Below are positions 1-64,000 of a stretch of DNA of 64,000 bases, piece after piece; positions within the stretch are counted from its first letter, which is position 1; each line of letters starts with the position of its first letter. This DNA comes from an uncultured bacterium (GTDB lineage Bacteria > Babelota > Babeliae > Babelales > Vermiphilaceae), in assembly GCA_963695335.1 (NCBI GenBank), contig OY968764.1:704001-768000 (forward strand), read 5' to 3'. The notes beneath the pieces were generated by a model. The model saw only the letters and a list, made by a program, of their open reading frames with translations. It made no database searches and was not told where the DNA came from. The position numbers and the translations under genes are program-made.

Positions 1-90
1 AAAGTATTCAAATGGACAAAATTATGTTTTTGTGTAATAATGAATACTGTTTGTATTTCTTCACATAGAATTTATCACAAGGGCTGGGAT

Positions 91-1218
91 ATGTCACGTT
101 TTAGGGTTATTTTAGTTGCTTTATTTGGTTTTGGCTTATCATTCTTGTCTATGGCAATGGAAAAGAAGTCTATGTCGTCTGCCAGTTCTCACTATCTGAG
201 TCCTGATATCCAAAAATTAATACTTTTCAAAAGTGCCGCATTAGAAGACAAATATGGCAATCGTATGCCTGAAGATGTGAAAAATGTAATAGTGCAACAA
301 AATTATGACTTTTATCGTGATGACTTGCTTGCATCTGGCATAAACAAAAAATTGGAAAAGGCATTAGGTAAGTTAAATGACGAGGGCAGAATTGCCAAGT
401 ATGATGGCGCAAAGATTGAAGCTAATGATTTTGATTTACTAACTATGAGTGATGAAGGAAGAGATGTTTTTTTTCATTTCATAAGCGCTTTACCATATAA
501 ATATACTACATTAGATGGTTCATATGAGTATTTTCGTCATGATAGATATACAAGTAATTTTATGCGATATGACTATGACTTAGAAGATGAAAGTAATAGA
601 AAACATTTGGGTTTACTATCAGTAGATGATTACAATAAAATGTTACATTTGCCAGTAACATTGAGAAGTAAAGTTGGAAAGTTATGTGCCGTAAAAACTA
701 TAGGGTCAGAGGTTCCTTATTATTCTTATATGACAAAACACGTTATCAAAGATATTAAAAGAGAAATTAGTGAGATTATAAGAGATATTCCAAATAGAGA
801 CAGAATCTTTTTGACAATGATATCAGGAGCTTCAATTGTTTTTGCTTTGAGTGGTTTGGGGTATGGAGAGAGGTTTGGTTCAGGAGTATCATGTTTGTCA
901 TCATCGGGTTATTATGCTGGATCAGGTATAGTATGTGGCTTTGGTGGACTTACTGCGTTGCTGAGTACTGTAATAGCACGAGATAGGCATAATGAATTAA
1001 AAAGATATGGACCAGGGTTTGAATTGATAGATAAACCTATTCTGACATTAGAAGAACAAGAAAATATTAAAAAAGTAGAAAAAGAAGCTCAAGAGAAAAA
1101 AGAGCAAAGAGGTATGGCTTTATATAAGCCAATTAACACAAAGCAATTTGAAGTATTAACAAAAAATTTATCAAAAAGTGTTCAATCAGATCGTCTTAGT
1201 TTAAGAAATAAAGAATAA
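91..1218 (+). CDS. Hypothetical secreted/membrane protein (signal peptide ending SMA|MEKK; two hydrophobic segments near the C-terminus)
   Basis: ORF 40..1218; likely start ATG at 91 (MSRFRVILVALFGFGLSFLSMAMEKK). Confidence 0.7.
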   Translation: MSRFRVILVALFGFGLSFLSMAMEKKSMSSASSHYLSPDIQKLILFKSAALEDKYGNRMPEDVKNVIVQQNYDFYRDDLLASGINKKLEKALGKLNDEGRIAKYDGAKIEANDFDLLTMSDEGRDVFFHFISALPYKYTTLDGSYEYFRHDRYTSNFMRYDYDLEDESNRKHLGLLSVDDYNKMLHLPVTLRSKVGKLCAVKTIGSEVPYYSYMTKHVIKDIKREISEIIRDIPNRDRIFLTMISGASIVFALSGLGYGERFGSGVSCLSSSGYYAGSGIVCGFGGLTALLSTVIARDRHNELKRYGPGFELIDKPILTLEEQENIKKVEKEAQEKKEQRGMALYKPINTKQFEVLTKNLSKSVQSDRLSLRNKE

Positions 1219-1400
1219 ATCAAGTTTGTTGGAATGAGTATAATAACTTCCCTGTTATCTTTTGTAAAAAGAGAGAGCAGGGGATTTTTTATGGTTTAAC
1301 CAATCAGTTGATGCTATTGATACAAAAGCTTGCAGAATAGCTATTTTCTGCTACATTTAAAATGTTTACTTTTTTACAGGTAAATAATTGAATTGTTCGT

Positions 1401-1474
1401 GGCGGCATAGCCAAGTGGTAAGGCATGGGTCTGCAAAACCTTGATCCCCGGTTCGAATCCGGGTGCCGCCTCCA
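1401..1474 (+). tRNA. tRNA-Cys (GCA)
   Basis: ggcggca...tgccgcc acceptor stem, ctGCAaa anticodon loop, GTTCGAATC T-loop, encoded CCA. Confidence 0.97.
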
Positions 1475-1616
1475 GTCTTCGTTGCTACGCAACTTCGTCT
1501 GGCTGCGCCAATATAAAAAATAAATAAGTTTTTTCTTATTGGGTACCCAACCGTAGCGTTAGCGAAGGTAGGGTTAAAAGACTGTCCGACGTAGTTCGAT
1601 AGAACGTAGACGGACT
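1475..1616 (+). repeat. tRNA-linked bipartite palindromic element, copy 1 (extra REP at 1541-1573)
   Basis: gtcttcgttgctacgcaacttcgtctggc ... gactgtccgacgtagttcgatagaacgtagacggact; recurs after the other two tRNAs. Confidence 0.9.
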
Positions 1617-1683
1617 AGCTAGCGATTTCGTTGCTGCGCCGCAGTGAGATGATTGTAAGATCGTGGGAATAATAAATAGGTGT

Positions 1684-1770
1684 GCCGGGATGGCGGAATA
1701 GGTAGACGCAAGGGACTTAAAATCCCTCGAGTGTAAACTCGTGCCGGTTCGAGTCCGGCTCTCGGCACCA
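1684..1770 (+). tRNA. tRNA-Leu (TAA)
   Basis: gccggga...tctcggc acceptor stem, ctTAAaa loop, long variable arm, GTTCGAGTC, CCA. Confidence 0.97.
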
Positions 1771-1923
1771 GTCTTCGTTGCTGCGCAACTTCGTCTGGCT
1801 GCGCCAACAAATGAATGTTATACAAGAGATTAACTTTGAAATTTTGTAAAGAAGGCTGTCCGACGTAGCGTGAGTCCGAAGAAGCCATAGGCGAAAACGG
1901 ATCGAAGGCGTAGACGGACTAGC
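1771..1923 (+). repeat. tRNA-linked bipartite palindromic element, copy 2 (nested insertion in the 3' half)
   Basis: Same 5' and 3' halves as copies 1 and 3. Confidence 0.9.
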
Positions 1924-2032
1924 TTGATTAAAAAAGAATGAGTGAAGCAGATCTTCTAAAAAAGAAAAATTATAAAAAAGTCTCGTAGTAACGATAAAAG
2001 ATTACGTAAAAAATAAGTTATAACAAAAACAC

Positions 2033-2061
2033 TTGACAACATATGTTCCTATGGATAGCAT
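2033..2061 (+). promoter_or_regulatory. sigma70-type promoter of hup
   Basis: TTGACA-17 bp-TAGCAT. Confidence 0.7.
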
Positions 2062-2127
2062 ACAAACTAGTATATCGTTTTTATTTTGTTTGCTTTGCCA
2101 TAGATCAATAAGTAAAGGATGTTCTAT

Positions 2128-2400
2128 ATGAATAAGGCAAAGTTAATCGAATCAATGGCTAAGGCAACCAAACAGCCAAAAGCAGTGTGTAAAGAAATGC
2201 TTGAAGCAGTTCTTTCTTCTATTGGTGGAGCATTAAAACAAGGAAAAACTGTAGTTTTGACTGGTTTTGGTACTTTCTCAGTAATGAAAAGAAAAAGCCG
2301 TGTTGGGATTAACCCAGTAACACGCGCAAAAATGACAATTGCTGCGAAAAAAGTTCCTAAATTTAAAGCTGGTAAAGCTCTTAAAGCTTCCATCAAATAA
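2128..2400 (+). CDS. hup: DNA-binding protein HU
   Basis: MNKAKLI...GFGTFSV..RKSRVGINP...PKFKAGKALK; likely start 2128. Confidence 0.95.
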   Translation: MNKAKLIESMAKATKQPKAVCKEMLEAVLSSIGGALKQGKTVVLTGFGTFSVMKRKSRVGINPVTRAKMTIAAKKVPKFKAGKALKASIK

Positions 2401-2426
2401 GCTTTATTGTTTTAGGTAGAAATTGT

Positions 2427-2456
2427 AAAAGAGGTGTCCATTTGGACACCTCTTTT
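2427..2456 (+). terminator. Intrinsic terminator after hup
   Basis: aaaagaggtgtcca-tt-tggacacctctttt. Confidence 0.85.
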
Positions 2457-2474
2457 GTTTTTTAATCCCTTTTT

Positions 2475-2542
2475 TATTGATTTTACAGGACTTTAATCAA
2501 TATACTTAAAGTAGAAATGTAGAAAAAAGATGAAAAAGGGAC
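2475..2542 (+). promoter_or_regulatory. Promoter/RBS block, copy 1 of a direct repeat
   Basis: TTGATT-18-TATACT then taaagtagaaatgtag and RBS; near-identical to 4118-4186. Confidence 0.75.
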
Positions 2543-2548
2543 ATTTTT

Positions 2549-4111
2549 ATGAAAAAATTATTGTTGTTTTTTAGTTTTTGTTCTGTCGCATCTGTGCATA
2601 GTGTGCCAGTAGGAACTCTTGAGCCAATTATGCCGCAGCATCAATTACTTGCGCAAAAGGATGCGTTAGAAGGTGTAGTTAAGAATATATGGGATAAATG
2701 TTTACATAGCTTGGATAAACAATTTCCAGGTTTGGCGCAACAAAATCCTTCTGATGAACATGTCCTGAGCGTAAATTTTGAGTTTGAAAAACAACCAACA
2801 ACCAATCATGGTCAAGAGCTCATAACCTCGATCGTGGATTCTGTGATAGCTCAAATCTCAATGTCTTCGCTTAAATTTGGTAAGACTACGAGCTGGAAAC
2901 AATTAGAACAAGACGAGGTACTCAAACAAGTGCTTGCGCGTATGATAGCCGCTGCGTTAATTGAGTTGGTCTTGAATGATGGTAGTGAACCTTTAGAGTG
3001 GTGTACTTGTACTGCTGAGTATAAGCGTATTACACTTGCATTATTGATAGTTAATGAACTTCGTGAAAAATTTGAAAATCCTACAGAGCGCATTGTATAT
3101 ACATCTTTTGCATCAGGGAATTTATTACAAGATTATGTAGCTTTAGGAGAACTTTTACTATCTCATAATAATATTTTAGTGAATCTCATTGATTTAAATT
3201 ATCCAGATATACCGGCATTAGCAAAAAAGAATTTAAAAAAAGCGGAAGCACATAATCTTCATATCCTTGAAATGAAATCTCAGCAAGAAAGCGCTGAGAT
3301 GATTGATAGTTTTAAGGTGAAAATAGCTCAAGTTATATCAGAAAGAAGATGGGGTAATAATGAGAAAGCTCATTTTGATGTCAGTGTGTATCAGAATGCA
3401 TATGAATATATCTTCCGTGCCAAAACTAATCCTCAGGAAAAAAGTAATGTATTGGTGATGGTAGATCCTTCTGTGTTTTCATATGCCATAGCAGATTATC
3501 CCTCAATGGCGAATGTCATTAATGTGTGGATAGATCAGGAAACAAAACCTGTATTTAATGTGTATTTACCGCGGCATCAGGGAACGCATTTATATCAACT
3601 AAAAGATAATGTTGATCCTAAAATAGTACAGTATCTTCAGAATCAGTTGTTGCAATTAATGGTAAGTACCGGAGCTAGTAAGCAGTATACAGGTAACTTC
3701 ACTAATGCGCTTTTAAATAAAACTATTTCTTTTGGCAAACAGATAACAGATCCAGTTTTAGCAACTGCTTTCCCTCGATTGATGCAAAGAAGAGTAGAGC
3801 TTAGAGAAGAAGCATTGCAAGAAGGTAGTGTTGATAATGATCTCCTTCAACCATTAACACCAGTTAAATTGGGTGATGTTTCTGTATTGCTGTCTTGGGG
3901 AACAGATGCCCATATCAGTTTTCAGGATTTAGTATGGGATGCGCTTGCACCCAATGCAGTTGTATATCAACTGTATGCCAATGATCCTAATAAGACCAAT
4001 GATGCGAATAATAAAATTATTAAGGTAAACCCAGAAATGTATAAAAAAGTGGATGTAGTTATCCCAAATGCTGGCCGAGCTTCTGAGGATAAATACAAGC
4101 GAGTTCACTAA
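2549..4111 (+). CDS. Hypothetical secreted protein
   Basis: 520-aa ORF with MKKLLLFFSFCSVASVHS signal peptide; no family recognised. Confidence 0.75.
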   Translation: MKKLLLFFSFCSVASVHSVPVGTLEPIMPQHQLLAQKDALEGVVKNIWDKCLHSLDKQFPGLAQQNPSDEHVLSVNFEFEKQPTTNHGQELITSIVDSVIAQISMSSLKFGKTTSWKQLEQDEVLKQVLARMIAAALIELVLNDGSEPLEWCTCTAEYKRITLALLIVNELREKFENPTERIVYTSFASGNLLQDYVALGELLLSHNNILVNLIDLNYPDIPALAKKNLKKAEAHNLHILEMKSQQESAEMIDSFKVKIAQVISERRWGNNEKAHFDVSVYQNAYEYIFRAKTNPQEKSNVLVMVDPSVFSYAIADYPSMANVINVWIDQETKPVFNVYLPRHQGTHLYQLKDNVDPKIVQYLQNQLLQLMVSTGASKQYTGNFTNALLNKTISFGKQITDPVLATAFPRLMQRRVELREEALQEGSVDNDLLQPLTPVKLGDVSVLLSWGTDAHISFQDLVWDALAPNAVVYQLYANDPNKTNDANNKIIKVNPEMYKKVDVVIPNAGRASEDKYKRVH

Positions 4112-4117
4112 TTATTC

Positions 4118-4186
4118 TATTGATTTTACAGGGTTTTACTTAATATACTTAAAGTAGAAATGTAGGAAAAAGATTAAAAAGGAGAC
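4118..4186 (+). promoter_or_regulatory. Promoter/RBS block, copy 2
   Basis: tattgattttacagg...aatatacttaaagtagaaatgtag...aaaaaggag. Confidence 0.75.
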
Positions 4187-4190
4187 TGTC

Positions 4191-4640
4191 ATGCTTAATG
4201 AAGGACAAGTAATGCTCGATGGAGCGCAAGAGGCAGCGACTGCTTTGCCAGAAGCAACTACCGCAGGTACAGGACTTATCGATTCTTTAAAAAATGCTAT
4301 GCAGCCGGATGTTATTGCCAACAAGCTTGGCGTAGACAAAAACATGCTCGTTGATATCACCTTGTACGGAGCAATCGGCTTTATCGTAGGTTTTCTTCTT
4401 AAAAAATACAGTGAATATTTTATATCCATGGCGCTTTTGATTATTGGGATTTTTGTATTACAGCAGTTTGAATATGTTTCTTTCTCTATTAATATGCCAA
4501 AAGTACATGAACTGTTTGGTATACAATCAGGTGTAGCAGTTGATGGATACGGAAGATTGGTATGGGAATCAATCAAAGCTAATATTGCAGGTTCAACAAG
4601 CTTAGTAGTTGGATTTTTAATTGGTCTTAAAGTTGGTTAA
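4191..4640 (+). CDS. FUN14-family membrane protein
   Basis: GAIGFIVGFLLKK, LQQFEYV..IN, and terminal GFLIGLKVG match the FUN14 pattern. Confidence 0.7.
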   Translation: MLNEGQVMLDGAQEAATALPEATTAGTGLIDSLKNAMQPDVIANKLGVDKNMLVDITLYGAIGFIVGFLLKKYSEYFISMALLIIGIFVLQQFEYVSFSINMPKVHELFGIQSGVAVDGYGRLVWESIKANIAGSTSLVVGFLIGLKVG

Positions 4641-4655
4641 AAAAAAGGATAGGCA

Positions 4656-5276
4656 ATGGATAATACATTTGAAGTAGGGTTTCTGCGAGTATTAGCTGAA
4701 CTTAAGCTTATTACCGCAGAAGATGCTGTGAAGTTACTTGCGGCATATCATGAATCGGACGTGGATCAATTTGATGAATTTCTTCTTTCTGAAGGAATTC
4801 TTGATGCAGAAAATCTTCTGCAAGCATTATCGCACTATTATCAAGTACCATCATTTGATGCTTCAGGATATTTTTTTGAAAGACATTTATTGCATATGTT
4901 TCCCAAAGAAATGCTCGTAAGGCATGAAATTATTCCTATGCAAGTTGATGAAAACATGATGATTGTGGTAGCAGCAGACCCTAGTAATTCTGATCTTTTG
5001 TTTGAAATTGGTGAATACGTTTCTTATGATATCCGTTTCTATGTTGGCGTTGCTCGTGATATTTGTGATGCAGTAGAAGAGTATTACGATAAAGCAGATA
5101 CCGAAGTTGATGAAGATGAGGATATTGGGCAAGAGCAACTGTTGCGCAGTGAATTTATGCACTTGGCAGAAGCTGACGAAGAAATTGTATTTCCAACAAA
5201 TACAGAGTACATGGTAAAAGATGAAGAGATCGTAGAAGATGAAGAAGGTGAGGTAGAGTACCTTGAAGAACTCTAA
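4656..5276 (+). CDS. GspE/PilB N-terminal (T2SSE_N/MshEN-like) domain protein with acidic tail
   Basis: LLSEGIL..ENLLQALS, RHEIIP, IVVAADP motifs; directly upstream of the ATPase. Confidence 0.75.
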   Translation: MDNTFEVGFLRVLAELKLITAEDAVKLLAAYHESDVDQFDEFLLSEGILDAENLLQALSHYYQVPSFDASGYFFERHLLHMFPKEMLVRHEIIPMQVDENMMIVVAADPSNSDLLFEIGEYVSYDIRFYVGVARDICDAVEEYYDKADTEVDEDEDIGQEQLLRSEFMHLAEADEEIVFPTNTEYMVKDEEIVEDEEGEVEYLEEL

Positions 5277-6447
5277 TCATACAATGGTTGATGATGAATC
5301 AGTTGTTTCACGAGTTGATGCATTGCTACAGCATGCAATTGAGCACCGTGCATCAGATATTCATCTTGAACCAACACGTGATGAATTACGAGTTCGTTTT
5401 AGAGTTGATGGTATTTTGGTTGATCAACAATCGTTTTCTTCTTGTTTAACGGCATCAATTATTGCACGTCTTAAAATTTTAGCTCATATGGATAGTGCAG
5501 AGCGCAGACTTCCGCAAGATGGTAAATTCCATTTGATGCACGAAGGTAATGAAGTTGATATACGTGTCTCCACATTCCCGTGTTTGCATGGTGAAAAAAT
5601 GGTTGTCCGTATTCTTGATCGGATGCTGCAAACAATTAATCTTGATAATCTTGGTTTTGAGCCCACTATGTTGGATGCATTTAAACGATTAATGCAACGG
5701 CAGAGTGGATTTTTTTTAGTAACTGGTCCAACAGGGTCAGGTAAGACAACAACGTTGTATGCAACCCTGTCTTTATTGCACAACTCAGAAAAAAATATTG
5801 TCACATTAGAAGATCCGGTAGAATATTCTTTGCGTGGTATTACCCAAGCGCAAATCAATCTCCCGGTAGGTTTTACATTTGAAAAAGGGATACGTTCTTT
5901 GGTTCGTCAAGATCCTGATATTATTATGGTGGGTGAAATTAGAGATAAAATTACCGCGCGTATTGCCATAGAAGCCGCGCTGACGGGGCATTTAGTTTTG
6001 AGTACATTGCATACAACAGATGCACCGAGTGCAATTATGCGTTTAATGGATATGGGCATTGAACCATTTTTAATTAACGCAGCACTTTCTGGTGTGCTCG
6101 CGCAACGTTTAGCGCGTAAACTGTGTGGTAATTGCCGCACAACACGTCCTGCAACAGCAGAAGAAAAACAGTTGCTTAAGGAGTATGGAATTAAAAATAT
6201 GGATTTTGTGTATGAATCTCTTGGTTGTGCAGCGTGCGATAATCTTGGATATAAAGGACGTGTGGGAATATTTGAATTGTTAGAAATTTCCCCTGAATTG
6301 CGATCGTTGATTATTAAAAACCCATGCTTTGATGAGATATATAAACAAGCGCTTGCCAATGGTATGAGAACGTTAGAAAGTGACGGTGCGCATAAAGTTA
6401 AAGAGGGTATTATTTCTTTAGCTGAATACGCACGTATTATTACGTAG
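5263..6447 (+). CDS. pilB: Type II secretion/type IV pilus ATPase (GspE/PilB), lacking the N-terminal domain
   Basis: ASDIHLEP, RLPQDG, Walker A GPTGSGKTT, TLEDPVE, RQDPDIIMVGEIRD, TGHLVLSTLH, CxxC pairs. Confidence 0.9.
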   Translation: MKNSNHTMVDDESVVSRVDALLQHAIEHRASDIHLEPTRDELRVRFRVDGILVDQQSFSSCLTASIIARLKILAHMDSAERRLPQDGKFHLMHEGNEVDIRVSTFPCLHGEKMVVRILDRMLQTINLDNLGFEPTMLDAFKRLMQRQSGFFLVTGPTGSGKTTTLYATLSLLHNSEKNIVTLEDPVEYSLRGITQAQINLPVGFTFEKGIRSLVRQDPDIIMVGEIRDKITARIAIEAALTGHLVLSTLHTTDAPSAIMRLMDMGIEPFLINAALSGVLAQRLARKLCGNCRTTRPATAEEKQLLKEYGIKNMDFVYESLGCAACDNLGYKGRVGIFELLEISPELRSLIIKNPCFDEIYKQALANGMRTLESDGAHKVKEGIISLAEYARIIT

Positions 6448-6449
6448 AT

Positions 6450-7271
6450 TTATTTTTTAAAAGAACCTGTCAATTCTCTATTTCTCAGAGATCTAAAGCA
6501 AGACTTATTTGTAACAATTTTTTCTTCTTGTGATGCAATCAAAATGAGTGGAAAGCGAATTGGAACTATTTTTTCATCGATAATTGATTGCCTAATCGCT
6601 TTATCATTTGAAACGCCATTGGGGCCGTGTTCGAACCGATCAAACTTTCTCCATTCGTTTGTTATACTATCCCATATTTTTTCTGTTCCGTTTTTTCTTA
6701 TTAGTTGAGCATCAATTAATTCTTGTACATTATCTTTTTCATCTATCCAAGTACTTGCCTCTTTGTAAAATTGTTTTTTAGCAAAATTTCTGTCTTGGGC
6801 AAAGCTATTTTTTTTAAGTATTGGATTTTTTGCGCATACTATTTTGACTAAAAATTGTTGATCTTTGAGAGCAGGTTTGTTGGGGTATAGTTGAGCGCCA
6901 GTTTTTTTAACAGTAGTCAGGGTAGAGCCATCGTTGAGATTAAATGTATGTTTTAATGGAATAACTTTTTTAAACGTAATGACTGAAGGATTGTTTAAAT
7001 TTTCTATTATTTTAAATGTCATCACTGGATCTTTAATTGTTGTAGGCAAATTGAGAGCAGTATGAACTGATTTGGTAGCGTATTTGATTGAGGTGTCATA
7101 ATATGGAGATAATTGGCATTCGAGAATCATGGCATGGTATGTAACGACTGTTATATTTTCTGACTCTTTTAGTTGTAGTTGCGGATGATTATTTGGTTTT
7201 TCCATGGCAGCGATAGAGTTGTAGGTAATCATGATGAATATAATGAAGCCGTTTTTTGTGAATGGATTCAT
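6450..7271 (-). CDS. Secreted hypothetical protein, HGPNG family paralog 1
   Basis: Signal ending IAA|MEK; NLP..IKDP, C..NP.L and HGPNG shared with the ORFs at 7917 and 8728. Confidence 0.75.
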   Translation of the reverse strand: MNPFTKNGFIIFIMITYNSIAAMEKPNNHPQLQLKESENITVVTYHAMILECQLSPYYDTSIKYATKSVHTALNLPTTIKDPVMTFKIIENLNNPSVITFKKVIPLKHTFNLNDGSTLTTVKKTGAQLYPNKPALKDQQFLVKIVCAKNPILKKNSFAQDRNFAKKQFYKEASTWIDEKDNVQELIDAQLIRKNGTEKIWDSITNEWRKFDRFEHGPNGVSNDKAIRQSIIDEKIVPIRFPLILIASQEEKIVTNKSCFRSLRNRELTGSFKK

Positions 7272-7362
7272 ACAGTTCCTGAATGATTATTTTTTTCTTT
7301 TGAACCTAACATATTTGTTTGGGTGATGCTACCTATGGTTTTATTTGAATGAGTTATTTGGT

Positions 7363-7617
7363 TTATGTTTGTTGTACTTCAAGAAGTTCATATGCTATCT
7401 GTAATCGTAGAAAAAATCCTTCTGATAGTCCAAAAAATTTGCATAATCGTAGGTCGGTATCTGCAGTAATGCTGCGTTCTCCTCGGACGATCGTGTGAAT
7501 TCTATCTGCAGGGACTCCGATGGCTTTGGCCAAAGCGTTTTGACTCATATTGAGTTCATCAAGAAATTCAAATTTTAGCATTTCTCCGGCATGAGGATTA
7601 TGTATTTTTTTCATCAT
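7363..7617 (-). CDS. higA: HigA-family antitoxin (HTH)
   Basis: PHAGEMLKFEFL..LNMSQNALAKAIGV...RSITADTDLRL..FFG. Confidence 0.85.
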   Translation of the reverse strand: MMKKIHNPHAGEMLKFEFLDELNMSQNALAKAIGVPADRIHTIVRGERSITADTDLRLCKFFGLSEGFFLRLQIAYELLEVQQT

Positions 7618-7636
7618 TTACATCAATTGTTAGAGA

Positions 7637-7789
7637 CTAGCGGTTTCCTGCTGCCATATGGCGTGCACGGATACTTGCTTCTGCTTTTTCTTTTGTATTT
7701 GAATGCGCAATGACTTTCCATTTTCCATTTTCATGTTTTAAAATGGGCCAACCTTTAGTTTTTGTTTGTTTACCGACTTTATATGGCAT
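7637..7789 (-). CDS. Small basic hypothetical protein (50 aa)
   Basis: ATG at 7789 with GGAG RBS (MPYKVGKQTK...); ORF track extends to 7855. Confidence 0.6.
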   Translation of the reverse strand: MPYKVGKQTKTKGWPILKHENGKWKVIAHSNTKEKAEASIRARHMAAGNR

Positions 7790-7866
7790 GATGCTCTCCA
7801 ATAAGGGTACATTTATCACAAATACATGGTAATTAAAGCGTTCGTTTAAATTCAAGTGATTTAACT

Positions 7867-7917
7867 CATGAATTTTCTTTCAAAAAATACCGGCCTTTTT
7901 AGGGCCGGTTATTTGAT
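7867..7917. repeat. About 50-bp repeat with ccggcc/ggccgg hairpin, copy 1 (copy 2 at 8667-8718)
   Basis: tttctttcaaaaaataccggcctttt...gggccggttatttgat occurs twice. Confidence 0.85.
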
Positions 7918-8669
7918 TACTTAACTATTGTTACTGATGATGGTTGGAGTTGTAACGCAGCAGCAATGAATGGTATAATATCTGCTGGAAAAATTTGTTG
8001 ATCACATTGATAATTCTTTAAAAACCAAAGTATGAATGGAATTCTTGGCTTTATCACGTCTTTAAATTGAGCCTTAATCAACGCTTCTTCATTTGGGCAA
8101 CCATTTGGTCCATGTGTCCATATTGTTTGATTATTTACTTCTTTTTCAACTAAAATTTCGGCTGTTGAAAAATCTTCTTTTCTATCAATAGAAAATACTC
8201 GATCATCTGATTGATATTCGTATACTCTGAGAGTCCATGGTGCAAGTGTGTATAGTGGAAGTATTGCAATTTTAAGTTGAGTAAAAAAACTATCACCATA
8301 TAAATTTGGGTTTTCCATACAACGGACCATGATGTTGCGACTATGTTCATTTTTATCTAGCTTCACTTTTAGGCTTAGTAGAGGCTCTTTTGTGTGATAG
8401 GTAAAGAGATATTTAGCTGCTATGAGAGTGTCGTATTTGTCCCATGTTTTGAGATTAGTGATTATGCATAAAACAAGTGGGTCTTTAGGTTTTGAAGGTA
8501 AATTTTTAGGAACTTTCCGATGAAAGTGCCATCCGGTAGTGCAATACATTGCCATGTTTGATTTATGACAAATCATTAAAGTGTGTTCTGCTTCTTTTTC
8601 CATGGCAGTGATTGCATTGCAGGCAATCATCATGAATATCATAAAACTGTTTTTTACAAATAAATTCAT
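7917..8669 (-). CDS. Secreted hypothetical protein, HGPNG family paralog 2
   Basis: Likely start MNLFVKNSF at 8669, matching MNPFTKNGF of paralog 1; ITA|MEKE. Confidence 0.75.
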   Translation of the reverse strand: MNLFVKNSFMIFMMIACNAITAMEKEAEHTLMICHKSNMAMYCTTGWHFHRKVPKNLPSKPKDPLVLCIITNLKTWDKYDTLIAAKYLFTYHTKEPLLSLKVKLDKNEHSRNIMVRCMENPNLYGDSFFTQLKIAILPLYTLAPWTLRVYEYQSDDRVFSIDRKEDFSTAEILVEKEVNNQTIWTHGPNGCPNEEALIKAQFKDVIKPRIPFILWFLKNYQCDQQIFPADIIPFIAAALQLQPSSVTIVK

Positions 8670-8727
8670 GAGTTTTTCTTTCAAAAAATACCGGCCTTTT
8701 TGGGGCCGGTTATTTGATATGATCATA

Positions 8728-9462
8728 CTATTGAGTAATCATCGCATTTATTGATTTTATCAAAGCTTCTTCATTACAACAGCCATTTGGTCCATGGCCA
8801 TATATGTTTTCTTGAGTTATAGTTTTTCCTGGGTGTGAGAGTGTTGGGTTTATCATGAGCATTACGTCTGGATTTTGTTCTTTATCAATATTATGAATTA
8901 TTTCATCCTCTGCACGGACTATTATTCTTTTAAGTTTGAATAGTTTAGCTTTTTTAAAATCATCAAAATTCCAGATAGTTAGTTCTTGAGGATCTTCTTT
9001 GTGTGTATTGTATGCATAGCAGACAAATTTTTCAGGTGTTTCATAGAATGGAGTCATGACATTTCTGAATTGCTCAAGGAAATCATTGCCCTGTAATTTT
9101 GGGTTTTGTGTGCAGCGTGCTGTAATTTTAAAATGATGATTATTGTTATTGGTGTGGTGTATTTCTATTAAAGGCTCTTTTGTCTCAGGTTTGAAAAGAT
9201 ATTTTGCTGCTATGTATGTACGAAATGGTTTGTTTGTTTCAATGTTTGTAATAGTGCATTGAATAACTGGATCTTTAATATCAGAAGGTAAGTTGCTGGG
9301 GGTGCGTGTAGCATGGAATTGTGGCATTGCGTATGCTACATGTTTTATGTGTTGAGAAATCATTAAGGTGTGCGTTGCTTCTTGTTTCATACCCATAATT
9401 GTACCGCTGCCTATGATGAGTGAGAAAATAAGGATATTGAGAAGTTCTGGGAGATTAGTCAT
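8728..9462 (-). CDS. Secreted hypothetical protein, HGPNG family paralog 3
   Basis: HTLMI, IAAKYLF, TKEPL and HGPNGCxNEEALIK shared with paralog 2. Confidence 0.75.
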   Translation of the reverse strand: MTNLPELLNILIFSLIIGSGTIMGMKQEATHTLMISQHIKHVAYAMPQFHATRTPSNLPSDIKDPVIQCTITNIETNKPFRTYIAAKYLFKPETKEPLIEIHHTNNNNHHFKITARCTQNPKLQGNDFLEQFRNVMTPFYETPEKFVCYAYNTHKEDPQELTIWNFDDFKKAKLFKLKRIIVRAEDEIIHNIDKEQNPDVMLMINPTLSHPGKTITQENIYGHGPNGCCNEEALIKSINAMITQ

Positions 9463-9549
9463 GTGGTCCTTTTGTAGGTTAATGATAATGATTGGGATTA
9501 TGGTAACAGCATGTTCATTTAATGCAAGGGATTTGTTATACTTGTTGGT

Positions 9550-10308
9550 ATGAAAAATAATACCGTTTTGCAGATTAATAACATTTCTGTCTCAGTAAAT
9601 GATAAACCCGTACTTTATGATATTAACTTGAATGTTGATTCTGGCGCTATTCATGCCATCATGGGGCCCAATGGGTCTGGCAAGAGTAGCTTAGCACACG
9701 CTTTAATGGGGTACCCGAGTTATACAATAACGTCAGGAAGCATCCTGTTAAACGATTCTGATCTGTCAATAGCGCACGTTCACGAACGTGCAAAGTCTGG
9801 ATTATTTCTCTCTTTTCAACATCCGTGTGAAATCCCTGGAGTATCTGTTGCTTCCTTTCTGAAGGAAGCGTTTATGGCAGTTACAGGAAAGCATATTTCA
9901 GTTGCTGATTTTCAACACCTATTACTACAATATTGTGAAAAACTATTAATTGCTCCTGCGTTTATCAGCAGAGGCCTTAATGATGGTTTTTCTGGTGGTG
10001 AAAAAAAGAAATTAGAGTTGTTACAGTTGCTAGTTTTGCAACCAAAAGTGGCAATTCTTGATGAGATAGATTCTGGCCTTGATATTGATGCCCTTAAAAT
10101 TGTTGCAGCTGGTATTGCATTAGCGCGTCAAGAAAACCCAGCAATGAGTATTATTTTGATCACTCATTATCAAAGAATTTTAGATTATATTACTCCTGAT
10201 TATGTACACGTTATATGCGATGGACGGATTGTTGCATCGGGCGACGCGCATGTTGCACAAGAATTAGAACAAAAGGGATATGATGGATTCAAACAAATTA
10301 ATCCCTAA
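9550..10308 (+). CDS. sufC: Fe-S assembly ATPase SufC
   Basis: GPNGSGKS, FQHPCEIPGV, GFSGGEKKK, LDEIDSGLDIDAL, ITHYQRIL. Confidence 0.95.
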   Translation: MKNNTVLQINNISVSVNDKPVLYDINLNVDSGAIHAIMGPNGSGKSSLAHALMGYPSYTITSGSILLNDSDLSIAHVHERAKSGLFLSFQHPCEIPGVSVASFLKEAFMAVTGKHISVADFQHLLLQYCEKLLIAPAFISRGLNDGFSGGEKKKLELLQLLVLQPKVAILDEIDSGLDIDALKIVAAGIALARQENPAMSIILITHYQRILDYITPDYVHVICDGRIVASGDAHVAQELEQKGYDGFKQINP

Positions 10309-11647
10309 TTATGTTTTTAAAAGTCCAAAGGGCTTGAATAAAGATATAGTCACAGAAATTTCGCGCAAAAAGAATGAACCAGCGTGGATGTTGGAATTCC
10401 GTCTTAAAGCATTAGAAATTTTTGAAAGCAAACCACTGCCAGAGTGGGGTGCAGATTTGTCTGATCTTGATCCAGAAGATATCTATTATTATATCAAGCC
10501 GATAGAAGAGCAGCATACTGAATGGTCTGATGTTCCTGACAAAATAAAACGCACGTTTGAAAAACTGGGCATTCCGCAAGCAGAACAAAAGTTTTTGGCG
10601 GGTGTTGGTGCGCAATTTGAATCAGAAGTTATTTACAAAAATTTGAAAAAAAAATGGGCGCAACAAGGTGTTATTTTTACTGATATGAGCACTGCGCTGC
10701 GTGATCATGAAGAGATTGTTAAAAAATATTTTTCTACCATAATTCCTGCGCATGATAACAAATTTGCTGCACTCAATTCTGCTGTATGGAGCGGTGGCAG
10801 TTTTGTATATGTGCCAGCTGGTGTACGTATTGATATGCCATTGCAAGCATATTTCCGTATTGATTCATCGCAAATGGGGCAGTTTGAGCGTACGCTGATT
10901 ATAGCAGAACCGGGCAGTTTTGTGGAATATGTTGAAGGGTGCAGCGCGCCAATTTATAAAAAAAATTCTTTGCATAGCGCTGTTGTTGAACTTATTGCAT
11001 TGCCTGGTGCACATATCAGATACACCACCATTCAAAATTGGTCACAAAATGTATACAACTTGGTGACCAAGCGTGCAATTGCATACAAAGATGCACGCGT
11101 TGAATGGGTTGATGGCAATTTTGGCAGCAAAGTTACGATGAAATATCCATGTATTGTTTTGGCTGAACCCGGTGCAAAAGGCTCCATTATTTCTCTTGCG
11201 GTAGCAGGTAAAGATCAGCATCAAGATTCTGGTGGTAAAATTATTCATTTGGCGCCGCATACAACTTCAAGCATTATTGCTAAATCATTGAGTAAAGAGG
11301 GTGGGCGATCAAGTTATCGTGGATTACTGAAAGTTATAAGATCGGCACATCACGTAAAATCAAAAGTGCAATGCGATGCGCTTATTTTTGATGATATATC
11401 TCGCACTGATACATATCCAACCATTGATATTCGTGAAGATCAGGTTGATATTGGGCATGAAGCTTCGGTAAGTAAAATAAGTGACGAGCAGTTGTTTTAT
11501 TTGCAATCGCGCGGGCTTAATGAACAATCTGCACGAGCATTAATTGTGAATGGATTTATTGATGCGTTTGTGCAACTGTTGCCCATGGAATATGCGGTGG
11601 AAATTAATCGATTGATTGCAATGGAAATGGAAAATTCAATTGGTTAG
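10280..11647 (+). CDS. sufB: Fe-S assembly protein SufB
   Basis: GQFERTLI, YVEGCSAP, LHSAVVE, YTTIQNW, VTMKYP, HEASVSKI. Confidence 0.96.
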   Translation: MMDSNKLIPNYVFKSPKGLNKDIVTEISRKKNEPAWMLEFRLKALEIFESKPLPEWGADLSDLDPEDIYYYIKPIEEQHTEWSDVPDKIKRTFEKLGIPQAEQKFLAGVGAQFESEVIYKNLKKKWAQQGVIFTDMSTALRDHEEIVKKYFSTIIPAHDNKFAALNSAVWSGGSFVYVPAGVRIDMPLQAYFRIDSSQMGQFERTLIIAEPGSFVEYVEGCSAPIYKKNSLHSAVVELIALPGAHIRYTTIQNWSQNVYNLVTKRAIAYKDARVEWVDGNFGSKVTMKYPCIVLAEPGAKGSIISLAVAGKDQHQDSGGKIIHLAPHTTSSIIAKSLSKEGGRSSYRGLLKVIRSAHHVKSKVQCDALIFDDISRTDTYPTIDIREDQVDIGHEASVSKISDEQLFYLQSRGLNEQSARALIVNGFIDAFVQLLPMEYAVEINRLIAMEMENSIG

Positions 11648-11651
11648 TAAT

Positions 11652-12266
11652 ATGCAAGAATATACTGTTGGTGAAAACCAGCATAAAAATTACTTTTTTT
11701 TAATTGAAACTGCAGGGAATCAGTATATTCGTTTGCATGTTGAACGTAATGCAAATCTTGTGGTAGAAATATTGATTGCATCCACAGCACATGTGCATCT
11801 TGAGTGCATATTATTAGGTGCTGGAGCGCACGTTTCTATTTCTGGTGCATATATTCTTGATGCAGCGCACAAAGTGCAGATTACAACGGTGCAGCATCAT
11901 CGCGCTGCGCACACTTCTAGTACTTTGATTATGAAAGGATTACTGCGCGACAGCGCACAAGCTCAGTATCATGGAACGGTGCGTATTGAAAAAGATGCGC
12001 AGGGCTCTTGTGCATCACAAGAAAATAAAAATATATTGTTGAGTAATCAGGCGCGTGCTGTATCGGTTCCAAATCTAGAAGTGTTGACGCATGATGTGCA
12101 ATGTGCACATGGCAGTGCGGTTGGCAGATTTGACGCAGAGCAGATGTTTTATGCGGCATCGCGTGGTATTGATGAAACAACTGCGCAACGTCTTTTGAGT
12201 CATGCTTTTGTAGCAAATTTGTTTACGGATGAGATGTTAAAAAATAAAGTGATTGAGTTGTTATGA
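11652..12266 (+). CDS. sufD: SufD-family protein (short; C-terminal beta-helix part)
   Basis: PNLEV..HDVQCAHGSAVG, FYAASRGI; lies between sufB and sufS. Confidence 0.85.
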   Translation: MQEYTVGENQHKNYFFLIETAGNQYIRLHVERNANLVVEILIASTAHVHLECILLGAGAHVSISGAYILDAAHKVQITTVQHHRAAHTSSTLIMKGLLRDSAQAQYHGTVRIEKDAQGSCASQENKNILLSNQARAVSVPNLEVLTHDVQCAHGSAVGRFDAEQMFYAASRGIDETTAQRLLSHAFVANLFTDEMLKNKVIELL

Positions 12267-13498
12267 ACACATTTAAAAAATTACGTGCTGATTTTCCCAT
12301 TCTCCAACAAAAAGTGAATGGCTATCCTCTTATTGCATGTGATAATGCTTCTACATCGCACAAGCCGCAATCAGTGATTGATGCAATGGTGCAATTCTAC
12401 ACAACAACAAATGCCAATATTTATCGTGGTATTCATCTTTTTGCAGAACAGGCTACACAACAGTATGAAAATGCGCGTAAAAAAGTGGCCAATTTTATTG
12501 GTGCAGATTCAGAAGAAGTTATTTTTACGCGCGGATGCACATCAAGTATTAACTTTGTTGCAGCAACATGGGCTGATCAAAATATTCAAGCGGGTGATGA
12601 AATTGTTGTAACAGAACTTGAACATCATGCAAATTTAATTCCCTGGCAACGTCTTGCGCAAAAAAAGAGTGCAGTTCTCAAGTTTATTCCTATTTTTCCT
12701 GATGGATCAGTTGATCTTTCTTGTCTTGATTCTATTATTACACACAAAACAAAGCTTGTTTCTGTGATTCATGTCTCCAATGCTGTTGGTACACATGTTG
12801 ATGTTGCAACAATCATTAGACGCGCTCATGCTGTTGGCGCTCGCGTATTAATTGATGCTGCGCAATCAGCACCACATCAAAAAATTAATGTTCATGAACT
12901 TGATTGTGATTTTTTGGTATTTTCAGGGCACAAACTATTAGGTCCAACGGGCATTGGTGTTTTGTATATTAAAAAAGAGTTGCACGATGAAGTTCCTCCG
13001 TATGAAGTTGGTGGCGGCATGGTTGCAAATGTTGATTGCACACATGCAACATGGGCAGCAGCGCCACAAAAATTTGAAGCTGGAACTCCGCCAATAGCGC
13101 AAGCAATTGGGTTAGGTGCAGCAGTTGATTATCTGCAAGTACATATCAAATTTGATGAGCTTATTGCGTATGAAGCGCAACTGTGTACTCGTTTGATTGA
13201 TGGTCTTTCAGAAATTGCGGGTGTTAGAATTTTAGGGCCTATATCAGAACTCAAAGAAAAAGGGCACGTGGTGAGTTTTCTTGTTGAGGGTTACCACAGC
13301 CATGATGTGGCAGCATTTTTAGATTCTCGTGGCATCTCTGTTCGCGCTGGACACCACTGCGCACAACCCTTTGCCAAGAAGTTGGGGTATGATGCTTCCG
13401 TGCGTGTCAGTTTTTATTTTTATAACACTCTCGAAGAAGTTGACGCTATCATTGTGGCGATGCGGGAATTGGTTTCATCTAATCCTGCAATTTTGTAA
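12263..13498 (+). CDS. sufS: Cysteine desulfurase SufS
   Basis: DNASTSHKP, EHHAN, SGHK, FEAGTP, RAGHHCAQP. Confidence 0.96.
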   Translation: MNTFKKLRADFPILQQKVNGYPLIACDNASTSHKPQSVIDAMVQFYTTTNANIYRGIHLFAEQATQQYENARKKVANFIGADSEEVIFTRGCTSSINFVAATWADQNIQAGDEIVVTELEHHANLIPWQRLAQKKSAVLKFIPIFPDGSVDLSCLDSIITHKTKLVSVIHVSNAVGTHVDVATIIRRAHAVGARVLIDAAQSAPHQKINVHELDCDFLVFSGHKLLGPTGIGVLYIKKELHDEVPPYEVGGGMVANVDCTHATWAAAPQKFEAGTPPIAQAIGLGAAVDYLQVHIKFDELIAYEAQLCTRLIDGLSEIAGVRILGPISELKEKGHVVSFLVEGYHSHDVAAFLDSRGISVRAGHHCAQPFAKKLGYDASVRVSFYFYNTLEEVDAIIVAMRELVSSNPAIL

Positions 13499-13566
13499 GA
13501 AATATATTATTATTTTACTCGTGTAGATGTAATATATTTTTTTTGTGCTTTATAGGGAGTGCTTGC

Positions 13567-14850
13567 ATGCAACAAAATAAATTATTCTTTTTTCTACTTT
13601 TCTTCTTTTTTCACATCTCATGTATGGTTGAGTTTCAATTAATTCCCGTTGAAGCTATGGCTACTCTTATGAGCCATTTGGATTACAAATCAAATGTGCA
13701 ATTAACACGAGTGTGTAAAATATTGCATAATTCTTATAAGCAAAAAAATGAGATTTTATTCACTGATCATTATTTACATCCAACTGATTACATGAATGCA
13801 ATGATTCATTTTTCTCGCAGAAATGACATAAAAAAGGTGAAGCTTTTGATTCGGCATGAGGGAGAGGTTAATAACAATAATAGACTAGATATAGTCTGTT
13901 TTTTTTGGCCTAATAAAGCAACAATATATGAAGATGCTATTGATGTGTATAAAAGAGGATATAATAAAGACAGCATTTTAGATGTTAGAAAGTTAATAAA
14001 AGAACCACCAGTTCTTGAGTTAGTCCTTAAGCAAGGGTATCGGAATTTTAATTATTGTGATGAAGAAGGTGATACTCCTTTACATCGCGTTGTTGATGTT
14101 GGCGATATTGATGCTTGTACAATTTTATTATCACTCGGTGATTTGGTTGATCCTAATATTCAAAATCAAAAAGGTAATACCCCACTTCATTATGCTACTG
14201 TACCCTGTTTTCTTGTGCCTCATAGATATAAGATAGTAAGGCTTTTACTTGATGATGCACGAGTTGATCCCAATCTTAAAAATAATGATGGTTATGCGCC
14301 GTTACATGTAGTTGTGGATCTTTTTTCTTATGTAAATAACCAGGGATCTGAAGCATTAACCTGGTTGCTTGCTGATTCACGAGTTGACCCTAATATTCAA
14401 AGTAACGAAGGTGATACGCTCTTACATATTGTGGCTAATTGTATATGTGTTACAAGCGCTGACAATAGAATCAAAATGTTAAACCATGTATTATCTGATC
14501 CGCGGGTTAAGCCTAACATTCAAAATAATCATGGGAATACGCCTTTATATTCTTCGGTTATATTGAGTAATGTGCAAGTGTTCAAATGCTTACTTGCTGA
14601 TCTACGAGTTGATTGTAATAGTAAAAATAACAGAGGTAACACAGTGTATGATATTGCATTCAACCCAGAGATTAGGCAACTTTTAGCTCCACGTGTGTCT
14701 TTTTTTAATAAAAATAAAAAGGCTATGATGAGATTGGCGCCTCAAATCATAATAATTGGATCATTGATAGGGATTGCTGTTGATGAAGTTTTTTTTGCTG
14801 GGCGCACTTTTGGAGTATGTGATAAGATTGCAAATATGTTGGGACATTAA
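13567..14850 (+). CDS. Secreted F-box-like plus ankyrin-repeat protein with C-terminal hydrophobic anchor
   Basis: LIPVEAMATLMSHLDYKSNVQLTRVCK; repeated DPN..N..G.TPLH units. Confidence 0.8.
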   Translation: MQQNKLFFFLLFFFFHISCMVEFQLIPVEAMATLMSHLDYKSNVQLTRVCKILHNSYKQKNEILFTDHYLHPTDYMNAMIHFSRRNDIKKVKLLIRHEGEVNNNNRLDIVCFFWPNKATIYEDAIDVYKRGYNKDSILDVRKLIKEPPVLELVLKQGYRNFNYCDEEGDTPLHRVVDVGDIDACTILLSLGDLVDPNIQNQKGNTPLHYATVPCFLVPHRYKIVRLLLDDARVDPNLKNNDGYAPLHVVVDLFSYVNNQGSEALTWLLADSRVDPNIQSNEGDTLLHIVANCICVTSADNRIKMLNHVLSDPRVKPNIQNNHGNTPLYSSVILSNVQVFKCLLADLRVDCNSKNNRGNTVYDIAFNPEIRQLLAPRVSFFNKNKKAMMRLAPQIIIIGSLIGIAVDEVFFAGRTFGVCDKIANMLGH

Positions 14851-15686
14851 ATTCTAACCCCACATTTTTTTAATTTGTTTGCAAGATGCGAGGGTTTATC
14901 ACACACAATTGCTTGCATCCCCATTGTTTTTGCAGTTGCAGCAGCTTCTTCTTGATCTTCAATAACAATGCAGTTGGCAGGATTAAGATTATGAGTTTCC
15001 ATGAGATGTGTTAAAATAGCTTCACCTGGTTTTATTTTTTTGATATGTGATGAAATAACAATGCCATCAAATTGACTTATAAGTTCAGGAAATTTTTGTT
15101 GTGATGTTGCGTATAGCTCTTCTGGTGCATTAGCACAACAATACACAGGGTGTCCGGCATCTTTTAATTTTTGAATCAGTTGTGTAGTTGATTTTACAGG
15201 TTCAATCATAACCGTAACAGTTTGTGGATCAAGCACAAGATCCATAATATCTTTCATCAGTTCTTTCTCTTTAACGCTACTGAAAAATTTTTGTTCATCA
15301 AGCATTTGCATACCTTGAGCAATTTCTTCTCGTGCTTGCGCGCATGTTTTTTTACCTTCTTGCAGTTCAACAAGGCAGCGGGGCATAGTGCGTTTTTGCA
15401 GTGTAAGAACAACGTGTGGTTTGTGCAGTTCATGTTTGCTCATTTCATCAAGCATATCAAGACAGCGATGACCTGGGTTTTTCCAATGAGTTATGGCATA
15501 GCTTGCTAAAGTTCCATAACCTATTTTTTTTGCAAAACCTATCTGGTTTTCTTTAATAACAACATTAGTCAGATCAAAAATAATAACATGTTTTGGAGAT
15601 GTGCTAGGGTTACTTGTTTTTTTTGCAGACATTGATTGTGTTAAGATGAGTAGAAATGAAATGTTTATACATTGAAATATTTTCAT
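14847..15686 (-). CDS. HAD-superfamily hydrolase with signal peptide
   Basis: IIFDLTNV, FDGIVIS...KP, IVIED. Confidence 0.75.
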   Translation of the reverse strand: MKIFQCINISFLLILTQSMSAKKTSNPSTSPKHVIIFDLTNVVIKENQIGFAKKIGYGTLASYAITHWKNPGHRCLDMLDEMSKHELHKPHVVLTLQKRTMPRCLVELQEGKKTCAQAREEIAQGMQMLDEQKFFSSVKEKELMKDIMDLVLDPQTVTVMIEPVKSTTQLIQKLKDAGHPVYCCANAPEELYATSQQKFPELISQFDGIVISSHIKKIKPGEAILTHLMETHNLNPANCIVIEDQEEAAATAKTMGMQAIVCDKPSHLANKLKKCGVRI

Positions 15687-15857
15687 GTCTTCCCCTTTAA
15701 TTTTAAAGTATGTTCTGAGCGTAAATAATTTTGTTTTCTCTATGCAAGTGATTACTGAAATGTTTGCGAATTAGTAACTATTTTGTACAATAAAGTATTA
15801 TATTAGTTAATCATGCAGATAGAAATTTTATAGCAGTAGCGTTATAGGGAATTTTTT

Positions 15858-17108
15858 ATGAATATAATACGTAATATTCGTTTTTTTATTTTGATAACTT
15901 TGTGCTTGAATTCCCTGAATGCATTAGCCAATGAATATAGACCACGTCCTTATTCTGTTCCACAGTATAATAAAGCTCATAGTAGAGCTTTTTTTGCGTT
16001 TTCACCATTACTGTTTATTGGAAAATTTGCAGACGGGCTTTCTCATAATGTAGGAAAAATTTTTGAAAATATTGATCTTTCTTCTGGGGCACATATCATT
16101 CAAGAACATAGAGTAATGTTGAGTGCTGCAGGGGCTGTAATTGTATTATCTTTTTTAGTTAAGCAACTACAGAAATCAGAGATGTGTGGAACATGGTTGG
16201 GTGAAAAATATACGGAAATAAGTACATCAGTTAGTGATTGTGCAAAGCCTCATATTAAAAAAATATGTCCAAAACCTGTTCGGTATTCTATAAAACTATT
16301 AATGCAATTTTTTTGTAATGTGATTAAAAGATATATCGCGATGAACCAAGGAACTATTGTGTATTCTGCAACAGCTCCTGTTGCGGGAAAGTTGCTTGAC
16401 AATGTAATTGGTTGTCCCATTCCCTTGTTAAGTTGGACATCAGTTGGATGGATAACAAGTGGAGTTGTGATTACTAAAGCGTATTTTGATTCAAGTTTTG
16501 AGAAAGTTAATGAAAGATTTGATGGTATTGAAACTGAAATGAAACAAGTTAGTGAAAAGAACATAGCACAACACACTGCTACTCAAGAAAAAATAGGAGT
16601 AGTGCAAACCACAATTAATACAATGGGACAAAGTATTACTCAGTTATTTAATAAAATACAGAATTTAAAGACAGGCGTTGGACAAGTTAAAGAGCAAGTA
16701 GGTAGTGTGCTGAAAGAGTTAGTGGGAATAAAAGACCAAGTAAATTTATTACATGACAAGATTGATACGCAAGATAAAAAGACTGTTGAGCAATATGAAA
16801 AATTAACAAAACGAATGGAAACGTTAGAAAAACTTCTATATCAAAAAGCAGAACGTGATGAAACTTTGAGGTTAGAATTGCAAGGATTTAAAGAGACTTA
16901 TCAAAAAGATCACGTAGCTTTACGGAAAGATTTGAGTGAAACTTCTACTCATATAAGTCGGCAAATTACTGGTGTTCAAAAAGAAGTTCAAGAAGGATTT
17001 TCTTCACAGTCTAAGTTGTTGTGTCAACCAGGTGGTGACCATAGTAAAGATGTGCATATACACATGTTGCAGTTGCAATTAGATCAGAGATCTGCAAACA
17101 ACAGTTAA
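15858..17108 (+). CDS. Hypothetical membrane protein with long C-terminal coiled coil
   Basis: Signal peptide, hydrophobic segments, heptad-rich C-terminal half. Confidence 0.7.
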   Translation: MNIIRNIRFFILITLCLNSLNALANEYRPRPYSVPQYNKAHSRAFFAFSPLLFIGKFADGLSHNVGKIFENIDLSSGAHIIQEHRVMLSAAGAVIVLSFLVKQLQKSEMCGTWLGEKYTEISTSVSDCAKPHIKKICPKPVRYSIKLLMQFFCNVIKRYIAMNQGTIVYSATAPVAGKLLDNVIGCPIPLLSWTSVGWITSGVVITKAYFDSSFEKVNERFDGIETEMKQVSEKNIAQHTATQEKIGVVQTTINTMGQSITQLFNKIQNLKTGVGQVKEQVGSVLKELVGIKDQVNLLHDKIDTQDKKTVEQYEKLTKRMETLEKLLYQKAERDETLRLELQGFKETYQKDHVALRKDLSETSTHISRQITGVQKEVQEGFSSQSKLLCQPGGDHSKDVHIHMLQLQLDQRSANNS

Positions 17109-17175
17109 TTCTTTTTCAATAATCGTGTATTGTATGTATTATTTTTACATTGAAAAAAGATTATGAGGAGGTTGT

Positions 17176-17871
17176 ATGAATGGTAGTATAAAAAAAGCAT
17201 TATTGATCTGCTTTGTGATAGGAATAATAGTCGGACTTGTGTGGTATTTTGGTTTGCATGAATATTTTTCACTTGCATCATTACAAAGTAACAGAGTTTA
17301 TTTGGAAGAGGCAGTAAAAACGAATTACGTTCAAGCAGTTCTTATTTTTATGGCTATTTATGCAGCCGTTATCTCTCTTGGTATGCCAGGAGTGCCACCT
17401 TTGACTATGTTGGGTGGTTTTTTATTTGGGTTCTTACCATGTATTGTTTTTGCCAGTATTAGTTCAACAGTGGGAACAACAATATCTTTTCTGGTGATTC
17501 GTTATGTGCTGGGGAATTTGATCAGAGGGAAATACGCACAAAAGCTTGATCGGTTTAATGAAAAAATAGCGTCGCATGGAACCGCGAGTTATTTATTAAC
17601 GATGCAATTAATGGGGGTTATCCCTTATTTTGTTATCAACGTTTTGGCTGCACTAACCAATGTTTCTATAACAACATTCATGTGGACAACATGTGTTGGA
17701 TCGTTGCCTATTTTGGGTATTTACGCTTTTGCTGGAGGGCAGTTGTATTCAGTTGAATCAGTTAAAGATATTTTTTCACCATCAATTATAGCTTTGTTAG
17801 TTGTACTGATATTGGTTTCATTGATGCCGCTATTATTGAGATTTTCTCGTCGAGTAACTGATTTAGAATGA
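17176..17871 (+). CDS. TVP38/TMEM64 (DedA/VTT) membrane protein
   Basis: PG..LT.LGGFLFG, G.TISFLVIRY, IPYFVIN. Confidence 0.85.
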   Translation: MNGSIKKALLICFVIGIIVGLVWYFGLHEYFSLASLQSNRVYLEEAVKTNYVQAVLIFMAIYAAVISLGMPGVPPLTMLGGFLFGFLPCIVFASISSTVGTTISFLVIRYVLGNLIRGKYAQKLDRFNEKIASHGTASYLLTMQLMGVIPYFVINVLAALTNVSITTFMWTTCVGSLPILGIYAFAGGQLYSVESVKDIFSPSIIALLVVLILVSLMPLLLRFSRRVTDLE

Positions 17872-18695
17872 GCTAGTCTAATATTTGCAATAAGTTTTTT
17901 AAAGCATGATTCATGCATAACAGCGTTGATGCCCAACTGTTGAGCTGCTGCTATGTTTTCTTTTTGATCATCAATAAACCAACAATCTTGTGGATCTAAT
18001 TTGTATTGAGTTAATAAAGCTTCATATATTGTGTTGTGTGGTTTATTCGCTTTGATATGACCGGAGATGATAATTCCATCAAAAAGATCAAATAATTGCG
18101 GATGTTTTTTTTGAAGTAATACAAAAGATTCGGCATCCCAGTTGGAAAGGGCATATACTTTATGTCCTTCTTTTTTACATTTTTTTATAAAAGCAATTCC
18201 CGCAGCCGATATTTTACGAGAATTAATAAAATGTTCGGGAGTAAAAATCATCAGCAACAGATTTTCAACAAGACGTTGTTCGGCTGAACACTTAAACCAT
18301 TCTGGATGTGCAGTAATGCTATTATCTATCAGTGTTCGGATTTCTGAACTTGTCATAATGCCTTGGAGCCATGCGCACATAAGGAGGGGTAACTGATCAC
18401 CTTTTTCATCATAGGTAAGATGAATATTTGTATTGTTGAGATTATGCGTTTGGGCTATAGCGTTGAGCGTTGCAAAGAGGGCTTTTTTGATATGATAATC
18501 AAGATTTAAAGGATTTATTCTGTGTCTGACGCTATAGGTGGCAAGGTTCATCATTCCTAAATGCTGAAACGATACACGTTTATCTGTTTCAATAAGCACT
18601 CCGCCAAGATCAAAAATAAAGATCTTTGCTGACGTAGATGAGTAGCAAAGGGTCAAATACATAAAGAGTTGGTATAAAGATTGGCGAATGTTCAT
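17721..18695 (-). CDS. HAD-superfamily hydrolase with signal peptide (paralog of 14847)
   Basis: FIFDLGGV, YALSNW, FDGIIISG...KP, FIDD..ENI.AA. Confidence 0.85.
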   Translation of the reverse strand: MNIRQSLYQLFMYLTLCYSSTSAKIFIFDLGGVLIETDKRVSFQHLGMMNLATYSVRHRINPLNLDYHIKKALFATLNAIAQTHNLNNTNIHLTYDEKGDQLPLLMCAWLQGIMTSSEIRTLIDNSITAHPEWFKCSAEQRLVENLLLMIFTPEHFINSRKISAAGIAFIKKCKKEGHKVYALSNWDAESFVLLQKKHPQLFDLFDGIIISGHIKANKPHNTIYEALLTQYKLDPQDCWFIDDQKENIAAAQQLGINAVMHESCFKKLIANIRLAHSKSVTRRENLNNSGINETNISTTNKAIIDGEKISLTDSTEYNCPPAKA

Positions 18696-18782
18696 TGGTT
18701 TTCCCTTTAAAAAAGCTTCTTTTTACTCTTTTAGTATACCACAAATTAATACAGGTAGTAAAGATGGGTTGTGGTAAATAAT

Positions 18783-18819
18783 AAAAACGTCCGATTGTGG
18801 TGAACAACCGGACGTTTTT
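18783..18819. terminator. Intrinsic terminator
   Basis: aaaaacgtccg...cggacgttttt. Confidence 0.7.
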
Positions 18820-18840
18820 ATGTTCAAAAAGTTGGTTGAG

Positions 18841-19248
18841 TTATTTTGATGATGCGTTTATCCATTCAATCTGTGTATACCATCCATAACCGCCAAAGCG
18901 TGGGTAGATCATAATAATGGCATCTGCATCAGGGTGGTAGATTTGTTCTTGTTTAATTTGATTATATGTGTTTGAAATGTCGTAATAGCTACCACCAATA
19001 GTACTTATAGAAAGAAAGTGTTGTGACGGGTTTATTATATTATATGCTGATGCTTGACGAGCAATTTCCATACTAGCTCCATTGCCAAGAATTGTTGGTT
19101 TTAAATGGTGGGCATTCTGAGCAGGCGCTTCTACGTATTGTATTTTTTGTCCATAATTATTTTGTATGAATACTCTTGCCAAGACTGAAGATGTGCTGAT
19201 CCAGCTGAGTACAATCGTCCCTAAAAGATTGATATATAATTTTTTCAT
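18841..19248 (-). CDS. Secreted hypothetical protein (paralog of the N-terminal domain of 19283)
   Basis: NNYG, LGN, DA.I.I.P, W...I.W pattern shared. Confidence 0.7.
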   Translation of the reverse strand: MKKLYINLLGTIVLSWISTSSVLARVFIQNNYGQKIQYVEAPAQNAHHLKPTILGNGASMEIARQASAYNIINPSQHFLSISTIGGSYYDISNTYNQIKQEQIYHPDADAIIMIYPRFGGYGWYTQIEWINASSK

Positions 19249-19282
19249 CAGATTTCCTTTTTTTTATAATGACAACTATTTC

Positions 19283-20107
19283 TTATAAAGCTTCTCCGCG
19301 GGATTTATAGTTAGTTAAACTATTATGGCATCTTGTGATGCTTCTTTTGATGTCATCTATTGCGGGAGCAAGGTCAGGGCTCACGAACCCTTTCTTTTTG
19401 AGCATTCTTTTATCTATTCGATATACAGGTGCCATGAGATTACGTTTTAATTCATCGCAAAGATTAATTTTTCCTAATTTTTTTGCTTGAGCATAATTGG
19501 CAGAGCAAACTTCTGCTGCTTTTTTTGCATAATCCGCTCCTAAAGCCCCTCTTTTTATGGCTTCTAGTCGCTGATCTGCACTGTTTAAATCCATAAGATT
19601 TTCTTCTTGTTCATAATTGATCATATAAGAAGGAGCTTGGATGGGTTCAGGTATATTTGGATTTATTTTTGGCGCTCCTACAAGAGTAGGGAAATCTGAA
19701 GGTTCAAATGGTTTAATTTTACCTTTTGTCTCCCATCTGAGAGATATATTCCAGTTGCTCATATAGCCGCTTGGTTCTATAGCTATTACAGCATCATCGT
19801 TTACATGTCGAGCTTGTTGATTTCTGATATCAATAAGATAGGGATTAAGATTAAGAGGGGAACCATAGTTTAGATAACCTATGGTGCGTATAGAAAGCAT
19901 TGCTATGTAATTTACATCCCCAAGATTGACTCGTACATTATTACCAAGATTGTATCCTTCTGGTTGTTGCGAGGAAATTACATAGTTAAGCATTGCACCA
20001 TAATTATTTTCTAAGTAGACATTTATTCCTGAGTAGATTGCATGCGATAAGAAGCTTATTCCAAGGATAAAGCTTACTTTATATACATAGAGATTTGTTT
20101 TTTTCAT
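19283..20107 (-). CDS. Secreted hypothetical protein
   Basis: Signal peptide; N-terminal domain like 18841 plus helical C-terminal domain. Confidence 0.7.
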   Translation of the reverse strand: MKKTNLYVYKVSFILGISFLSHAIYSGINVYLENNYGAMLNYVISSQQPEGYNLGNNVRVNLGDVNYIAMLSIRTIGYLNYGSPLNLNPYLIDIRNQQARHVNDDAVIAIEPSGYMSNWNISLRWETKGKIKPFEPSDFPTLVGAPKINPNIPEPIQAPSYMINYEQEENLMDLNSADQRLEAIKRGALGADYAKKAAEVCSANYAQAKKLGKINLCDELKRNLMAPVYRIDKRMLKKKGFVSPDLAPAIDDIKRSITRCHNSLTNYKSRGEAL

Positions 20108-20248
20108 GGGACCCCCTTTTTATAATTAAATCATTTCTAGCATAATCATGGCAGATGGAGAATACAAATTGCAATATATTGAAGATGTTAATTTTTGAAT
20201 GCTTTGGTATACTGAAAACAGATATTTTAGCTTTATTGGAAGTAATCT

Positions 20249-20644
20249 ATGCTTAATTTTTACCAAGAAATTTTAATGGATCATTATCGTAATCCCCGTA
20301 ACAGTGGGGTTATTGGGGGTGCTGATTTTAGCGCAGAACAGCGCAACAGTTCTTGCGGTGACGAGGTGCTGTGTACAGGCATAGTTACAAATAACATGCT
20401 TGGCTGTGTGCTTTTTAAAGGTAAAGGATGCGTGATTAGCCAAGCAACGGCGTCATTGCTATCTGAATATGTTCAAAATAAGTCTTTGGATGCTATTTCA
20501 GATCTTGATAAGGATGACATTATTGCTATGATTGGAATGCCGTTAGGCCCTGTGAGGTTGCAATGTGGTTTATTGCCGCTTATAGCATTACAAAATGGAA
20601 TACGCGATTATGTTAGATCGTCTCAAGCTTCTTGTAGAACTTAA
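20249..20644 (+). CDS. sufU: Fe-S scaffold SufU/IscU family
   Basis: YQEILMDHYRNPRN, SCGD, GCVISQA, R..C. Confidence 0.9.
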   Translation: MLNFYQEILMDHYRNPRNSGVIGGADFSAEQRNSSCGDEVLCTGIVTNNMLGCVLFKGKGCVISQATASLLSEYVQNKSLDAISDLDKDDIIAMIGMPLGPVRLQCGLLPLIALQNGIRDYVRSSQASCRT

Positions 20645-21737
20645 TAATCTTGCCGATAAACTTTTTGTTGATACAACTCCTTTTTATCATCTTGCCCAAG
20701 ATATTTGGCACTCTATTACCCAAGATTCAACATTTTTGTATAAAGTCAGACAGGTAGATAATGCGCCATGGCCCGTGCCATTATGGACTGGTAATATTGG
20801 TGATATCATTCCCGTGGAGCGGATTACGTATCCTCATGTGGTACTCTCTGTGGATGGGTCTCAAATTTATCCCGATAGGCATAATGTCTTATCGTGCTGT
20901 TTAATTAATACTGGATCAGTAGTATTACCCTATAATGGCGAACATAGACGCGTACAGCTATCTTCAGAACCAACAGTATTTGCGGGTGTAGATGAAAGTG
21001 GCCACGCATTCACCACCGATGGCGTCAATTGTAAGCGGCAAGAGCTTGAGTTACGTGCAGGGCTTGATCTAAGTAAAAAGATACAACAAGAATATAGCGA
21101 CGTTCCATCAATTTTATTTTTTGATGGCTCTTTAATTTTTTGGCATTTATCATCAAAAGAAATTGATGTGAGATATCATTTTCTGAACGCATATCTAGCA
21201 TTGCTTGATGAACTGCACCATGAAAAAACTGTTGTGTGTTGGTATATCAGTATGCCAAAAAGTAAAGAGTTAATGAGTTTGGTTCGTCTTTATTTGTGTA
21301 ATTTTGATGTTGAAAAAAAAGAGTTGTATGAATCGGTGGAAAGTGTGATTGATAGCGGAATTATGTATAGTGCTTTGGAGCCTTATACCCGTTCAATTGT
21401 TTTCAGTAATCATAGTAGTATTAGCACATATTATCCACAACATTTACGACCATTTTTCTTTTATCTGCATACGGGTAATGAAATTGGTCGTGTAGAAATA
21501 CCTGCATGGATTGCGCATGATGAAGAGATGGTAAATTTTGTTGCGCAGATAGTTATTGATCAATGTATTAAAGGTGGTGGTTACCCGGTGGCTTTGGCTG
21601 AGGCGCATGAGCAAGCTGTTGTTAAAGGACCTGATCGTGAATTTTTTTATCACTTCTTGCAAAAAATGGGCATGGAGCGAAACCATACCCAATCTATTTC
21701 TCGTAAAAGTTTAAAAAAGCGTGGTATTGGAATTTAA
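20595..21737 (+). CDS. nurA: NurA-domain nuclease
   Basis: VDGSQ, FDGSL, RVEIP, GYPVALAEAHEQAVV. Confidence 0.8.
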   Translation: MEYAIMLDRLKLLVELNNLADKLFVDTTPFYHLAQDIWHSITQDSTFLYKVRQVDNAPWPVPLWTGNIGDIIPVERITYPHVVLSVDGSQIYPDRHNVLSCCLINTGSVVLPYNGEHRRVQLSSEPTVFAGVDESGHAFTTDGVNCKRQELELRAGLDLSKKIQQEYSDVPSILFFDGSLIFWHLSSKEIDVRYHFLNAYLALLDELHHEKTVVCWYISMPKSKELMSLVRLYLCNFDVEKKELYESVESVIDSGIMYSALEPYTRSIVFSNHSSISTYYPQHLRPFFFYLHTGNEIGRVEIPAWIAHDEEMVNFVAQIVIDQCIKGGGYPVALAEAHEQAVVKGPDREFFYHFLQKMGMERNHTQSISRKSLKKRGIGI

Positions 21738-22750
21738 AGTTCTATTTTATCAGTTGTTTTAGCTATTGCTTGTTCAATGATATCAATAACTTCCTGATCA
21801 CCTGTGGCTTGAGCTGCTTTTAATGGCGTATCACCATTATCATTTGCAATTATTGGATTTGCTTTATGTTCAAGCAATGTTTGTATCACCGCAATATCTT
21901 GATCTCTATTCTCTATGTCTTCAGGGAAATAGTTTTGTATTGCTCGCAGAAGCGCTGTGTTGCCGCTTGCATCTTGTTGATTAATATTCAGACCAGGTTG
22001 TTTTGTAAGGAATGTAATGGTTTCAGCATTATGAGCATACATGAGTGGCGTTTTGCCGTTAAAACCAGTTTGGTTGATATTAGCGCCATTTTTTAAAAGA
22101 TATTGCATTAAGAATGTATTATCACTTTTTATTGCGTACATTAATGGTGAGGAATATTCTTCAGAATCTTTATTCCAACGATAGGTAAAATCAAGATCGA
22201 CTTTATAAAGTTTATCGTCAAGCTTAAAACCTTTAAGCAACTTGTCTAATTTTGGAAGTACACCACCCATTTCTTGTATCTCGTCTACATTTTTCATTAT
22301 TGTAGCCAGAGCAAGTTGTATTTTAAATTGGTGTTTGGATGCTTTAGTTTGGAAAGCTTTTGCTGCTGTTGTATCAGCAACATCAAATTTCTTTGCACGA
22401 TTTTTGATAAGTTCAAGATCAATTTCAGGATCATTAATTAAGTTATTGAGGAGAGTGTTTGTTCGCGCAAGAGAATTGATAGTTTGCGCTGATTCTTTGA
22501 GTGTTGTGTCCGCGCAGCTTTTGGCAAACAGTTGAATAATCGTTGTTTGCACTTCTATTGGCAGTTCAGAAAAGCCTGTGCCGGGCATTATTGTGGCTGT
22601 TAATAACTGTTTTAATCCTGAATAGCCATTGAACAGTGTTGATTTCGCATAGCTAAGCCATCCGTTGTTGTTATTTTCGGATGAATAACTGTTAAAAATA
22701 AGAGTGATGAGTACAAGCGGTAAAATATTTATTCTTTTTGACAATTTCAT
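21734..22750 (-). CDS. Secreted F-box-like plus ankyrin-repeat protein
   Basis: FSELPIEVQTTII; GANINQ..G.TPL repeats; paralog of 47286. Confidence 0.8.
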   Translation of the reverse strand: MKLSKRINILPLVLITLIFNSYSSENNNNGWLSYAKSTLFNGYSGLKQLLTATIMPGTGFSELPIEVQTTIIQLFAKSCADTTLKESAQTINSLARTNTLLNNLINDPEIDLELIKNRAKKFDVADTTAAKAFQTKASKHQFKIQLALATIMKNVDEIQEMGGVLPKLDKLLKGFKLDDKLYKVDLDFTYRWNKDSEEYSSPLMYAIKSDNTFLMQYLLKNGANINQTGFNGKTPLMYAHNAETITFLTKQPGLNINQQDASGNTALLRAIQNYFPEDIENRDQDIAVIQTLLEHKANPIIANDNGDTPLKAAQATGDQEVIDIIEQAIAKTTDKIEL

Positions 22751-22813
22751 TACTTTCTCCTTTTTAATACTTAGTATTAATCTTAGTTTATAAAATTTTC
22801 AGCTTGAAAATCA

Positions 22814-22881
22814 ACCCTTTAACCCATCTTTCGCATAAAGCTTCGGAGTACACGGTCGCTGGACACGGCAGGGCGAACGGG
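22814..22881. repeat. Composite REP-like palindrome
   Basis: tttcgcataaagcttcggagtacacgg...ggacacggcagggcgaacgg; resembles 45274-45375. Confidence 0.65.
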
Positions 22882-22941
22882 GGAAGCGCAAAAAAAAAGA
22901 GGCCGATTAAGGCCTCTTTGAATTCACATAACTTGTGTGCA

Positions 22942-24078
22942 TTAACCCAAGAATTTTTTGAAAAAGCTTGTAATAAAGCCTTCATTGCTGGCTTGTGTGC
23001 CTACAATATCAGAGTATTCTTGGAGTTTCTTTTTAGCATCAGCTGATATTTTGGTTGGAATATAGCATTGGGTAATGATTACAAGGTTACCACGGGTTTT
23101 GCCTCGTAGCTTATAGAAACCTTCACCTGAGATGACTATTTTCTCTCCAACAGGGCAGCCTTTTGGAATTTTGATCGTGTGTTTTGTATCATCGATGCTT
23201 TCAATATCCACTTGGCAACCAAGGGTCAGTTGTGGGTAGGTCAGCATGACATGGCAAATCAGATCGTCTTGATCACGTTTAAAGACTTTGTCTTCTTTAA
23301 TACGGATCTGTAAGAAAAGATCGCCAGCAGGTCCACCATAAAGGCCGGCATCTGCTTTTTCACTCACGCGCAGTTCTGCATTATTGAAAATACCTCGAGG
23401 GATATTAACAGTAAATTTATCATACCGTTGAACGCGTGATTGACCGTTACATCCTGTACATGGTGTGGGAATAATAAAGCCTTGTCCATTACAGCTGCTG
23501 CACGCTTGCGCATACATGAAAAAGCCCTGTTTAAAGTGCATTTCACCAGAGCCGTTACACGAGGTACAGGTTTGGGCAGATGTTCCTGGTTTAGCACCCA
23601 TTCCATTACAGGTTTCACAACTAAAGTAGTGATGGTATGCAATCTCTTTTTTGGTGCCAAGGAACGCATCTTTGAGAGTAATTTCTATTTCTTTGGTTAA
23701 AGATAAGCCAGCTTGCGGTTGTGGCCCTTTTTTGCGTCGGCTTTTTGCAGCCCCCCCATTAAACATAGAGCCAAAGATGTCGCCAAAATTTTCAAAAATG
23801 TCATCCATGTTCATATTGCCAGCATGACTGAATCCGCCATGCCCGCCACCCATGCCACTCGTTGCATGACCAAATTGATCATACTGAGTACGTTTAGAAG
23901 CGTCACCAAGCACTTCATAAGCTTCAGTAGCTTCTTTAAACTTATCTTCAGCTACTTTGTTGTCAGGGTTACGATCTGGATGGTATTTCATCGCCAGTTT
24001 ACGGTAGGCGGTCTTAATTTCATCAGTTGAAGCTGATTTGCTGACGCCTAAAACATTATAGAAATCTGCTTTACTCAT
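22942..24078 (-). CDS. dnaJ: Chaperone DnaJ
   Basis: HPD J-domain, G/F region, four CxxCxGxG-type motifs. Confidence 0.97.
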
Positions 24079-24104
24079 AATGGCCTCTTTTTGTTCGATT
24101 GGCT

Positions 24105-24365
24105 TTATTCTTCAGTTGGTGTTTCTTCGTTTTCTTCAGACTTCTTTTTAGCCTGAGAACGTAAGCCACCAAGCGTAGGCTTGCATAGCTCTTTTCTTTC
24201 TTCAAGAACGTCATATGCTTTTTGAATTTGTTTGAATTTTTCTTCAGCTTCTGCGCTGCCAGGGTTACGATCTGGATGGTATTTCATAGCTAATGCACGG
24301 TATGCAGCTTTAATTTCATCCATTGTAGCGAAAGAATCAACGCCAAGAATTTTATAATATTTCAT
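24105..24365 (-). CDS. Stand-alone J-domain protein
   Basis: YYKILGV...YHPDRNP...[15 protein letters not shown]; likely start MKYYK. Confidence 0.8.
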
Positions 24366-24468
24366 AAAAATCCATATAGTTAAAGCCATCATTTTGTGGC
24401 TAAATTAATATTTTACCTTTCTATTATAACATAAAATTAGGCTTATGCTAAGGGGAAAGGGTGGATTT

Positions 24469-25056
24469 TTATGGGCGGGCACAGTTAAGGGCTAGGGACA
24501 GCTTTTCTTGTTGGGCACATTGTTTGAATGGTTTGGGCAGATTTTGCTCTTCAAGTGAAAAAGAACCTTTTTTTAATACAGGTTCAACATCATCAGGTAC
24601 GGTTAAGACAAGATAGTATGTGGTTGTGGGAGCAAGGCTTTCTTTTTCATCAAAATTAAGAATAAGGGTTTGTTTGCATTTATTCCAGACGCCATCACAT
24701 ACCAAGTTTTCTTCGATGGGCAAAAAGAGATCTTTTTCAAAATTTTTTCTATAAAGTGATGCTATTAAATTATCAAGAGTTTCGCCATCCCAGTGGAGAT
24801 TAATTGTTTCTATAAAAACAGGATCTTTGGAGCGTTTTTTAAAGGTAATGCTGCCGGCAAGAATCCATTTGCCACCAAATTGAGCTACTTTTTTACAGTC
24901 TTCTTCTAAACAACGCCATTTCGGTTTTAAAGTAATATTAAAAGTTTCTTCTGCGTGGCAGAATAATAGAGGCAATGTACTTAAGAAAATTGATAATATC
25001 CATTGTGCATAACGTTTCATATTCTCTCCAACTCGTTTTTTACTTAACCTTAGCAC
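24469..25056 (-). CDS. Hypothetical secreted protein
   Basis: Signal-like MKRYAQWILSIFLSTLPLLFCHA; start may be 25020. Confidence 0.65.
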   Translation of the reverse strand: MLRLSKKRVGENMKRYAQWILSIFLSTLPLLFCHAEETFNITLKPKWRCLEEDCKKVAQFGGKWILAGSITFKKRSKDPVFIETINLHWDGETLDNLIASLYRKNFEKDLFLPIEENLVCDGVWNKCKQTLILNFDEKESLAPTTTYYLVLTVPDDVEPVLKKGSFSLEEQNLPKPFKQCAQQEKLSLALNCARP

Positions 25057-25083
25057 AGCTATAAGAAAATAGTGAACTGTTTT

Positions 25084-26091
25084 TTATTGGCGATACAATT
25101 TCCAGCGATTCTCTTCTGAAGCGCTAACCATGATAATATAGTTAATCGCAAATGGATCATGTGGCAGATATTCTGGAACTGGTGGGAATGATGTGCTCGC
25201 ATCATTAAAAATGAAGAGTGTAAAATAGTCCAGTTCCCTGTTGCCCGATGTTTTTGAAATGCGGCACTGTTTTAATGTCCCATCTTTGTTGAGTGCAAGA
25301 AGTACCTGAACGGAATCAACGTCTCTTGCTGAAGGTGGAAAGCGATCATTATGAATATTAAATGAATTTTGTAAGCACCAGCTCAGTTTTTGTAGGTAAC
25401 GTTCATATTTAATTTGTTCATCGCTTGGAGTGCCATTTTTTTTGCCCAGCATGTGTATTGCATGATTACCTTCATGTTTTACATGGTTGAGAAAGCCTTG
25501 CGAAAGTTGTGCAAGTGTTAGAGGGGGTTTAGGTCCTGATGGTTGCCTGTCCGCCGTAGCTTTAGCGAAGGAGGATTTTGGCTGCAATAATTTCTGTGGA
25601 ATAACTTTTTTTGGAGCAGTAGGTTTAATTTCAGTGTTTTGTATTGTTGCTGCGGGTTTATCTTTGATAGTCTCTTTTTTTTCTTCTGGAATTATAGATT
25701 CTGTGATTTCTTTTTTTGCTGGAAGTTGTTCTTGTTTTTCTGAAGTATCTTTTATTGGCTCAGGATTGTCTTGTGTAGCTTCAGCAAGGTCGGGTCTGTC
25801 CGCTCCTTCGACAGAGCTCAGGATAGACTCCGCTTCAGCGGCGGAGGAGGATTCAAACTCATCTTGAAAGTAAACTGGTGTACCAAAATTGCCAGCGCGT
25901 GCTTTTGCTTCTACCCACTCATTATTTTGTTTGTTTTTTTTCTGTAATATTTCGTTTGCATCGGGAAGTGGCAATGCGGGATCGTGATGAGATTTTTGTA
26001 GTGTGATGTAGATTAAACTGCCACCGTGAAACAGTAATGATAAAAGGAATGCAAGTAAGATAATCTTTTTTGTGTGGTTGTTTGACTTCAA
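25084..26091 (-). CDS. TonB/TolA-like protein with in-frame palindromic insertions
   Basis: SLLFH transmembrane motif, Pro/Lys/Glu linker, C-terminal I.K.SG..ELD...FPPVP. Confidence 0.75.
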   Translation of the reverse strand: MKSNNHTKKIILLAFLLSLLFHGGSLIYITLQKSHHDPALPLPDANEILQKKNKQNNEWVEAKARAGNFGTPVYFQDEFESSSAAEAESILSSVEGADRPDLAEATQDNPEPIKDTSEKQEQLPAKKEITESIIPEEKKETIKDKPAATIQNTEIKPTAPKKVIPQKLLQPKSSFAKATADRQPSGPKPPLTLAQLSQGFLNHVKHEGNHAIHMLGKKNGTPSDEQIKYERYLQKLSWCLQNSFNIHNDRFPPSARDVDSVQVLLALNKDGTLKQCRISKTSGNRELDYFTLFIFNDASTSFPPVPEYLPHDPFAINYIIMVSASEENRWKLYRQ

Positions 26092-26150
26092 TGAATTCCT
26101 TTTTTTTTGATTCCATTTTACGTCATTTAGCTACAAAAATAAAATAAGTT

Positions 26151-27122
26151 CTACTCTTTCATTAGAAATGCATTTTTTTGTTTTTTGACGATTGACCATT
26201 TTTGATGGACGGCATGCGTGCCGCCATTTTTATGTTGCAAGAATCTCATAATTTCATCAAGAAATGCTTGTGTCGCTGGAAATGGTACATCTTCAGTAAT
26301 TAACCAATGCATAAGAATGCGCGTGCGCAGTGTTTCATCAAGTGCAAGTAACTGTGGGATGTTGATAATGTGTTGGTTATTTTCGATACGCGAAATTTCT
26401 GCAAATGTTGTGTGCGTCAAATTTTCTAAAAACTGTTCAGTTTCTTTAAGACGCTTTAGCGTAAAAATAAAATTGGTTGCAAATCTATCATCGCATGTGC
26501 GCAATGCAGGCAATACGTTCATGCGGATGCGGTTGCGTAAATAATCAGACGAATCATTGGTTGCATCAGTTGCGTATGGAATGTTGTGTTCATGGAGCCA
26601 TGCAAGAATATCTGATTTGTTTGTTTCCAGCAATGGTCTGACATAATTACCATGTTGTGGTTTGATAGCAGTTAATCCTGTCAAACTTGAACCGCGAATT
26701 AAGCGAATAAAAAATGTTTCTTCTTGATCTTGTGCATGATGTGCAAGGGCAATTGTATCAGCATTGTATTCGCGTAAAACTTTTTCAAAGAAGTAACGGC
26801 GCATATTTCTGCCATACTCTTCTTGTGAGCCATTGTGTTTGAATGTTGCTGATAATTCAGATCTTTTTGCAGTTACAAAAGGGATGTTGAGTTTTTGTGC
26901 AAGGGCTTCACAATCTTTTTGTTCTTGAGCGGCCTCTATGCGCCATTCATGGTTAAGATGTGCGGCGATGAGTGTGAGATTATATTCTTGTTGCAGTGAT
27001 GTGAGAAAATATAATAAAAAAACAGAGTCGGGCCCTCCGGAGAGCCCAACTATAATTACGTGGCCTGATTTAATCAGGTTGTTTTTTTTGATGTACTGTT
27101 GAATTTGTGTGAGAATATTCAT
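26151..27122 (-). CDS. tilS: tRNA(Ile)-lysidine synthetase
   Basis: SGGPDS, AHHAQDQEET, RPLL, RNRIR. Confidence 0.95.
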   Translation of the reverse strand: MNILTQIQQYIKKNNLIKSGHVIIVGLSGGPDSVFLLYFLTSLQQEYNLTLIAAHLNHEWRIEAAQEQKDCEALAQKLNIPFVTAKRSELSATFKHNGSQEEYGRNMRRYFFEKVLREYNADTIALAHHAQDQEETFFIRLIRGSSLTGLTAIKPQHGNYVRPLLETNKSDILAWLHEHNIPYATDATNDSSDYLRNRIRMNVLPALRTCDDRFATNFIFTLKRLKETEQFLENLTHTTFAEISRIENNQHIINIPQLLALDETLRTRILMHWLITEDVPFPATQAFLDEIMRFLQHKNGGTHAVHQKWSIVKKQKNAFLMKE

Positions 27123-27147
27123 TTGCTATACGCGCACGTTTTTTCTT

Positions 27148-27221
27148 GCGCTCGTCCTGAACTTGTTGAAGGATATCTTTGAGCGCTCTAAGATGCCCTT
27201 CGACAGGCTCAGGGTGAGCGC
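27148..27221. repeat. Inverted pair of REP family A units
   Basis: gcgctcgtcctgaacttgttgaagg / ccttcgacaggctcagggtgagcgc. Confidence 0.85.
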
Positions 27222-27252
27222 GCAGGATAATTTCAATAAAAACAAATTTGTG

Positions 27253-29748
<2,496 letters not shown>

Positions 29749-30068
29749 TTATAATCTAATATGATTTTTTCTCTTTTTATTTAGTATACACAAATAATAA
29801 AAAAAGTCGATTATTAAAGGATTTTGAGTTTCATTTTGTTTGTGCGGTTGAATGCTATGTGAACCAGAATAATATTTTTTTTCAAAGTTTTATATGGTTG
29901 ATAATAATTTCTTTTTTTTGATGTGTTATAGAGCGTTTTTGCTGGACTGTTATCAATAGTTTCAACCGGTTCTTTATATTTAGCTCCTTGCTTTTTTATC
30001 AAACTGATATAAATTATAAAAGATGGTTGTGGTTAAAATAAACAACCTGAAATATTTTAATCTGTTGG

Positions 30069-30566
30069 ATGGGGGTTCGTAAAGACTTGGAATCTATTTT
30101 TGGTAAAGAAAAAGATATTTTTTTCATGCAGGAAGCGCTTGCACAGGCAAAGCTTGCATACGAAATTGATGAAGTGCCAATCGGGGCTATTGTAGTAAAT
30201 CCAGAAGGTGATATTATAGCTCGAGCATATAATGTTGTTGAGCGTGATTGTACTCAGCGATCCCATGCAGAAAGTTTAGCCATAGAGCAGGCGGGAAAAG
30301 CCTTGGGTGATTGGCGTTTAAGTGGGTGTTGGTTGTATGTAACACTTGAGCCATGCTCCATGTGTATGGGGCTAATCAGATTGAGTCGGCTTGCGGGTGT
30401 TGTATATGGGGCTTCATCCCCATTGTTTGGGTTTAGCCTTGACAATGCAGATGACCTTTGGGTATACAAAAGAGGTGTTATTTCAGTGGTTGAAGGCGTT
30501 GAATTGGATGATTCTGCCGATTTACTGAAAAATTTTTTTCATAAAAAAAGGAAAAAGAGTGGATGA
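30069..30566 (+). CDS. tadA: tRNA adenosine deaminase
   Basis: EVPIGA, HAE, TLEPCSMC. Confidence 0.92.
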   Translation: MGVRKDLESIFGKEKDIFFMQEALAQAKLAYEIDEVPIGAIVVNPEGDIIARAYNVVERDCTQRSHAESLAIEQAGKALGDWRLSGCWLYVTLEPCSMCMGLIRLSRLAGVVYGASSPLFGFSLDNADDLWVYKRGVISVVEGVELDDSADLLKNFFHKKRKKSG

Positions 30567-30912
30567 TAAACGTAATTTAAAACAAATTGAGGCAGATTTG
30601 CTGAAGCGTAAATTTGAGCTTGAGCAAAAACTAACAGAAATGTCTAAAGAGCAGTTCTCTGATGGGCAAGTGCAAGATCCAGGGGATCAAGCGCTTACCG
30701 CAACCATGGAGTCTTTGCGTATGTCATTACAGGATGCTGAAGTTGAAGAATTGCGTGGCATAACGCGTGCTTTGGAGCGGATAAAAGAGGGAGAATATGG
30801 TATTTGTTCCGATTGTGGCAACCCTATTTCTGAAAAGCGTTTGAACTCATTTCCTGGAACAATGCGCTGTTTGGCATGCCAGGAAAAGTTTGAAGAAAAG
30901 CCCGGTTTTTGA
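30559..30912 (+). CDS. DksA/TraR C4 zinc-finger protein
   Basis: DPGDQA, YGICSDCG.PI...RL...CLAC; GTG start. Confidence 0.88.
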   Translation: MDDKRNLKQIEADLLKRKFELEQKLTEMSKEQFSDGQVQDPGDQALTATMESLRMSLQDAEVEELRGITRALERIKEGEYGICSDCGNPISEKRLNSFPGTMRCLACQEKFEEKPGF

Positions 30913-30921
30913 GTCGTATGA

Positions 30922-30950
30922 TTGACAATTACGCTATATGATTTTATACT
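30922..30950 (+). promoter_or_regulatory. sigma70-type promoter of rpsI-glmS
   Basis: TTGACA-17 bp-TATACT. Confidence 0.8.
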
Positions 30951-31015
30951 AATTAGCAAAATCGTTGTGTTTAGAAAATTTTTTCTCTTTAATTACCAGA
31001 AGGTTATAGTTCACT

Positions 31016-31432
31016 ATGGCAAAAGAAATGACAAAGTCTGCTAATTCTCCAGTAGCTCATGGCGTTGGTCGTCGTAAAACTGCGGTAGCTCGTGTATGGT
31101 TACGCCGTGGTGATGGTCAAATCTCAGTTAATGGGCAAAACCACCTTAATTATTTTGATACAAAAATCGCGGCTGATGTTGCGGCAACTCCATTTAAAGT
31201 ATGCCCAATTGGCGCGAATTTTAATGTTGAAGTTAACGTATTTGGCGGCGGTAAAGTAGCGCAGGCTAATGCGGTAAAATTGGGAATTGCACGCGCTTTT
31301 GTTGAATTTGATGCTAACGCAAAACCTCAATTAAAAAAACATGGCCTTATGACTGTTGATTCTCGTAAAAAAGAACGTAAAAAATACGGTCAAAAAGCTG
31401 CTCGTCGTAAATTCCAATTCGTAAAACGCTAG
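31016..31432 (+). CDS. rpsI: 30S ribosomal protein S9
   Basis: GRRKTAVARV, GGG..AQA, DSRKKERKKYG..ARR. Confidence 0.97.
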   Translation: MAKEMTKSANSPVAHGVGRRKTAVARVWLRRGDGQISVNGQNHLNYFDTKIAADVAATPFKVCPIGANFNVEVNVFGGGKVAQANAVKLGIARAFVEFDANAKPQLKKHGLMTVDSRKKERKKYGQKAARRKFQFVKR

Positions 31433-31489
31433 GTTTTACAAAAAACATTATTGTCTTGGCCAGTTCAGTCAAAAAAAAAGGGGACGCCT

Positions 31490-33337
31490 ATGTGTACTGT
31501 AGTGGGGTATATTGGAAAATCTCTTTGTAGATCCTATATTTTTGAAGGGCTGGCCAGATTAGAATACCGCGGATATGATTCTGCGGGTTTTGCTTGTCTT
31601 GAACCTTCTTCTCAAAAAGTTCTTTATACAAAAGCCTCTGGTCAACTTTCTCAATTAGCAGAACGTCTGCAACAAAATCCTATAGATGGCTATTTAGGTA
31701 TTGGCCACACTCGTTGGTCAACACATGGCGATTTTTCTGAGCGCAATGCTCATCCTCATTTTGACTGTTCCAAAACTATTTCCGTTGTACACAATGGTAT
31801 TATCGAAAATTATGATGAACTGAAAAAGCAGTTGCTTGTAGCAGGCCATATTTTTGAATCTGACACAGATACAGAAGTTGTCAGCCATCTTTTTGAATCT
31901 TTCTTAGCTACTAAAGAGTTTAATGCTCAAACTGTTTCTGAACTTGTGCAGATGCTTGATGGAATGTATGCATGTATTATTATGATGCAGCAGTTTCCTG
32001 ATACACTTGTTGCCATTCGCAAAAAATCACCGTTGTGTGTGGGGGTTGGCGATGGAGAGATGTTTATAGCTTCCGATGTGATTGCATTTGCAGGTAAAAC
32101 GGATAATGTTTTCTTCTTGCCCGATGAAAGCTTTGCGTTTGTTGATAAACATGGCATTAAAGCATATAATTTTGCTGGTCAAGAAATTCCTGTCACCATA
32201 GAAAAAACAAATGTCTCTTTTGATAACATTGATAAAGGTGGTCATGAACATTTTATGCTCAAAGAGATTTATGAACAAAAAAATGCGATTGCAAAAACTG
32301 TTGCAGGGTTGCGATCTTTAGGTTCCTCTTTATGGGATCAACTTGGCACAACCGCCACAAAAATAGAAAATCTTAAAGGCATATCATTATTAGCATGCGG
32401 AACATCATGGCATGCAGCGCGCATAGCGCAATTTTTTTTTGAATCAATCAGTAACATTCCTGTTTCTGTTCACCTTGCCTCCGAGTTTAGGCACCAGGTG
32501 TTTTTCCCTGAGCAAGATACGTTGTATATTTTTATTTCACAGTCTGGTGAAACCGCCGATGTTCTTGAAGCATTACGATTAATTAATGAATATGATCTAT
32601 TAACTGTTGCTCTGACGAATGTTGCAACAAGTACCGTTGTGCGAGAAGCAAAAGGGTATTTGCAAACGCATGCAGGGCCAGAGATTGCAGTTGCATCTAC
32701 CAAAGCATTTTCTACGCAGCTTGCAGCACTGTATTGGTTGGCGCATCGCATTGCGCTTGAAAAGAAGGTGATTGAAGTTGCAACATTGTCTCAGGCTGAG
32801 CAAGATTTATTGCATGCAGCAGATTTGATGGAAAAAAATCTAGAAAAATATCGAGATGTGATTGATACCACATATGCTCCTTTGTATGCGCAGCATAATA
32901 AAGCGATGTTTTTGGGCAGATATATGAGTTATCCACTTGCAATGGAAAGTGCATTAAAAATAAAAGAAGTGGCGTATGTATTTGCAGCGAGTTACCCTGC
33001 AGGCGAACTGAAACATGGTTCTCTTGCTCTTGTTGATGACACTGTTCCTGTCTATGTTTTTTCTTATCCAGATCCAACAATTTATCAAAAGTTTGTTTCT
33101 AACGTGCATGAAGTTAAAGCACGTGGTGGGCATGTGATTGCATTTGCGTATGAAGGGCAGCATGAGTTGTGTGAATTGGCCGAAACGGCATTTGTTATTT
33201 CTGGTGAATTTCCACCATTGCTTGGTGTATTGGTAACACTCGGCGTGATGCAATATTTTGTGTACGCGGTCGCTCGCGAGCGTGGATGCCCGATCGATAA
33301 ACCGCGTAATTTAGCAAAATCCGTGACGGTTGAATAG
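31490..33337 (+). CDS. glmS: Glutamine--fructose-6-phosphate aminotransferase
   Basis: MC start at 31490, LEYRGYDSAG, GHTRW, HNGIIEN, SQSGET, PRNLAKSVTVE. Confidence 0.97.
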   Translation: MCTVVGYIGKSLCRSYIFEGLARLEYRGYDSAGFACLEPSSQKVLYTKASGQLSQLAERLQQNPIDGYLGIGHTRWSTHGDFSERNAHPHFDCSKTISVVHNGIIENYDELKKQLLVAGHIFESDTDTEVVSHLFESFLATKEFNAQTVSELVQMLDGMYACIIMMQQFPDTLVAIRKKSPLCVGVGDGEMFIASDVIAFAGKTDNVFFLPDESFAFVDKHGIKAYNFAGQEIPVTIEKTNVSFDNIDKGGHEHFMLKEIYEQKNAIAKTVAGLRSLGSSLWDQLGTTATKIENLKGISLLACGTSWHAARIAQFFFESISNIPVSVHLASEFRHQVFFPEQDTLYIFISQSGETADVLEALRLINEYDLLTVALTNVATSTVVREAKGYLQTHAGPEIAVASTKAFSTQLAALYWLAHRIALEKKVIEVATLSQAEQDLLHAADLMEKNLEKYRDVIDTTYAPLYAQHNKAMFLGRYMSYPLAMESALKIKEVAYVFAASYPAGELKHGSLALVDDTVPVYVFSYPDPTIYQKFVSNVHEVKARGGHVIAFAYEGQHELCELAETAFVISGEFPPLLGVLVTLGVMQYFVYAVARERGCPIDKPRNLAKSVTVE

Positions 33338-33340
33338 AAA

Positions 33341-33697
33341 TTACTCTTTATATGTGAGTTGTATATTGTACTTTTCTCTAAGAGATTTCTCCAGTGAGTC
33401 TAGTTTATTGTTTCGGATTCCATTATTCTGAATCTCTTTGCAAAGAGATAAATAATTTTGCATAATAATAGCACGTAACAATTCATTATTTTCTTTGAGT
33501 AAATTGTTATTTTGTTCGTTTTGTTGGATGATTTTGTGGAGTAATTCATTGTTGTTATACATTGGTGTGTTTGTGTAAAAAGATCTTATTCTTTTAATTT
33601 GTTTTATTGAAGATGCTTTGGTTAACATAGCAAGTGAGTTGTTGGTAATGGTGAGTGCGCATGCAGTTGTAACTAAAAGTGCTGTTGACTTTTTCAC
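33341..33697 (-). CDS. Small secreted coiled-coil protein with presequence-like segment (array member 1)
   Basis: SLA|MLTKASSIKQIKRIRSFYT; ENNELLRAIIMQN core. Confidence 0.75.
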   Translation of the reverse strand: MKKSTALLVTTACALTITNNSLAMLTKASSIKQIKRIRSFYTNTPMYNNNELLHKIIQQNEQNNNLLKENNELLRAIIMQNYLSLCKEIQNNGIRNNKLDSLEKSLREKYNIQLTYKE

Positions 33698-33737
33698 AGA
33701 ATATCCTTTTGTTTAATTGTTTTTTGTTTGGCATAGT

Positions 33738-33764
33738 CTAGCAAAATCAGTTACGGTTGAATAG
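33738..33764 (+). repeat. Copy of the glmS 3' end (LAKSVTVE-stop)
   Basis: ctagcaaaatcagttacggttgaatag versus glmS ttagcaaaatccgtgacggttgaatag. Confidence 0.9.
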
Positions 33765-33830
33765 AAAATTATTTTTTTAACGTGGGTTCGACTTAAGTAA
33801 AATATTATACGTTTTAATGAATTATTCCTC

Positions 33831-34053
33831 CGCGCTCGCCCTGAACTTGTTGAAGGGTATCTTTGAGCGCACTTCTAATAACAATAGAAAAACAACAAAG
33901 TTTCTATTCTTTAGTGATGATTAAAAAAGAAAAATATTTTTTATTAAAAAAAGAAACCGCGCTCAAAGATATCCTTTTACCCCAATTTCCATTTCATTCC
34001 AATCGGGGACCCCGTCGGAAGGAACTGAAGATGGGGAGTTGCTGACGAGCGCG
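33831..34053. repeat. Inverted REP family A pair with a nested family C palindrome
   Basis: 33831-33870 and 33958-34053; accccaat...ggggacccc at 33979-34013. Confidence 0.75.
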
Positions 34054-34102
34054 TAAGATCAAATAATTTTTTAACTTTTCTTAGATTGAACTCACGTTTT
34101 TT

Positions 34103-34483
34103 TTATGACAATAAGGCGTTTTTATATTGCTGTAATTCTAGCAGCCTTTGCGCAAGAGCCGTCATTTCATGCTCTTCTAAGGCATATTCCATTTGCGTTC
34201 TTGGTTTGTTAGACCATTTTTCAATTTGATCAAGAACTTTATTTTGTTCAGTTATGCATCCCATGAGTAGCGTATTCTGTTTTTCTAAGATACTGTTTTT
34301 TGCTTTGATTGTATGACGATCCATGACTACTTGTACTCGTTGCATTGCTGCCAGTTCTTTGTTGTGCGTAGAAAATGAACGTATTTTTTTTGGACATAAA
34401 GCTTGTTTGATGAGCATTCCGGATGCATTGTTGATTGTTAATGCGCATGCAGTGCTGAGTAAAAGTGTGTTTATTTTTTTCAT
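34103..34483 (-). CDS. Small secreted coiled-coil protein with presequence-like segment (array member 2)
   Basis: ASG|MLIKQALCPKKIRSFST. Confidence 0.75.
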   Translation of the reverse strand: MKKINTLLLSTACALTINNASGMLIKQALCPKKIRSFSTHNKELAAMQRVQVVMDRHTIKAKNSILEKQNTLLMGCITEQNKVLDQIEKWSNKPRTQMEYALEEHEMTALAQRLLELQQYKNALLS

Positions 34484-34525
34484 GAAATGTCTTTCTCTTT
34501 TTATTGTTTTTTTGTTTGGCGTAGC

Positions 34526-34552
34526 TTAGCAAAATCAGTCACGGTTGAATAG
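34526..34552 (+). repeat. Second copy of the glmS 3' end
   Basis: ttagcaaaatcagtcacggttgaatag. Confidence 0.9.
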
Positions 34553-34556
34553 GAAT

Positions 34557-34943
34557 TTATTCCTTGGTATTAATTTTGAGGTTATATTGTTTTTCGAGTT
34601 TTTGATGCAAAGTGTTCAATGTTACATAATGATTAGCAGTTGGCATTTTAGACAAGCAATTGTGCAGGATCGAAAAGTATAGAACATTTTGTTGAAGTAG
34701 AGCGCGTAGCAATGCATTATTCTCTTTATTTTGTTCAATAATTTCGCGTAATAAATCCCTGTTATCTTTTGTTGAAATGTTAAGATCACTCTTTTGAAAT
34801 ATAAGGGGATGATCATGAGAGCTTGTTTTTGTACAGAAAGATCTTAGTTTTTTTATGTGGAAAGATTTTGTGGTTAACATACCACATGAGTTGCTGGTGA
34901 TAGCAAGTGTGCATGTCAGCAATAATTCTTTATTTATCTTCAT
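34557..34943 (-). CDS. Small secreted coiled-coil protein with presequence-like segment (array member 3)
   Basis: SCG|MLTTKSFHIKKLRSFCT; ENNALLRALLQQN. Confidence 0.75.
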   Translation of the reverse strand: MKINKELLLTCTLAITSNSCGMLTTKSFHIKKLRSFCTKTSSHDHPLIFQKSDLNISTKDNRDLLREIIEQNKENNALLRALLQQNVLYFSILHNCLSKMPTANHYVTLNTLHQKLEKQYNLKINTKE

Positions 34944-35308
34944 CTGAGATACTCCAAAGAAAGATCGTTGAGTCTTTCGGCCATATACGTTTCTTTTATT
35001 TTTGATGCGATTTTATATTTGTTTTCAAGTTTGTCTTTTTCAGAACATGAATAAGCAATTGCTCTTGGAGAACAAAGTTCAGTATGAAGATTTTGGTGTA
35101 GGTGGTTTAAGTAATTTTGTTGTATTATAACTCTATTTTGGCGTTTAATGTCACGTAATAATTTGTTATTTTCTTGCAATTCAGCTACAACGTCAAAAGA
35201 GACTGAATCATAATCAATTACATTTTGATCAGTCTCTTTTTTCATGGTAAATGAGTTGCTGGTAATGGTAAGTGCGCAGGTGAGTAAAAGTGCTGTTGTT
35301 TTTTTCAT
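34940..35308 (-). CDS. Small secreted coiled-coil protein, acidic mature N-terminus (member 4)
   Basis: SFT|MKKETD; QENNKLLRDIKRQN. Confidence 0.75.
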   Translation of the reverse strand: MKKTTALLLTCALTITSNSFTMKKETDQNVIDYDSVSFDVVAELQENNKLLRDIKRQNRVIIQQNYLNHLHQNLHTELCSPRAIAYSCSEKDKLENKYKIASKIKETYMAERLNDLSLEYLR

Positions 35309-35664
35309 ATCTTATCGTATTTTGTTTCGTCTTCGTACAGTTTTCTCATCATATCTCGATATGTGAATTCTGCTTTTTTTTCTGATTTTCCGTAAGCGAG
35401 GCTTCTGTGGGTTTCAACAAGGATTATTTCATGCTCAAAGCTTATATGGTTTTGACTTATAATAACTTTATTTTGGCGTTGGATATCTTTTAATAGTTTG
35501 TTGTTTTCTTGTAATAACGCGTTATTTTTTTCTTGTAATTGTCGTTTTTCGATTTTCTCCAGTTTTCTATTTTGCTTGGATATTGTTTCTTCGTGTTCCA
35601 TGCCACATGAGTTGTTGGTAATGGCAAGTGTGCATGTGAGTAAAGCTGCTGTTATTTTCTTCAT
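35305..35664 (-). CDS. Small secreted coiled-coil protein, acidic mature N-terminus (member 5)
   Basis: SCG|MEHEE; QENNKLLKDIQRQN; likely start MKKIT. Confidence 0.75.
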   Translation of the reverse strand: MKKITAALLTCTLAITNNSCGMEHEETISKQNRKLEKIEKRQLQEKNNALLQENNKLLKDIQRQNKVIISQNHISFEHEIILVETHRSLAYGKSEKKAEFTYRDMMRKLYEDETKYDKI

Positions 35665-35675
35665 AATTATCCTTT

Positions 35676-36077
35676 TCATTCTGATAACAAAATAGATGGT
35701 GTGTGTGTTATTTGATCAATCATCAATTGTGCTTCTGAATAATTGAGAAAATCTCTATTAAGAAGTTCATTGCCGTTGATGACATTAGTAGCATGATTTT
35801 GTTGTGCTTGTAACCTATTTATACTGTTTTGAATACGCAATTTTTCCAATTCAAGGTCACAAATTATCGCATCATTTCTATCATTAAGATCAGCCAATAA
35901 TTTTTTCTGTTCATGTTTTGTTGCTTTTTTAGAGTTGAATATATTTTTGGTGGGCAAGTGATAAGGTTTTATGTTTATTTGCTTTGTTGTGGATAACATT
36001 GTTTTGGGTAACATGCTTAATGAGTTGCCAGGAATAAACAGTGCACTTGTAAGTAAAACTATTATTATTGTTTTCAT
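35676..36077 (-). CDS. Small secreted protein, basic mature N-terminus (member 6)
   Basis: SLS|MLPKTMLSTTKQINIKPYH... Confidence 0.7.
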   Translation of the reverse strand: MKTIIIVLLTSALFIPGNSLSMLPKTMLSTTKQINIKPYHLPTKNIFNSKKATKHEQKKLLADLNDRNDAIICDLELEKLRIQNSINRLQAQQNHATNVINGNELLNRDFLNYSEAQLMIDQITHTPSILLSE

Positions 36078-36523
36078 ATAATAGAGTCTTCTGTTTTACT
36101 GCTTTTTTTTGTTTGAGAGGTTTTTGGCTTTGTTTGACTTGTCATTGGAATATGAAGCGTTTCATCATCCAATTGTTTATTGTGTGATTTGTATATTTGT
36201 TCGAAGGTTACTAGAGCATCTTTAGCGTGTTGGTCTTTAGATTTTCTAGGGTCATTTTTCATGCTATCTTGATATTCGATATTTGCTTTGTTTTGCATGA
36301 GCATGGTATGCAATAAGACATTAGTTTTATTTACTGCTTTAAGGTTTTGTTCTAACAACTCATCTGTTGGATTATTGTTGCTTGATTTTCTACTGATGGT
36401 ACTGCTCGATTCTGATGTATTATTTGTGGTGAGATTAAGACATTCTTCTATATCCATTTCCATGCCTTGGATATGGTTGAAGATGAATAGAGTGGTAAGT
36501 AAAAAGAGCGTTGTTTTTTTCAT
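36074..36523 (-). CDS. Small secreted protein, acidic mature N-terminus (member 7)
   Basis: IQG|MEMDIEE; TNVLLHTMLMQN; likely start MKKTT. Confidence 0.7.
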   Translation of the reverse strand: MKKTTLFLLTTLFIFNHIQGMEMDIEECLNLTTNNTSESSSTISRKSSNNNPTDELLEQNLKAVNKTNVLLHTMLMQNKANIEYQDSMKNDPRKSKDQHAKDALVTFEQIYKSHNKQLDDETLHIPMTSQTKPKTSQTKKSSKTEDSII

Positions 36524-36609
36524 TACCAGACCTTTTTTTATTTTTTTATCAATCATTACATGAAATTATATTTTGTTCAAATACTGTATTTTGACCAAAA
36601 TTAAACTGA

Positions 36610-36667
36610 ATTTATATTGAATTTTAACCAAAAATATGTCATATTTATATTGAATTTCAACCAAAAA
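36610..36667. repeat. Two 25-bp direct repeats with 33-bp period
   Basis: atttatattgaattt[t/c]aaccaaaaa at 36610 and 36643. Confidence 0.85.
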
Positions 36668-36669
36668 AC

Positions 36670-38031
36670 ATGAGGATGTATGGAATGAAACGTATTATTG
36701 ATTACTATTTACATAGCTGGAAATACGATCTCCTTCGTAAGCCGTTATTGTTGCGCGGCGCCCGTCAGGTTGGCAAGACGCATGCAGCACGCATTTTGGG
36801 TAAAACATTTCCTGATTTTTTTGAAATTAACTTAGAAAGTCAACCAGCAGCGCATATTATTTTTGAAAAAGATCTGCAACCAGATAGGATCATCAGAGAG
36901 TTATCAGCATTTATGCAAAAACCAATTGTTCCTGGTAAAACATTATTATTTATTGATGAAATTCAAGCTGTTCCGCGGGCCATTTTGGCGCTGCGGTATT
37001 TTTATGAGCAAATGCCAGAATTGCATGTTATTGCCGCAGGATCGTTACTTGATTTTGCTATTGAAGAAGTTGGTATTCCTGTAGGGCGTGTTGAAAGTTT
37101 GTATATGCACCCAGTTTCATTTATTGAATTTTTATGTGCAACATCATCAGATATTTTGGTAGGAGCTTTATTTAAACATGTGAACACCAATCCAATCAGT
37201 GATATTGTACATCAACAACTGTTACAAGTTCTTGGTGAATATCTTGCCATTGGAGGGATGCCAGAAGCGGTGAAATGTTGGCAAGAAACAAAAGATGTAT
37301 TGAAATGTCCAAAAATTCATAAATCTATTCTATCTACCTATCGTCAAGATTTTGGCAAGTATACAAGAAAGCTGCAGGTAAAATATGTTGAACTTATTTT
37401 TCAATATATTCCGATGCAGCTTGGTCAAAAATTTAAATATACGGTTATAGAAGGTGAGTTTAGAAAACGTGAGCTTGCGCCAGCATTAGATCTTTTAGTA
37501 ACTGCAGGTGTTGCACAAAAAGTATATCATTCTGCTGGACAAGGAATTCCATTAGATGCGCAAGTTGATCCTCTTGATTATAAAGTTATTTTTCTTGATG
37601 TAGCACTTTCGCAACAAATGCTTGGATTGCAAACGTCTGGTTGGTACATAGACTCTTTAACTGAATTTGTGAATAAAGGGTCGTTGATTGAATCTTTTGT
37701 TGGGCAGGAAATATTGACCTATATGGACCCTTCAAGTTATCCAGCGCTGTATTACTGGCATAAGGAAACACGGGGCAGCAACGCTGAGATTGATTATTTA
37801 GTTCAACAAGAGGGGTATGTTGTACCGATCGAAGTAAAAAGTGGCGAAGGTCGTACATTAAAAAGTATGCAAACATTTCTTGAGTCGCATACCAAATCTT
37901 CATATGGCATTCGATTTTCCATACAAAATTATTCTGAATATAATAATGTGCGTTCTTATCCATTGTATGCAGTGTTTCAATTGGGTATGTGGGATAATGA
38001 ATTGCGTAAAGCGATTGAATTCCTTGTATAA
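36670..38031 (+). CDS. AAA_14/DUF4143-type ATPase with C-terminal PD-(D/E)xK-like motif
   Basis: GARQVGKT, FIDEIQ, AAGSL, GGMPE, EIDY...PIEVKS. Confidence 0.88.
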   Translation: MRMYGMKRIIDYYLHSWKYDLLRKPLLLRGARQVGKTHAARILGKTFPDFFEINLESQPAAHIIFEKDLQPDRIIRELSAFMQKPIVPGKTLLFIDEIQAVPRAILALRYFYEQMPELHVIAAGSLLDFAIEEVGIPVGRVESLYMHPVSFIEFLCATSSDILVGALFKHVNTNPISDIVHQQLLQVLGEYLAIGGMPEAVKCWQETKDVLKCPKIHKSILSTYRQDFGKYTRKLQVKYVELIFQYIPMQLGQKFKYTVIEGEFRKRELAPALDLLVTAGVAQKVYHSAGQGIPLDAQVDPLDYKVIFLDVALSQQMLGLQTSGWYIDSLTEFVNKGSLIESFVGQEILTYMDPSSYPALYYWHKETRGSNAEIDYLVQQEGYVVPIEVKSGEGRTLKSMQTFLESHTKSSYGIRFSIQNYSEYNNVRSYPLYAVFQLGMWDNELRKAIEFLV

Positions 38032-38080
38032 AATCAAATTTTTAAGATTCTTGAAAATAGGTGTTTTTTCTAATATCATG

Positions 38081-38113
38081 AGCTAAAGGTAACGCTACAT
38101 GTAACCTTTAGCT
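38081..38113. promoter_or_regulatory. Inverted repeat, probable AbiEi operator
   Basis: agctaaaggtaac-7-gtaacctttagct directly upstream of the antitoxin gene. Confidence 0.65.
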
Positions 38114-38129
38114 TACAATTGGAGAAAAA

Positions 38130-38717
38130 ATGGAAAAAAACGTTCTTTTGCAAATTTTCAAATCAAAATCGACTGTATTGTCTTTTAAAGAAATTTTGAT
38201 GGCAGCTGGCCCAATATCATCAGATCTTTTAAAGAGGCGTCTTCATTATTATGTGCAAAATGGAGAACTGTATGCAATTCGTAAAGGTTTTTATGCAAGG
38301 GATAAAAACTATGATCGGCGTGAATTTGCAACTAAATTATTTACTCCATCATATATTAGTTTTGAAACGGTTCTTGCTGAATCGGGTATAATTTTTCAAT
38401 ATTATTCTACTATTTTTGTGGCTACGTATCAGAGTAAAGATCTTGAGTGTGATGGTCAGGAATATTCATATAAAAAACTAAAAGATACCATTCTTGTTAA
38501 CACAACGGGTATTGAAAACAAGGGAGCTTATTTTATTGCTTCTCCTGAAAGAGCGTTTTTGGATGTGTTGTATCTGAATAAGAATTATTATTTTGATAAT
38601 TTGTCTGTGCTTAATTTTGATAAAATATTATCGATACTCCCTATTTATCATAATAAACGAATGGAAGAAGCTGTTTACGCACAATTGAAAGCTTTTAGAG
38701 AAGAGGAGTTGTCATGA
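38130..38717 (+). CDS. Type IV toxin-antitoxin antitoxin, AbiEi family
   Basis: IRKGFY, PSYISFETVL..G, ASPERAFLD.LY. Confidence 0.8.
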   Translation: MEKNVLLQIFKSKSTVLSFKEILMAAGPISSDLLKRRLHYYVQNGELYAIRKGFYARDKNYDRREFATKLFTPSYISFETVLAESGIIFQYYSTIFVATYQSKDLECDGQEYSYKKLKDTILVNTTGIENKGAYFIASPERAFLDVLYLNKNYYFDNLSVLNFDKILSILPIYHNKRMEEAVYAQLKAFREEELS

Positions 38718-39406
38718 CATTAGAAATAACAGCTCATAAAAATACCTTGCTGCATATTTTAAAAGATATTTATAGTGATGCAACGATGGCGCCGATCTTA
38801 GGTTTTAAGGGCGGAACTGCAGCATATCTCTTTTATGATTTACCTCGATTTTCAGTTGATTTAGATTTTGATATTTTGGATTCTCATCAAGAGGAATATG
38901 TCTTTGAGCAAATACAGAAAATTCTTGAACAATATGGCATAGTAAAAAAAGCACAGAAAAAAAGATTTAGTTTTTTCTTTTTACTTTCTTACGAAAATAA
39001 ACTTCACAATGCATATAACATTAAAGTTGAAATTAACCGTAGAAGTTTTGGATCAGAATATGAAATAAAATCATATCTTGGAATTCCTATGAAAGTTATG
39101 GTGAAACAAGATATGGCGGCACATAAATTAGTTGCTATGTTTGAACGTCTTGGTACAACTAACCGTGATATTTTTGATGTATGGTTTTTTTTGAAAAATA
39201 ATTGGCCAATTAATGAAAAAATTATTGAGTTACGAACAAACATGAGTATGAAGGAGTTTTTAAAGAAATGTATTATTGAGTTGGAAAAGATGAGTGATCG
39301 TGGCATTTTATCAGGATTGGGTGAATTGCTCGATGCGCAGCAAAAAGCGTGGGTTAAAAAACATTTGCGTGTGGAAACCATTTTTTTATTGAAGATGAAA
39401 TTGTAA
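38714..39406 (+). CDS. Type IV toxin-antitoxin toxin, AbiEii nucleotidyltransferase
   Basis: FKGGTA, RFSVDLDF, K..A...R..RDIFD; ATGA overlap with antitoxin. Confidence 0.88.
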   Translation: MTLEITAHKNTLLHILKDIYSDATMAPILGFKGGTAAYLFYDLPRFSVDLDFDILDSHQEEYVFEQIQKILEQYGIVKKAQKKRFSFFFLLSYENKLHNAYNIKVEINRRSFGSEYEIKSYLGIPMKVMVKQDMAAHKLVAMFERLGTTNRDIFDVWFFLKNNWPINEKIIELRTNMSMKEFLKKCIIELEKMSDRGILSGLGELLDAQQKAWVKKHLRVETIFLLKMKL

Positions 39407-39448
39407 GAAAAAGGCCAAAGTATCAGTTTATGACATTTTGGCCTTTTA

Positions 39449-39784
39449 TTATTCTTTATTCATATCACAATGTCCAAAATCTCTGTCTTTAGTTTTACCA
39501 GGCATTGCAGCGCGCTCGTCTGTTAAGTCTATGGTAACTCCAGAGAGAGATTCAAGTTTGCGTTCTAAGAATGCGTTTTCTTCTTTTAAACGTTTGTTCT
39601 CTTGCATAGTTTTGTGTAGCAATTTAGCTTGAGGAAATTCTGGAGGAAGTATTGAGTCGTAGCGTAATCGTTTTTGATTGTTTTTTTTGATGAGCTTTAG
39701 CGCAGATTTTTTTGTTGCAAGCATGCTGAATGCGGTTGTGCTGATTAAAGAGTTAAGAGCGCACAGAATTATTATTTTTTTCAT
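39449..39784 (-). CDS. Small secreted coiled-coil protein, basic mature N-terminus (outlying array relative)
   Basis: AFS|MLATKKSALKLIKKNNQKRLRY; QENKRLKEEN. Confidence 0.7.
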   Translation of the reverse strand: MKKIIILCALNSLISTTAFSMLATKKSALKLIKKNNQKRLRYDSILPPEFPQAKLLHKTMQENKRLKEENAFLERKLESLSGVTIDLTDERAAMPGKTKDRDFGHCDMNKE

Positions 39785-39811
39785 TACAGTTCATTTCTTT
39801 TTTTTGTGTGT

Positions 39812-41299
39812 TTACAACTTTACTTCTTCAATATCTAGTATATCACCACTAATATAATTTTGTTTAAGATATGCAAGCGCTTCTGCGCGTGTTGTTACTA
39901 ATTTGGGAGTGTATGTTTGTGCGGTGTGTAACATGCTGATGAGTGAAATACAATCACGCAGCTGATTATCGTTTTGGAGCATCTCTTTTGCGCGATCATA
40001 GCGTTTACTACTTTTTTTCTTTGTTTCTGGAGCATGTACTTCTTTTTTTTCTTTGGCAAGCGGTATACCTTCTTTAGTAACTTTTATAAAGTTATCTAAT
40101 GTTTCTTCTCGGCCATAATTTTTAGTAAACCATTGTACCTGTTCTGTTGGTGGAGTGGTACGTTCAATCATAAAATCTGGTTCAATGCCAGTGCCCTGGA
40201 TGGTACTGTTATCAGGTAAAAAGTAAAGGCATGTGGTAATTTTGAGCGCGCAGTTGTTACTTATGGGTATAACTTCTTGCACCGATCCTTTTCCAAAAGT
40301 TTTTGTTCCTACTAAAAACACCAAATAATCATTGGTTGTATCAGAATTAATTTTCAAGCAACCAGCTAAAATTTCTCCTGCTGAAGCAGTGTAATTATTG
40401 ATGAGAATAAAAATAGGAAGTGTATTTTTTGCAACGGGATTTCTGCGTGTAGCATAGCGTTCAATTTCTTTGCCATGTTTATCTTTGGTCAGTGCAACAA
40501 GGCTGCCTTTTTTAAGAAAGAGCCCAGCAATATCAATTGCAGCATTGAGTAATCCTCCAGAATTATTGCGTAGGTCAAGAATAAGACCTTTAGCATGTTG
40601 TTCTTGTGATTTTTTAAGTAAAGCTTCAATCTGTTTGGTTGCAGCTTCAGTGAACATACTCAGAGAAATGTAAGCAATGTTGTGACTTTTAATATGAAAA
40701 CTCAGTGAGTGTTGTTCTTTAACAACATCGCGCACAATATCGAATGGAAGTAAATCAGGGCTATTTTCGCGCATTATTTTTACTTTGACCGTGGAATGGC
40801 GCTCCCCTTTGAGTTTGGAAACTATTTTTTCTGTTGAAAGCCCTTCAAGAATTTCACCATCAATTTCTACAATTTTATCCATCGGTTGAATGCCCACTTT
40901 ATCAGCTGGACCATCAGGAACAGTATCAACAATAGTCAGATGTTTATCTTTTGTCTTGCGCATATTATCAATGACAATGCCAACACCAAAAAATTCACCG
41001 GAAGTCATTTCGAGCATTTCATGATACGTCTTAGGGTCTAAAAAATTGGAATGAGCATCTAATGAATTAATAAAGCCATCAATGGCTTTGATCATATTTT
41101 CTTTGGGGTCTGTGATAGCGTAATGTTTTTTATGCGCAATATCCATTGCTTGTGCAAATGTGCGTGACCAATTAAAGATTGTTTCATCAAATGTTTCGTC
41201 TGATACTTGTGCGGATGTTTTGATATTTTTTGTTTCAGCAACTGGTGATGAAAAATAGCATGTTATAGCACAGAATAGTGCAAGTGATTTTTTTTTCAT
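39812..41299 (-). CDS. ctpA: Carboxy-terminal processing protease (S41)
   Basis: PDZ GVG, LDLRNNSGG, TASAGEI, TFGKGSVQ; likely start MKKKSL at 41299. Confidence 0.92.
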   Translation of the reverse strand: MKKKSLALFCAITCYFSSPVAETKNIKTSAQVSDETFDETIFNWSRTFAQAMDIAHKKHYAITDPKENMIKAIDGFINSLDAHSNFLDPKTYHEMLEMTSGEFFGVGIVIDNMRKTKDKHLTIVDTVPDGPADKVGIQPMDKIVEIDGEILEGLSTEKIVSKLKGERHSTVKVKIMRENSPDLLPFDIVRDVVKEQHSLSFHIKSHNIAYISLSMFTEAATKQIEALLKKSQEQHAKGLILDLRNNSGGLLNAAIDIAGLFLKKGSLVALTKDKHGKEIERYATRRNPVAKNTLPIFILINNYTASAGEILAGCLKINSDTTNDYLVFLVGTKTFGKGSVQEVIPISNNCALKITTCLYFLPDNSTIQGTGIEPDFMIERTTPPTEQVQWFTKNYGREETLDNFIKVTKEGIPLAKEKKEVHAPETKKKSSKRYDRAKEMLQNDNQLRDCISLISMLHTAQTYTPKLVTTRAEALAYLKQNYISGDILDIEEVKL

Positions 41300-41382
41300 T
41301 TTGTCCTCTTTTTGTTGATAGTAAACGTAAATATTGCAACGTAAGTCAATATATGACCAATATGATTGGAAAGGAGGTTTGT

Positions 41383-41664
41383 ATGATACGTATAAAGAAA
41401 ATAGTACTGAAAGTTTTATTGGTATGCGAGATGGCAGGATTTGGGCACATTTATTTTTTTGGTAGTAATGGTATTGCATCATTGCAAGCGCAAAAAAAAG
41501 TTGTTGAAGATTTAAAAAGCTATATTCTGGTCCTTGATACAGAAATTACGCAGTTGGAAAAAGAAATGTATGCGTGGCAACATGATGATTTTTATAAAGA
41601 AAAAGTTGCGCGTGAACAGCTGCAGATGGCACGCAAAGGTGATGAACTGTTTTATATAGGATAA
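41383..41664 (+). CDS. ftsB: Septum formation initiator FtsB/DivIC
   Basis: One TM, G.NG, coiled coil, EKVAREQLQMA...E; AGGAGG RBS before 41383. Confidence 0.75.
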   Translation: MIRIKKIVLKVLLVCEMAGFGHIYFFGSNGIASLQAQKKVVEDLKSYILVLDTEITQLEKEMYAWQHDDFYKEKVAREQLQMARKGDELFYIG

Positions 41665-41672
41665 GGAGTACT

Positions 41673-42290
41673 ATGAAATTTGTATTACCAGCTTTACCGT
41701 ATGATTATGATGCCCTCGAACCGTATATTGATGCACGCACCATGGAAATTCATCATAATAAGCATCATCAAGCATATATCAGTAATCTCATCGCAGCACT
41801 TGATACATGTCCTGAATTTCAACCAACATCAGTGGAAAGTTTATTAATTAATCTTACAAATGTATCAGATGATATTCGTACAGCAGTACGTAATAATGCA
41901 GGTGGCCATTACAACCATTCCCTTTTTTGGAAAATTATGAAAAAAGATGGTGGAGGTAAACCAGTTGGTTTAGTGGCGAGTGAAATTAATAAAGCATTTG
42001 GTAGCTTTCAAGAGTTTCAAGAACTGTTCAACGCACGCGCAAAAACGGTATTTGGCAGTGGATGGGCATGGCTTTCGGTTGATAAAGAGGGCAAGCTTGA
42101 GTTAACTGCACTACCCAATCAAGATTCTCCATTGATATACGGTGAAACGCCAATTATGGGCCTTGATGTGTGGGAACATGCATATTATCTTAAATATCAA
42201 AATAAGCGTCCGGACTATATTACTGCGTGGTGGCATGTGATTAATTGGGAGCAGATTGAAGAAAACTACTTGGCTGCTACTAAGTATTGA
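41673..42290 (+). CDS. sodA: Fe/Mn superoxide dismutase
   Basis: HHNKHH, NNAGGHYNH, FGSGWAWL, DVWEHAYY. Confidence 0.93.
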   Translation: MKFVLPALPYDYDALEPYIDARTMEIHHNKHHQAYISNLIAALDTCPEFQPTSVESLLINLTNVSDDIRTAVRNNAGGHYNHSLFWKIMKKDGGGKPVGLVASEINKAFGSFQEFQELFNARAKTVFGSGWAWLSVDKEGKLELTALPNQDSPLIYGETPIMGLDVWEHAYYLKYQNKRPDYITAWWHVINWEQIEENYLAATKY

Positions 42291-42358
42291 TAAGTAGTAA
42301 AAAAATGTAGATATCCTATACTAATAAATAAAATTATCTCATCTTTAATTTTCTTGAT

Positions 42359-42392
42359 GGGTCCCCAATTGAAACGAAGTGAAAATTGGGGT
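42359..42392. repeat. REP-like family C palindrome
   Basis: gggtccccaatt...aattggggt; inverse of 60321-60353 and 33979-34013. Confidence 0.6.
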
Positions 42393-42412
42393 AAATAGTA
42401 TAGGATATTTTT

Positions 42413-43900
42413 ATGGAATTACAAAATAGCTCGCCAGAGCTACTAGAAGAACAATATAAAGTTCGTGTTGAAAAAGTTGAAAAAATGCGCGCTATGGGCA
42501 TAGACCCATGGCCTCAATTTAAACCAGTCAATGCAATAAGCAAAGAAGTTGTAGGCGAATTTTTTGATGAAAAAGAGTCTCGCACATATGAGCTTGTTGG
42601 TCGTATTTTAACATCACGTATGCATGGTAAAGCAGGGTTTTTAACCATTCAAGATGTAGGCGGCAAAATACAATTATATCTGCGTGAAGATATGATTGGT
42701 GAGCAGCAATTTTCTTTTTTACAACATTTTATTGATCTTGGTGATATTATGTGGTGCAAAGGAAAATCGTTCCGTACCAAAACGGGTGAAATTACCATCA
42801 AAGCAGAAGAATTTACGTTGTTGAGTAAATGCTTGCACCCGCTTCCAGAAAAGTTCCATGGCATAGCTGATAGAGAAATTAAGTATCGTCAGCGTTATTT
42901 AGATTTAATTACTGATGCAGAAGATAGAGAACGTTTTATAAAGCGTTCTCATATTGTTTCATCAATGCGTTTGTTTTTTAAAGAGCATGGTTTCTTGGAA
43001 GTAGAAACACCAATGTTGCATCCAATTCCTGGTGGTGCAATTGCAAAACCATTTGTAACGCATCACAATGCATTGGGAATGGATTTATATTTACGTATTG
43101 CGCCAGAACTTTATTTAAAGCGTTTGGTGATTGGCGGATTTCCACGAGTGTATGAAATTAACCGTTGCTTTAGAAATGAAGGTTTATCAATTCGTCATAA
43201 TCCAGAATTCACCACCGTTGAATATTATATAGCGCATCATGATTATATTTTTATGATGGCATTAACAGAAAATTTGATTGAATATCTGGCGCGTGCAGTG
43301 TGCAAAACAACAGAAGTACAATTTGGTGATTATCAGATCAGTTTTGCAGCGCCATTTGCACGAATGACAATGCAAGAAGCGGTTGCAAAAGTTGTGGGTT
43401 GTAAGCCTGCAGATCTTGAAGGTGATAAGATTGATGCAGTTATTGCGCAGCATAAAATAAAACTTGAGCAAAAAAACCCATCATGGGGATACAAATTAAA
43501 TGCATTGTTTGAAGAGTTAGTGGAATCAACATTAATTCAACCAACATTTATTACGCAGTTCCCTGTTGAAGTTTCTCCACTCTCTAAACGTAATCCAGAT
43601 AATTATGACTTTGCAGACCGTTTTGAGTTGTATGTTGCGGGTATGGAATTAGCGAATGGATTTACTGAGTTGAATAATCCATTTGATCAGGCGGAACGTT
43701 TTCATGATCAGGCGCATGCGCGTGCAGCCGGTGAAGATGAAACGCATTTTTATGATGCAGATTTTGTCACCGCGCTTGAATATGGCATGCCGCCAACAGT
43801 TGGTTCTGGTATTGGTATTGATCGTTTGACTATGTTCTTGACCAATGCACCATCAATTCGTGATGTTATTTTGTTTCCAACATTGCGAGTAAAAGAGTAA
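42413..43900 (+). CDS. lysS: Lysyl-tRNA synthetase, class II
   Basis: YRQRYLDL, YLRIAPEL, FRNEG, HNPEF, GIGIDRL. Confidence 0.97.
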   Translation: MELQNSSPELLEEQYKVRVEKVEKMRAMGIDPWPQFKPVNAISKEVVGEFFDEKESRTYELVGRILTSRMHGKAGFLTIQDVGGKIQLYLREDMIGEQQFSFLQHFIDLGDIMWCKGKSFRTKTGEITIKAEEFTLLSKCLHPLPEKFHGIADREIKYRQRYLDLITDAEDRERFIKRSHIVSSMRLFFKEHGFLEVETPMLHPIPGGAIAKPFVTHHNALGMDLYLRIAPELYLKRLVIGGFPRVYEINRCFRNEGLSIRHNPEFTTVEYYIAHHDYIFMMALTENLIEYLARAVCKTTEVQFGDYQISFAAPFARMTMQEAVAKVVGCKPADLEGDKIDAVIAQHKIKLEQKNPSWGYKLNALFEELVESTLIQPTFITQFPVEVSPLSKRNPDNYDFADRFELYVAGMELANGFTELNNPFDQAERFHDQAHARAAGEDETHFYDADFVTALEYGMPPTVGSGIGIDRLTMFLTNAPSIRDVILFPTLRVKE

Positions 43901-43925
43901 TATTTAGATTTTTGATTTTGATACT

Positions 43926-43960
43926 AAAAAAACCTCATGTTGTTGCATGAGGTTTTTTTT
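43926..43960. terminator. Bidirectional terminator (second copy at 44752-44782)
   Basis: aaaaaacctcatg...catgaggtttttt. Confidence 0.8.
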
Positions 43961-43997
43961 AATTTACGTGATGAATCTATTGTATATTTGTTTTTCG

Positions 43998-44600
43998 TTA
44001 TAATTTTTCCAATTTAGCTGCTTTATGATCTGCTTTAAGATCGGCATATATTTGTAGGTAATTTATAGTTGCTTGACACTGCTGGAATGCTTGCTGATCA
44101 AAACCAACTTTTAAAGCTGTTTTTCTAGCTAGAGTTATAGGAGATATTCCATCTTTATTTTTTAGATTAAGTTCATGTTCATAAACATTTAAAAGTTGTA
44201 GCATATTAATATTACATTTTTCAGCTGCAAAATGAGCAGCGGTATCGCCAGTAAAGGTTTGTTCATCCGTAAGCAATGCAGAACCACAATATTTATTATC
44301 TTTTTCAAGAAGCACACTTGCTGATCTAATACAATTTTTATTATGATTAGAGCTTTTGTGTATTGTTGTGGGTGAATATAGGCTTTCTGCAGTGACATGC
44401 AACGCTGTTCTACCAAATTTATCTTTTGCATCTATTTCAGCATTAGTTTTAAGAAGTTTTTTTATTGTTGTAACATCTCCATTGCTTGCAGCTATATGTA
44501 AAGGGGTTTGCCCGAATGGTAATTCCTGTTCCGTTGCTAATGTTACAGCGCTAGTAGCGCCAAGAATGAGAGCTGAAAATAGCATTTGTTTTATAGTCAT
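43998..44600 (-). CDS. Secreted ankyrin-repeat protein
   Basis: GQTPLHIAA, GRTALH, GDTAAH. Confidence 0.85.
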   Translation of the reverse strand: MTIKQMLFSALILGATSAVTLATEQELPFGQTPLHIAASNGDVTTIKKLLKTNAEIDAKDKFGRTALHVTAESLYSPTTIHKSSNHNKNCIRSASVLLEKDNKYCGSALLTDEQTFTGDTAAHFAAEKCNINMLQLLNVYEHELNLKNKDGISPITLARKTALKVGFDQQAFQQCQATINYLQIYADLKADHKAAKLEKL

Positions 44601-44798
44601 AATGTGTCCTTTTGAGTAATAATGGTTACTAATCTACTTCACTATTTAGTTTACCAAAACCATAAAAAATGTCAATTAGAAACGTTTGGGTTTAGAGGGG
44701 GGGGCTTTGAGCGATTAGATCGTGCTATTGATGGGGGGTAAGAAAAAACATAAAAACCCCATGTTTTGGCATGAGGTTTTTTGTTGTTTTTGCGTGAT

Positions 44799-45155
44799 TT
44801 ATCGCTGTTTTTTTAAATAATCAATTGCATCAAGGAATGGTGTTATTTGTTGTTGATCTAATCGACAATCAAGGTAAAAACCAAGCCCATATGGTGAATT
44901 ATACTTACTGGATGCGGCGGGTTTACCATTAATAAAATAACCTCGACCGTTATTATTATGGAATGTTACCATTTTATCTTGTTCTTCTTTTGGCCATGTT
45001 TTAAAATCCATGACAAAATCCGCAATAGGTTTGCTTAATTGTTCAACATAGGTTTGAAAAATTGTTTCTTTTAGATTTTCATTTTCCATTGCTAACGCAA
45101 TATTGTTCATAGCAACAAAGATAAGAGTAGAAAGTACTATTTGTTTAGTAGTCAT
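44799..45155 (-). CDS. Small secreted hypothetical protein
   Basis: MTTKQIVLSTLIF...ALA|MENE. Confidence 0.7.
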   Translation of the reverse strand: MTTKQIVLSTLIFVAMNNIALAMENENLKETIFQTYVEQLSKPIADFVMDFKTWPKEEQDKMVTFHNNNGRGYFINGKPAASSKYNSPYGLGFYLDCRLDQQQITPFLDAIDYLKKQR

Positions 45156-45273
45156 GAATTATCCTTTTTTCAGTGATTGATATTTTACGGGTAGTTTATC
45201 ATGTTTTTGTTGAGTGTATATCACTATTTTTAGGATATTGCGTTGGGAAGTCATTTTTAAGTATGGTGCATAA

Positions 45274-45375
45274 GAGCGCTCGAAGGTACCCTTCGACATG
45301 CTTCCTTCTACGCCACTCTTTCGCCAAGGCTACAAAGCGCAGGCAAGGCTACGGAGGACACGGCAGGGCGAGCGC
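45274..45375. repeat. Nested composite REP (family B inside family A)
   Basis: gagcgctcgaaggtacccttcgac[...ttcgccaaggctac...aaggctacggaggacac]ggcagggcgagcgc. Confidence 0.8.
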
Positions 45376-45410
45376 AGAGGAACAAAACCAGTCTGTTGTA
45401 AAGGGGAATT

Positions 45411-47138
45411 ATGAAGCGCTTTAAAGTACATATATTTTGTGCAGTTGTAGCATGTGCATTTTTATTGATTGTGCGTGGAACACGCACGGTTGATTATGCA
45501 GAAATGTTTAGTAATTGGAAAAGTGCAGCAGTGAGTGCATTAAAGCAGCGTTACGATCAAACAAAAGCATTTGTAGGGCGAGAGTTAATTTCTCCCGTTA
45601 TTGCTAAAGTGATTAAAACTCAAGAAAAATCGATTATTGATAATCCGTATCAAGATACTATTGCAACAGTGCGTATCGGTAATAATTTGAACCCTGAAGA
45701 AAATGCGTACCGCATATATCGCGAACCAAAAGTAAAAGCTGCTTTAGAACGCTTATTGGGCAGATCATTAGATGGTAAAAAGATTCCCGTTATTTCTTTT
45801 GTGGGTAGTGGTGGTGGGTATCGTGCAATGTTATGTACAACCGGTTCTATGGTTGGCGCAGAAAAAATTGGTCTGTTGGATGTTACAACATATATTACTG
45901 CTTTATCAGGTTCCACATGGGCATTGGGGCCATGGATGATGACAGGGTGGTCATGGGCAGATTTTAGAATATATCTTGAGGGTATTGTTGTCAGAAATAT
46001 TTTTCAAATAGGTACTGATGTTGTACGCAATATTGCTGATGTGTGTGCAACAAAGCTTGCATTTGATCAATCTGTTACAACAGTTGATCTGTTTGGTGCG
46101 TTGCTTGCCAATAGATTATTAGATGGATTTGGTGAAGATAGACAATTGTTATACTTATCGCAGCAAACTCAACGTGTACAAGATGGTAACTGGCCGTATC
46201 CAATTTACACTGCAACAGATGGCAGTGAACAAGTTGTGCAAAATGCTCATTGGTATGAATTTACACCGCATGAAGTTGGATCCGCGGCATTTGGAGTGTA
46301 TGTTCCAACATGGGCGTATGGAAGAGCGTTTTATGGAGGTGGATCATTAGATTTTGCACCAGAGCAAACGTTAGGATTTATTTTAGGTACCTGTGGATCA
46401 GCGTATGCATTGCATATTGGTTTTGCGTGGGATGCATTAGTAGAAAATCTTTCCAATATGGTGTTAAAACAGTTGATGGATGAATATGTTATAGCACCGT
46501 TAAGAGGTAAACGTGTTTTCTGGGCTGAAGTTAATAACTTTATGAAAGGCATACCAAACATAGCAAATGCATATTCCAATCTACAAACACGTGACACATT
46601 AAAACTGGTTGATGCTGGACTTACCTTCAATTTACCATATCCACCCGTGAGTGGTGAACGCGCTGAACGTAAAGCTGATGTGCTGATTATGCTTGATGCT
46701 TCAGCGGGTATTATACCTGAGGAATTGAAAAAAGTTGAACAATATGCACGCAACCATAAACTTAAATTTCCCGTGATTGATTACACAGACTTGAATAAAA
46801 AAACGTTTGCAGTGTTTAAAAATGAAAAAGATGAAACTGTTCCAGTAGTTATATATATGCCACGTATAACTGATGCGCAATTGTGGCAAGAACATAAAAT
46901 AAAACCCGAAATGAGTGCATATAATAATCTTGAAGGTTTTAATTTGGAAACATGCACCAATGAAAGTGGTCAGGTGTGTAATACCTTAAATTTTGAATAT
47001 ACCGAAAAACAAGCGCAGCAGGTGATGAATCAGACGGAATTTAATATGGTGGCGAATAAAGATAACATTATTGAAGTTCTTAATTGGGTGATTGATCGTC
47101 AGGCGCCCAATGTTCCAGGAGCGCCACCTGCGGTATAA
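45411..47138 (+). CDS. cPLA2/phospholipase B-type lysophospholipase
   Basis: SGGGYRAM, LSGSTW nucleophile, YEFTP.E.G, LVDAG...N.P. Confidence 0.85.
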   Translation: MKRFKVHIFCAVVACAFLLIVRGTRTVDYAEMFSNWKSAAVSALKQRYDQTKAFVGRELISPVIAKVIKTQEKSIIDNPYQDTIATVRIGNNLNPEENAYRIYREPKVKAALERLLGRSLDGKKIPVISFVGSGGGYRAMLCTTGSMVGAEKIGLLDVTTYITALSGSTWALGPWMMTGWSWADFRIYLEGIVVRNIFQIGTDVVRNIADVCATKLAFDQSVTTVDLFGALLANRLLDGFGEDRQLLYLSQQTQRVQDGNWPYPIYTATDGSEQVVQNAHWYEFTPHEVGSAAFGVYVPTWAYGRAFYGGGSLDFAPEQTLGFILGTCGSAYALHIGFAWDALVENLSNMVLKQLMDEYVIAPLRGKRVFWAEVNNFMKGIPNIANAYSNLQTRDTLKLVDAGLTFNLPYPPVSGERAERKADVLIMLDASAGIIPEELKKVEQYARNHKLKFPVIDYTDLNKKTFAVFKNEKDETVPVVIYMPRITDAQLWQEHKIKPEMSAYNNLEGFNLETCTNESGQVCNTLNFEYTEKQAQQVMNQTEFNMVANKDNIIEVLNWVIDRQAPNVPGAPPAV

Positions 47139-47285
47139 TTACGTTGTATATATTTTACTGTTCGAATATATAAAGCCAGTCATTTGTAGGACTACCATAG
47201 CCATATTTATACTTATTATTGACTATATGAAAATGATTTGTGTAATCTGAAGATAGATATTAAAGTATAAAATAGGGGTTTTTGT

Positions 47286-48905
47286 ATGAAAATGATCAAA
47301 AGTAGGCTTTTTCTCGCATTTTTAGCTTTCAGCTTTGGGTATAATCTCCAAAGTATGGAACCTGAAAAAACGTTTCCTTTTGCCGATTTGCCACCAGAGA
47401 TGCAATATTATGTTGTAGCGCTCATGAGTGTCTCGAGTACTGCGAAATCGCTCCAAGAAGCTACTGATACAATAAGTGCACTTGCTGTAACCAATGAAAA
47501 TTTGAATGAGTTACTTAATGATCCTACAATTTGTCTTAAGATTATTAAAAATCTTGCAAAGCAGTTTGGATGCTCAGATCAAGAAGCAGCTGAAGCATTA
47601 GGAACGCAAGAAGCAAAAAGACGTTTAGATATTCAACAACAGTTTTTTGATCTGTGCGATCAAGATGTTGAACTTTTTACGCAAGCAGATTTTGATGATC
47701 TTTATGAGCTATATAAAAAATATGTAGATTTTAATTTCACTTATTATGTTGTTTTTCATCACGAAGGCTTTAATCCAGAAAAAATTGAAACAACTCTTTT
47801 AATGTTAGCAATAAGAGCAGAAAATTGTTCCCTCATTAAAATATTGCTTACACTTGGGGCAAATAGTAATCTGGCTAATGCTGACGGATATACACCATTA
47901 ATGGTTGCTGTTGATACTAACAATAAGGATATAGTCCAGTGTCTTTTAGAAAATTCTGAGCCTCATATTGATCTGCAAGATAGTGAAGGTAAGACGGCTC
48001 TTATGTTTGCGGTAATAAAAAATAACTGTTCTATTATCAAAAAGCTTCTTGAACGTGGAGCAGATATAAATAAGACTGATAATAGTGGAATGACAGCGTT
48101 AATGATCGCAGTTGGTCATGGACATACAGAAGCAGTTCAATGTCTTTTGCAAAATCCTTATATTGAAATAAATAAAAAAGATAAAACTGGATTGGTAGCG
48201 TTTATGTACGTGGTAGGAGCAAAACAAAACAGTTGTCCTATTCTTCAAATATTTTTGCGTCATGGAGTAGATATTAATCAAGTTGATGATGAGGGAATAA
48301 CAGTATTAATGCTGGCGATTATGGTTAATAAAATGGATCTGTTTGAATGTCTTGTGTATAATCGCAAGATTGCAATTGATCAAGCAGATAAAAAGGGAAT
48401 TACTCCTCTTATGTGGGCAGTAAGATACAACAATTGCCCTATGATTAAAATTCTTCTTGAGCGTGGAGCAGATGTTAATAAAGGTGACCTCGGCGGAATA
48501 ACAGCGTTAATGCTAGCGGCTTATGATGGTCATATAGAGACGGTTCAATGTCTTTTTGATAATTCTACTAATATTGCAATAAATCAACGAACTGAAGAAG
48601 GCTTGACAGCTCTTATGTTTGCAGCAAGAGGAAAAGCGCATAATGATTATATTATTAAAATGCTTCTTAATCATGGAGCAGATATTGACCAACAGGATGC
48701 AAAGGGATGGACTGCTCTGATGATAGCAATGAGTATGAAAAATAAGCCAATTATCAAATTTCTTCTTGATGCGGGCGCAAATCCAGAACTTGGAACTTAT
48801 GACGGCCTCACGCCTTTACAATTGGCAGAACAAACTGGTGATCAAGACATTATTGATCTTGTTGTGGATGCCATAAAAAAATGGGGTTTAAAAAAGAGTA
48901 TGTAA
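47286..48905 (+). CDS. Secreted F-box-like plus multi-ankyrin protein
   Basis: LQS|MEPE, FADLPPEMQ, many G.TALM.A repeats. Confidence 0.88.
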   Translation: MKMIKSRLFLAFLAFSFGYNLQSMEPEKTFPFADLPPEMQYYVVALMSVSSTAKSLQEATDTISALAVTNENLNELLNDPTICLKIIKNLAKQFGCSDQEAAEALGTQEAKRRLDIQQQFFDLCDQDVELFTQADFDDLYELYKKYVDFNFTYYVVFHHEGFNPEKIETTLLMLAIRAENCSLIKILLTLGANSNLANADGYTPLMVAVDTNNKDIVQCLLENSEPHIDLQDSEGKTALMFAVIKNNCSIIKKLLERGADINKTDNSGMTALMIAVGHGHTEAVQCLLQNPYIEINKKDKTGLVAFMYVVGAKQNSCPILQIFLRHGVDINQVDDEGITVLMLAIMVNKMDLFECLVYNRKIAIDQADKKGITPLMWAVRYNNCPMIKILLERGADVNKGDLGGITALMLAAYDGHIETVQCLFDNSTNIAINQRTEEGLTALMFAARGKAHNDYIIKMLLNHGADIDQQDAKGWTALMIAMSMKNKPIIKFLLDAGANPELGTYDGLTPLQLAEQTGDQDIIDLVVDAIKKWGLKKSM

Positions 48906-48938
48906 TATTTTATCTATTCTTTTTAACTGTTGAAAATG

Positions 48939-48968
48939 AAAGCCGTTACGTTGTGTAACGGCTTTTTT
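48939..48968 (+). terminator. Intrinsic terminator
   Basis: aaagccgttac...gtaacggctttttt. Confidence 0.8.
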
Positions 48969-49058
48969 GTGTTTACGATTTTTTATATTCATATTATTGT
49001 GTTTATTGTGTTTTAAATGTTTTTACATGTCATGATTTTTTAATAAAAGGAAGATGAA

Positions 49059-49688
49059 GTGAAGAGATTGGTATTAGCTATTATTATGTGCGGTGGTTAT
49101 TTGTGTGGCATGGAAACTGAATCAAATTCTATTACGTACACCTATGGCAACACAAAAATTAATCTTGTGAGGGGTAAGATTGAAGATTTTGATGGCAAGG
49201 TAGCAGTGATCGTTGTTGGAGAAAATACGCTTTTAACATCATCTTTTTGGGATCGTAGTAAAAATATTGTAGTTTCCGGCGTAGAGCCGAACCTTTATAT
49301 GAGTTATGATGAAGATAATCGTAAAGATGTTCTTTGTTATCACAGATATTTGCAAGCTTCTTCTGATGGTAATGTTCGTCTTCATAAATTTTATCAAGGA
49401 AAAGCAGCAATAGATCGTGCTGAAAAAGATTTATATAAAGCATACCAGAATGCTTTAATCTTGGGGAATTTACGAAGGTTAAAAAAGAACAACCCAAATA
49501 AAACTATAGCAATGCCTCTTTTAAGTTCAGTCTGTTTTCCAAGAGATAAAGCAGTACAATGTGCTGTATCAGTAATTATTGATAGAATTACAAAGTATCC
49601 TGGTGATTATGATATTATGCATCTTGTGGCGAATAGCGACTCTGATATTGATGAGTGCAAAAAATTGCTTGCGGGATATATACGTTAA
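49059..49688 (+). CDS. Secreted divergent macro-domain-like protein
   Basis: KINLVRGKI, L.KAY.NAL, TIAMPLLSS..FP...A; LCG|METE signal. Confidence 0.6.
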   Translation: MKRLVLAIIMCGGYLCGMETESNSITYTYGNTKINLVRGKIEDFDGKVAVIVVGENTLLTSSFWDRSKNIVVSGVEPNLYMSYDEDNRKDVLCYHRYLQASSDGNVRLHKFYQGKAAIDRAEKDLYKAYQNALILGNLRRLKKNNPNKTIAMPLLSSVCFPRDKAVQCAVSVIIDRITKYPGDYDIMHLVANSDSDIDECKKLLAGYIR

Positions 49689-49713
49689 ATAAAAATTATT
49701 GAGGAGTTTTTTA

Positions 49714-50430
49714 TTATTTTGCAGAAATTTGTTTTAAGAGATTTTTACAAATTCCTTGTTGAGCACAGTATTTTGCGAATGTTTTTATGTGAATAGTATG
49801 TAATTGAAAAGTCTTTATTTGAAAAATTTTATATTGAGACTTTTTCGCGTGAGCAATGATATGAGTTTCTTGTTTATTAAAAGCGATGGTAGGATGTTTA
49901 TCGCACAATGTAAAAGATAATGGGATATCAAAAGATTGGTTTTCATCGAGTACAACATGGGTAACAACTAAAGAATATGTATTGATTACATTTTTTGTGG
50001 ATGGATCAAGAATTGATTCAGGATAAAGTGTTGCAAACCAATTACCCGTACGTGAGATTGCTAAACTTTGGTGTTTTTTACCGATGCAATATTCTTTGTA
50101 TTCTCCATCAGATCGATTCATAATAACGAGTTTTGGCATTATTATTTTGTTGCAAATTATTTCAATGTCAGGTTCTTGGCGCTTCTCCGATGCAATAAAT
50201 AGTGCATTGTCAGAGCTGTACGCTACATATTTGAAAGGGAATTCTTTAGATATGATTCTTGTTTTTAATGCTTGAGTGCGTTCAATAAACTCTTTTTCAG
50301 TTTCATAGTCATGAAATGGTAAATATTGCGCGATATGATTGAAAACAGTTATTGGAAGTTTGATTTTTGCTTCCATGGCATGTAGATGTATGGAGACGAT
50401 GATGAGTATAATGAGTAGATATTTTTTCAT
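49714..50430 (-). CDS. Secreted protein with F-box-like N-terminus and partial beta-propeller (paralog of 50486)
   Basis: LPITVFNHIAQYLPF; IAFNKQ; KTFAKYCAQ.GICKNLL. Confidence 0.7.
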   Translation of the reverse strand: MKKYLLIILIIVSIHLHAMEAKIKLPITVFNHIAQYLPFHDYETEKEFIERTQALKTRIISKEFPFKYVAYSSDNALFIASEKRQEPDIEIICNKIIMPKLVIMNRSDGEYKEYCIGKKHQSLAISRTGNWFATLYPESILDPSTKNVINTYSLVVTHVVLDENQSFDIPLSFTLCDKHPTIAFNKQETHIIAHAKKSQYKIFQIKTFQLHTIHIKTFAKYCAQQGICKNLLKQISAK

Positions 50431-50485
50431 GTAAAATTGTTATTGAGTAGGGCCCCTGACTTTGCAAAAAAGCAAGGGGCTTGTG

Positions 50486-51274
50486 TTATTTTGAATTAAT
50501 TTGCGCTAAGAGATTTTTGCAAATTCCTCGTTGCGCGCAGTATTTTGCGAATGTTTTGAGAAAATTAGTAGTTGGTTTTGGTCTATCAAAATTCTCATCA
50601 TCAAGTCTTAATGGAAAAATTATATATTGACCGTCTTGTGAGTGAACAATGATATCTGTTCCTTGTTTATTGAAGGCAATCGTTGGATGTTCATCGCATA
50701 ATTCAAAGTTTGAGGGGATATTGTAGTAGGAGCCGTTGTTAGATTGGTCGTTTGGGTCTGATGGAAGGTAGGTAACATCTAAGTTAAGTTCTGGATCAAG
50801 ATTATAATCTACGTAAATAGTTGCGACTATATTTCCATCATTTGAGACAGCTAATTTTTGATGGAAGTCACCGATGATATTTTTATACATTTTTTTTTGA
50901 TTGGTTTTTCTATCAACAATACATATTTGTGGACGTGATGGTTCTTCATGTTGAACAAGGTCGTATTTGGGAAAATTTTCTTTTTGTGATGCAGCAACTA
51001 TTATATTATTTGGGCTATATGCAGAATATTTCTTGGAAAAATCAATAAAGCATTCTTCTGGCAATTGTCTTGTTGTTAATGCTCGAGTGCGTTCAATAAA
51101 TTCTTCTTTAAGTTCATAATCATGAAATGGCAAATATTGTGCCATACAGTTAAGAATATCAGTATGGCATGGTTTTAGATAAATAGGTACTATGGCATTT
51201 GTATTGTTTTCGGTTTCCATAGCATGAGCATGTATAGTTATGATGCTGAGCGTGATAATAAGATGTTTCTTCAT
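50486..51274 (-). CDS. Secreted protein, paralog of 49714
   Basis: AQYLPFHDYE..EFIERT, HPTIAFNKQ and C-terminal motif shared. Confidence 0.7.
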   Translation of the reverse strand: MKKHLIITLSIITIHAHAMETENNTNAIVPIYLKPCHTDILNCMAQYLPFHDYELKEEFIERTRALTTRQLPEECFIDFSKKYSAYSPNNIIVAASQKENFPKYDLVQHEEPSRPQICIVDRKTNQKKMYKNIIGDFHQKLAVSNDGNIVATIYVDYNLDPELNLDVTYLPSDPNDQSNNGSYYNIPSNFELCDEHPTIAFNKQGTDIIVHSQDGQYIIFPLRLDDENFDRPKPTTNFLKTFAKYCAQRGICKNLLAQINSK

Positions 51275-51289
51275 GGAATTCCTTTTTTT

Positions 51290-51331
51290 GAGCGCTCGAA
51301 GATACCCTTCAACAGGTTCAGGGCGAGCGCG
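51290..51331. repeat. REP family A unit
   Basis: gagcgctcgaagatacccttcaacaggttcagggcgagcgc. Confidence 0.85.
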
Positions 51332-51475
51332 AATAAGAATTAATTTAGGGATGAATTAGGTGTTGAGCGTAATTTTAGTACATGTATGATAAAAAGTCAC
51401 ACATTTCCTTTTGCTTGTTGCAATCTTTGGTACACTAAAATAAGAGACAAGATTTTAACTTTGTGAACAATAATT

Positions 51476-53209
51476 ATGAATACTCAGATCATTTCCGGTC
51501 AAAAATATATTTGGAAGATTCCAACCGTTGATCAGCAACAGGTTGCAGCGATTGCAGCAAAGTATAATTTATCATTTGCGGTAGCGCATATTCTGCATAC
51601 TCGTGGATTTAATGACCCGCAAAGCATTGAATCTTTTTTATTTAGTAGATTTGAAGACAGTGTGGCAGATCCGCGGTTACTGAAAGATGCGGAAAAAGCA
51701 GTTGATAGAATTTTACTTGCGATGGAAAAACAAGAGCAGATGCTCGTGTTTGGAGACTATGATGTGGATGGTATTACGTCATCTTCATTAATGATGATCT
51801 GTTTGTTGCCACTTGGTGCAAAGATTAACTATTTTTTACCCAATCGTGTTAAAGATGGATATGGGTTATCAACTAAAATAGTTGAGCGTGCTGCAGAAAA
51901 TAAGTATGCAGTGATTATCACTGTTGATAATGGAATCACCGCAATTGAACAAGCAGACCGTGCAAAAGAGTTGGGAATTGATCTTATTATCACTGATCAC
52001 CACAGACCGCATGCGCATGTTCCTGATGCATATGCAATTGTGAATCCTAATCAAGTTGATTGCGCGTACCCGTATAAAACGTTGGCGGGTGTTGGTGTAA
52101 CGTTTAAACTTCTTTCTTTATTGTATGAAAAAAAGGGATTGCAATTACCACCCAAAGCGTATGAGCTTTTATTATTGGGAACAGTTGCCGATGTGGTGCC
52201 TTTGATTGGTGAAAATAGATTTTGGGTGCGTCATGGGCTTAATTATATTAATAAGATTGAGAGTTTATCATTTAAGTTATTAAAAGCGAATGGTAAAGTC
52301 ACCAAGCCAAAACTTTCTTCGACTGATATTGGTTTTTCTATTACTCCACAAATTAATGCGCTTGGCAGATTAGAAGATCCACGCCAGGCGGTTAAATTTT
52401 TGATTGGTACTGATAAAAGCAATGCGGAAACTGTTGCACGTGTATTATTGGAGATGAATGAGGCACGTAAAGCAATAGAAAAATCGATTGTAGAAGAGAT
52501 AGAAGAGCAGATCAGATTAAAACATATTGATCTTGAAAAAGAGAATGTGATTATTGCTGCAAGTAAAAATTGGCCTGCAGGAGTTATTGGTCTTGTTGCA
52601 TCACGGTTTGTTTCTGCGTATGGTAAACCAACATTGTTGTTCCATTTAACCAAAGATGGCCTTGCAAAAGGTTCATGCAGATCAATTCAAGAATTTAATA
52701 TGTTTGATGCATTGACTGCATCATCAGATTTATTATTGCAATTTGGTGGGCATTCAGTTGCTGCGGGTTTATCATTAAAAATTGAAAATTTACCAATATT
52801 AAAGCAAAGATTAGAAACGTTGGTTGCACAGCAATTAACGCCATTTGATTTACAGCCTAAAATAAAAGTTGATGCGCACGTAGAACTTTCTGAATTAACT
52901 AAAAAATTTATTGATGATCTTGAGCATCTTGAGCCGTTTGGTAACAGCAATGATCAACCTATTTTTTACGTTAATAATGTGGTACAAGTGCAAAAACCAC
53001 AACTGCTTAAAGATGCACATGTAAAATGTTTTATGTTTGCTGATGGGGTAATTAAGCCAGTCATTTTTTTTAATCGCCCTGAGTTATTTGCATTATTAAA
53101 TGAACAGTATGAGCAACCATTTATTTTGGCTGCGCGTGTGACGGAAAATCATTGGCAGGATCGTGTGAATATTGAGTTAATTGGTGTTGATATAGCAGTG
53201 AAGGTGTAA
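51476..53209 (+). CDS. recJ: Single-stranded DNA exonuclease RecJ
   Basis: GDYDVDG, ITVDNG, TDHH, GTVAD, FGGH..AAG. Confidence 0.96.
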   Translation: MNTQIISGQKYIWKIPTVDQQQVAAIAAKYNLSFAVAHILHTRGFNDPQSIESFLFSRFEDSVADPRLLKDAEKAVDRILLAMEKQEQMLVFGDYDVDGITSSSLMMICLLPLGAKINYFLPNRVKDGYGLSTKIVERAAENKYAVIITVDNGITAIEQADRAKELGIDLIITDHHRPHAHVPDAYAIVNPNQVDCAYPYKTLAGVGVTFKLLSLLYEKKGLQLPPKAYELLLLGTVADVVPLIGENRFWVRHGLNYINKIESLSFKLLKANGKVTKPKLSSTDIGFSITPQINALGRLEDPRQAVKFLIGTDKSNAETVARVLLEMNEARKAIEKSIVEEIEEQIRLKHIDLEKENVIIAASKNWPAGVIGLVASRFVSAYGKPTLLFHLTKDGLAKGSCRSIQEFNMFDALTASSDLLLQFGGHSVAAGLSLKIENLPILKQRLETLVAQQLTPFDLQPKIKVDAHVELSELTKKFIDDLEHLEPFGNSNDQPIFYVNNVVQVQKPQLLKDAHVKCFMFADGVIKPVIFFNRPELFALLNEQYEQPFILAARVTENHWQDRVNIELIGVDIAVKV

Positions 53210-53211
53210 TA

Positions 53212-53898
53212 ATGATTATAACCATCGATGGGCCTGTGGCGAGCGGGAAATCAACGATCAGTCGAATTTTAGCCGATAAGTTAGAATATTATTATGTGTG
53301 CTCAGGTCTTATATACCGCGCAATTGCATATGTATTGGTTAATCATTATGGATATACGCCAGAAACATTAGCATCAGTGTCCGTGGAAGATGTTATGAAA
53401 TGCGCAGATCCAAAACGTTTACAATATAGTTATGATGGACTTTCGCAAGAGCGTATTTTTTTTGATCATGAAGATATCACCAGTTATTTAAAAGATAAGT
53501 TTGTTGATAATATTACATCGCTCGTGAGTGTGAATAAAGATGTGCGGAAAGCGGTAACAGCTTTGCAACGTGATATTGCAGATAATCATAACGTTATTGT
53601 GGATGGGCGTGATGTTGGATCAGTGGTGTTTCCCAATGCGCAACTGAAGTTTTTTGTAACAGCATCCGTTGCAGTGCGTGCAGAACGTTGGCGCAAAGAT
53701 CAAGAACGGTACAATAATTATGTTTCACATGAGCAAGCAGTTAAACTCATAACAGAACGGGACGAACGTGATAAAAATCGCGTTATCGCCCCGTTGATTG
53801 TTCCTGAAAATGCAATTGTTATTGATACCTCAGATTTAACTATCGATCAAACAATTGAAAAAATGATAAAATATATTAACCACGACGCATCATTCTAG
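53212..53898 (+). CDS. cmk: Cytidylate kinase
   Basis: IDGPVASGKST, DGRDVG.VVFP, ERDERD. Confidence 0.95.
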   Translation: MIITIDGPVASGKSTISRILADKLEYYYVCSGLIYRAIAYVLVNHYGYTPETLASVSVEDVMKCADPKRLQYSYDGLSQERIFFDHEDITSYLKDKFVDNITSLVSVNKDVRKAVTALQRDIADNHNVIVDGRDVGSVVFPNAQLKFFVTASVAVRAERWRKDQERYNNYVSHEQAVKLITERDERDKNRVIAPLIVPENAIVIDTSDLTIDQTIEKMIKYINHDASF

Positions 53899-54007
53899 CT
53901 TTAGTTGCTTTTTCCAGTTGTTTTTCTGATTTGCTTTTTTTTCGACAAGCGGGAAATACCAGTACAAGACTTAAAAAACAGAATATGATTATTACATTTT
54001 TCTTCAT
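53876..54007 (-). CDS. Small putative lipoprotein (43 aa; absent from the ORF track)
   Basis: MKKNVIIIFCFLSLVLVFPAC|RKKSK..., AGGGG RBS; same PAC box as 54352..54564. Confidence 0.5.
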   Translation of the reverse strand: MKKNVIIIFCFLSLVLVFPACRKKSKSEKQLEKATKARMMRRG

Positions 54008-54123
54008 GTTTTTATCCCCTCTTTTTTTATATATCCCTATGTGTAGTCTAAAGAATGATGTGTGATATTTGCAATGCTTATGTGGTAAATGACCAAGATG
54101 TGTTAATATTATTTGGTTTTATC

Positions 54124-54345
54124 CCGCTCGCCCTGAGTGTTCTGCGCAGCAGAATGTATCGAAGGGTGCGGAAACACAAAAAGCAATAAAAGAAAGATTC
54201 TAATTAATTTTGCACCCTTCGATACATTTTACTACGCTGACGCTACGTAAAACACTCAGGGCGAGCGGTGGGAATGCCGTAAAAAAGCCGCCTTTTTAGG
54301 GCGGCTTTGCAAATTCAATCCTTCGACGGGCTCAGGATGAGCGCG
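54124..54345. repeat. REP family A cluster plus terminator hairpin
   Basis: Inverted pair 54124-54169 / 54212-54268, hairpin aaagccgcc..ggcggcttt, unit 54318-54345. Confidence 0.8.
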
Positions 54346-54351
54346 AAGGAC

Positions 54352-54564
54352 TTAGAACTTGACGATTGATTTTTGTTCGTCAGTTGCTTCTTCCATTTCA
54401 AAAACTTCATTTTCCAATTCAATCATCGTGTTGATATCCCTATCCTTCGAAGCCTTGGTGTAGTAGGAGTCTCTAGATTGAGCTTTTTGTTTATTTTTTG
54501 TGCATGCGGGAGCGAATGTAAGTACTGTAACGCAAAGTATTGAAGCTAAATATTTGTTGTTCAT
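54352..54564 (-). CDS. Small putative lipoprotein
   Basis: MNNKYLASILCVTVLTFAPAC; GGAG RBS. Confidence 0.6.
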   Translation of the reverse strand: MNNKYLASILCVTVLTFAPACTKNKQKAQSRDSYYTKASKDRDINTMIELENEVFEMEEATDEQKSIVKF

Positions 54565-54610
54565 TGTGAACTCCGTTTTAGTAATGATTATGTTGATTTT
54601 ACTTTTTTTC

Positions 54611-54651
54611 GTGCGCTCGAAGATATCCTTCGACAGGCTCAGGACGAGCGG
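54611..54651. repeat. REP family A unit overlapping the lon stop codon
   Basis: gtgcgctcgaagatatccttcgacaggctcaggacgagcgg. Confidence 0.85.
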
Positions 54652-57147
54652 GTCGGAGTTTTTGTTTTCTTCGTTGTTTTTTTCTTTTTCATAGGTCTTT
54701 TGCCATCGCTACCTTTTTCACGAGTAGCCGCCTTTTTTCCATTTTCACTGGAATTTTTGCGAGCAGGTTCGAAAGGGTTTTTAACAAAGGCGAGCTTAAG
54801 CACTTCATCCATGTTGCTGACAAAATGAATCGTAAAGTCATCAAGAGACATCTCTTTTTTGATGTCTTGAACGTCATCAGCATTTTCTTGCGGTATAATA
54901 ACAGTCATGCAGCCATGTTGTTTTGCAGCAAGAAGTTTTTCTTTTAATCCACCAATAGCAAGCGTTCGCCCTTGAAGGGTTATTTCACCCGTCATTGCAA
55001 GATTAGGTTTTGTTGGATTATTGGTTAACACGGAAACTAATGCTGTGCAAATGGTGATACCAGCAGAAGGGCCATCTTTTGGTGTTGCGCCTTCTGGAAT
55101 ATGTAAATGAATGTCATTTGCTGAATAAAAGTTTGGTTTGAGTCCCAAATCTTTTGCGCGCGATCTGATATAACTCATAGCGGCTTGGGCTGATTCTTGC
55201 ATCACGTCACCAAGCTGACCAGTAAGCGTGAGCCCACCTTTACCAGTGAGAACTGATGTTTCAATTTCTAAAACATCACCACCAATTTCTGTCCATGCCA
55301 AACCGGTTGCGAGACCAATACGTTCTTCTTTTTGGCTCATACTTGTTTTTTTGTGTGTAGAGTTTCCAAGCCATTCAAGCACAACTGGTTTAGTTATAGT
55401 GTATGATTTAAGCTTTTCATTCTTGAGAACAAGCTGAATTGTTTTACGCATCAGTTTTGCGATAATACGTTCAAGTTGACGCACGCCAGCTTCTTTGGTG
55501 TATTCATCGATAATACTTAAAAGAAGTTCATCAGAAATAGTGAACTGTTTTTTTGTAAGGTTATACTCTTTTAAGTTCTTTGGAATAAGAAATTCTTTTG
55601 CAATGGCCAGTTTTTCTTGATCTGAATAACCAGAAAGATACACAATTTCAAGACGATCATAGAGTGCGTAAGGAATTTGATCCATCATATTTGCTGTTGC
55701 AATGAACATAACTTGCGATAGATCATATCCTGTATCAAGGAAGTGATCGATAAAATTTTTGTTTTGTTCTGGATCAAGAACTTCAAGCAATGCCGCTGCA
55801 GGGTCGCCATGCATATCGCGTGACATTTTATCAATTTCATCAAGCAAGATTACGGGGTTGAGTACGTTTGCTTTTTTCATTGCTTGAATAATTTTTCCTG
55901 GAAGTGCACCAATATAGGTACGTCTGTGTCCACGGATTTCTGCTTCATCACGCACACCACCAAGTGATATGCGAATAAATTCGCGCCCCATACTTTCAGC
56001 AATTGATTTTGCTAAAGATGTTTTACCCACACCTGGAGGGCCAACAAGGCAGATAACAGGTGAGCGGTGCAAATTTTTGGAGAATTTTTTTGCAGCAATG
56101 AACTCAACAATTCGTATCTTTTGCTTTTTTAAGCCCAGCATGATTTTTATCTAAAATAGTTTCCGCTTGCGTAATGTTAATCGTATCTGTGCTGACGTTT
56201 TGCCATGGCAATGATATAATCCAATCAATGTAATTTCTTGCCACAGCGGCTTCTGATGACATTGGAGGCATTTGCTCAAGGCGTTTCAGTTCGCTTTCAA
56301 CTTTCTGTTTTGCTTCTTTAGAAAGCCCGAGATTTTTAATTTTTTGACGAATAGCGGTAATTTCTTCTGATTGGTCTTCGCGCCCAAGCTCTTTTTGAAT
56401 CGCTTTCATCTGTTCGTGGAGGTAGTATTCACGTTGATTTTTATCAACTTGTGTTTGAATTTGCCCACGAATGCGCTGCTCTGTTTGGAGAATGTCGATC
56501 TCTTTTTCTAAGAAAGAGCACAATTTAAGTAATCTACGCTTAAGATCAGGTAGCTCAAGAATAGTCTGTCTATCTTCGAGTGTTAAACTATCAATATGAA
56601 CAACAATGGTATCAGCCATGTAATCCATATCCTGAACTGTTTTTACGCCACCAATCAGGTCAGATGGTACTTTATCATTGAAAGATGAATACGTGGTATA
56701 TAACTGTACTGTTTCACGCCAGGTTGCTTCCAATTCAATGGTAAGATTACTATCCGGAGTTGGAATATCTTCGTATACTGCTTGGATAAAGCCATCTTCA
56801 TGCTCTACAAACTGGGTTACTTTTGCTCTACAAAGGCCTTCAGCAAGTATTTTGAGTGGTCCATTGGGCATACGCATAACCTGTAATATGGTTGAGCGTG
56901 TACCATAGGTAAAGACATCATCTTTGGTTGGGTTTTCTGTAGCAGCATTTCTTTGGGCAGAAATAAAGAGCATGCGATCTGTTTTAAGCGCATGTTCTAC
57001 CGCTTTTATTGATATATCACGTCCAACAATTACCGGAATAATGCTTTTTGGGAGCATAGCTACATTTTTAAGAGGTAGAAGAGGGAGAGAGCCTATATTA
57101 AGCTCTGGTAGCTGATGTTGTATTTTTTTGATTCTTTGTTTTTGCAT
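54639..57147 (-). pseudogene. lon: Lon protease split by a 1-nt frameshift near 56115 (ORFs 56104..57147 and 54639..56141)
   Basis: N-terminal domain to HAGLKKAKD, then RIVEF...GPPGVGKT...PKDGPSAG in another frame; real mutation or sequencing error not distinguishable. Confidence 0.9.
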
Positions 57148-57437
57148 AGTACTTCCAGTTTTTCTTTATATTAAGGTAAAACTACTCTTTTTTAGAGTAA
57201 ATTATTGCCATTTTTTGTCAATCAAAAATAATTTTTCTAATTGTAAATGCTGTTCTTGGCTGTGTGGGAGATGGGGTTGTTGGAGGCGGGGTTTTTGCGA
57301 TAAGAGCCCTTTAAAAACTGTTTTTTATTGAATTTAGTAATATAATTTTTACAAATCATTAATCCTCTGCTAAATTTATGGTGTAAAGTCGGTCTTTATG
57401 GTAAATAATATTAATTTTATTCGGAAGGATTGCTCTG

Positions 57438-58796
57438 ATGTTGAAACGTCTGGCTACAACGCTTTGGGGAAATTTTGAAAGCAGAGAAGAGCTGCAGAAG
57501 TTTGGAATTCTGGCGCTGATTTTCTGTGGTATTATCGGTATCTACTGGGCATTACGCCCAATGAAAGATAGTATTTTTAATGCTATGATCGGTATGGAAT
57601 GGCAACCTTGGGCGAAAGTGCTTTCATTAGTAGTTATTTTTCCTATAGTAATTCTTTATAGTAAACTTGTTGATACGTTCCCGCGTCACAAGGTTTTTTA
57701 CTTCTTAACAGCTCTTTATGGCGTAATCGCATTGATTATGTTTTTCTGTTTTTCTGATGCTTCACTTGGTCTAGCAAATACCGTTAAAAGTCCGACACGT
57801 ATTCTTGGATGGGCATGGTATGTTTGGGTTGAAAGTTTTGGTTCATTAATGGTTGCTCTTTTCTGGGCTATTGTTACTGACATCACCTCTCCTGAATCAG
57901 CAAAAAGAGGATTCCCTCTTGTAGCATTATTTGGACAAGTAGGTAATATGATTGGACCAAAATTCCTTAATGCAAAAGCATTAGGCTTTTCTAACAGCGC
58001 ACCAGTTGTTGGTATTGTTTCTGGTCTTCTTTTCTTGGTTGGGATTCTATTCTGGGTGTTTATGAAAGTAACTCCAGCATCACAACTTAAAGGTTATCAT
58101 GCAGCGGGTGAATCTGAAGTAGAAGGTGAACCAGGGTTTTTTGAGGGGCTAAAACTTCTCGTTACTCAAGGTTATTTACTTGGCATTTTCCTTATCATTA
58201 CTATTTTTGAAGTAATCGTAACAGTTCTTGATTTCCACTTTAAAATGAGTGTTTCTACAGTATTCACCAGTGAAGCTGAAGTTGGAGCTTACTTAGCATC
58301 TTACGCAACAATGACTGGTGTTGTTTCAACATTATGTGTGTTGTTTGGCATTAATAGCATTCAACGTATTTTGGGTATGAGAGCTTCATTGTTAATGCTT
58401 CCTGTACTAACTATATCAGCAGTTCTTTTGATTTACTTTAATCCACAATCATTGTTGATTGGTTTCTGGATTATGGTGTTCTCAAAAGCAGTAAATTATG
58501 CATTGAACCAGCCAACATTAAAACAGCTTTATATTCCAACTTCAAAAGATACTCGCTATAAAGCACAAGCATGGATTGAAATGTTTGGTGGCCGTTTTTC
58601 AAAAGGCAGCGGATCATATATCAATACATTCCGTGCACCGTTGGTTGCTCAACATGGCGCGCTTGATGGTGTTACAAAGTTCTTGTTTGTTAGCTCAGCA
58701 ATATCGTTTGGTTTAGTTGGCGTTTGGTTGTTAGTTGCGATTTATGTTGCTGCAACATATGACAAAGCAATTAAAGAAAAACGTATTGTGTGTTAA
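57438..58796 (+). CDS. ADP/ATP translocase (NTT/TLC family)
   Basis: LRPMKD, FW......AKR.FP, K..NYAL..P....LYIP....RYKA..WI. Confidence 0.85.
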   Translation: MLKRLATTLWGNFESREELQKFGILALIFCGIIGIYWALRPMKDSIFNAMIGMEWQPWAKVLSLVVIFPIVILYSKLVDTFPRHKVFYFLTALYGVIALIMFFCFSDASLGLANTVKSPTRILGWAWYVWVESFGSLMVALFWAIVTDITSPESAKRGFPLVALFGQVGNMIGPKFLNAKALGFSNSAPVVGIVSGLLFLVGILFWVFMKVTPASQLKGYHAAGESEVEGEPGFFEGLKLLVTQGYLLGIFLIITIFEVIVTVLDFHFKMSVSTVFTSEAEVGAYLASYATMTGVVSTLCVLFGINSIQRILGMRASLLMLPVLTISAVLLIYFNPQSLLIGFWIMVFSKAVNYALNQPTLKQLYIPTSKDTRYKAQAWIEMFGGRFSKGSGSYINTFRAPLVAQHGALDGVTKFLFVSSAISFGLVGVWLLVAIYVAATYDKAIKEKRIVC

Positions 58797-58821
58797 TAAG
58801 GTTCATTATTGAGTAAATAAT

Positions 58822-58862
58822 AAAAAGCGTCTTCTAAAAAAAGTAATTAGAAGACGCTTTTT
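58822..58862 (+). terminator. Intrinsic terminator between the two NTT genes
   Basis: aaaaagcgtcttctaa...ttagaagacgcttttt. Confidence 0.75.
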
Positions 58863-58905
58863 GGTTCAAAACAACGTAAGATTCAGCAGAAAGGCTTTGG
58901 TTAGG

Positions 58906-60300
58906 ATGGTATCTAAAGTGACACAAATGGTGCGTGGGCTGTTTGATATTGAACCACAAGAGAGAATGAAACTCTTCTTTTTATCACTTCTTTATTTTCT
59001 TGTTGTAGGAGCATATACCGTAACTCGTGATTTGAAGAGCTCGATTTTCTTGGGTACTGTGGGGAAAGAGTATATACCGTGGGTAAAAGTTATTTCTATG
59101 TTGATGCTTGTTCCTGCAATTTTTTTCTATTCTCGTCTTGTTGATAAAATCAAGCGTTATCAGTTGTTGATTTTTTATAGTGTTTTGTTCGGTGTAGCTA
59201 ATTTAATTTTTGCATATTATATAGGGCATCCAACGATTGGAATTTTGAATACTGATGCACAGCCAACTCGTTTATTTGGTTGGTTTTTTTATTTCTTTGT
59301 TGAAGGATATTCGCCATTTGTGGTGAGTGTTTTTTGGGCATTAGCTAACTCTGTTAATAGTCCAGCTGAAGCAAAGAAAAATTATGGTTATATGGTAGCA
59401 GGTTCAAAGTTTGGGGGTATGGTTGCAGCAGCATTAGCCTGGTATATTTTTGGGTTAAGCGCTGAGTTGGTTAAACCATGTCTAACTCATGTTGAAGCGC
59501 ATCAGTTAATTTTAGTTATTTCTTCGCTCTTTTTGTCATTAGTTCCAATGGCTACTGTACTTTTTATAAAAAAAGTACCAGCACATTTGATGCATGGGTA
59601 TGAAGCAGCTTATAAGCTTGAAACGCAGAAAAAAGCTAAGCAAGCCAAGCCAAGTATGTTTGCTGGCCTTGAGATGTTTGTTAAATATCCCTATGTGCTT
59701 GGTATTTTTGGAATGGTATTTTTTTATGAAGTTGTTTCAACGGTACTTGGATATTTACGTTTAGGGGTTGCAGAGGCTGGTGCAGGGTCTATTTCGGATG
59801 TTTCTCGGGTGTTATTTGAAATAGCGTTTAAAGCACACTTTGTTGGATTTGTTATTTCTCTTATTGGTACTCAGGCATTGCTTGCTCGCCTTGGAACGCG
59901 CATCTGTTTGATGTTGATTCCGTTGTCTATGGGAGCGATTCTTTTTTATCTTATTTTTGAAACTTCCCCTGAGTCGCTCCGAAACGCCTTTGTTGTGTTT
60001 ACAGCGTTGAATTATGCATTTCTTGCTCCTGTTAGAGAAAGTTTGTATTTACCAACTATTAAAGAGATTAAGTTCAAGTCTAAGTCGTGGATTGATGCGT
60101 TTGGTAGTAAATTTGCCAAGACAGCTGGTTCTATGTTTAATGTATTTGCTTCAACAATGGGTGAAACATTTATGTTGCCTGTGCATTCTTTCTTTTTTGC
60201 AGTGATAATTGGTTTGTGGTTTGGGGTAACTTTTTTATTAGGACGTCGTTTTGAACAGGTAATCGCTAAAAATGAGGTTATTGGGGCAGAGGAAGAATAA
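58906..60300 (+). CDS. Second NTT/TLC-family nucleotide transporter
   Basis: TRDLK, FWALAN..EAKK.Y, NYA..P.RESLYLP..IKFKSKSWID..K; start uncertain (58861 in track). Confidence 0.85.
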   Translation: MVSKVTQMVRGLFDIEPQERMKLFFLSLLYFLVVGAYTVTRDLKSSIFLGTVGKEYIPWVKVISMLMLVPAIFFYSRLVDKIKRYQLLIFYSVLFGVANLIFAYYIGHPTIGILNTDAQPTRLFGWFFYFFVEGYSPFVVSVFWALANSVNSPAEAKKNYGYMVAGSKFGGMVAAALAWYIFGLSAELVKPCLTHVEAHQLILVISSLFLSLVPMATVLFIKKVPAHLMHGYEAAYKLETQKKAKQAKPSMFAGLEMFVKYPYVLGIFGMVFFYEVVSTVLGYLRLGVAEAGAGSISDVSRVLFEIAFKAHFVGFVISLIGTQALLARLGTRICLMLIPLSMGAILFYLIFETSPESLRNAFVVFTALNYAFLAPVRESLYLPTIKEIKFKSKSWIDAFGSKFAKTAGSMFNVFASTMGETFMLPVHSFFFAVIIGLWFGVTFLLGRRFEQVIAKNEVIGAEEE

Positions 60301-60446
60301 AAAAAATTGCAGTTTTTTTAACCCCATTTCCATTGTATTTCAATGGGGACCCCGGTTAGGAAAAGAAAAAATATAGTATGCATTGCAATTTTCTAGAGTT
60401 TTGTTACACTTTTTATGAATGAAATAAAAGTATAAAGGATGTTTGG

Positions 60447-61262
60447 ATGAGAGATTTTAAAGAATTGTTCGGAGAATTGGTAAAAGCAGGCGTTCATTTT
60501 GGTCATCAAAAATCACGTTGGTGTCCTAAAATGGAGCAATATATTTGGGGCTATAAAAATAAGGTACATTTGATTGATGTTTCCAAAACTGCTTTCCAGT
60601 TGGACAAATCAGAGAAATTCTTAGAATCAGTAGCTGCTGAAGGCGGAACTGTGTTATGGGTTGGTACAAAAAAAGCTGCGGCAGACAGTATTGAAAAAGT
60701 TGGCCGTAAATTAACTCAACCGTATGTGAATCACAGATGGTTGGGTGGAACATTGCTTAACTTTAGCCAAGTTAAAAAATCTTTAACAAGATTGCTTCAT
60801 TATGAAGATATTTTGGCAAAATCTGAAAGCAATCCTTTCTACACTAAAAAAGAACTTAACTTATACAGAAAAACAGCTGATAAGCTTGAAAAAACAGTTG
60901 GTGGTATTAGAAAGTTAGCATTGCCAATTAGTGCGATTGTTATTGTTGACGTAACTAAAGAGCAATCAGCAGTTAAAGAAGCTGTTTTGATGGGTGTTCC
61001 TGTAGTTGGTATTGTTGATACAAACTCAGATCCTTCATTAGTCGATTATGTAATTCCTGCTAACGATGATTCTCCGCAATCAATTAATTTAATTTTAGGT
61101 TACCTTGCTGATGCCGTTGCTCGTGGTAAAGAAAAAGCAGCACAAAATGCAAAAAATGCGAGTGAAGCTCAAGTTACTAAAAAAGGCACTAAAGAGCAGG
61201 CTACTCAAGAAGCTCCAAGTGATGTTGAAATAGCATTGCAACAATTGGATGCGCAAGAATAA
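60447..61262 (+). CDS. rpsB: 30S ribosomal protein S2
   Basis: AGVHFGHQ, VGTK, RWLGGTL.N, VDTNSDP, IPANDD. Confidence 0.97.
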   Translation: MRDFKELFGELVKAGVHFGHQKSRWCPKMEQYIWGYKNKVHLIDVSKTAFQLDKSEKFLESVAAEGGTVLWVGTKKAAADSIEKVGRKLTQPYVNHRWLGGTLLNFSQVKKSLTRLLHYEDILAKSESNPFYTKKELNLYRKTADKLEKTVGGIRKLALPISAIVIVDVTKEQSAVKEAVLMGVPVVGIVDTNSDPSLVDYVIPANDDSPQSINLILGYLADAVARGKEKAAQNAKNASEAQVTKKGTKEQATQEAPSDVEIALQQLDAQE

Positions 61263-61270
61263 TTCCTCTT

Positions 61271-61362
61271 GGAGAGGTGTCTGAGTGGTTGAAGGAGCAT
61301 GATTGGAAATCATGTATGTTTCGAAAGGGGCATCGAGGGTTCGAATCCCTCTCTCTCCACCA
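61271..61362 (+). tRNA. tRNA-Ser (GGA)
   Basis: ggagagg...tctctcc acceptor stem, ttGGAaa loop, long variable arm, GTTCGAATC, CCA. Confidence 0.95.
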
Positions 61363-61482
61363 GTCTTCGTTGCTGTGCAACTTCGTCTGGCTTCGCCAAT
61401 AAATGAAGATTGTGACAGAAATAAACATTGAAATTGTGTAAAGAAGACTGTCCGACGTAGTTCGGTAGAACGTAGACGGACT
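61363..61482 (+). repeat. tRNA-linked bipartite palindromic element, copy 3
   Basis: gtcttcgttgctgtgcaacttcgtctggc...gaagactgtccgacgtagttcggtagaacgtagacggact. Confidence 0.9.
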
Positions 61483-61543
61483 GCGCCAAGTTTGAAATAA
61501 AGAAATAAATCAAAGTGGCTCACAAGTTGCTTTGGGTAAAAAT

Positions 61544-61638
61544 AATGGGAAAGTAAATAAAGAGATAGAATATATAATCTGTCAGGTCTGAAAGGAAGCA
61601 GCAGAATATATTCAGTTTTTTGTAGATACTTTCCCATT
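61544..61638 (+). ncRNA. ffs: SRP (4.5S) RNA
   Basis: Domain IV motif tcaggtctgaaaggaagcagc; closing stem aatgggaaagta/tactttcccatt; upstream of dnaX. Confidence 0.85.
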
Positions 61639-61660
61639 TCACATTTCCGGCAAGGAAATG

Positions 61661-61690
61661 TGTCCGTCGTAGCCTTGGCGAAGTCGGACT
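61661..61690. repeat. REP family B unit
   Basis: tgtccgtcgtagccttggcgaagtcggact. Confidence 0.7.
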
Positions 61691-61724
61691 TTTGATTTAA
61701 TTAAAAATTCTAGGTAAAGACTTA

Positions 61725-63485
61725 ATGAGCTCTGTTGTATTAAACTTAAGTAGAAAATGGCGATCTCAGGATTTTGATCATATTGTTGGTCAAGACCTTG
61801 CGGTGCGTATTCTTAAAAATAGTCTTTATCTTGGTCATTATTTTCCTGTCTATTTATGTGCCGGACAACGTGGTTGTGGAAAAACTTCAACAGCACGTGT
61901 TTTTGCGGCAGCGGTAAATTGTCATGCTTTGCCGTTATTCCAAAAAGATCCTAAAAAACATTCTATTCCTTGTTTGGTGTGTGAGTCATGCGTTGCAATG
62001 AAAGAAGGGAATCATCCTGATTTTGTTGAAATTGATGCGGCTTCTCATACTGGTGTTGATAATATTCGCGCAGTCATTGAATCATCTTCATTGCTTCCGG
62101 TAATGGGGCGTAAGCGTGTGTATCTGATTGATGAAGCGCACATGCTCAGTAAAGCGGCATTCAATGCTGCATTAAAAATTTTAGAAGAGCCCCCAGCAAC
62201 CGCGCTATTTATTTTAGCAACAACCAATCCTCATAAAATTATTGATACAGTGCGATCTCGTTGTTTCCAACTGTTTTTCACGCCAATTGCGCATGAAACG
62301 CTTAAAAATCATTTAGTTTTCATCTGCAAACAAGAAAAAATTGCACACACCGAGGATGCTCTTGACCTTATAGTTCGACATACTGAAGGGTCAGCTCGTG
62401 ATGCATTGAATTTGTTGGAGCAAATTAGATTTTCTAATTCTATAGTTAATAAAGAAGCGGTACTTGCATTGCTTGGTCACATTGATGATCAGCAAATTAT
62501 GAATCTTATTCAATTGACTATGCAAGGTGAAGCGAAAAGTTTGGTCCAATTATTGCATTCTTTGAATATTGATAAGCACAAAGCTGAATTTGTGTGGCAG
62601 CGCATGGTAATACTGTTGCGTGCATTATTGTGGATTAAGTATGATGTGCAACCTCATGAACTTATTGCATCCGTTGCGCTCCTTGAATCAAGCGCTCGCT
62701 GGTGCACATTACATGATCTTCATCGTATGATTGAAACATTATATACCCACGAAGAACTTTTTTTAAAAACAACAATGCAGCACATTTTCTTAGAAATGAT
62801 CTTGCTCAGTTTGTGCGCTAAAGATAGCAAAAAAGATGATAATGGTGATGGATCTGCTCCGTGTACTTTAGCGGTTGCATCTTCTGATGGGCAAGAGTCT
62901 GATGATGAATTTGAAGATGAAGAAGACGATGATGATGTTGAAGAAGATGATGAAGCACTAAGTTATGATCAAAAATGGTTAAAGTTTGTTACAAAAGTTG
63001 CATCTTTAAATGAACATTTGGTTCATTCAGTCTTTAAGCAAGCTCGTTTTATTGAATATGTACCAGAAACTCATCGTTTATCAGTGGAATTATCAAAAGA
63101 TTTTGTTCTTTTTAAAGAATGGTTGGATAGTACACAACCGTTATGGCAACCGTTATTAAAAGAGCTTTTTTCAGGTAATGTAGCGCTGGATGCGCAATTT
63201 ACTGGAACATCTTCTAAGCTTGAGCCTCAAGCTAAAAAAACATTTGTAAGTTCTGCGCAACTAACAGAAAAGAGTAATGTTATTAAACCCAAACCACAAT
63301 CGCAAGAAAAGCCAATCAAGCAATCCTTTAATGGTGGCATGCGTTACAACAATCAAAAAAGTACAGTTGTCTCAATACATAAAAATGAGCAACGTATTGA
63401 TGTCTCTGATGAAAATAGATGGAAAACTGCAGCAATGTTGATGCGTCACTTTCCTGGAACTGTTACCGAAATACGTGAAAATTAA
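61725..63485 (+). CDS. dnaX: DNA polymerase III gamma/tau
   Basis: RKWR...F..IVGQ, G.RGCGKT, EIDAAS, IDEAHML, LKILEEPP, SRC. Confidence 0.95.
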   Translation: MSSVVLNLSRKWRSQDFDHIVGQDLAVRILKNSLYLGHYFPVYLCAGQRGCGKTSTARVFAAAVNCHALPLFQKDPKKHSIPCLVCESCVAMKEGNHPDFVEIDAASHTGVDNIRAVIESSSLLPVMGRKRVYLIDEAHMLSKAAFNAALKILEEPPATALFILATTNPHKIIDTVRSRCFQLFFTPIAHETLKNHLVFICKQEKIAHTEDALDLIVRHTEGSARDALNLLEQIRFSNSIVNKEAVLALLGHIDDQQIMNLIQLTMQGEAKSLVQLLHSLNIDKHKAEFVWQRMVILLRALLWIKYDVQPHELIASVALLESSARWCTLHDLHRMIETLYTHEELFLKTTMQHIFLEMILLSLCAKDSKKDDNGDGSAPCTLAVASSDGQESDDEFEDEEDDDDVEEDDEALSYDQKWLKFVTKVASLNEHLVHSVFKQARFIEYVPETHRLSVELSKDFVLFKEWLDSTQPLWQPLLKELFSGNVALDAQFTGTSSKLEPQAKKTFVSSAQLTEKSNVIKPKPQSQEKPIKQSFNGGMRYNNQKSTVVSIHKNEQRIDVSDENRWKTAAMLMRHFPGTVTEIREN

Positions 63486-64000
63486 TGAAAAAAATTAAAC
63501 TTCCTCAAGTTGTCATTGTTGGTCGTACCAACGTTGGCAAATCTACATTATTTAACCGCTTGTCTGAAAATGTAAAAGCTATTGCGTTGGACCTAGAAGG
63601 TGTAACGCGTGATTTTTTACGAGATACCATTGCATGGCAGGGCAGAAGTTTTGAGCTTGTTGATACTGGTGGTATCAGTTTGCGTAAAACACAAGATCCT
63701 ATTTTAAGCCAATCGCGAGCAATTGCTTTATCTATGATTGAATCAGCCGACATAATATTGTTTGTTGTTGATGGTAAAGCAGGACTCGTTAATGAAGATC
63801 GTGAGATTGCACAATTGCTTCACAAGCATGGTAAAACAGTTTTCTTGGTTGTGAATAAAGTTGATGTTAAAGATGCAGCTGAAAATATGTATGAATTTGA
63901 AGGTCTTGGTTTTCCAAAAAGCTGCTTTATTTCTGCTTCTCATGGCAAAAATATAGTTGATTTATTAGAGTTGATCGTTGCGCATTTGCCGGCGCCTTTG
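63485..64000 (+). CDS. der: Ribosome biogenesis GTPase Der, partial (runs off the window)
   Basis: MKKIKLPQVVIVGRTNVGKSTLFNRL, GVTRD, DTGG, VNKVD; read directly, absent from the ORF track. Confidence 0.93.
   Translation, partial: MKKIKLPQVVIVGRTNVGKSTLFNRLSENVKAIALDLEGVTRDFLRDTIAWQGRSFELVDTGGISLRKTQDPILSQSRAIALSMIESADIILFVVDGKAGLVNEDREIAQLLHKHGKTVFLVVNKVDVKDAAENMYEFEGLGFPKSCFISASHGKNIVDLLELIVAHLPAPL

What the first reader, a model, noticed from the sequence alone, without database searches (positions are those of the whole stretch)
33311..34552. glmS 3' end present three times with only synonymous differences, punctuating the effector array
Seen: the last 27 nt of glmS (tta gca aaa tcc gtg acg gtt gaa tag) recur at 33738 (cta gca aaa tca gtt acg gtt gaa tag) and 34526 (tta gca aaa tca gtc acg gtt gaa tag). 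All encode LAKSVTVE-stop and every difference is silent. One array gene lies between successive copies, and the genes next to glmS (33341) and next to copy 2 (34557) are close paralogs ending ...KE. Established: the glmS 3' end is the Tn7 target, and integrating elements often restore a target gene's tail. Inference: each copy was once a working glmS terminus, so effector cassettes accumulate by serial insertion into glmS. Alternatively the copies are conserved because they overlap the cassette promoters (TGcTAGACT / TGcTAAGCT on the minus strand). No integrase or Tns gene is present in the window.
Basis: partly seen in the sequence, partly recalled or inferred. Interest (0 to 1): 0.78.

Follow-up and report, generated by a model that had tools for sequence, protein, structure and literature searches.

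The report
Orphan gene tails mark gene insertions
In this small-genome bacterium, the last few codons of glmS and of about ten other genes, mostly housekeeping ones, reappear a short way downstream with extra genes in between, probably because DNA from relatives was spliced in at the gene's end and pushed the old ending aside without a dedicated integrase.

Summary
The last 27 nt of glmS occur at 33311, 33738 and 34526, all five differences are silent, and no other close site exists in the genome.

It is not glmS- or Tn7-specific. The genome (Babeliales-like) has no TniQ. A codon-blind scan of 1015 genes found 12 such downstream tail copies (27-84 nt) at 11 genes, including polA, dnaA, bamA, atpG, PBP2 and a secretin. 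Differences are mostly silent: 47 of 69, P=5e-4 against duplication-and-decay; the window alone gives P=0.07.

Relatives carry tails of different lengths at glmS (5 of 132 loci) and polA (3 clear of 10), so there is no fixed att site. An empty polA site exists in the closest relative.

Best reading (0.6): related-strain DNA recombines into the conserved gene, brings its own downstream genes, and joins back just before the resident stop codon. The orphan tail is then the displaced former terminus. This resembles homology-facilitated illegitimate recombination or circle-plus-single-crossover, known from Rhs/T6SS arrays; my searches found no report of it at housekeeping genes genome-wide. The mechanism is inferred, not shown. 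'Effector' and 'promoter' roles are unverified.

The parts
31490..33337 (+). glmS (longest ORF from 31451; likely ATG at 31490)
   Evidence: TIGR01135 676 bits, over cut-off; Pfam SIS + GATase
33311..33337 (+). Working glmS tail (copy 1)
33341..33697 (-). Gene A, 118 aa, hydrophobic N-terminus (read from sequence), no family
   Evidence: 45% to first post-glmS gene of G253, 34% to gene C
33698..33737 (-). Leader of A: reads as the cut-off 3' end of the gene that precedes A in relatives; junction 1
   Evidence: aligns with the A|G boundary of G257 and G251; the last 7 nt also resemble glmS upstream of the tail
33738..33764 (+). Orphan glmS tail, copy 2 (3 silent differences)
   Evidence: public unitig over 33735-33885
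33765..34102 (.). Non-coding spacer with dispersed palindromic repeats
   Evidence: hairpin z -2.2 for 33815-33900; related repeats elsewhere in the window and genome
34103..34483 (-). Gene B, 126 aa, same loose family
   Evidence: 53% to second post-glmS gene of G253; pairs with it at 100/98 in the tree
34484..34525 (-). Leader of B; junction 2, same join position as junction 1
   Evidence: (D6)
34526..34552 (+). Orphan glmS tail, copy 3 (2 silent differences)
   Evidence: public unitig over 34489-34639
34557..36556 (-). Genes C-G: five overlapping small genes of the same loose family; inferred older part of the array
36670..39784 (.). Rest of the variable interval: AAA_14/DUF4143 ATPase, a 195-aa gene plus AbiEii toxin gene, one more array gene
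39812..41482 (-). S41 protease gene, the conserved far boundary of the variable interval in most relatives shown

Best explanation
The tails are scars of additive gene capture that needs no integrase. Step 1 (inferred): DNA from a related Babeliales strain or species, carrying the same conserved gene plus its own downstream genes, pairs with the resident gene. Step 2 (inferred): the incoming allele supplies the new 3' end and the new downstream genes; the other end joins back to the chromosome 27-84 nt before the resident stop codon. This could be an illegitimate join (HFIR-like) or circularisation followed by one crossover; the data cannot separate the two. Step 3 (shown as structure): the result is gene - inserted genes - orphan tail - former neighbour. 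Repeated events stack cassettes next to the gene, as at glmS here. Long duplicates would be removed by recombination, so short ones persist (inferred). glmS is one of about 11 such sites in this genome.
For: Genome-wide: 17 intergenic hits for 3' ends downstream among 1015 genes; 14 reach the last 12 nt (12 tail copies at 11 genes, 1 exact tandem repeat, 1 double count). Mid-gene queries gave 1 intergenic hit, a dispersed repeat. Hosts include polA, dnaA, bamA, atpG, PBP2, a secretin, a GT4 (mraY-like) gene and an AP endonuclease. Silent excess: 47 of 69 against 33.8 expected for duplication-and-decay conditioned on mutation type, P=4.6e-4; relatives' glmS copies without G050, 16 of 23, P=0.017. 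A 114-nt copy in G123 has 11 differences, all silent. Age: 4-fold sites of glmS differ by 0.7-1.1 per site between congeners, so a dead copy as old as the A/C split should have lost about 6-8 of 20 non-silent sites; both copies lost 0 (my estimate). In 7 of 12 events the inserted genes show no protein similarity to the genes after the copy. Empty site: G257 polA is followed directly by the gene family that follows the copy here. Inserts look like relatives' post-glmS DNA cut at the far end: the leader of A matches the end of the gene preceding A in G257/G251, and the 95-nt G255 insert matches the leader that follows glmS in G254. A non-silent difference in the G251 and in the G249 polA copy matches the residue in other species' working polA. 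Tail length varies at one gene: glmS 27, about 58, 66, 66-75 nt; polA 30, about 48, about 62 nt. ComEC-domain and DprA genes are present.
Against: No event was caught in a population: the collection holds one genome per species, and public runs cover the locus only in scraps. The window alone is not significant (5 of 6 silent, P=0.068), and with all 17 hits P is 0.012. 4 of 12 events (glmS twice, atpG, the GT4 gene) have paralogs on both sides, as tandem duplication predicts; the GT4 copy (6 silent, 8 not) and the G092 glmS copy (6, 5) look like plain decay. The two window cassettes share one junction, which independent illegitimate joins do not predict. HFIR usually deletes about as much as it inserts and is rare (PMC3240628, passages). 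mutS, mutL and recJ are present, which should hinder recombination at 86-93% identity. The ComEC hit covers only positions 11-151 of 270, and I found no report of competence in this lineage. Local alignment favours well-preserved copies. Gene conversion between tail and copy could also keep them alike.
Confidence: 0.6

Rival explanations
1. Tandem duplication inside the genome. A convergent gene abuts the host stop codon, so any duplication of it carries the tail. The genes then diverge fast, while decay is slowed by gene conversion or hidden by detection bias.
For: A, B and C are paralogs, and so are the genes flanking the atpG and GT4 copies. The two window junctions are the same. G092 has close paralogs around a decayed copy. 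An exact 75-nt tandem repeat of a gene end exists.
Against: 7 of 12 inserts are unrelated to what follows. Silent excess. B and probably A are closer to genes of another species than to C (the tree leaves A/C unresolved). Homology stops within 5 nt of the stop codon in 10 of 12 events.
Confidence: 0.2
2. Site-specific integrases acting in trans restore the 3' end of each target gene, as tRNA- and gene-targeting islands do; the integrase genes were lost later.
For: The structure gene-insert-tail is the classic attL/attR layout (established knowledge). Both window cassettes join at the same position. The genome has 2 non-Xer-like tyrosine recombinases and 2 large serine recombinases.
Against: 11 different targets in 1.37 Mb. 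Inserts are 0.2-3 kb with no integrase among the 12 inserted proteins scanned (one holds an IS transposase). Tail length varies at the same gene. No shared motif is visible at the junctions (by eye). The serine recombinases sit beside tRNA genes, and all six recombinases are more than 60 kb from glmS.
Confidence: 0.08
3. The copies arose by any route and are kept because they serve as a promoter or terminator for the convergent genes.
For: An extended -10-like hexamer lies about 35 nt before the A and B starts (sequence). The polA copies keep the terminator hairpin.
Against: No promoter was called there, and the scan is at chance level. A promoter does not explain preservation of first and second codon positions over 60-114 nt at dnaA, bamA and the G123 gene. 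Junctions fold no better than shuffles.
Confidence: 0.08
4. Tn7-family activity at attTn7 made or maintains the copies as TnsD sites.
For: The glmS 3' end is the Tn7 target (PMC11014353, passages). G050 has a copy differing only at wobble sites.
Against: TniQ in 1 of 261 genomes and not in any genome with copies. The pattern occurs at other genes. 5428 places in 5425 E. coli genomes with a match, so long glmS tail copies are nearly absent where Tn7 is common (blind to 27-nt copies).
Confidence: 0.02

Closest known systems
Sequential displacement in T6SS effector-immunity and Rhs arrays by homology-facilitated illegitimate recombination (PMC5361080, passages read)
   Same: A conserved upstream sequence anchors incoming DNA; old 3' pieces are pushed downstream; arrays grow proximally; no integrase is known.
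   Different: There the anchor is a toxin-delivery gene and the 3' end is replaced by a different domain. Here the anchors are housekeeping genes, the end is replaced by an equivalent allele, and the pattern is spread over the chromosome.
Circularisation plus single crossover of incoming linear DNA in E. coli (PMC3240628, passages read)
   Same: Gives an insertion flanked by a partial duplication of the homologous locus, of variable length (109-950 bp in 14 sequenced clones).
   Different: Laboratory conjugation with a plasmid substrate; longer duplications; identical alleles.
HGT hotspots without mobile elements, flanked by recombining core genes (PMC5635113, passages read)
   Same: Variable interval between core genes, no integrase, link to transformable species.
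   Different: The proposed double homologous recombination replaces content and leaves no tail copy; it does not explain additions.
Integrative elements that restore a tRNA or protein-gene 3' end (recalled)
   Same: Layout gene - cargo - displaced tail; the copy was once functional.
   Different: No integrase in the cargo, no fixed crossover, many unrelated targets.
Tn7 islands at attTn7 (PMC11014353, passages read)
   Same: Variable DNA directly downstream of glmS.
   Different: No TniQ/TnsD. Tn7 inserts at a set distance from glmS; that it makes only a 5-bp duplication and no tail copy is recalled.

Membership tests
Tn7-like element at glmS | TniQ/TnsD gene in the element or genome | tested here: not met
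   PF06527 in 1 of 261 genomes, 0 in this one
Tn7-like element at glmS | Transposon ends and short target duplication downstream of the stop codon | not tested
   No end search was run; gene A ends 3 nt after the glmS stop
Integrase-mediated island with gene-restoring att site | Integrase encoded in or beside the insert | tested here: not met
   No PF00589 or PF00239 match in the window; nearest is XerC-like, 62 kb away
Integrase-mediated island with gene-restoring att site | Fixed crossover, so constant tail length per target | tested here: not met
   glmS 27-75 nt and polA 30-62 nt across genomes; the two window copies do share one join
Integrase-mediated island with gene-restoring att site | Displaced 3' end repeated at the far side | tested here: met
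HFIR / insertion-duplication product | One end anchored in DNA homologous between donor and recipient | tested here: met
   Inserts begin at the host stop codon and resemble relatives' post-gene DNA; structural evidence only
HFIR / insertion-duplication product | Other end joined at 3-10 nt microhomology or none | tested here: inconclusive
   Donors are not in hand; a few shared bases at the window junctions
HFIR / insertion-duplication product | RecA dependence and DNA uptake | not testable with these tools
   ComEC-domain and DprA genes present; recA not searched; no experiment
HFIR / insertion-duplication product | Insertion coupled with a deletion of similar size (typical HFIR) | tested here: not met
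   At polA the former neighbour and terminator are kept; a duplication is seen instead, as in the circle-plus-crossover class
Integron | IntI and attC hairpins | tested here: not met
   No recombinase reaches the integron-integrase cut-off of TIGR02249; junctions fold no better than shuffles

The most novel reading that the evidence does not exclude
The orphan tails are not only scars but reusable short homology arms. Once a cassette ends in a copy of the host gene's tail, it can be added to any relative by a double crossover (long arm = the gene body, short arm = the tail), or leave and re-enter as a small circle. Housekeeping-gene ends then act as many integrase-free landing pads, through which these protist parasites trade secreted-protein and toxin-antitoxin genes between species. 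This would explain the shared junction of the two window cassettes. It would also explain the related antitoxin cassette at polA in two distant congeners, each with a tail matching its own host (6 versus 19 differences in 60 nt).
Probability: 0.3. Interest if true: 0.78.

Novelty: new variant of a known kind. Interest (0 to 1): 0.57.

Why it matters
If right, it gives a countable fossil record of how genes enter hotspots that have no mobile element, a point left open by hotspot surveys (PMC5635113). It also implies cross-species recombination at 86-93% identity in a lineage of intracellular parasites that keeps mismatch repair. The signature (short, silent-biased 3' copy downstream) is cheap to scan for in any genome set. 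If wrong, it is ordinary tandem duplication at gene-dense boundaries.

Tried and rejected
Tn7/TnsD link: rejected. XerCD or integron-type site: junctions do not fold, and no common motif is visible across events. Promoter explanation: scan at chance level. Lineage specificity: not shown; glmS copies in 5 of 132 Babeliales loci versus 0 of 40 distant loci, P=0.59. The E. coli search cannot see 27-nt copies. Leading-strand bias: 11 of 14, P=0.056, not claimed. Loss of mismatch repair or recJ as an enabling factor: genes are present. Double hits in G133 and G045 look like assembly duplicates, and G234 has two full glmS genes; these were not counted. The G253 remnant (score 34) is below the opposite-strand maximum (42) and is not counted. 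4 of 135 fetched loci were dropped because no native tail was recognised. The first phylum search used a silent-only pattern and the profile scan favours non-wobble positions, so statistics rest on codon-blind scans; G050 was found only by the biased methods. Outgroup polarisation was clear for dnaA (5 of 6 changes on the working gene) but mixed for bamA (5, 4, 3 ties) and confounded by AT bias. No mosaic break was visible along glmS in 150-nt windows. The array-protein tree leaves A and C unresolved. dnaA and bamA copies were seen only in this genome among 11. The A-leader-plus-tail junction was not found in 79 other family genomes. No RNA holder was listed. Rfam: 0 hits in 3 loci. Atlas: no usable hit. 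Earlier findings: none. Literature searches that found no description of this pattern; the library lacks most subscription papers, and no supplements were read.
Full report
Observation. The window lies at C1:704001-768000 of a single-contig 1.37-Mb genome, 94% complete. The closest named glmS relatives are labelled Candidatus Babeliales/Dependentiae (best 86% identity), a group of protist parasites rich in secreted ORFans (PMC6561590, passages). glmS ends at 33337. Its last 27 nt recur at 33738 (3 differences) and 34526 (2 differences), all silent. No other + strand site in the genome is within 8 mismatches. Public unitigs match across copy 2 and across junction 2 plus copy 3 without a differing letter, so an assembly error is unlikely.

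Anatomy. The order is glmS - gene A - 40-nt leader - copy 2 - 338-nt repeat-rich spacer - gene B - 42-nt leader - copy 3 - genes C to G, all on the minus strand. The proteins have no Pfam family over a cut-off. A and C are 34% identical. A is 45% identical to the first post-glmS gene of G253 and B 53% to the second (the B pair has 100/98 support, A/C is unresolved). The two leaders share about 30 nt next to the tail. They read as the cut 3' end of the gene that precedes A in G257 and G251. The interval between glmS and the S41 protease differs in every congener shown.

Relatives at glmS. A silent-only pattern matched 169 of 261 phylum genomes. I fetched 135 downstream regions; 4 were dropped, giving 132 loci with this genome. 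A profile scan found 7 copies in 4 loci (G000, G255, G189, G050), all on the same strand and within 1.3 kb. A codon-blind alignment found the G000, G255 and G189 copies plus a decayed one in G092 above the opposite-strand maximum, but not G050. Lengths are 27 (34 with a poorer flank), about 58, 66, 66-75 and about 60 nt. The 95 nt between glmS and the first G255 copy match the leader that follows glmS in G254. Among 40 distant glmS loci none had a copy, but 5 of 132 versus 0 of 40 is not significant.

Not specific to glmS. I compared 120-nt pieces of 1015 genes with 7 kb on each side. 3' ends gave 17 intergenic hits downstream. 14 reach the last 12 nt; they are 12 tail copies at 11 genes, one exact 75-nt tandem repeat and one copy counted twice. 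Mid-gene pieces gave 1 intergenic hit, a dispersed repeat. 5' ends gave 9 upstream intergenic hits, of which I read 1 as a true head copy and 8 as dispersed repeats. Hosts with a family are polA, dnaA, bamA, atpG, PBP2, a secretin, a GT4 gene, an AP endonuclease and glmS. Inserts include an HTH/Gp49 toxin-antitoxin pair, WD40 plus PIN genes, a 2OG-Fe(II) oxygenase, and glyoxalase, IS and GNAT genes. In 200-kb samples of five other genomes, 3' intergenic hits were 3 of 157 genes (G255), 0 of 163 (G253), 0 of 152 (G260), 3 of 145 (G123, one a repeat protein) and 0 of 138 (G042). The rate is therefore uneven.

Were the copies once working ends? Silent differences are 47 of 69 in the 14 hits. Duplication followed by neutral decay of the copy and silent drift of the gene predicts 33.8, conditioned on mutation type (P=4.6e-4). 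All 17 hits give 52 of 94 (P=0.012), the window alone 5 of 6 (P=0.068), and relatives without G050 16 of 23 (P=0.017). bamA has 11 of 12 silent and dnaA 6 of 6; a 114-nt copy in G123 has 11 of 11. The GT4 and G092 copies look neutral. For glmS, congeners differ by 0.7-1.1 per 4-fold site, so a dead copy as old as the A/C split should show about 6-8 non-silent changes; both show 0 in 27 nt (my estimate). At polA, clear copies occur in G000, G249 and G251 and a faint one in G252, among 10 congeners examined, at 30, about 62 and about 48 nt. G257 has the empty arrangement. The G249 copy differs from its own polA at 6 of 60 nt and from the G000 polA at 19, and has since gained a stop. One non-silent change in each of the G249 and G251 copies matches another species' working residue.

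Mechanism. TniQ is in 1 of 261 genomes and not here. The genome has XerC- and XerD-like genes, two other tyrosine recombinases and two large serine recombinases beside tRNA genes, none within 60 kb of glmS. Many targets and variable lengths argue against site-specific integration. In 7 of 12 events the insert is unrelated to the genes after the copy, 1 has no gene, and 4 have paralogs on both sides, so some events may be tandem duplications. The best fit for most is one-sided homologous capture from relatives. Shown: the structure, the silent excess, the empty site, and donor-like arrangements in relatives. Inferred: the DNA source, the recombination steps and the order of events. ComEC-domain and DprA genes are present, and so are mutS, mutL and recJ, which work against it.

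Comparison with what is known. It works like the sequential displacement proposed for Vibrio T6SS and Rhs arrays (PMC5361080, passages). It also resembles the partial duplications made by circularisation and single crossover in E. coli; the same paper notes that true HFIR usually deletes DNA and is rare (PMC3240628, passages). Short repeats flank 10-18% of small variable segments in three species (PMC2884548, passages). Many hotspots lack mobile elements (PMC5635113, passages). It fails membership tests for Tn7 elements, integrase islands and integrons. Term searches in two Dependentiae papers found no mention of competence (PMC4776705; PMC6561590). Nine literature searches found no account of short orphan tails at housekeeping genes. 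That library is incomplete and no supplements were read.

Verdict. The feature is real and part of a genome-wide pattern. New variant of a known kind; interest 0.57. The bolder reading, that tails act as reusable short homology arms, has probability about 0.3.

Noticed in passing
L035:2208-2377 (G050): Three glmS tails 69 and 74 nt apart with no gene between them. Spacers are a palindromic repeat found at 3 sites in that genome. Copy 2 differs from the resident tail in all 9 codons, silently, more than 99% of pairs of working tails do. Its first half may come from the repeat. Unexplained.
   Followed up: partly
window 34519-34536 and genome-wide: A dispersed palindromic repeat (most of 29 pattern matches) has a core resembling the copy-3 junction and the glmS L-A-K codons; it could supply microhomology for a repeated join.
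   Followed up: partly
window 38064-39406: 195-aa gene plus AbiEii toxin gene with a palindromic leader; the same pair follows glmS directly in G254, and only its leader remains in G255.
   Followed up: partly
G000:C1:423585-424475 (L175): Toxin-antitoxin pair between the polA end and a 56-nt exact copy of tail plus terminator; a related antitoxin cassette sits at polA in G249.
   Followed up: yes
G123:C1:102206-102715 (L326): 169-aa gene (ruvC-like by my reading, no call) with a 114-nt tail copy about 850 nt downstream, 11 differences, all silent.
   Followed up: partly
G000:C1:1312343-1313020; G253:C1:148841; G123:C1:151654: Copies of gene 5' ends lying upstream also occur, less often than tails in this genome.
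   Followed up: no
G000:C1:495299 and 886605: Large serine recombinases directly after tRNA-Glu and tRNA-Gln; the second region also holds a 408-aa tyrosine recombinase and a 781-aa gene, probably an integrated element.
   Followed up: no
G000:C1:369218, 574578, 1166633: Three Y1 transposase matches with identical scores; possible drivers of the palindromic repeats.
   Followed up: no
G000:C1:249965-252000: Two copies of a sequence that I read as group II intron domains V-VI (recalled likeness).
   Followed up: no
G000:C1:999238-999390: Exact 75-nt tandem repeat covering the end of an 1801-aa gene; recent duplication or assembly slip.
   Followed up: no
L135 (G092) and L082 (G223): Two genomes of different families have a tail-like sequence downstream of glmS that ends S-V-M-I-K-stop; in G092 it is a decayed copy, in G223 it is unclear.
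   Followed up: partly
L038/L039 (G234): Two full-length, different glmS genes on separate contigs; G233, G235 and G236 also have a second near match.
   Followed up: no
window 43998-48905: Two ankyrin-repeat genes and a lysophospholipase-domain gene.
   Followed up: no
L172 (G199): The only TniQ match in the phylum sample.
   Followed up: no

Follow-up and report, generated by a model that had tools for sequence, protein, structure and literature searches.

Next to glmS, the analysed window (the whole DNA stretch of 64,000 nucleotides) carries a row of short genes whose products comprise a leader peptide, a methionine directly behind it and then either a long basic stretch or an acidic start. 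This raises the question of where the proteins are exported to and what the basic stretch does. A preliminary description had regarded the stretches as interchangeable address tags, the basic ones being import signals for host mitochondria that are unmasked by signal peptidase. The reading preferred here, which is held tentatively and with somewhat less than even confidence, is that of a family of effector-like helical-hairpin proteins exported via Sec and signal peptidase I and bearing a sequence-specific basic N-terminal arm.

The gene array and its distribution

The eight minus-strand reading frames described before, seven in tandem and a relative at 39449, were all present, and their stretches are as quoted: five are basic and acid-free, 20-34 aa long and with a net charge of +3 to +7 in the first 20 residues, and three are acidic starts. 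The features are:

31451-33337, plus strand: glmS, Pfam-confirmed
33341..33697, minus strand: gene 1, 118 aa, GTG start; leader 33629-33697, junction Met 33626-33628; profile E 2e-41
33548..33628, minus strand: basic acid-free arm of gene 1, 27 aa, MLTKASSIKQIKRIRSFYT..., net +5 over the first 20 residues
34103..34483, minus strand: gene 2, 126 aa; leader 34418-34483; profile E 2e-30
34358..34417, minus strand: basic acid-free arm of gene 2, 20 aa, includes KKIRSFS
34557..34943, minus strand: gene 3, 128 aa; leader 34881-34943; start shares 4 bases with the gene 4 stop
34815..34880, minus strand: basic acid-free arm of gene 3, 22 aa, KKLRSFCT
34940..35308, minus strand: gene 4, 122 aa; leader 35246-35308; acidic start MKKETD
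35305..35679, minus strand: gene 5, 124 aa; leader 35602-35679; acidic start MEHEE
35676..36077, minus strand: gene 6, 133 aa; leader 36015-36077; basic acid-free arm 35913-36014 (34 aa)
36074..36556, minus strand: gene 7, 160 aa, or 149 aa from a second Met at 36523; acidic start MEMDIEE; Ser/Thr/Asn-rich
36670..39406, plus strand: island between array and gene 8 with an AAA_14/DUF4143 ATPase, an AbiEi-like ORF and an AbiEii toxin (Pfam), outside the family
39449..39784, minus strand: gene 8, 111 aa; leader 39725-39784; profile E 2e-26
39659-39724, minus strand: basic acid-free arm of gene 8, 22 aa, net +7

The eight proteins (111-160 aa) are true paralogues: a profile built from them matched only them among the 4,786 ORFs of the genome, with E-values from 2e-41 to 2e-26, and the next-best ORF followed at 0.0013. 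Start and stop overlap by 4 bases in the gene pairs 3/4, 4/5, 5/6 and 6/7; for gene 7, the orthologues favour the start at 36523. In the related genome G008, the orthologue of gene 8 adjoins the array directly and the AAA_14/DUF4143-AbiE island is absent between the orthologues. The array itself adjoined glmS in all four relatives whose locus was examined.

A word-indexed search found 23 homologues, and an exhaustive search of metagenome clusters yielded 123 representatives at E <= 1e-3. The family was detected in four of ten other genomes of the same genus at E < 1e-4 and in five of them at E <= 0.01, and no full-length match occurred among 30 genomes of other genera. Judged by these matches, it is limited to (part of) one genus of the Babeliales and diverges fast; the earlier guess that the phylum is Dependentiae was right. 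Five columns are invariant in the alignment of the eight, Met24 among them, and only two, the junction Met and Met1, across 38 homologues.

None of the eight members exceeded a Pfam gathering score, and fold and sequence searches with the family gave no informative relative. A bZIP assignment was rejected: the best match was only bZIP_2 (E 0.063, gene 8 alone), and the basic region is not contiguous with the helix, a Pro-containing stretch lying between them in gene 8 and a low-confidence stretch in gene 1. The (E)NNxLLxxIxxQN core proposed before was found as N-x-LL-x-x-[ILM]-x-x-[QR]-N, in its strict form in five of the eight proteins and loosely in seven. The AF2 model of gene 1 showed a helix at 3-29 (the leader), a stretch of low confidence at 30-46 (pLDDT 52-58), a helix at 47-92 (pLDDT >90) and another at 97-110. 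Following this model, the mature protein would comprise a disordered N-terminal arm, a long helix rich in Asn, Gln and Leu and then another, short helix, resembling a helical hairpin or coiled coil.

Leader, cleavage site and the methionine junction

All eight leaders comprise a K/R n-region, MK(K), an uncharged hydrophobic core and small residues at -1 and -3, followed by Met; their length is 20-26 residues, apart from gene 7 with 31, or 20 from its second Met. They were assigned as Sec signal peptides by a heuristic rule (n-region, h-region, small -1/-3, about 18-30 residues), not by SignalP. Among the 38 homologues, the residue at -1 was small in 33 (G21/S7/A3/T1/C1), the remaining five reflecting an alignment offset in gene-7-type rows, and the residue at -3 was distributed as S23/A6/T4/G2/I2/L1. 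The -3/-1 rule places the predicted cleavage exactly before the Met, in agreement with the preliminary description. The genome encodes one signal peptidase I (single Peptidase_S26 match, 114.9 bits, G000:C1:702550-703380), which probably removes the standard Sec leader directly ahead of the invariant Met and would release a protein of about 90-130 residues. Since an SD-like motif was present upstream of none of the 240 junction ATGs found in the genome, compared to 55% of gene starts, the junction Met is no second start codon.

Two other types of leader were rejected. The lipobox [LVI][ASTVI][GAS]C of signal peptidase II substrates is absent, the leader Cys occurring too early, after TTA, STA or LLT, and being missing in genes 6 and 7. 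The n-regions MKK, MKI, MKT or MKR contain no RR as in Tat signals. In E. coli, several positive charges soon after the cleavage site hinder Sec export, so that the basic-arm members would be atypical Sec substrates.

A leader followed by Met is not peculiar to the array but a trait of the whole genome. In a gene set of greedy longest ORFs, and with a signal-peptide rule that is equally crude, 240 of 1,360 genes (about 18%, roughly a sixth) showed the junction, mostly as Met-Glu. Of 555 signal-like N-termini, 179 had Met just ahead of the first charge, compared to a background of 2.2%, and 171 of these 179 had a small residue at -1; among 45 signal-like proteins from other phyla, none ended in Met in this way. 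Because the junction is genome-wide and mostly Met-Glu, the acidic ends, taken for address tags before, are no such tags but the default start of this genome (Met-Glu/Asp in 147 of the 240 junction proteins).

For the first 400 kb, Pfam annotated 8 of 49 Met-junction proteins (five WD40-type propellers, two ankyrin proteins and one PLD-like protein), leaving 41 without a family, and 37 of 111 signal-like proteins lacking the Met, including GspD, GspC, BamA, a PBP, OmpA, M23, an amidase and a solute-binding protein. Eukaryote-like repeats were thus in significant excess behind the junction (7/8 compared to 3/37 with Ank or WD40), although this link to host-directed proteins relies on a single sample of 400 kb, in which eight of 49 proteins are annotated. 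Envelope and export components showed the opposite tendency (0/8 compared to at least 8/37), which is not significant by itself. Altogether, the Met-first junction marks a large accessory secretome of the genus, consisting mostly of orphans together with WD40, ankyrin, PLD-like and J-domain proteins.

Basic acid-free starts followed the junction in 17 of the 240 proteins, compared to 1.2% of 5,602 control windows (5.8-fold), and 13 of these lie outside the family. Two of the 13 carry a C-terminal J domain with the HPD motif; J domains require Hsp70 and ATP, which the periplasm lacks. Where the junction reads Met-Leu, a basic acid-free 20-mer came next in 8 of 11 cases, compared to 1.6% of 619 internal Met-Leu windows. 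Acid-free runs of at least 18 residues as such were no commoner after the junction Met (32/240, 13.3%) than after internal Mets (13.8%).

Conservation and composition of the basic arm

The split between basic and acidic members is real, conserved and bimodal. In the 38 homologues, the acid-free run comprised either at least 20 residues (n=30) or at most 3 (n=8) with none between, and among 106 scorable members it was at least 17 in 90, at most 6 in 14 and intermediate in two. The 90 arms extend without Asp or Glu over 17-52 residues (median 28.5), are net positive and Thr/Ser-rich, and show Leu after the junction Met in 82 cases. Compared to the proteome, the strongest enrichments are those of Lys (1.92x), Thr (1.91x) and His (1.95x), followed by Arg (1.79x) and Ser (1.29x), whereas Ala (0.72x) and Leu (0.95x) show none; the Lys:Arg ratio of about 1.9 equals that of the proteome.

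Within the orthogroup of gene 1, no other part of the protein is as well conserved as the arm, whose identity of 0.68 compares with 0.50 in the leader, 0.48 in the core and 0.29 in the C-terminus; according to the AF2 prediction (low confidence), the arm is disordered. The orthologues of gene 1 keep MLTK-SSIKQIKKIRSFHT, and those of gene 6 keep ..[RK]SY[QHR]LP.KNIFNTKKAT. The motif [RK]-x-[FY]-[HC]-T occurred in 17 of 90 arms compared to 0.3 in shuffles, [RK]-x-F-H-T beginning 13-20 residues past the cut. In homologues, the RSF sequence highlighted before is kept as R/K-x-F, with His or Cys following the aromatic residue in place of Ser or Ala.

The basic arm is carried by the majority of members and is probably the ancestral state of the family, and the tree indicates at least two losses; gene 4 clusters there with other acid-start members. 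The ancestral arm would have been basic, acid-free and Thr/Ser/His-rich, of the form ML-[TA]-K ... KK-I-[RK]-S-F-H-T, and a few paralogues, three of them in the array, would have exchanged it for the acidic Met-Glu/Asp start that is the default in this genome. This pattern disagrees with freely swapped tags.

Export route and possible functions of the arm

Since the Met junction marks an accessory secretome and a possible exit route can be recognised, the family is best read as host-directed and effector-like. We infer export past the periplasm, action in the host and a binding partner for the arm, which would act after export as a sequence-specific docking or targeting element. The type II secretion system (T2SS), of which secretin, GspC and ATPases are present, or vesicles would be the sole recognisable routes; no VirB4, FHIPEP or VipB was found in the genome (94% complete). 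The same presumed route via Sec and T2SS applies to the signal-peptide ankyrin and WD40 proteins of Babela massiliensis and Chromulinavorax destructans from the same phylum, in which signal peptides are likewise borne by a very large part of the proteome (passages of PMC4378268 and PMC6561590). For Babela, the corresponding passages give the T2SS as the only secretion system, signal peptides on 79 of 126 ankyrin proteins and the amoeba cytoplasm as the expected destination of the ankyrin proteins with signal peptides (PMC4378268); for Chromulinavorax, signal peptides are given for 44% of CDS (PMC6561590). Orphans are enriched in both secretomes, as in the Met-junction set, and the main-text passages concerned mention neither a +1 Met, a Met-Glu start, this family nor basic acid-free arms (PMC4378268, PMC6561590).

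The closest likeness in architecture is to the SAP11-type effectors of phytoplasmas, which are likewise small, carry a Sec signal and, in only some homologues, a basic motif near the mature N-terminus, followed by a coiled-coil target-binding domain (sections of PMC6255702). Both occur in genome-reduced, host-dependent bacteria, without any sequence or Pfam relationship. As phytoplasmas have no outer membrane, Sec export reaches the host directly there, whereas the bacterium studied here would additionally need the T2SS or vesicles. Furthermore, the SAP11 tag is an NLS, whereas the arm of this family is longer and acid-free, begins with Met-Leu and surpasses the rest of the protein in conservation.

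A cleavable signal peptide with a second short address element close behind is also known from the bipartite leaders of complex plastids (signal plus transit peptide) and from apicomplexan and oomycete effectors with PEXEL or RxLR about 15-30 residues behind the signal peptide. These act in eukaryotic secretory pathways and show no sequence similarity to the arm, whose address role is putative; to our knowledge, this layout has no bacterial counterpart.

The original explanation, that the Met-Leu basic arm becomes a host matrix presequence for TOM/TIM23 after the signal peptidase cut and is processed by MPP near R-x-F, is weakened and now seems unlikely; its extension, that basic-arm paralogues enter mitochondria and acidic ones remain cytosolic, is similarly doubtful. 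Provided that cleavage occurs before the Met, five of the eight window genes and 90 of 106 members have an N-terminal, net positive, acid-free segment of 15-50 residues at the predicted new N-terminus. Like presequences, the arm is N-terminal and 20-50 residues long, contains hydroxylated residues, often starts with Met-Leu and places a basic residue at the second position ahead of an aromatic residue; its predicted disorder also fits. Divergent members with Arg-rich arms finish in ..R-x-F-H-T/S, the R-10-like R-x-[FLI]-x-x-[STG] was found in 14 of 90 arms compared to 6.6 in shuffles, and similar starts occur on unrelated proteins of the genome, including the two with J domains. In addition, one species of the Dependentiae replicates wrapped by a host mitochondrion and imports ATP (passages of PMC6561590).

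Nonetheless, the resemblance is one of composition only. The maximum hydrophobic moment at 100 degrees did not exceed that of shuffles (mean z of 90 arms 0.07, -0.07 and -0.22, depending on which of three window sizes was used); the same holds true for the five arms of the window (z -1.2 to +0.5), in a test that is uncalibrated on true presequences. Scores no better than those of shuffles were among the refuting outcomes named in the preliminary description, and this one applies to helical amphipathicity, the single property scored. Matrix presequences are enriched in Arg, Ala, Leu and Ser and carry R-2, R-3 and R-10 motifs as MPP, Icp55 and Oct1 sites. In the arms, Arg and Ser are enriched and Ala and Leu are not, Lys:Arg equals that of the proteome, and the strict R-3 motif R-x-[FYL]-[SA] was found in 5 of 90 compared to 3.6 +/- 1.9 in shuffles (8 compared to 10.6 with Lys allowed). 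The only exact fit in the window, RSFS of gene 2, reads HSFC in the G008 orthologue (KKIHSFCA), where the Arg is lost. The motif enrichments stem from homologous conservation of one sequence and not from independent origins. Moreover, the arm is conserved above the mature core, which would be unusual in a degenerate import signal. Finally, no pathway is known that would bring a periplasmic protein into the host cytosol. Bacterial proteins using the host import machinery through a presequence-like N-terminus exist, such as Map and EspF of EPEC; such effectors are delivered by type III or IV systems and injected with their true N-terminus, whereas here the candidate signal would be exposed only by signal peptidase, and the genome showed no marker of a T3SS, T4SS or T6SS.

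A function in the envelope of the bacterium itself has a comparably small probability. The proteins would then be small periplasmic or outer-membrane-associated coiled coils whose arm binds LPS, peptidoglycan or phospholipid, or is a propeptide cut off by an exported M16 (MPP-family) peptidase of the cell. A Sec leader by itself reaches the periplasm only, the genome has a PqqL-like double-M16 peptidase that is exported and contains an HxxEH site, and a small Asn/Gln-rich coiled coil kept beside glmS, a cell-envelope precursor gene, in 4/4 relatives examined could equally be structural. However, occurrence in part of one genus and fast divergence are unlike envelope housekeeping proteins, three array paralogues have no arm, and the junction present in every member was seen on no recognisable envelope protein of the 400-kb sample.

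Less probable still is a role of the arm as a localisation signal for nucleus or nucleolus, or as a binding element for nucleic acids or acidic lipids, on a small coiled-coil effector as in SAP11, where the NLS is likewise limited to some homologues (sections of PMC6255702). K-[KR]-x-[KR] occurred in 23 of 90 arms compared to 9.9 +/- 2.8 in shuffles (max 19), and KKIR, KRIR, KKLR or KRLR in four of the five window arms, but this enrichment is due to one conserved sequence and the motif is missing from gene 6 and from the majority of divergent members. Furthermore, an NLS needs neither 20-50 acid-free residues nor an N-terminal position nor a Met-Leu start, and mature proteins of about 11 kDa pass nuclear pores regardless.

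That the basic-arm members are uncleaved membrane anchors, N-out/C-in by the positive-inside rule with the coiled coil in the bacterial cytoplasm, would agree with a weakly hydrophobic segment that is preceded by a charge of +2 and followed by one of +3 to +7, and with the Thr-rich, only moderately hydrophobic leader cores, but is very improbable, as basic-arm and acid-start paralogues share the small -3/-1 residues and the invariant Met, neither of which an uncleaved anchor needs.

The gene array and its products

The genome, a single contig of 1,366,684 bp with 35.7% GC, carries seven minus-strand open reading frames downstream of glmS and an eighth apart from them, as follows (positions within the window, which spans 704001-768000 of the contig; genes numbered from glmS outward).

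31451-33337, plus strand: glmS, matching Pfam SIS and GATase
33341-33697, minus strand: gene 1
34103-34483, minus strand: gene 2
34557-34943, minus strand: gene 3
34940-35308, minus strand: gene 4
35305-35679, minus strand: gene 5
35676-36077, minus strand: gene 6
36074-36556, minus strand: gene 7
36670-39406, plus strand: island between the array and gene 8, with an AAA_14/DUF4143 ATPase and an AbiEi-like ORF/AbiEii pair (type IV toxin-antitoxin), assigned by Pfam
39449-39784, minus strand: gene 8, the eighth ORF, apart from the seven

Searched against the 4,786 ORFs of the genome, a profile of the eight matched its own members (E from 2e-41 to 2e-26) and no others (next match E 0.0013), which confirms the preliminary description of seven tandem genes plus one relative. 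None of the eight members scored above the Pfam cut-off. Four gene pairs of the array overlap by 4 bases, start on stop, and gene 1 begins with a GTG codon preceded by AAGGA. The same-genus relative G008 lacks the island, and its orthologues of genes 8, 7, 2 and 1 form an unbroken row next to glmS. In G002, also of the same genus, an AbiEi-like ORF adjoins the array as well (locus L004).

Each protein consists of an MK(K) n-region, an uncharged, Thr-rich hydrophobic core and a c-region typically reading N-N-S-x-[GSA], followed by Met. This residue (Met24) is among five invariant columns in the alignment of genes 1-8, and across 38 homologues only Met1 and the junction Met are invariant. Residue -1 was G, S, A, T or C in 33 of the 38, the remaining five being due to an alignment offset in gene-7-type sequences, and residue -3 was S, A, T, G, I or L in all of them. 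These residues, as read from the alignment, fit the pattern of signal peptidase I, an enzyme encoded once in the genome. The earlier proposal of Sec-like leaders ending just before Met was thus borne out. Lipoprotein, Tat and bZIP readings of genes 1-8 were ruled out, since by their membership criteria the proteins belong to none of these classes.

The coiled-coil core noted before was recovered with some variation, the motif N-x-LL-x-x-[ILM]-x-x-[QR]-N occurring strictly in five of the eight proteins and loosely in seven. An AlphaFold2 model of gene 1, built on the 38-row alignment (mean pLDDT 77.6), comprised a leader helix, a low-confidence stretch at residues 30-46 (pLDDT 52-58), a long helix at 47-92 (pLDDT >90) and a short helix at 97-110. 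Foldseek found no PDB structure similar to this model at E <= 0.001 (best E 1.7), and the ESM Atlas gave no usable match for the mature gene-1 protein. In a PDB profile search, the best match of the core helix (e.g. gene 1 residues 47-92) was a weak one to the N-heptad repeat of HIV-1 gp41, with E 8.9e-4 on a tandem designed construct but about 0.5 per stretch, the common pattern being NNLLRAI-x-Q-x-x-LL. This resemblance probably reflects the composition of Gln/Asn-rich coiled coils, and it hints at a bundle of the trimer-of-hairpins type.

A word-indexed search returned 23 homologues. At E <= 1e-3, an exhaustive profile search yielded 123 cluster representatives, which are 70-237 aa long and without exception unnamed. 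Among the 40 relatives examined, full-length matches at E < 1e-4 were confined to the same-genus G002, G005, G008 and G009; matches in other genera covered little beyond the leader or were marginal (E 3.7e-4 or weaker). The junction rule was passed by 106 of 134 family proteins. Sorted by eye, the 28 failures comprised fragments or gene calls that start no earlier than the junction, leaders in which a charged residue lies near it, and five proteins without Met, which have Ile (three), Cys (one) or Ser (one) instead. Since the three Ile proteins (P0095, P0107, P0124) are basic-arm homologues whose aligned +1 residue is a single base change away from ATG, Met is strongly preferred but not absolutely required.

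The methionine junction in the genome and in related lineages

Genes were called crudely, as greedy longest ORFs; the resulting 1,360 cover 91% of the genome, and a crude rule recognised 555 signal-like N-termini among them. In 179 of these (32%) the first charged residue was directly preceded by Met, compared to a background of 2.2%; that charged residue was Glu in 138 cases, Lys in 19, Asp in 15 and Arg in 7, and residue -1 was A, S, C, G or T in 171. A second rule, blind to the residues beyond Met, identified 240 of the 1,360 genes (about 18%, roughly a sixth). Here +2 was Glu in 133, and small residues were depleted at this position (8.8% compared to 36% in the background). The signal-like leaders of these genes end in [LITV]-[HFY]-[ASCG], mostly followed by Met-Glu. 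The observation is real and more general than first noticed.

Junction genes in the window (n = 17), including: 6450-7271 (minus), 7917-8726 (minus), 44799-45155 (minus), 47286-48905 (plus), 49059-49688 (plus), 49714-50430 (minus), 50486-51274 (minus)

A second start codon at the junction was ruled out, since a Shine-Dalgarno-like motif preceded none of the 240 junction ATGs, compared to 55% of gene starts and 8% of other internal ATGs, and residues -1 and -3 obey the signal peptidase rule. Since the junction is genome-wide and mostly Met-Glu, the acidic starts of genes 4, 5 and 7 (MKKETD, MEHEE and MEMDIEE), which had been taken for address tags, are simply the default start of this genome.

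Signal-like N-termini ending in Met, in 400-kb samples per genome and in loci from other phyla
Own genome (G000), first 400 kb: 58/178 (33%)
G008, same genus, 400 kb: 44/155 (28%)
G034, another family, 400 kb: 20/147 (14%)
G064, another family, 400 kb: 5/154
G050, same family, other genus, 400 kb: 2/106
Loci from other phyla: 0/45

The junction is lineage-specific, being found in the same-genus G008 and more weakly in G034, and lying near background in G050 and G064. In G064 (loci L152-L171) the commonest residue before the first charged one is Gln (26/154), not Met, and this genome may follow a different junction habit.

In the first 400 kb of the own genome, 8 of 49 Met-junction proteins had a Pfam family at E <= 1e-5, namely five WD40-type propellers, two ankyrin proteins and one PLD-like protein, and 41 had none. 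The other signal-like class, in which the crude rule wrongly caught several cytoplasmic enzymes, comprised 111 proteins, 37 of them with families; only three of these were ankyrin or WD40, and the families included T2SS secretin, GspC, BamA, PBP, OmpA, M23, amidase and a solute-binding protein. No recognisable housekeeping exported protein with the junction was seen in this 400-kb sample. Thus, the junction marks an accessory, eukaryote-like or orphan secretome, which in a sample of this small size is an association and not a proof.

Dependentiae are widespread obligate parasites of protists with huge predicted secretomes, which are almost wholly uncharacterised, and to our knowledge the T2SS is the only secretion system recognised in them. 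T2SS-type ATPases are present in the genome studied here, and the VirB4, FHIPEP and VipB families were not found in it (94% complete). In Babela, T2SS is described as the only secretion system, and ankyrin proteins with signal peptides are expected in the amoeba cytoplasm (PMC4378268); for Chromulinavorax, 44% of CDS are described as having signal peptides, and the parasite as being wrapped by a host mitochondrion (PMC6561590). No mention of the Met junction was noted in either paper. Literature searches returned just these two papers and unrelated work, with no description of the junction or of the mini-protein family, which does not prove either to be unpublished.

Readings of the basic arm

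Genes 1, 2, 3, 6 and 8 continue from the junction Met with a basic stretch free of acidic residues, the arm. Among the 106 scorable family members, the acid-free run from Met was at most 6 residues in 14, 7-16 in 2 and at least 17 in 90 (mode 24-31); 16 are arm-less paralogues, and Leu follows Met in 82 of the 90 arm-bearing ones. In a FastTree computed from the sequence that follows the arm (104 rows, poorly resolved, window genes 1, 2, 3, 6 and 8 absent), the acid-start label required eight changes, at least two of them being forced by well-supported branches. Since the acid-start minority is nested among basic-arm members, the arm is the majority and probably the ancestral state, with a small number of losses or replacements; freely exchanged tags, as first proposed, are not supported.

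The preliminary description regarded the arm as a host-mitochondrial import signal unmasked by signal peptidase. Position and composition agree with this. The arm sits at the predicted new N-terminus, has a median length of 28.5 residues and a net positive charge, lacks acidic residues, starts with Met-Leu, is predicted to be disordered and exceeds the proteome in Thr (1.91x) and Ser (1.29x). A basic residue stands two positions before Phe or Tyr, and divergent members have an Arg-rich arm ending in R-x-F-H-T/S. Basic acid-free starts follow the junction in 17 of 240 genes, 13 of them outside the family, compared to 1.2% of 5,602 control windows, and in 8 of 11 junction Met-Leu starts compared to 1.6% of internal Met-Leu windows. 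However, acid-free runs of at least 18 residues are no commoner after junction Mets (13.3%) than after internal ones (13.8%), neither Ala (0.72x) nor Leu (0.95x) is enriched, and Lys:Arg (316:163) equals the proteome ratio. In comparisons with shuffles, uncalibrated on genuine presequences, the maximum helical hydrophobic moment was no higher in the five window tags (z -1.2 to +0.5) or in 90 family tags (mean z 0.07, -0.07 and -0.22 at windows of 11, 14 and 18), contrary to what would be expected of a presequence.

The same comparison did not sustain the R-3 MPP/Icp55 motif, which in its strict form was found in 5/90 arms compared to 3.6 in shuffles; the conserved form, [RK]-x-[FY]-[HC]-T (17/90 compared to 0.3), has His or Cys after the aromatic residue. 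This enrichment, together with those of an R-10-like pattern (14/90 compared to 6.6) and an NLS-like K-[KR]-x-[KR] (23/90 compared to 9.9), traces to one conserved sequence, IKKIRSFHTS. Furthermore, the arm is the most conserved segment of the gene-1 orthogroup, with an identity of 0.68, whereas the leader reaches 0.50, the core helix 0.48 and the C-terminus 0.29. This speaks for a sequence-specific interaction and against a degenerate import signal. Altogether, a mitochondrial presequence is considered unlikely.

An envelope role, or an arm acting as propeptide, is an equally unlikely account. At about 295900-298700 (minus) of the contig (loci L206 and L207), the genome encodes one large PqqL-like peptidase, which is exported and has two M16 domains, its HxxEH site being intact. 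Since it belongs to the family of the mitochondrial processing peptidase, the bacterium itself could process basic arms in the periplasm. Two J-domain proteins, which are among the 13 basic-start proteins outside the family and lie at 688126-689466 (plus; L195) and 1028625-1029659 (minus; L197) of the contig, combine a leader, the junction Met and a basic acid-free start with a C-terminal J domain containing HPD; the score is 37.2 bits for one, above the cut-off of 27.8, and 18.7 for the other, below it. A J domain requires Hsp70 and ATP, both missing from the periplasm, which argues that basic-start junction proteins would act inside host cells. An NLS or nucleic-acid-binding arm, to which the NLS-like pattern within the one conserved sequence would correspond, is very unlikely, and an uncleaved reverse anchor, set against the signal peptidase pattern of the leaders, is extremely improbable.

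Possible Met-first N-termini of exported proteins

We tentatively favour a genus-specific family of effector-like helical-hairpin proteins, exported via Sec and signal peptidase I within a Met-capped accessory secretome and carrying a conserved, sequence-specific basic N-terminal arm. The closest known architecture, in the available text of PMC6255702, is that of the Sec-dependent SAP11-type effectors of phytoplasmas, with signal peptide, optional N-terminal NLS and coiled coil, although there is no homology to them. Since the arm is highly conserved and a minority of the family lacks it, the family forms a compact natural experiment on the role of a second signal, for which organelle import, membrane translocation and partner docking are candidates. 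If the arm were an import signal, the bacterium would use two successive cleavable address labels.

A broader reading, which we regard as quite unlikely, is that the signal peptidase cut gives a set of exported proteins of this genus, about a sixth of the proteome, a eukaryote-style Met-first N-terminus. The default Met-Glu/Asp start would shield them from host N-end-rule degradation, which would be triggered by exposed Glu, Asp or Lys; such a shield as the reason for Met is a guess. A second grade, in which Met-Leu opens a basic arm free of acidic residues, would imitate an organelle presequence and form a bipartite leader, a Sec signal followed by a host organelle or translocation signal, in the mini-protein family, the two J-domain proteins and about ten others. 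The reading is consistent with the depletion of small +2 residues, which would invite Met removal, and with the absence of the junction from recognisable housekeeping exported proteins in the 400-kb sample. If true, it would be the first case in a prokaryote of a leader comparable to the signal-plus-transit-peptide type of complex plastids.

Apart from these readings, a Met in position +1 after the cut, in most cases followed by Glu, would offer a simple mark for listing effector candidates in Dependentiae genomes, which would separate likely host-directed proteins from housekeeping exported ones. It also poses the testable question of why a bacterium insists on a Met-first mature N-terminus.

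Elsewhere on the contig, at about 34000-49000 (loci L173 and L174), several signal-bearing paralogues of 851-1,602 aa combine collagen triple-helix repeats with a C-terminal Peptidase_S74 domain (endosialidase chaperone), an architecture typical of phage tail fibres.
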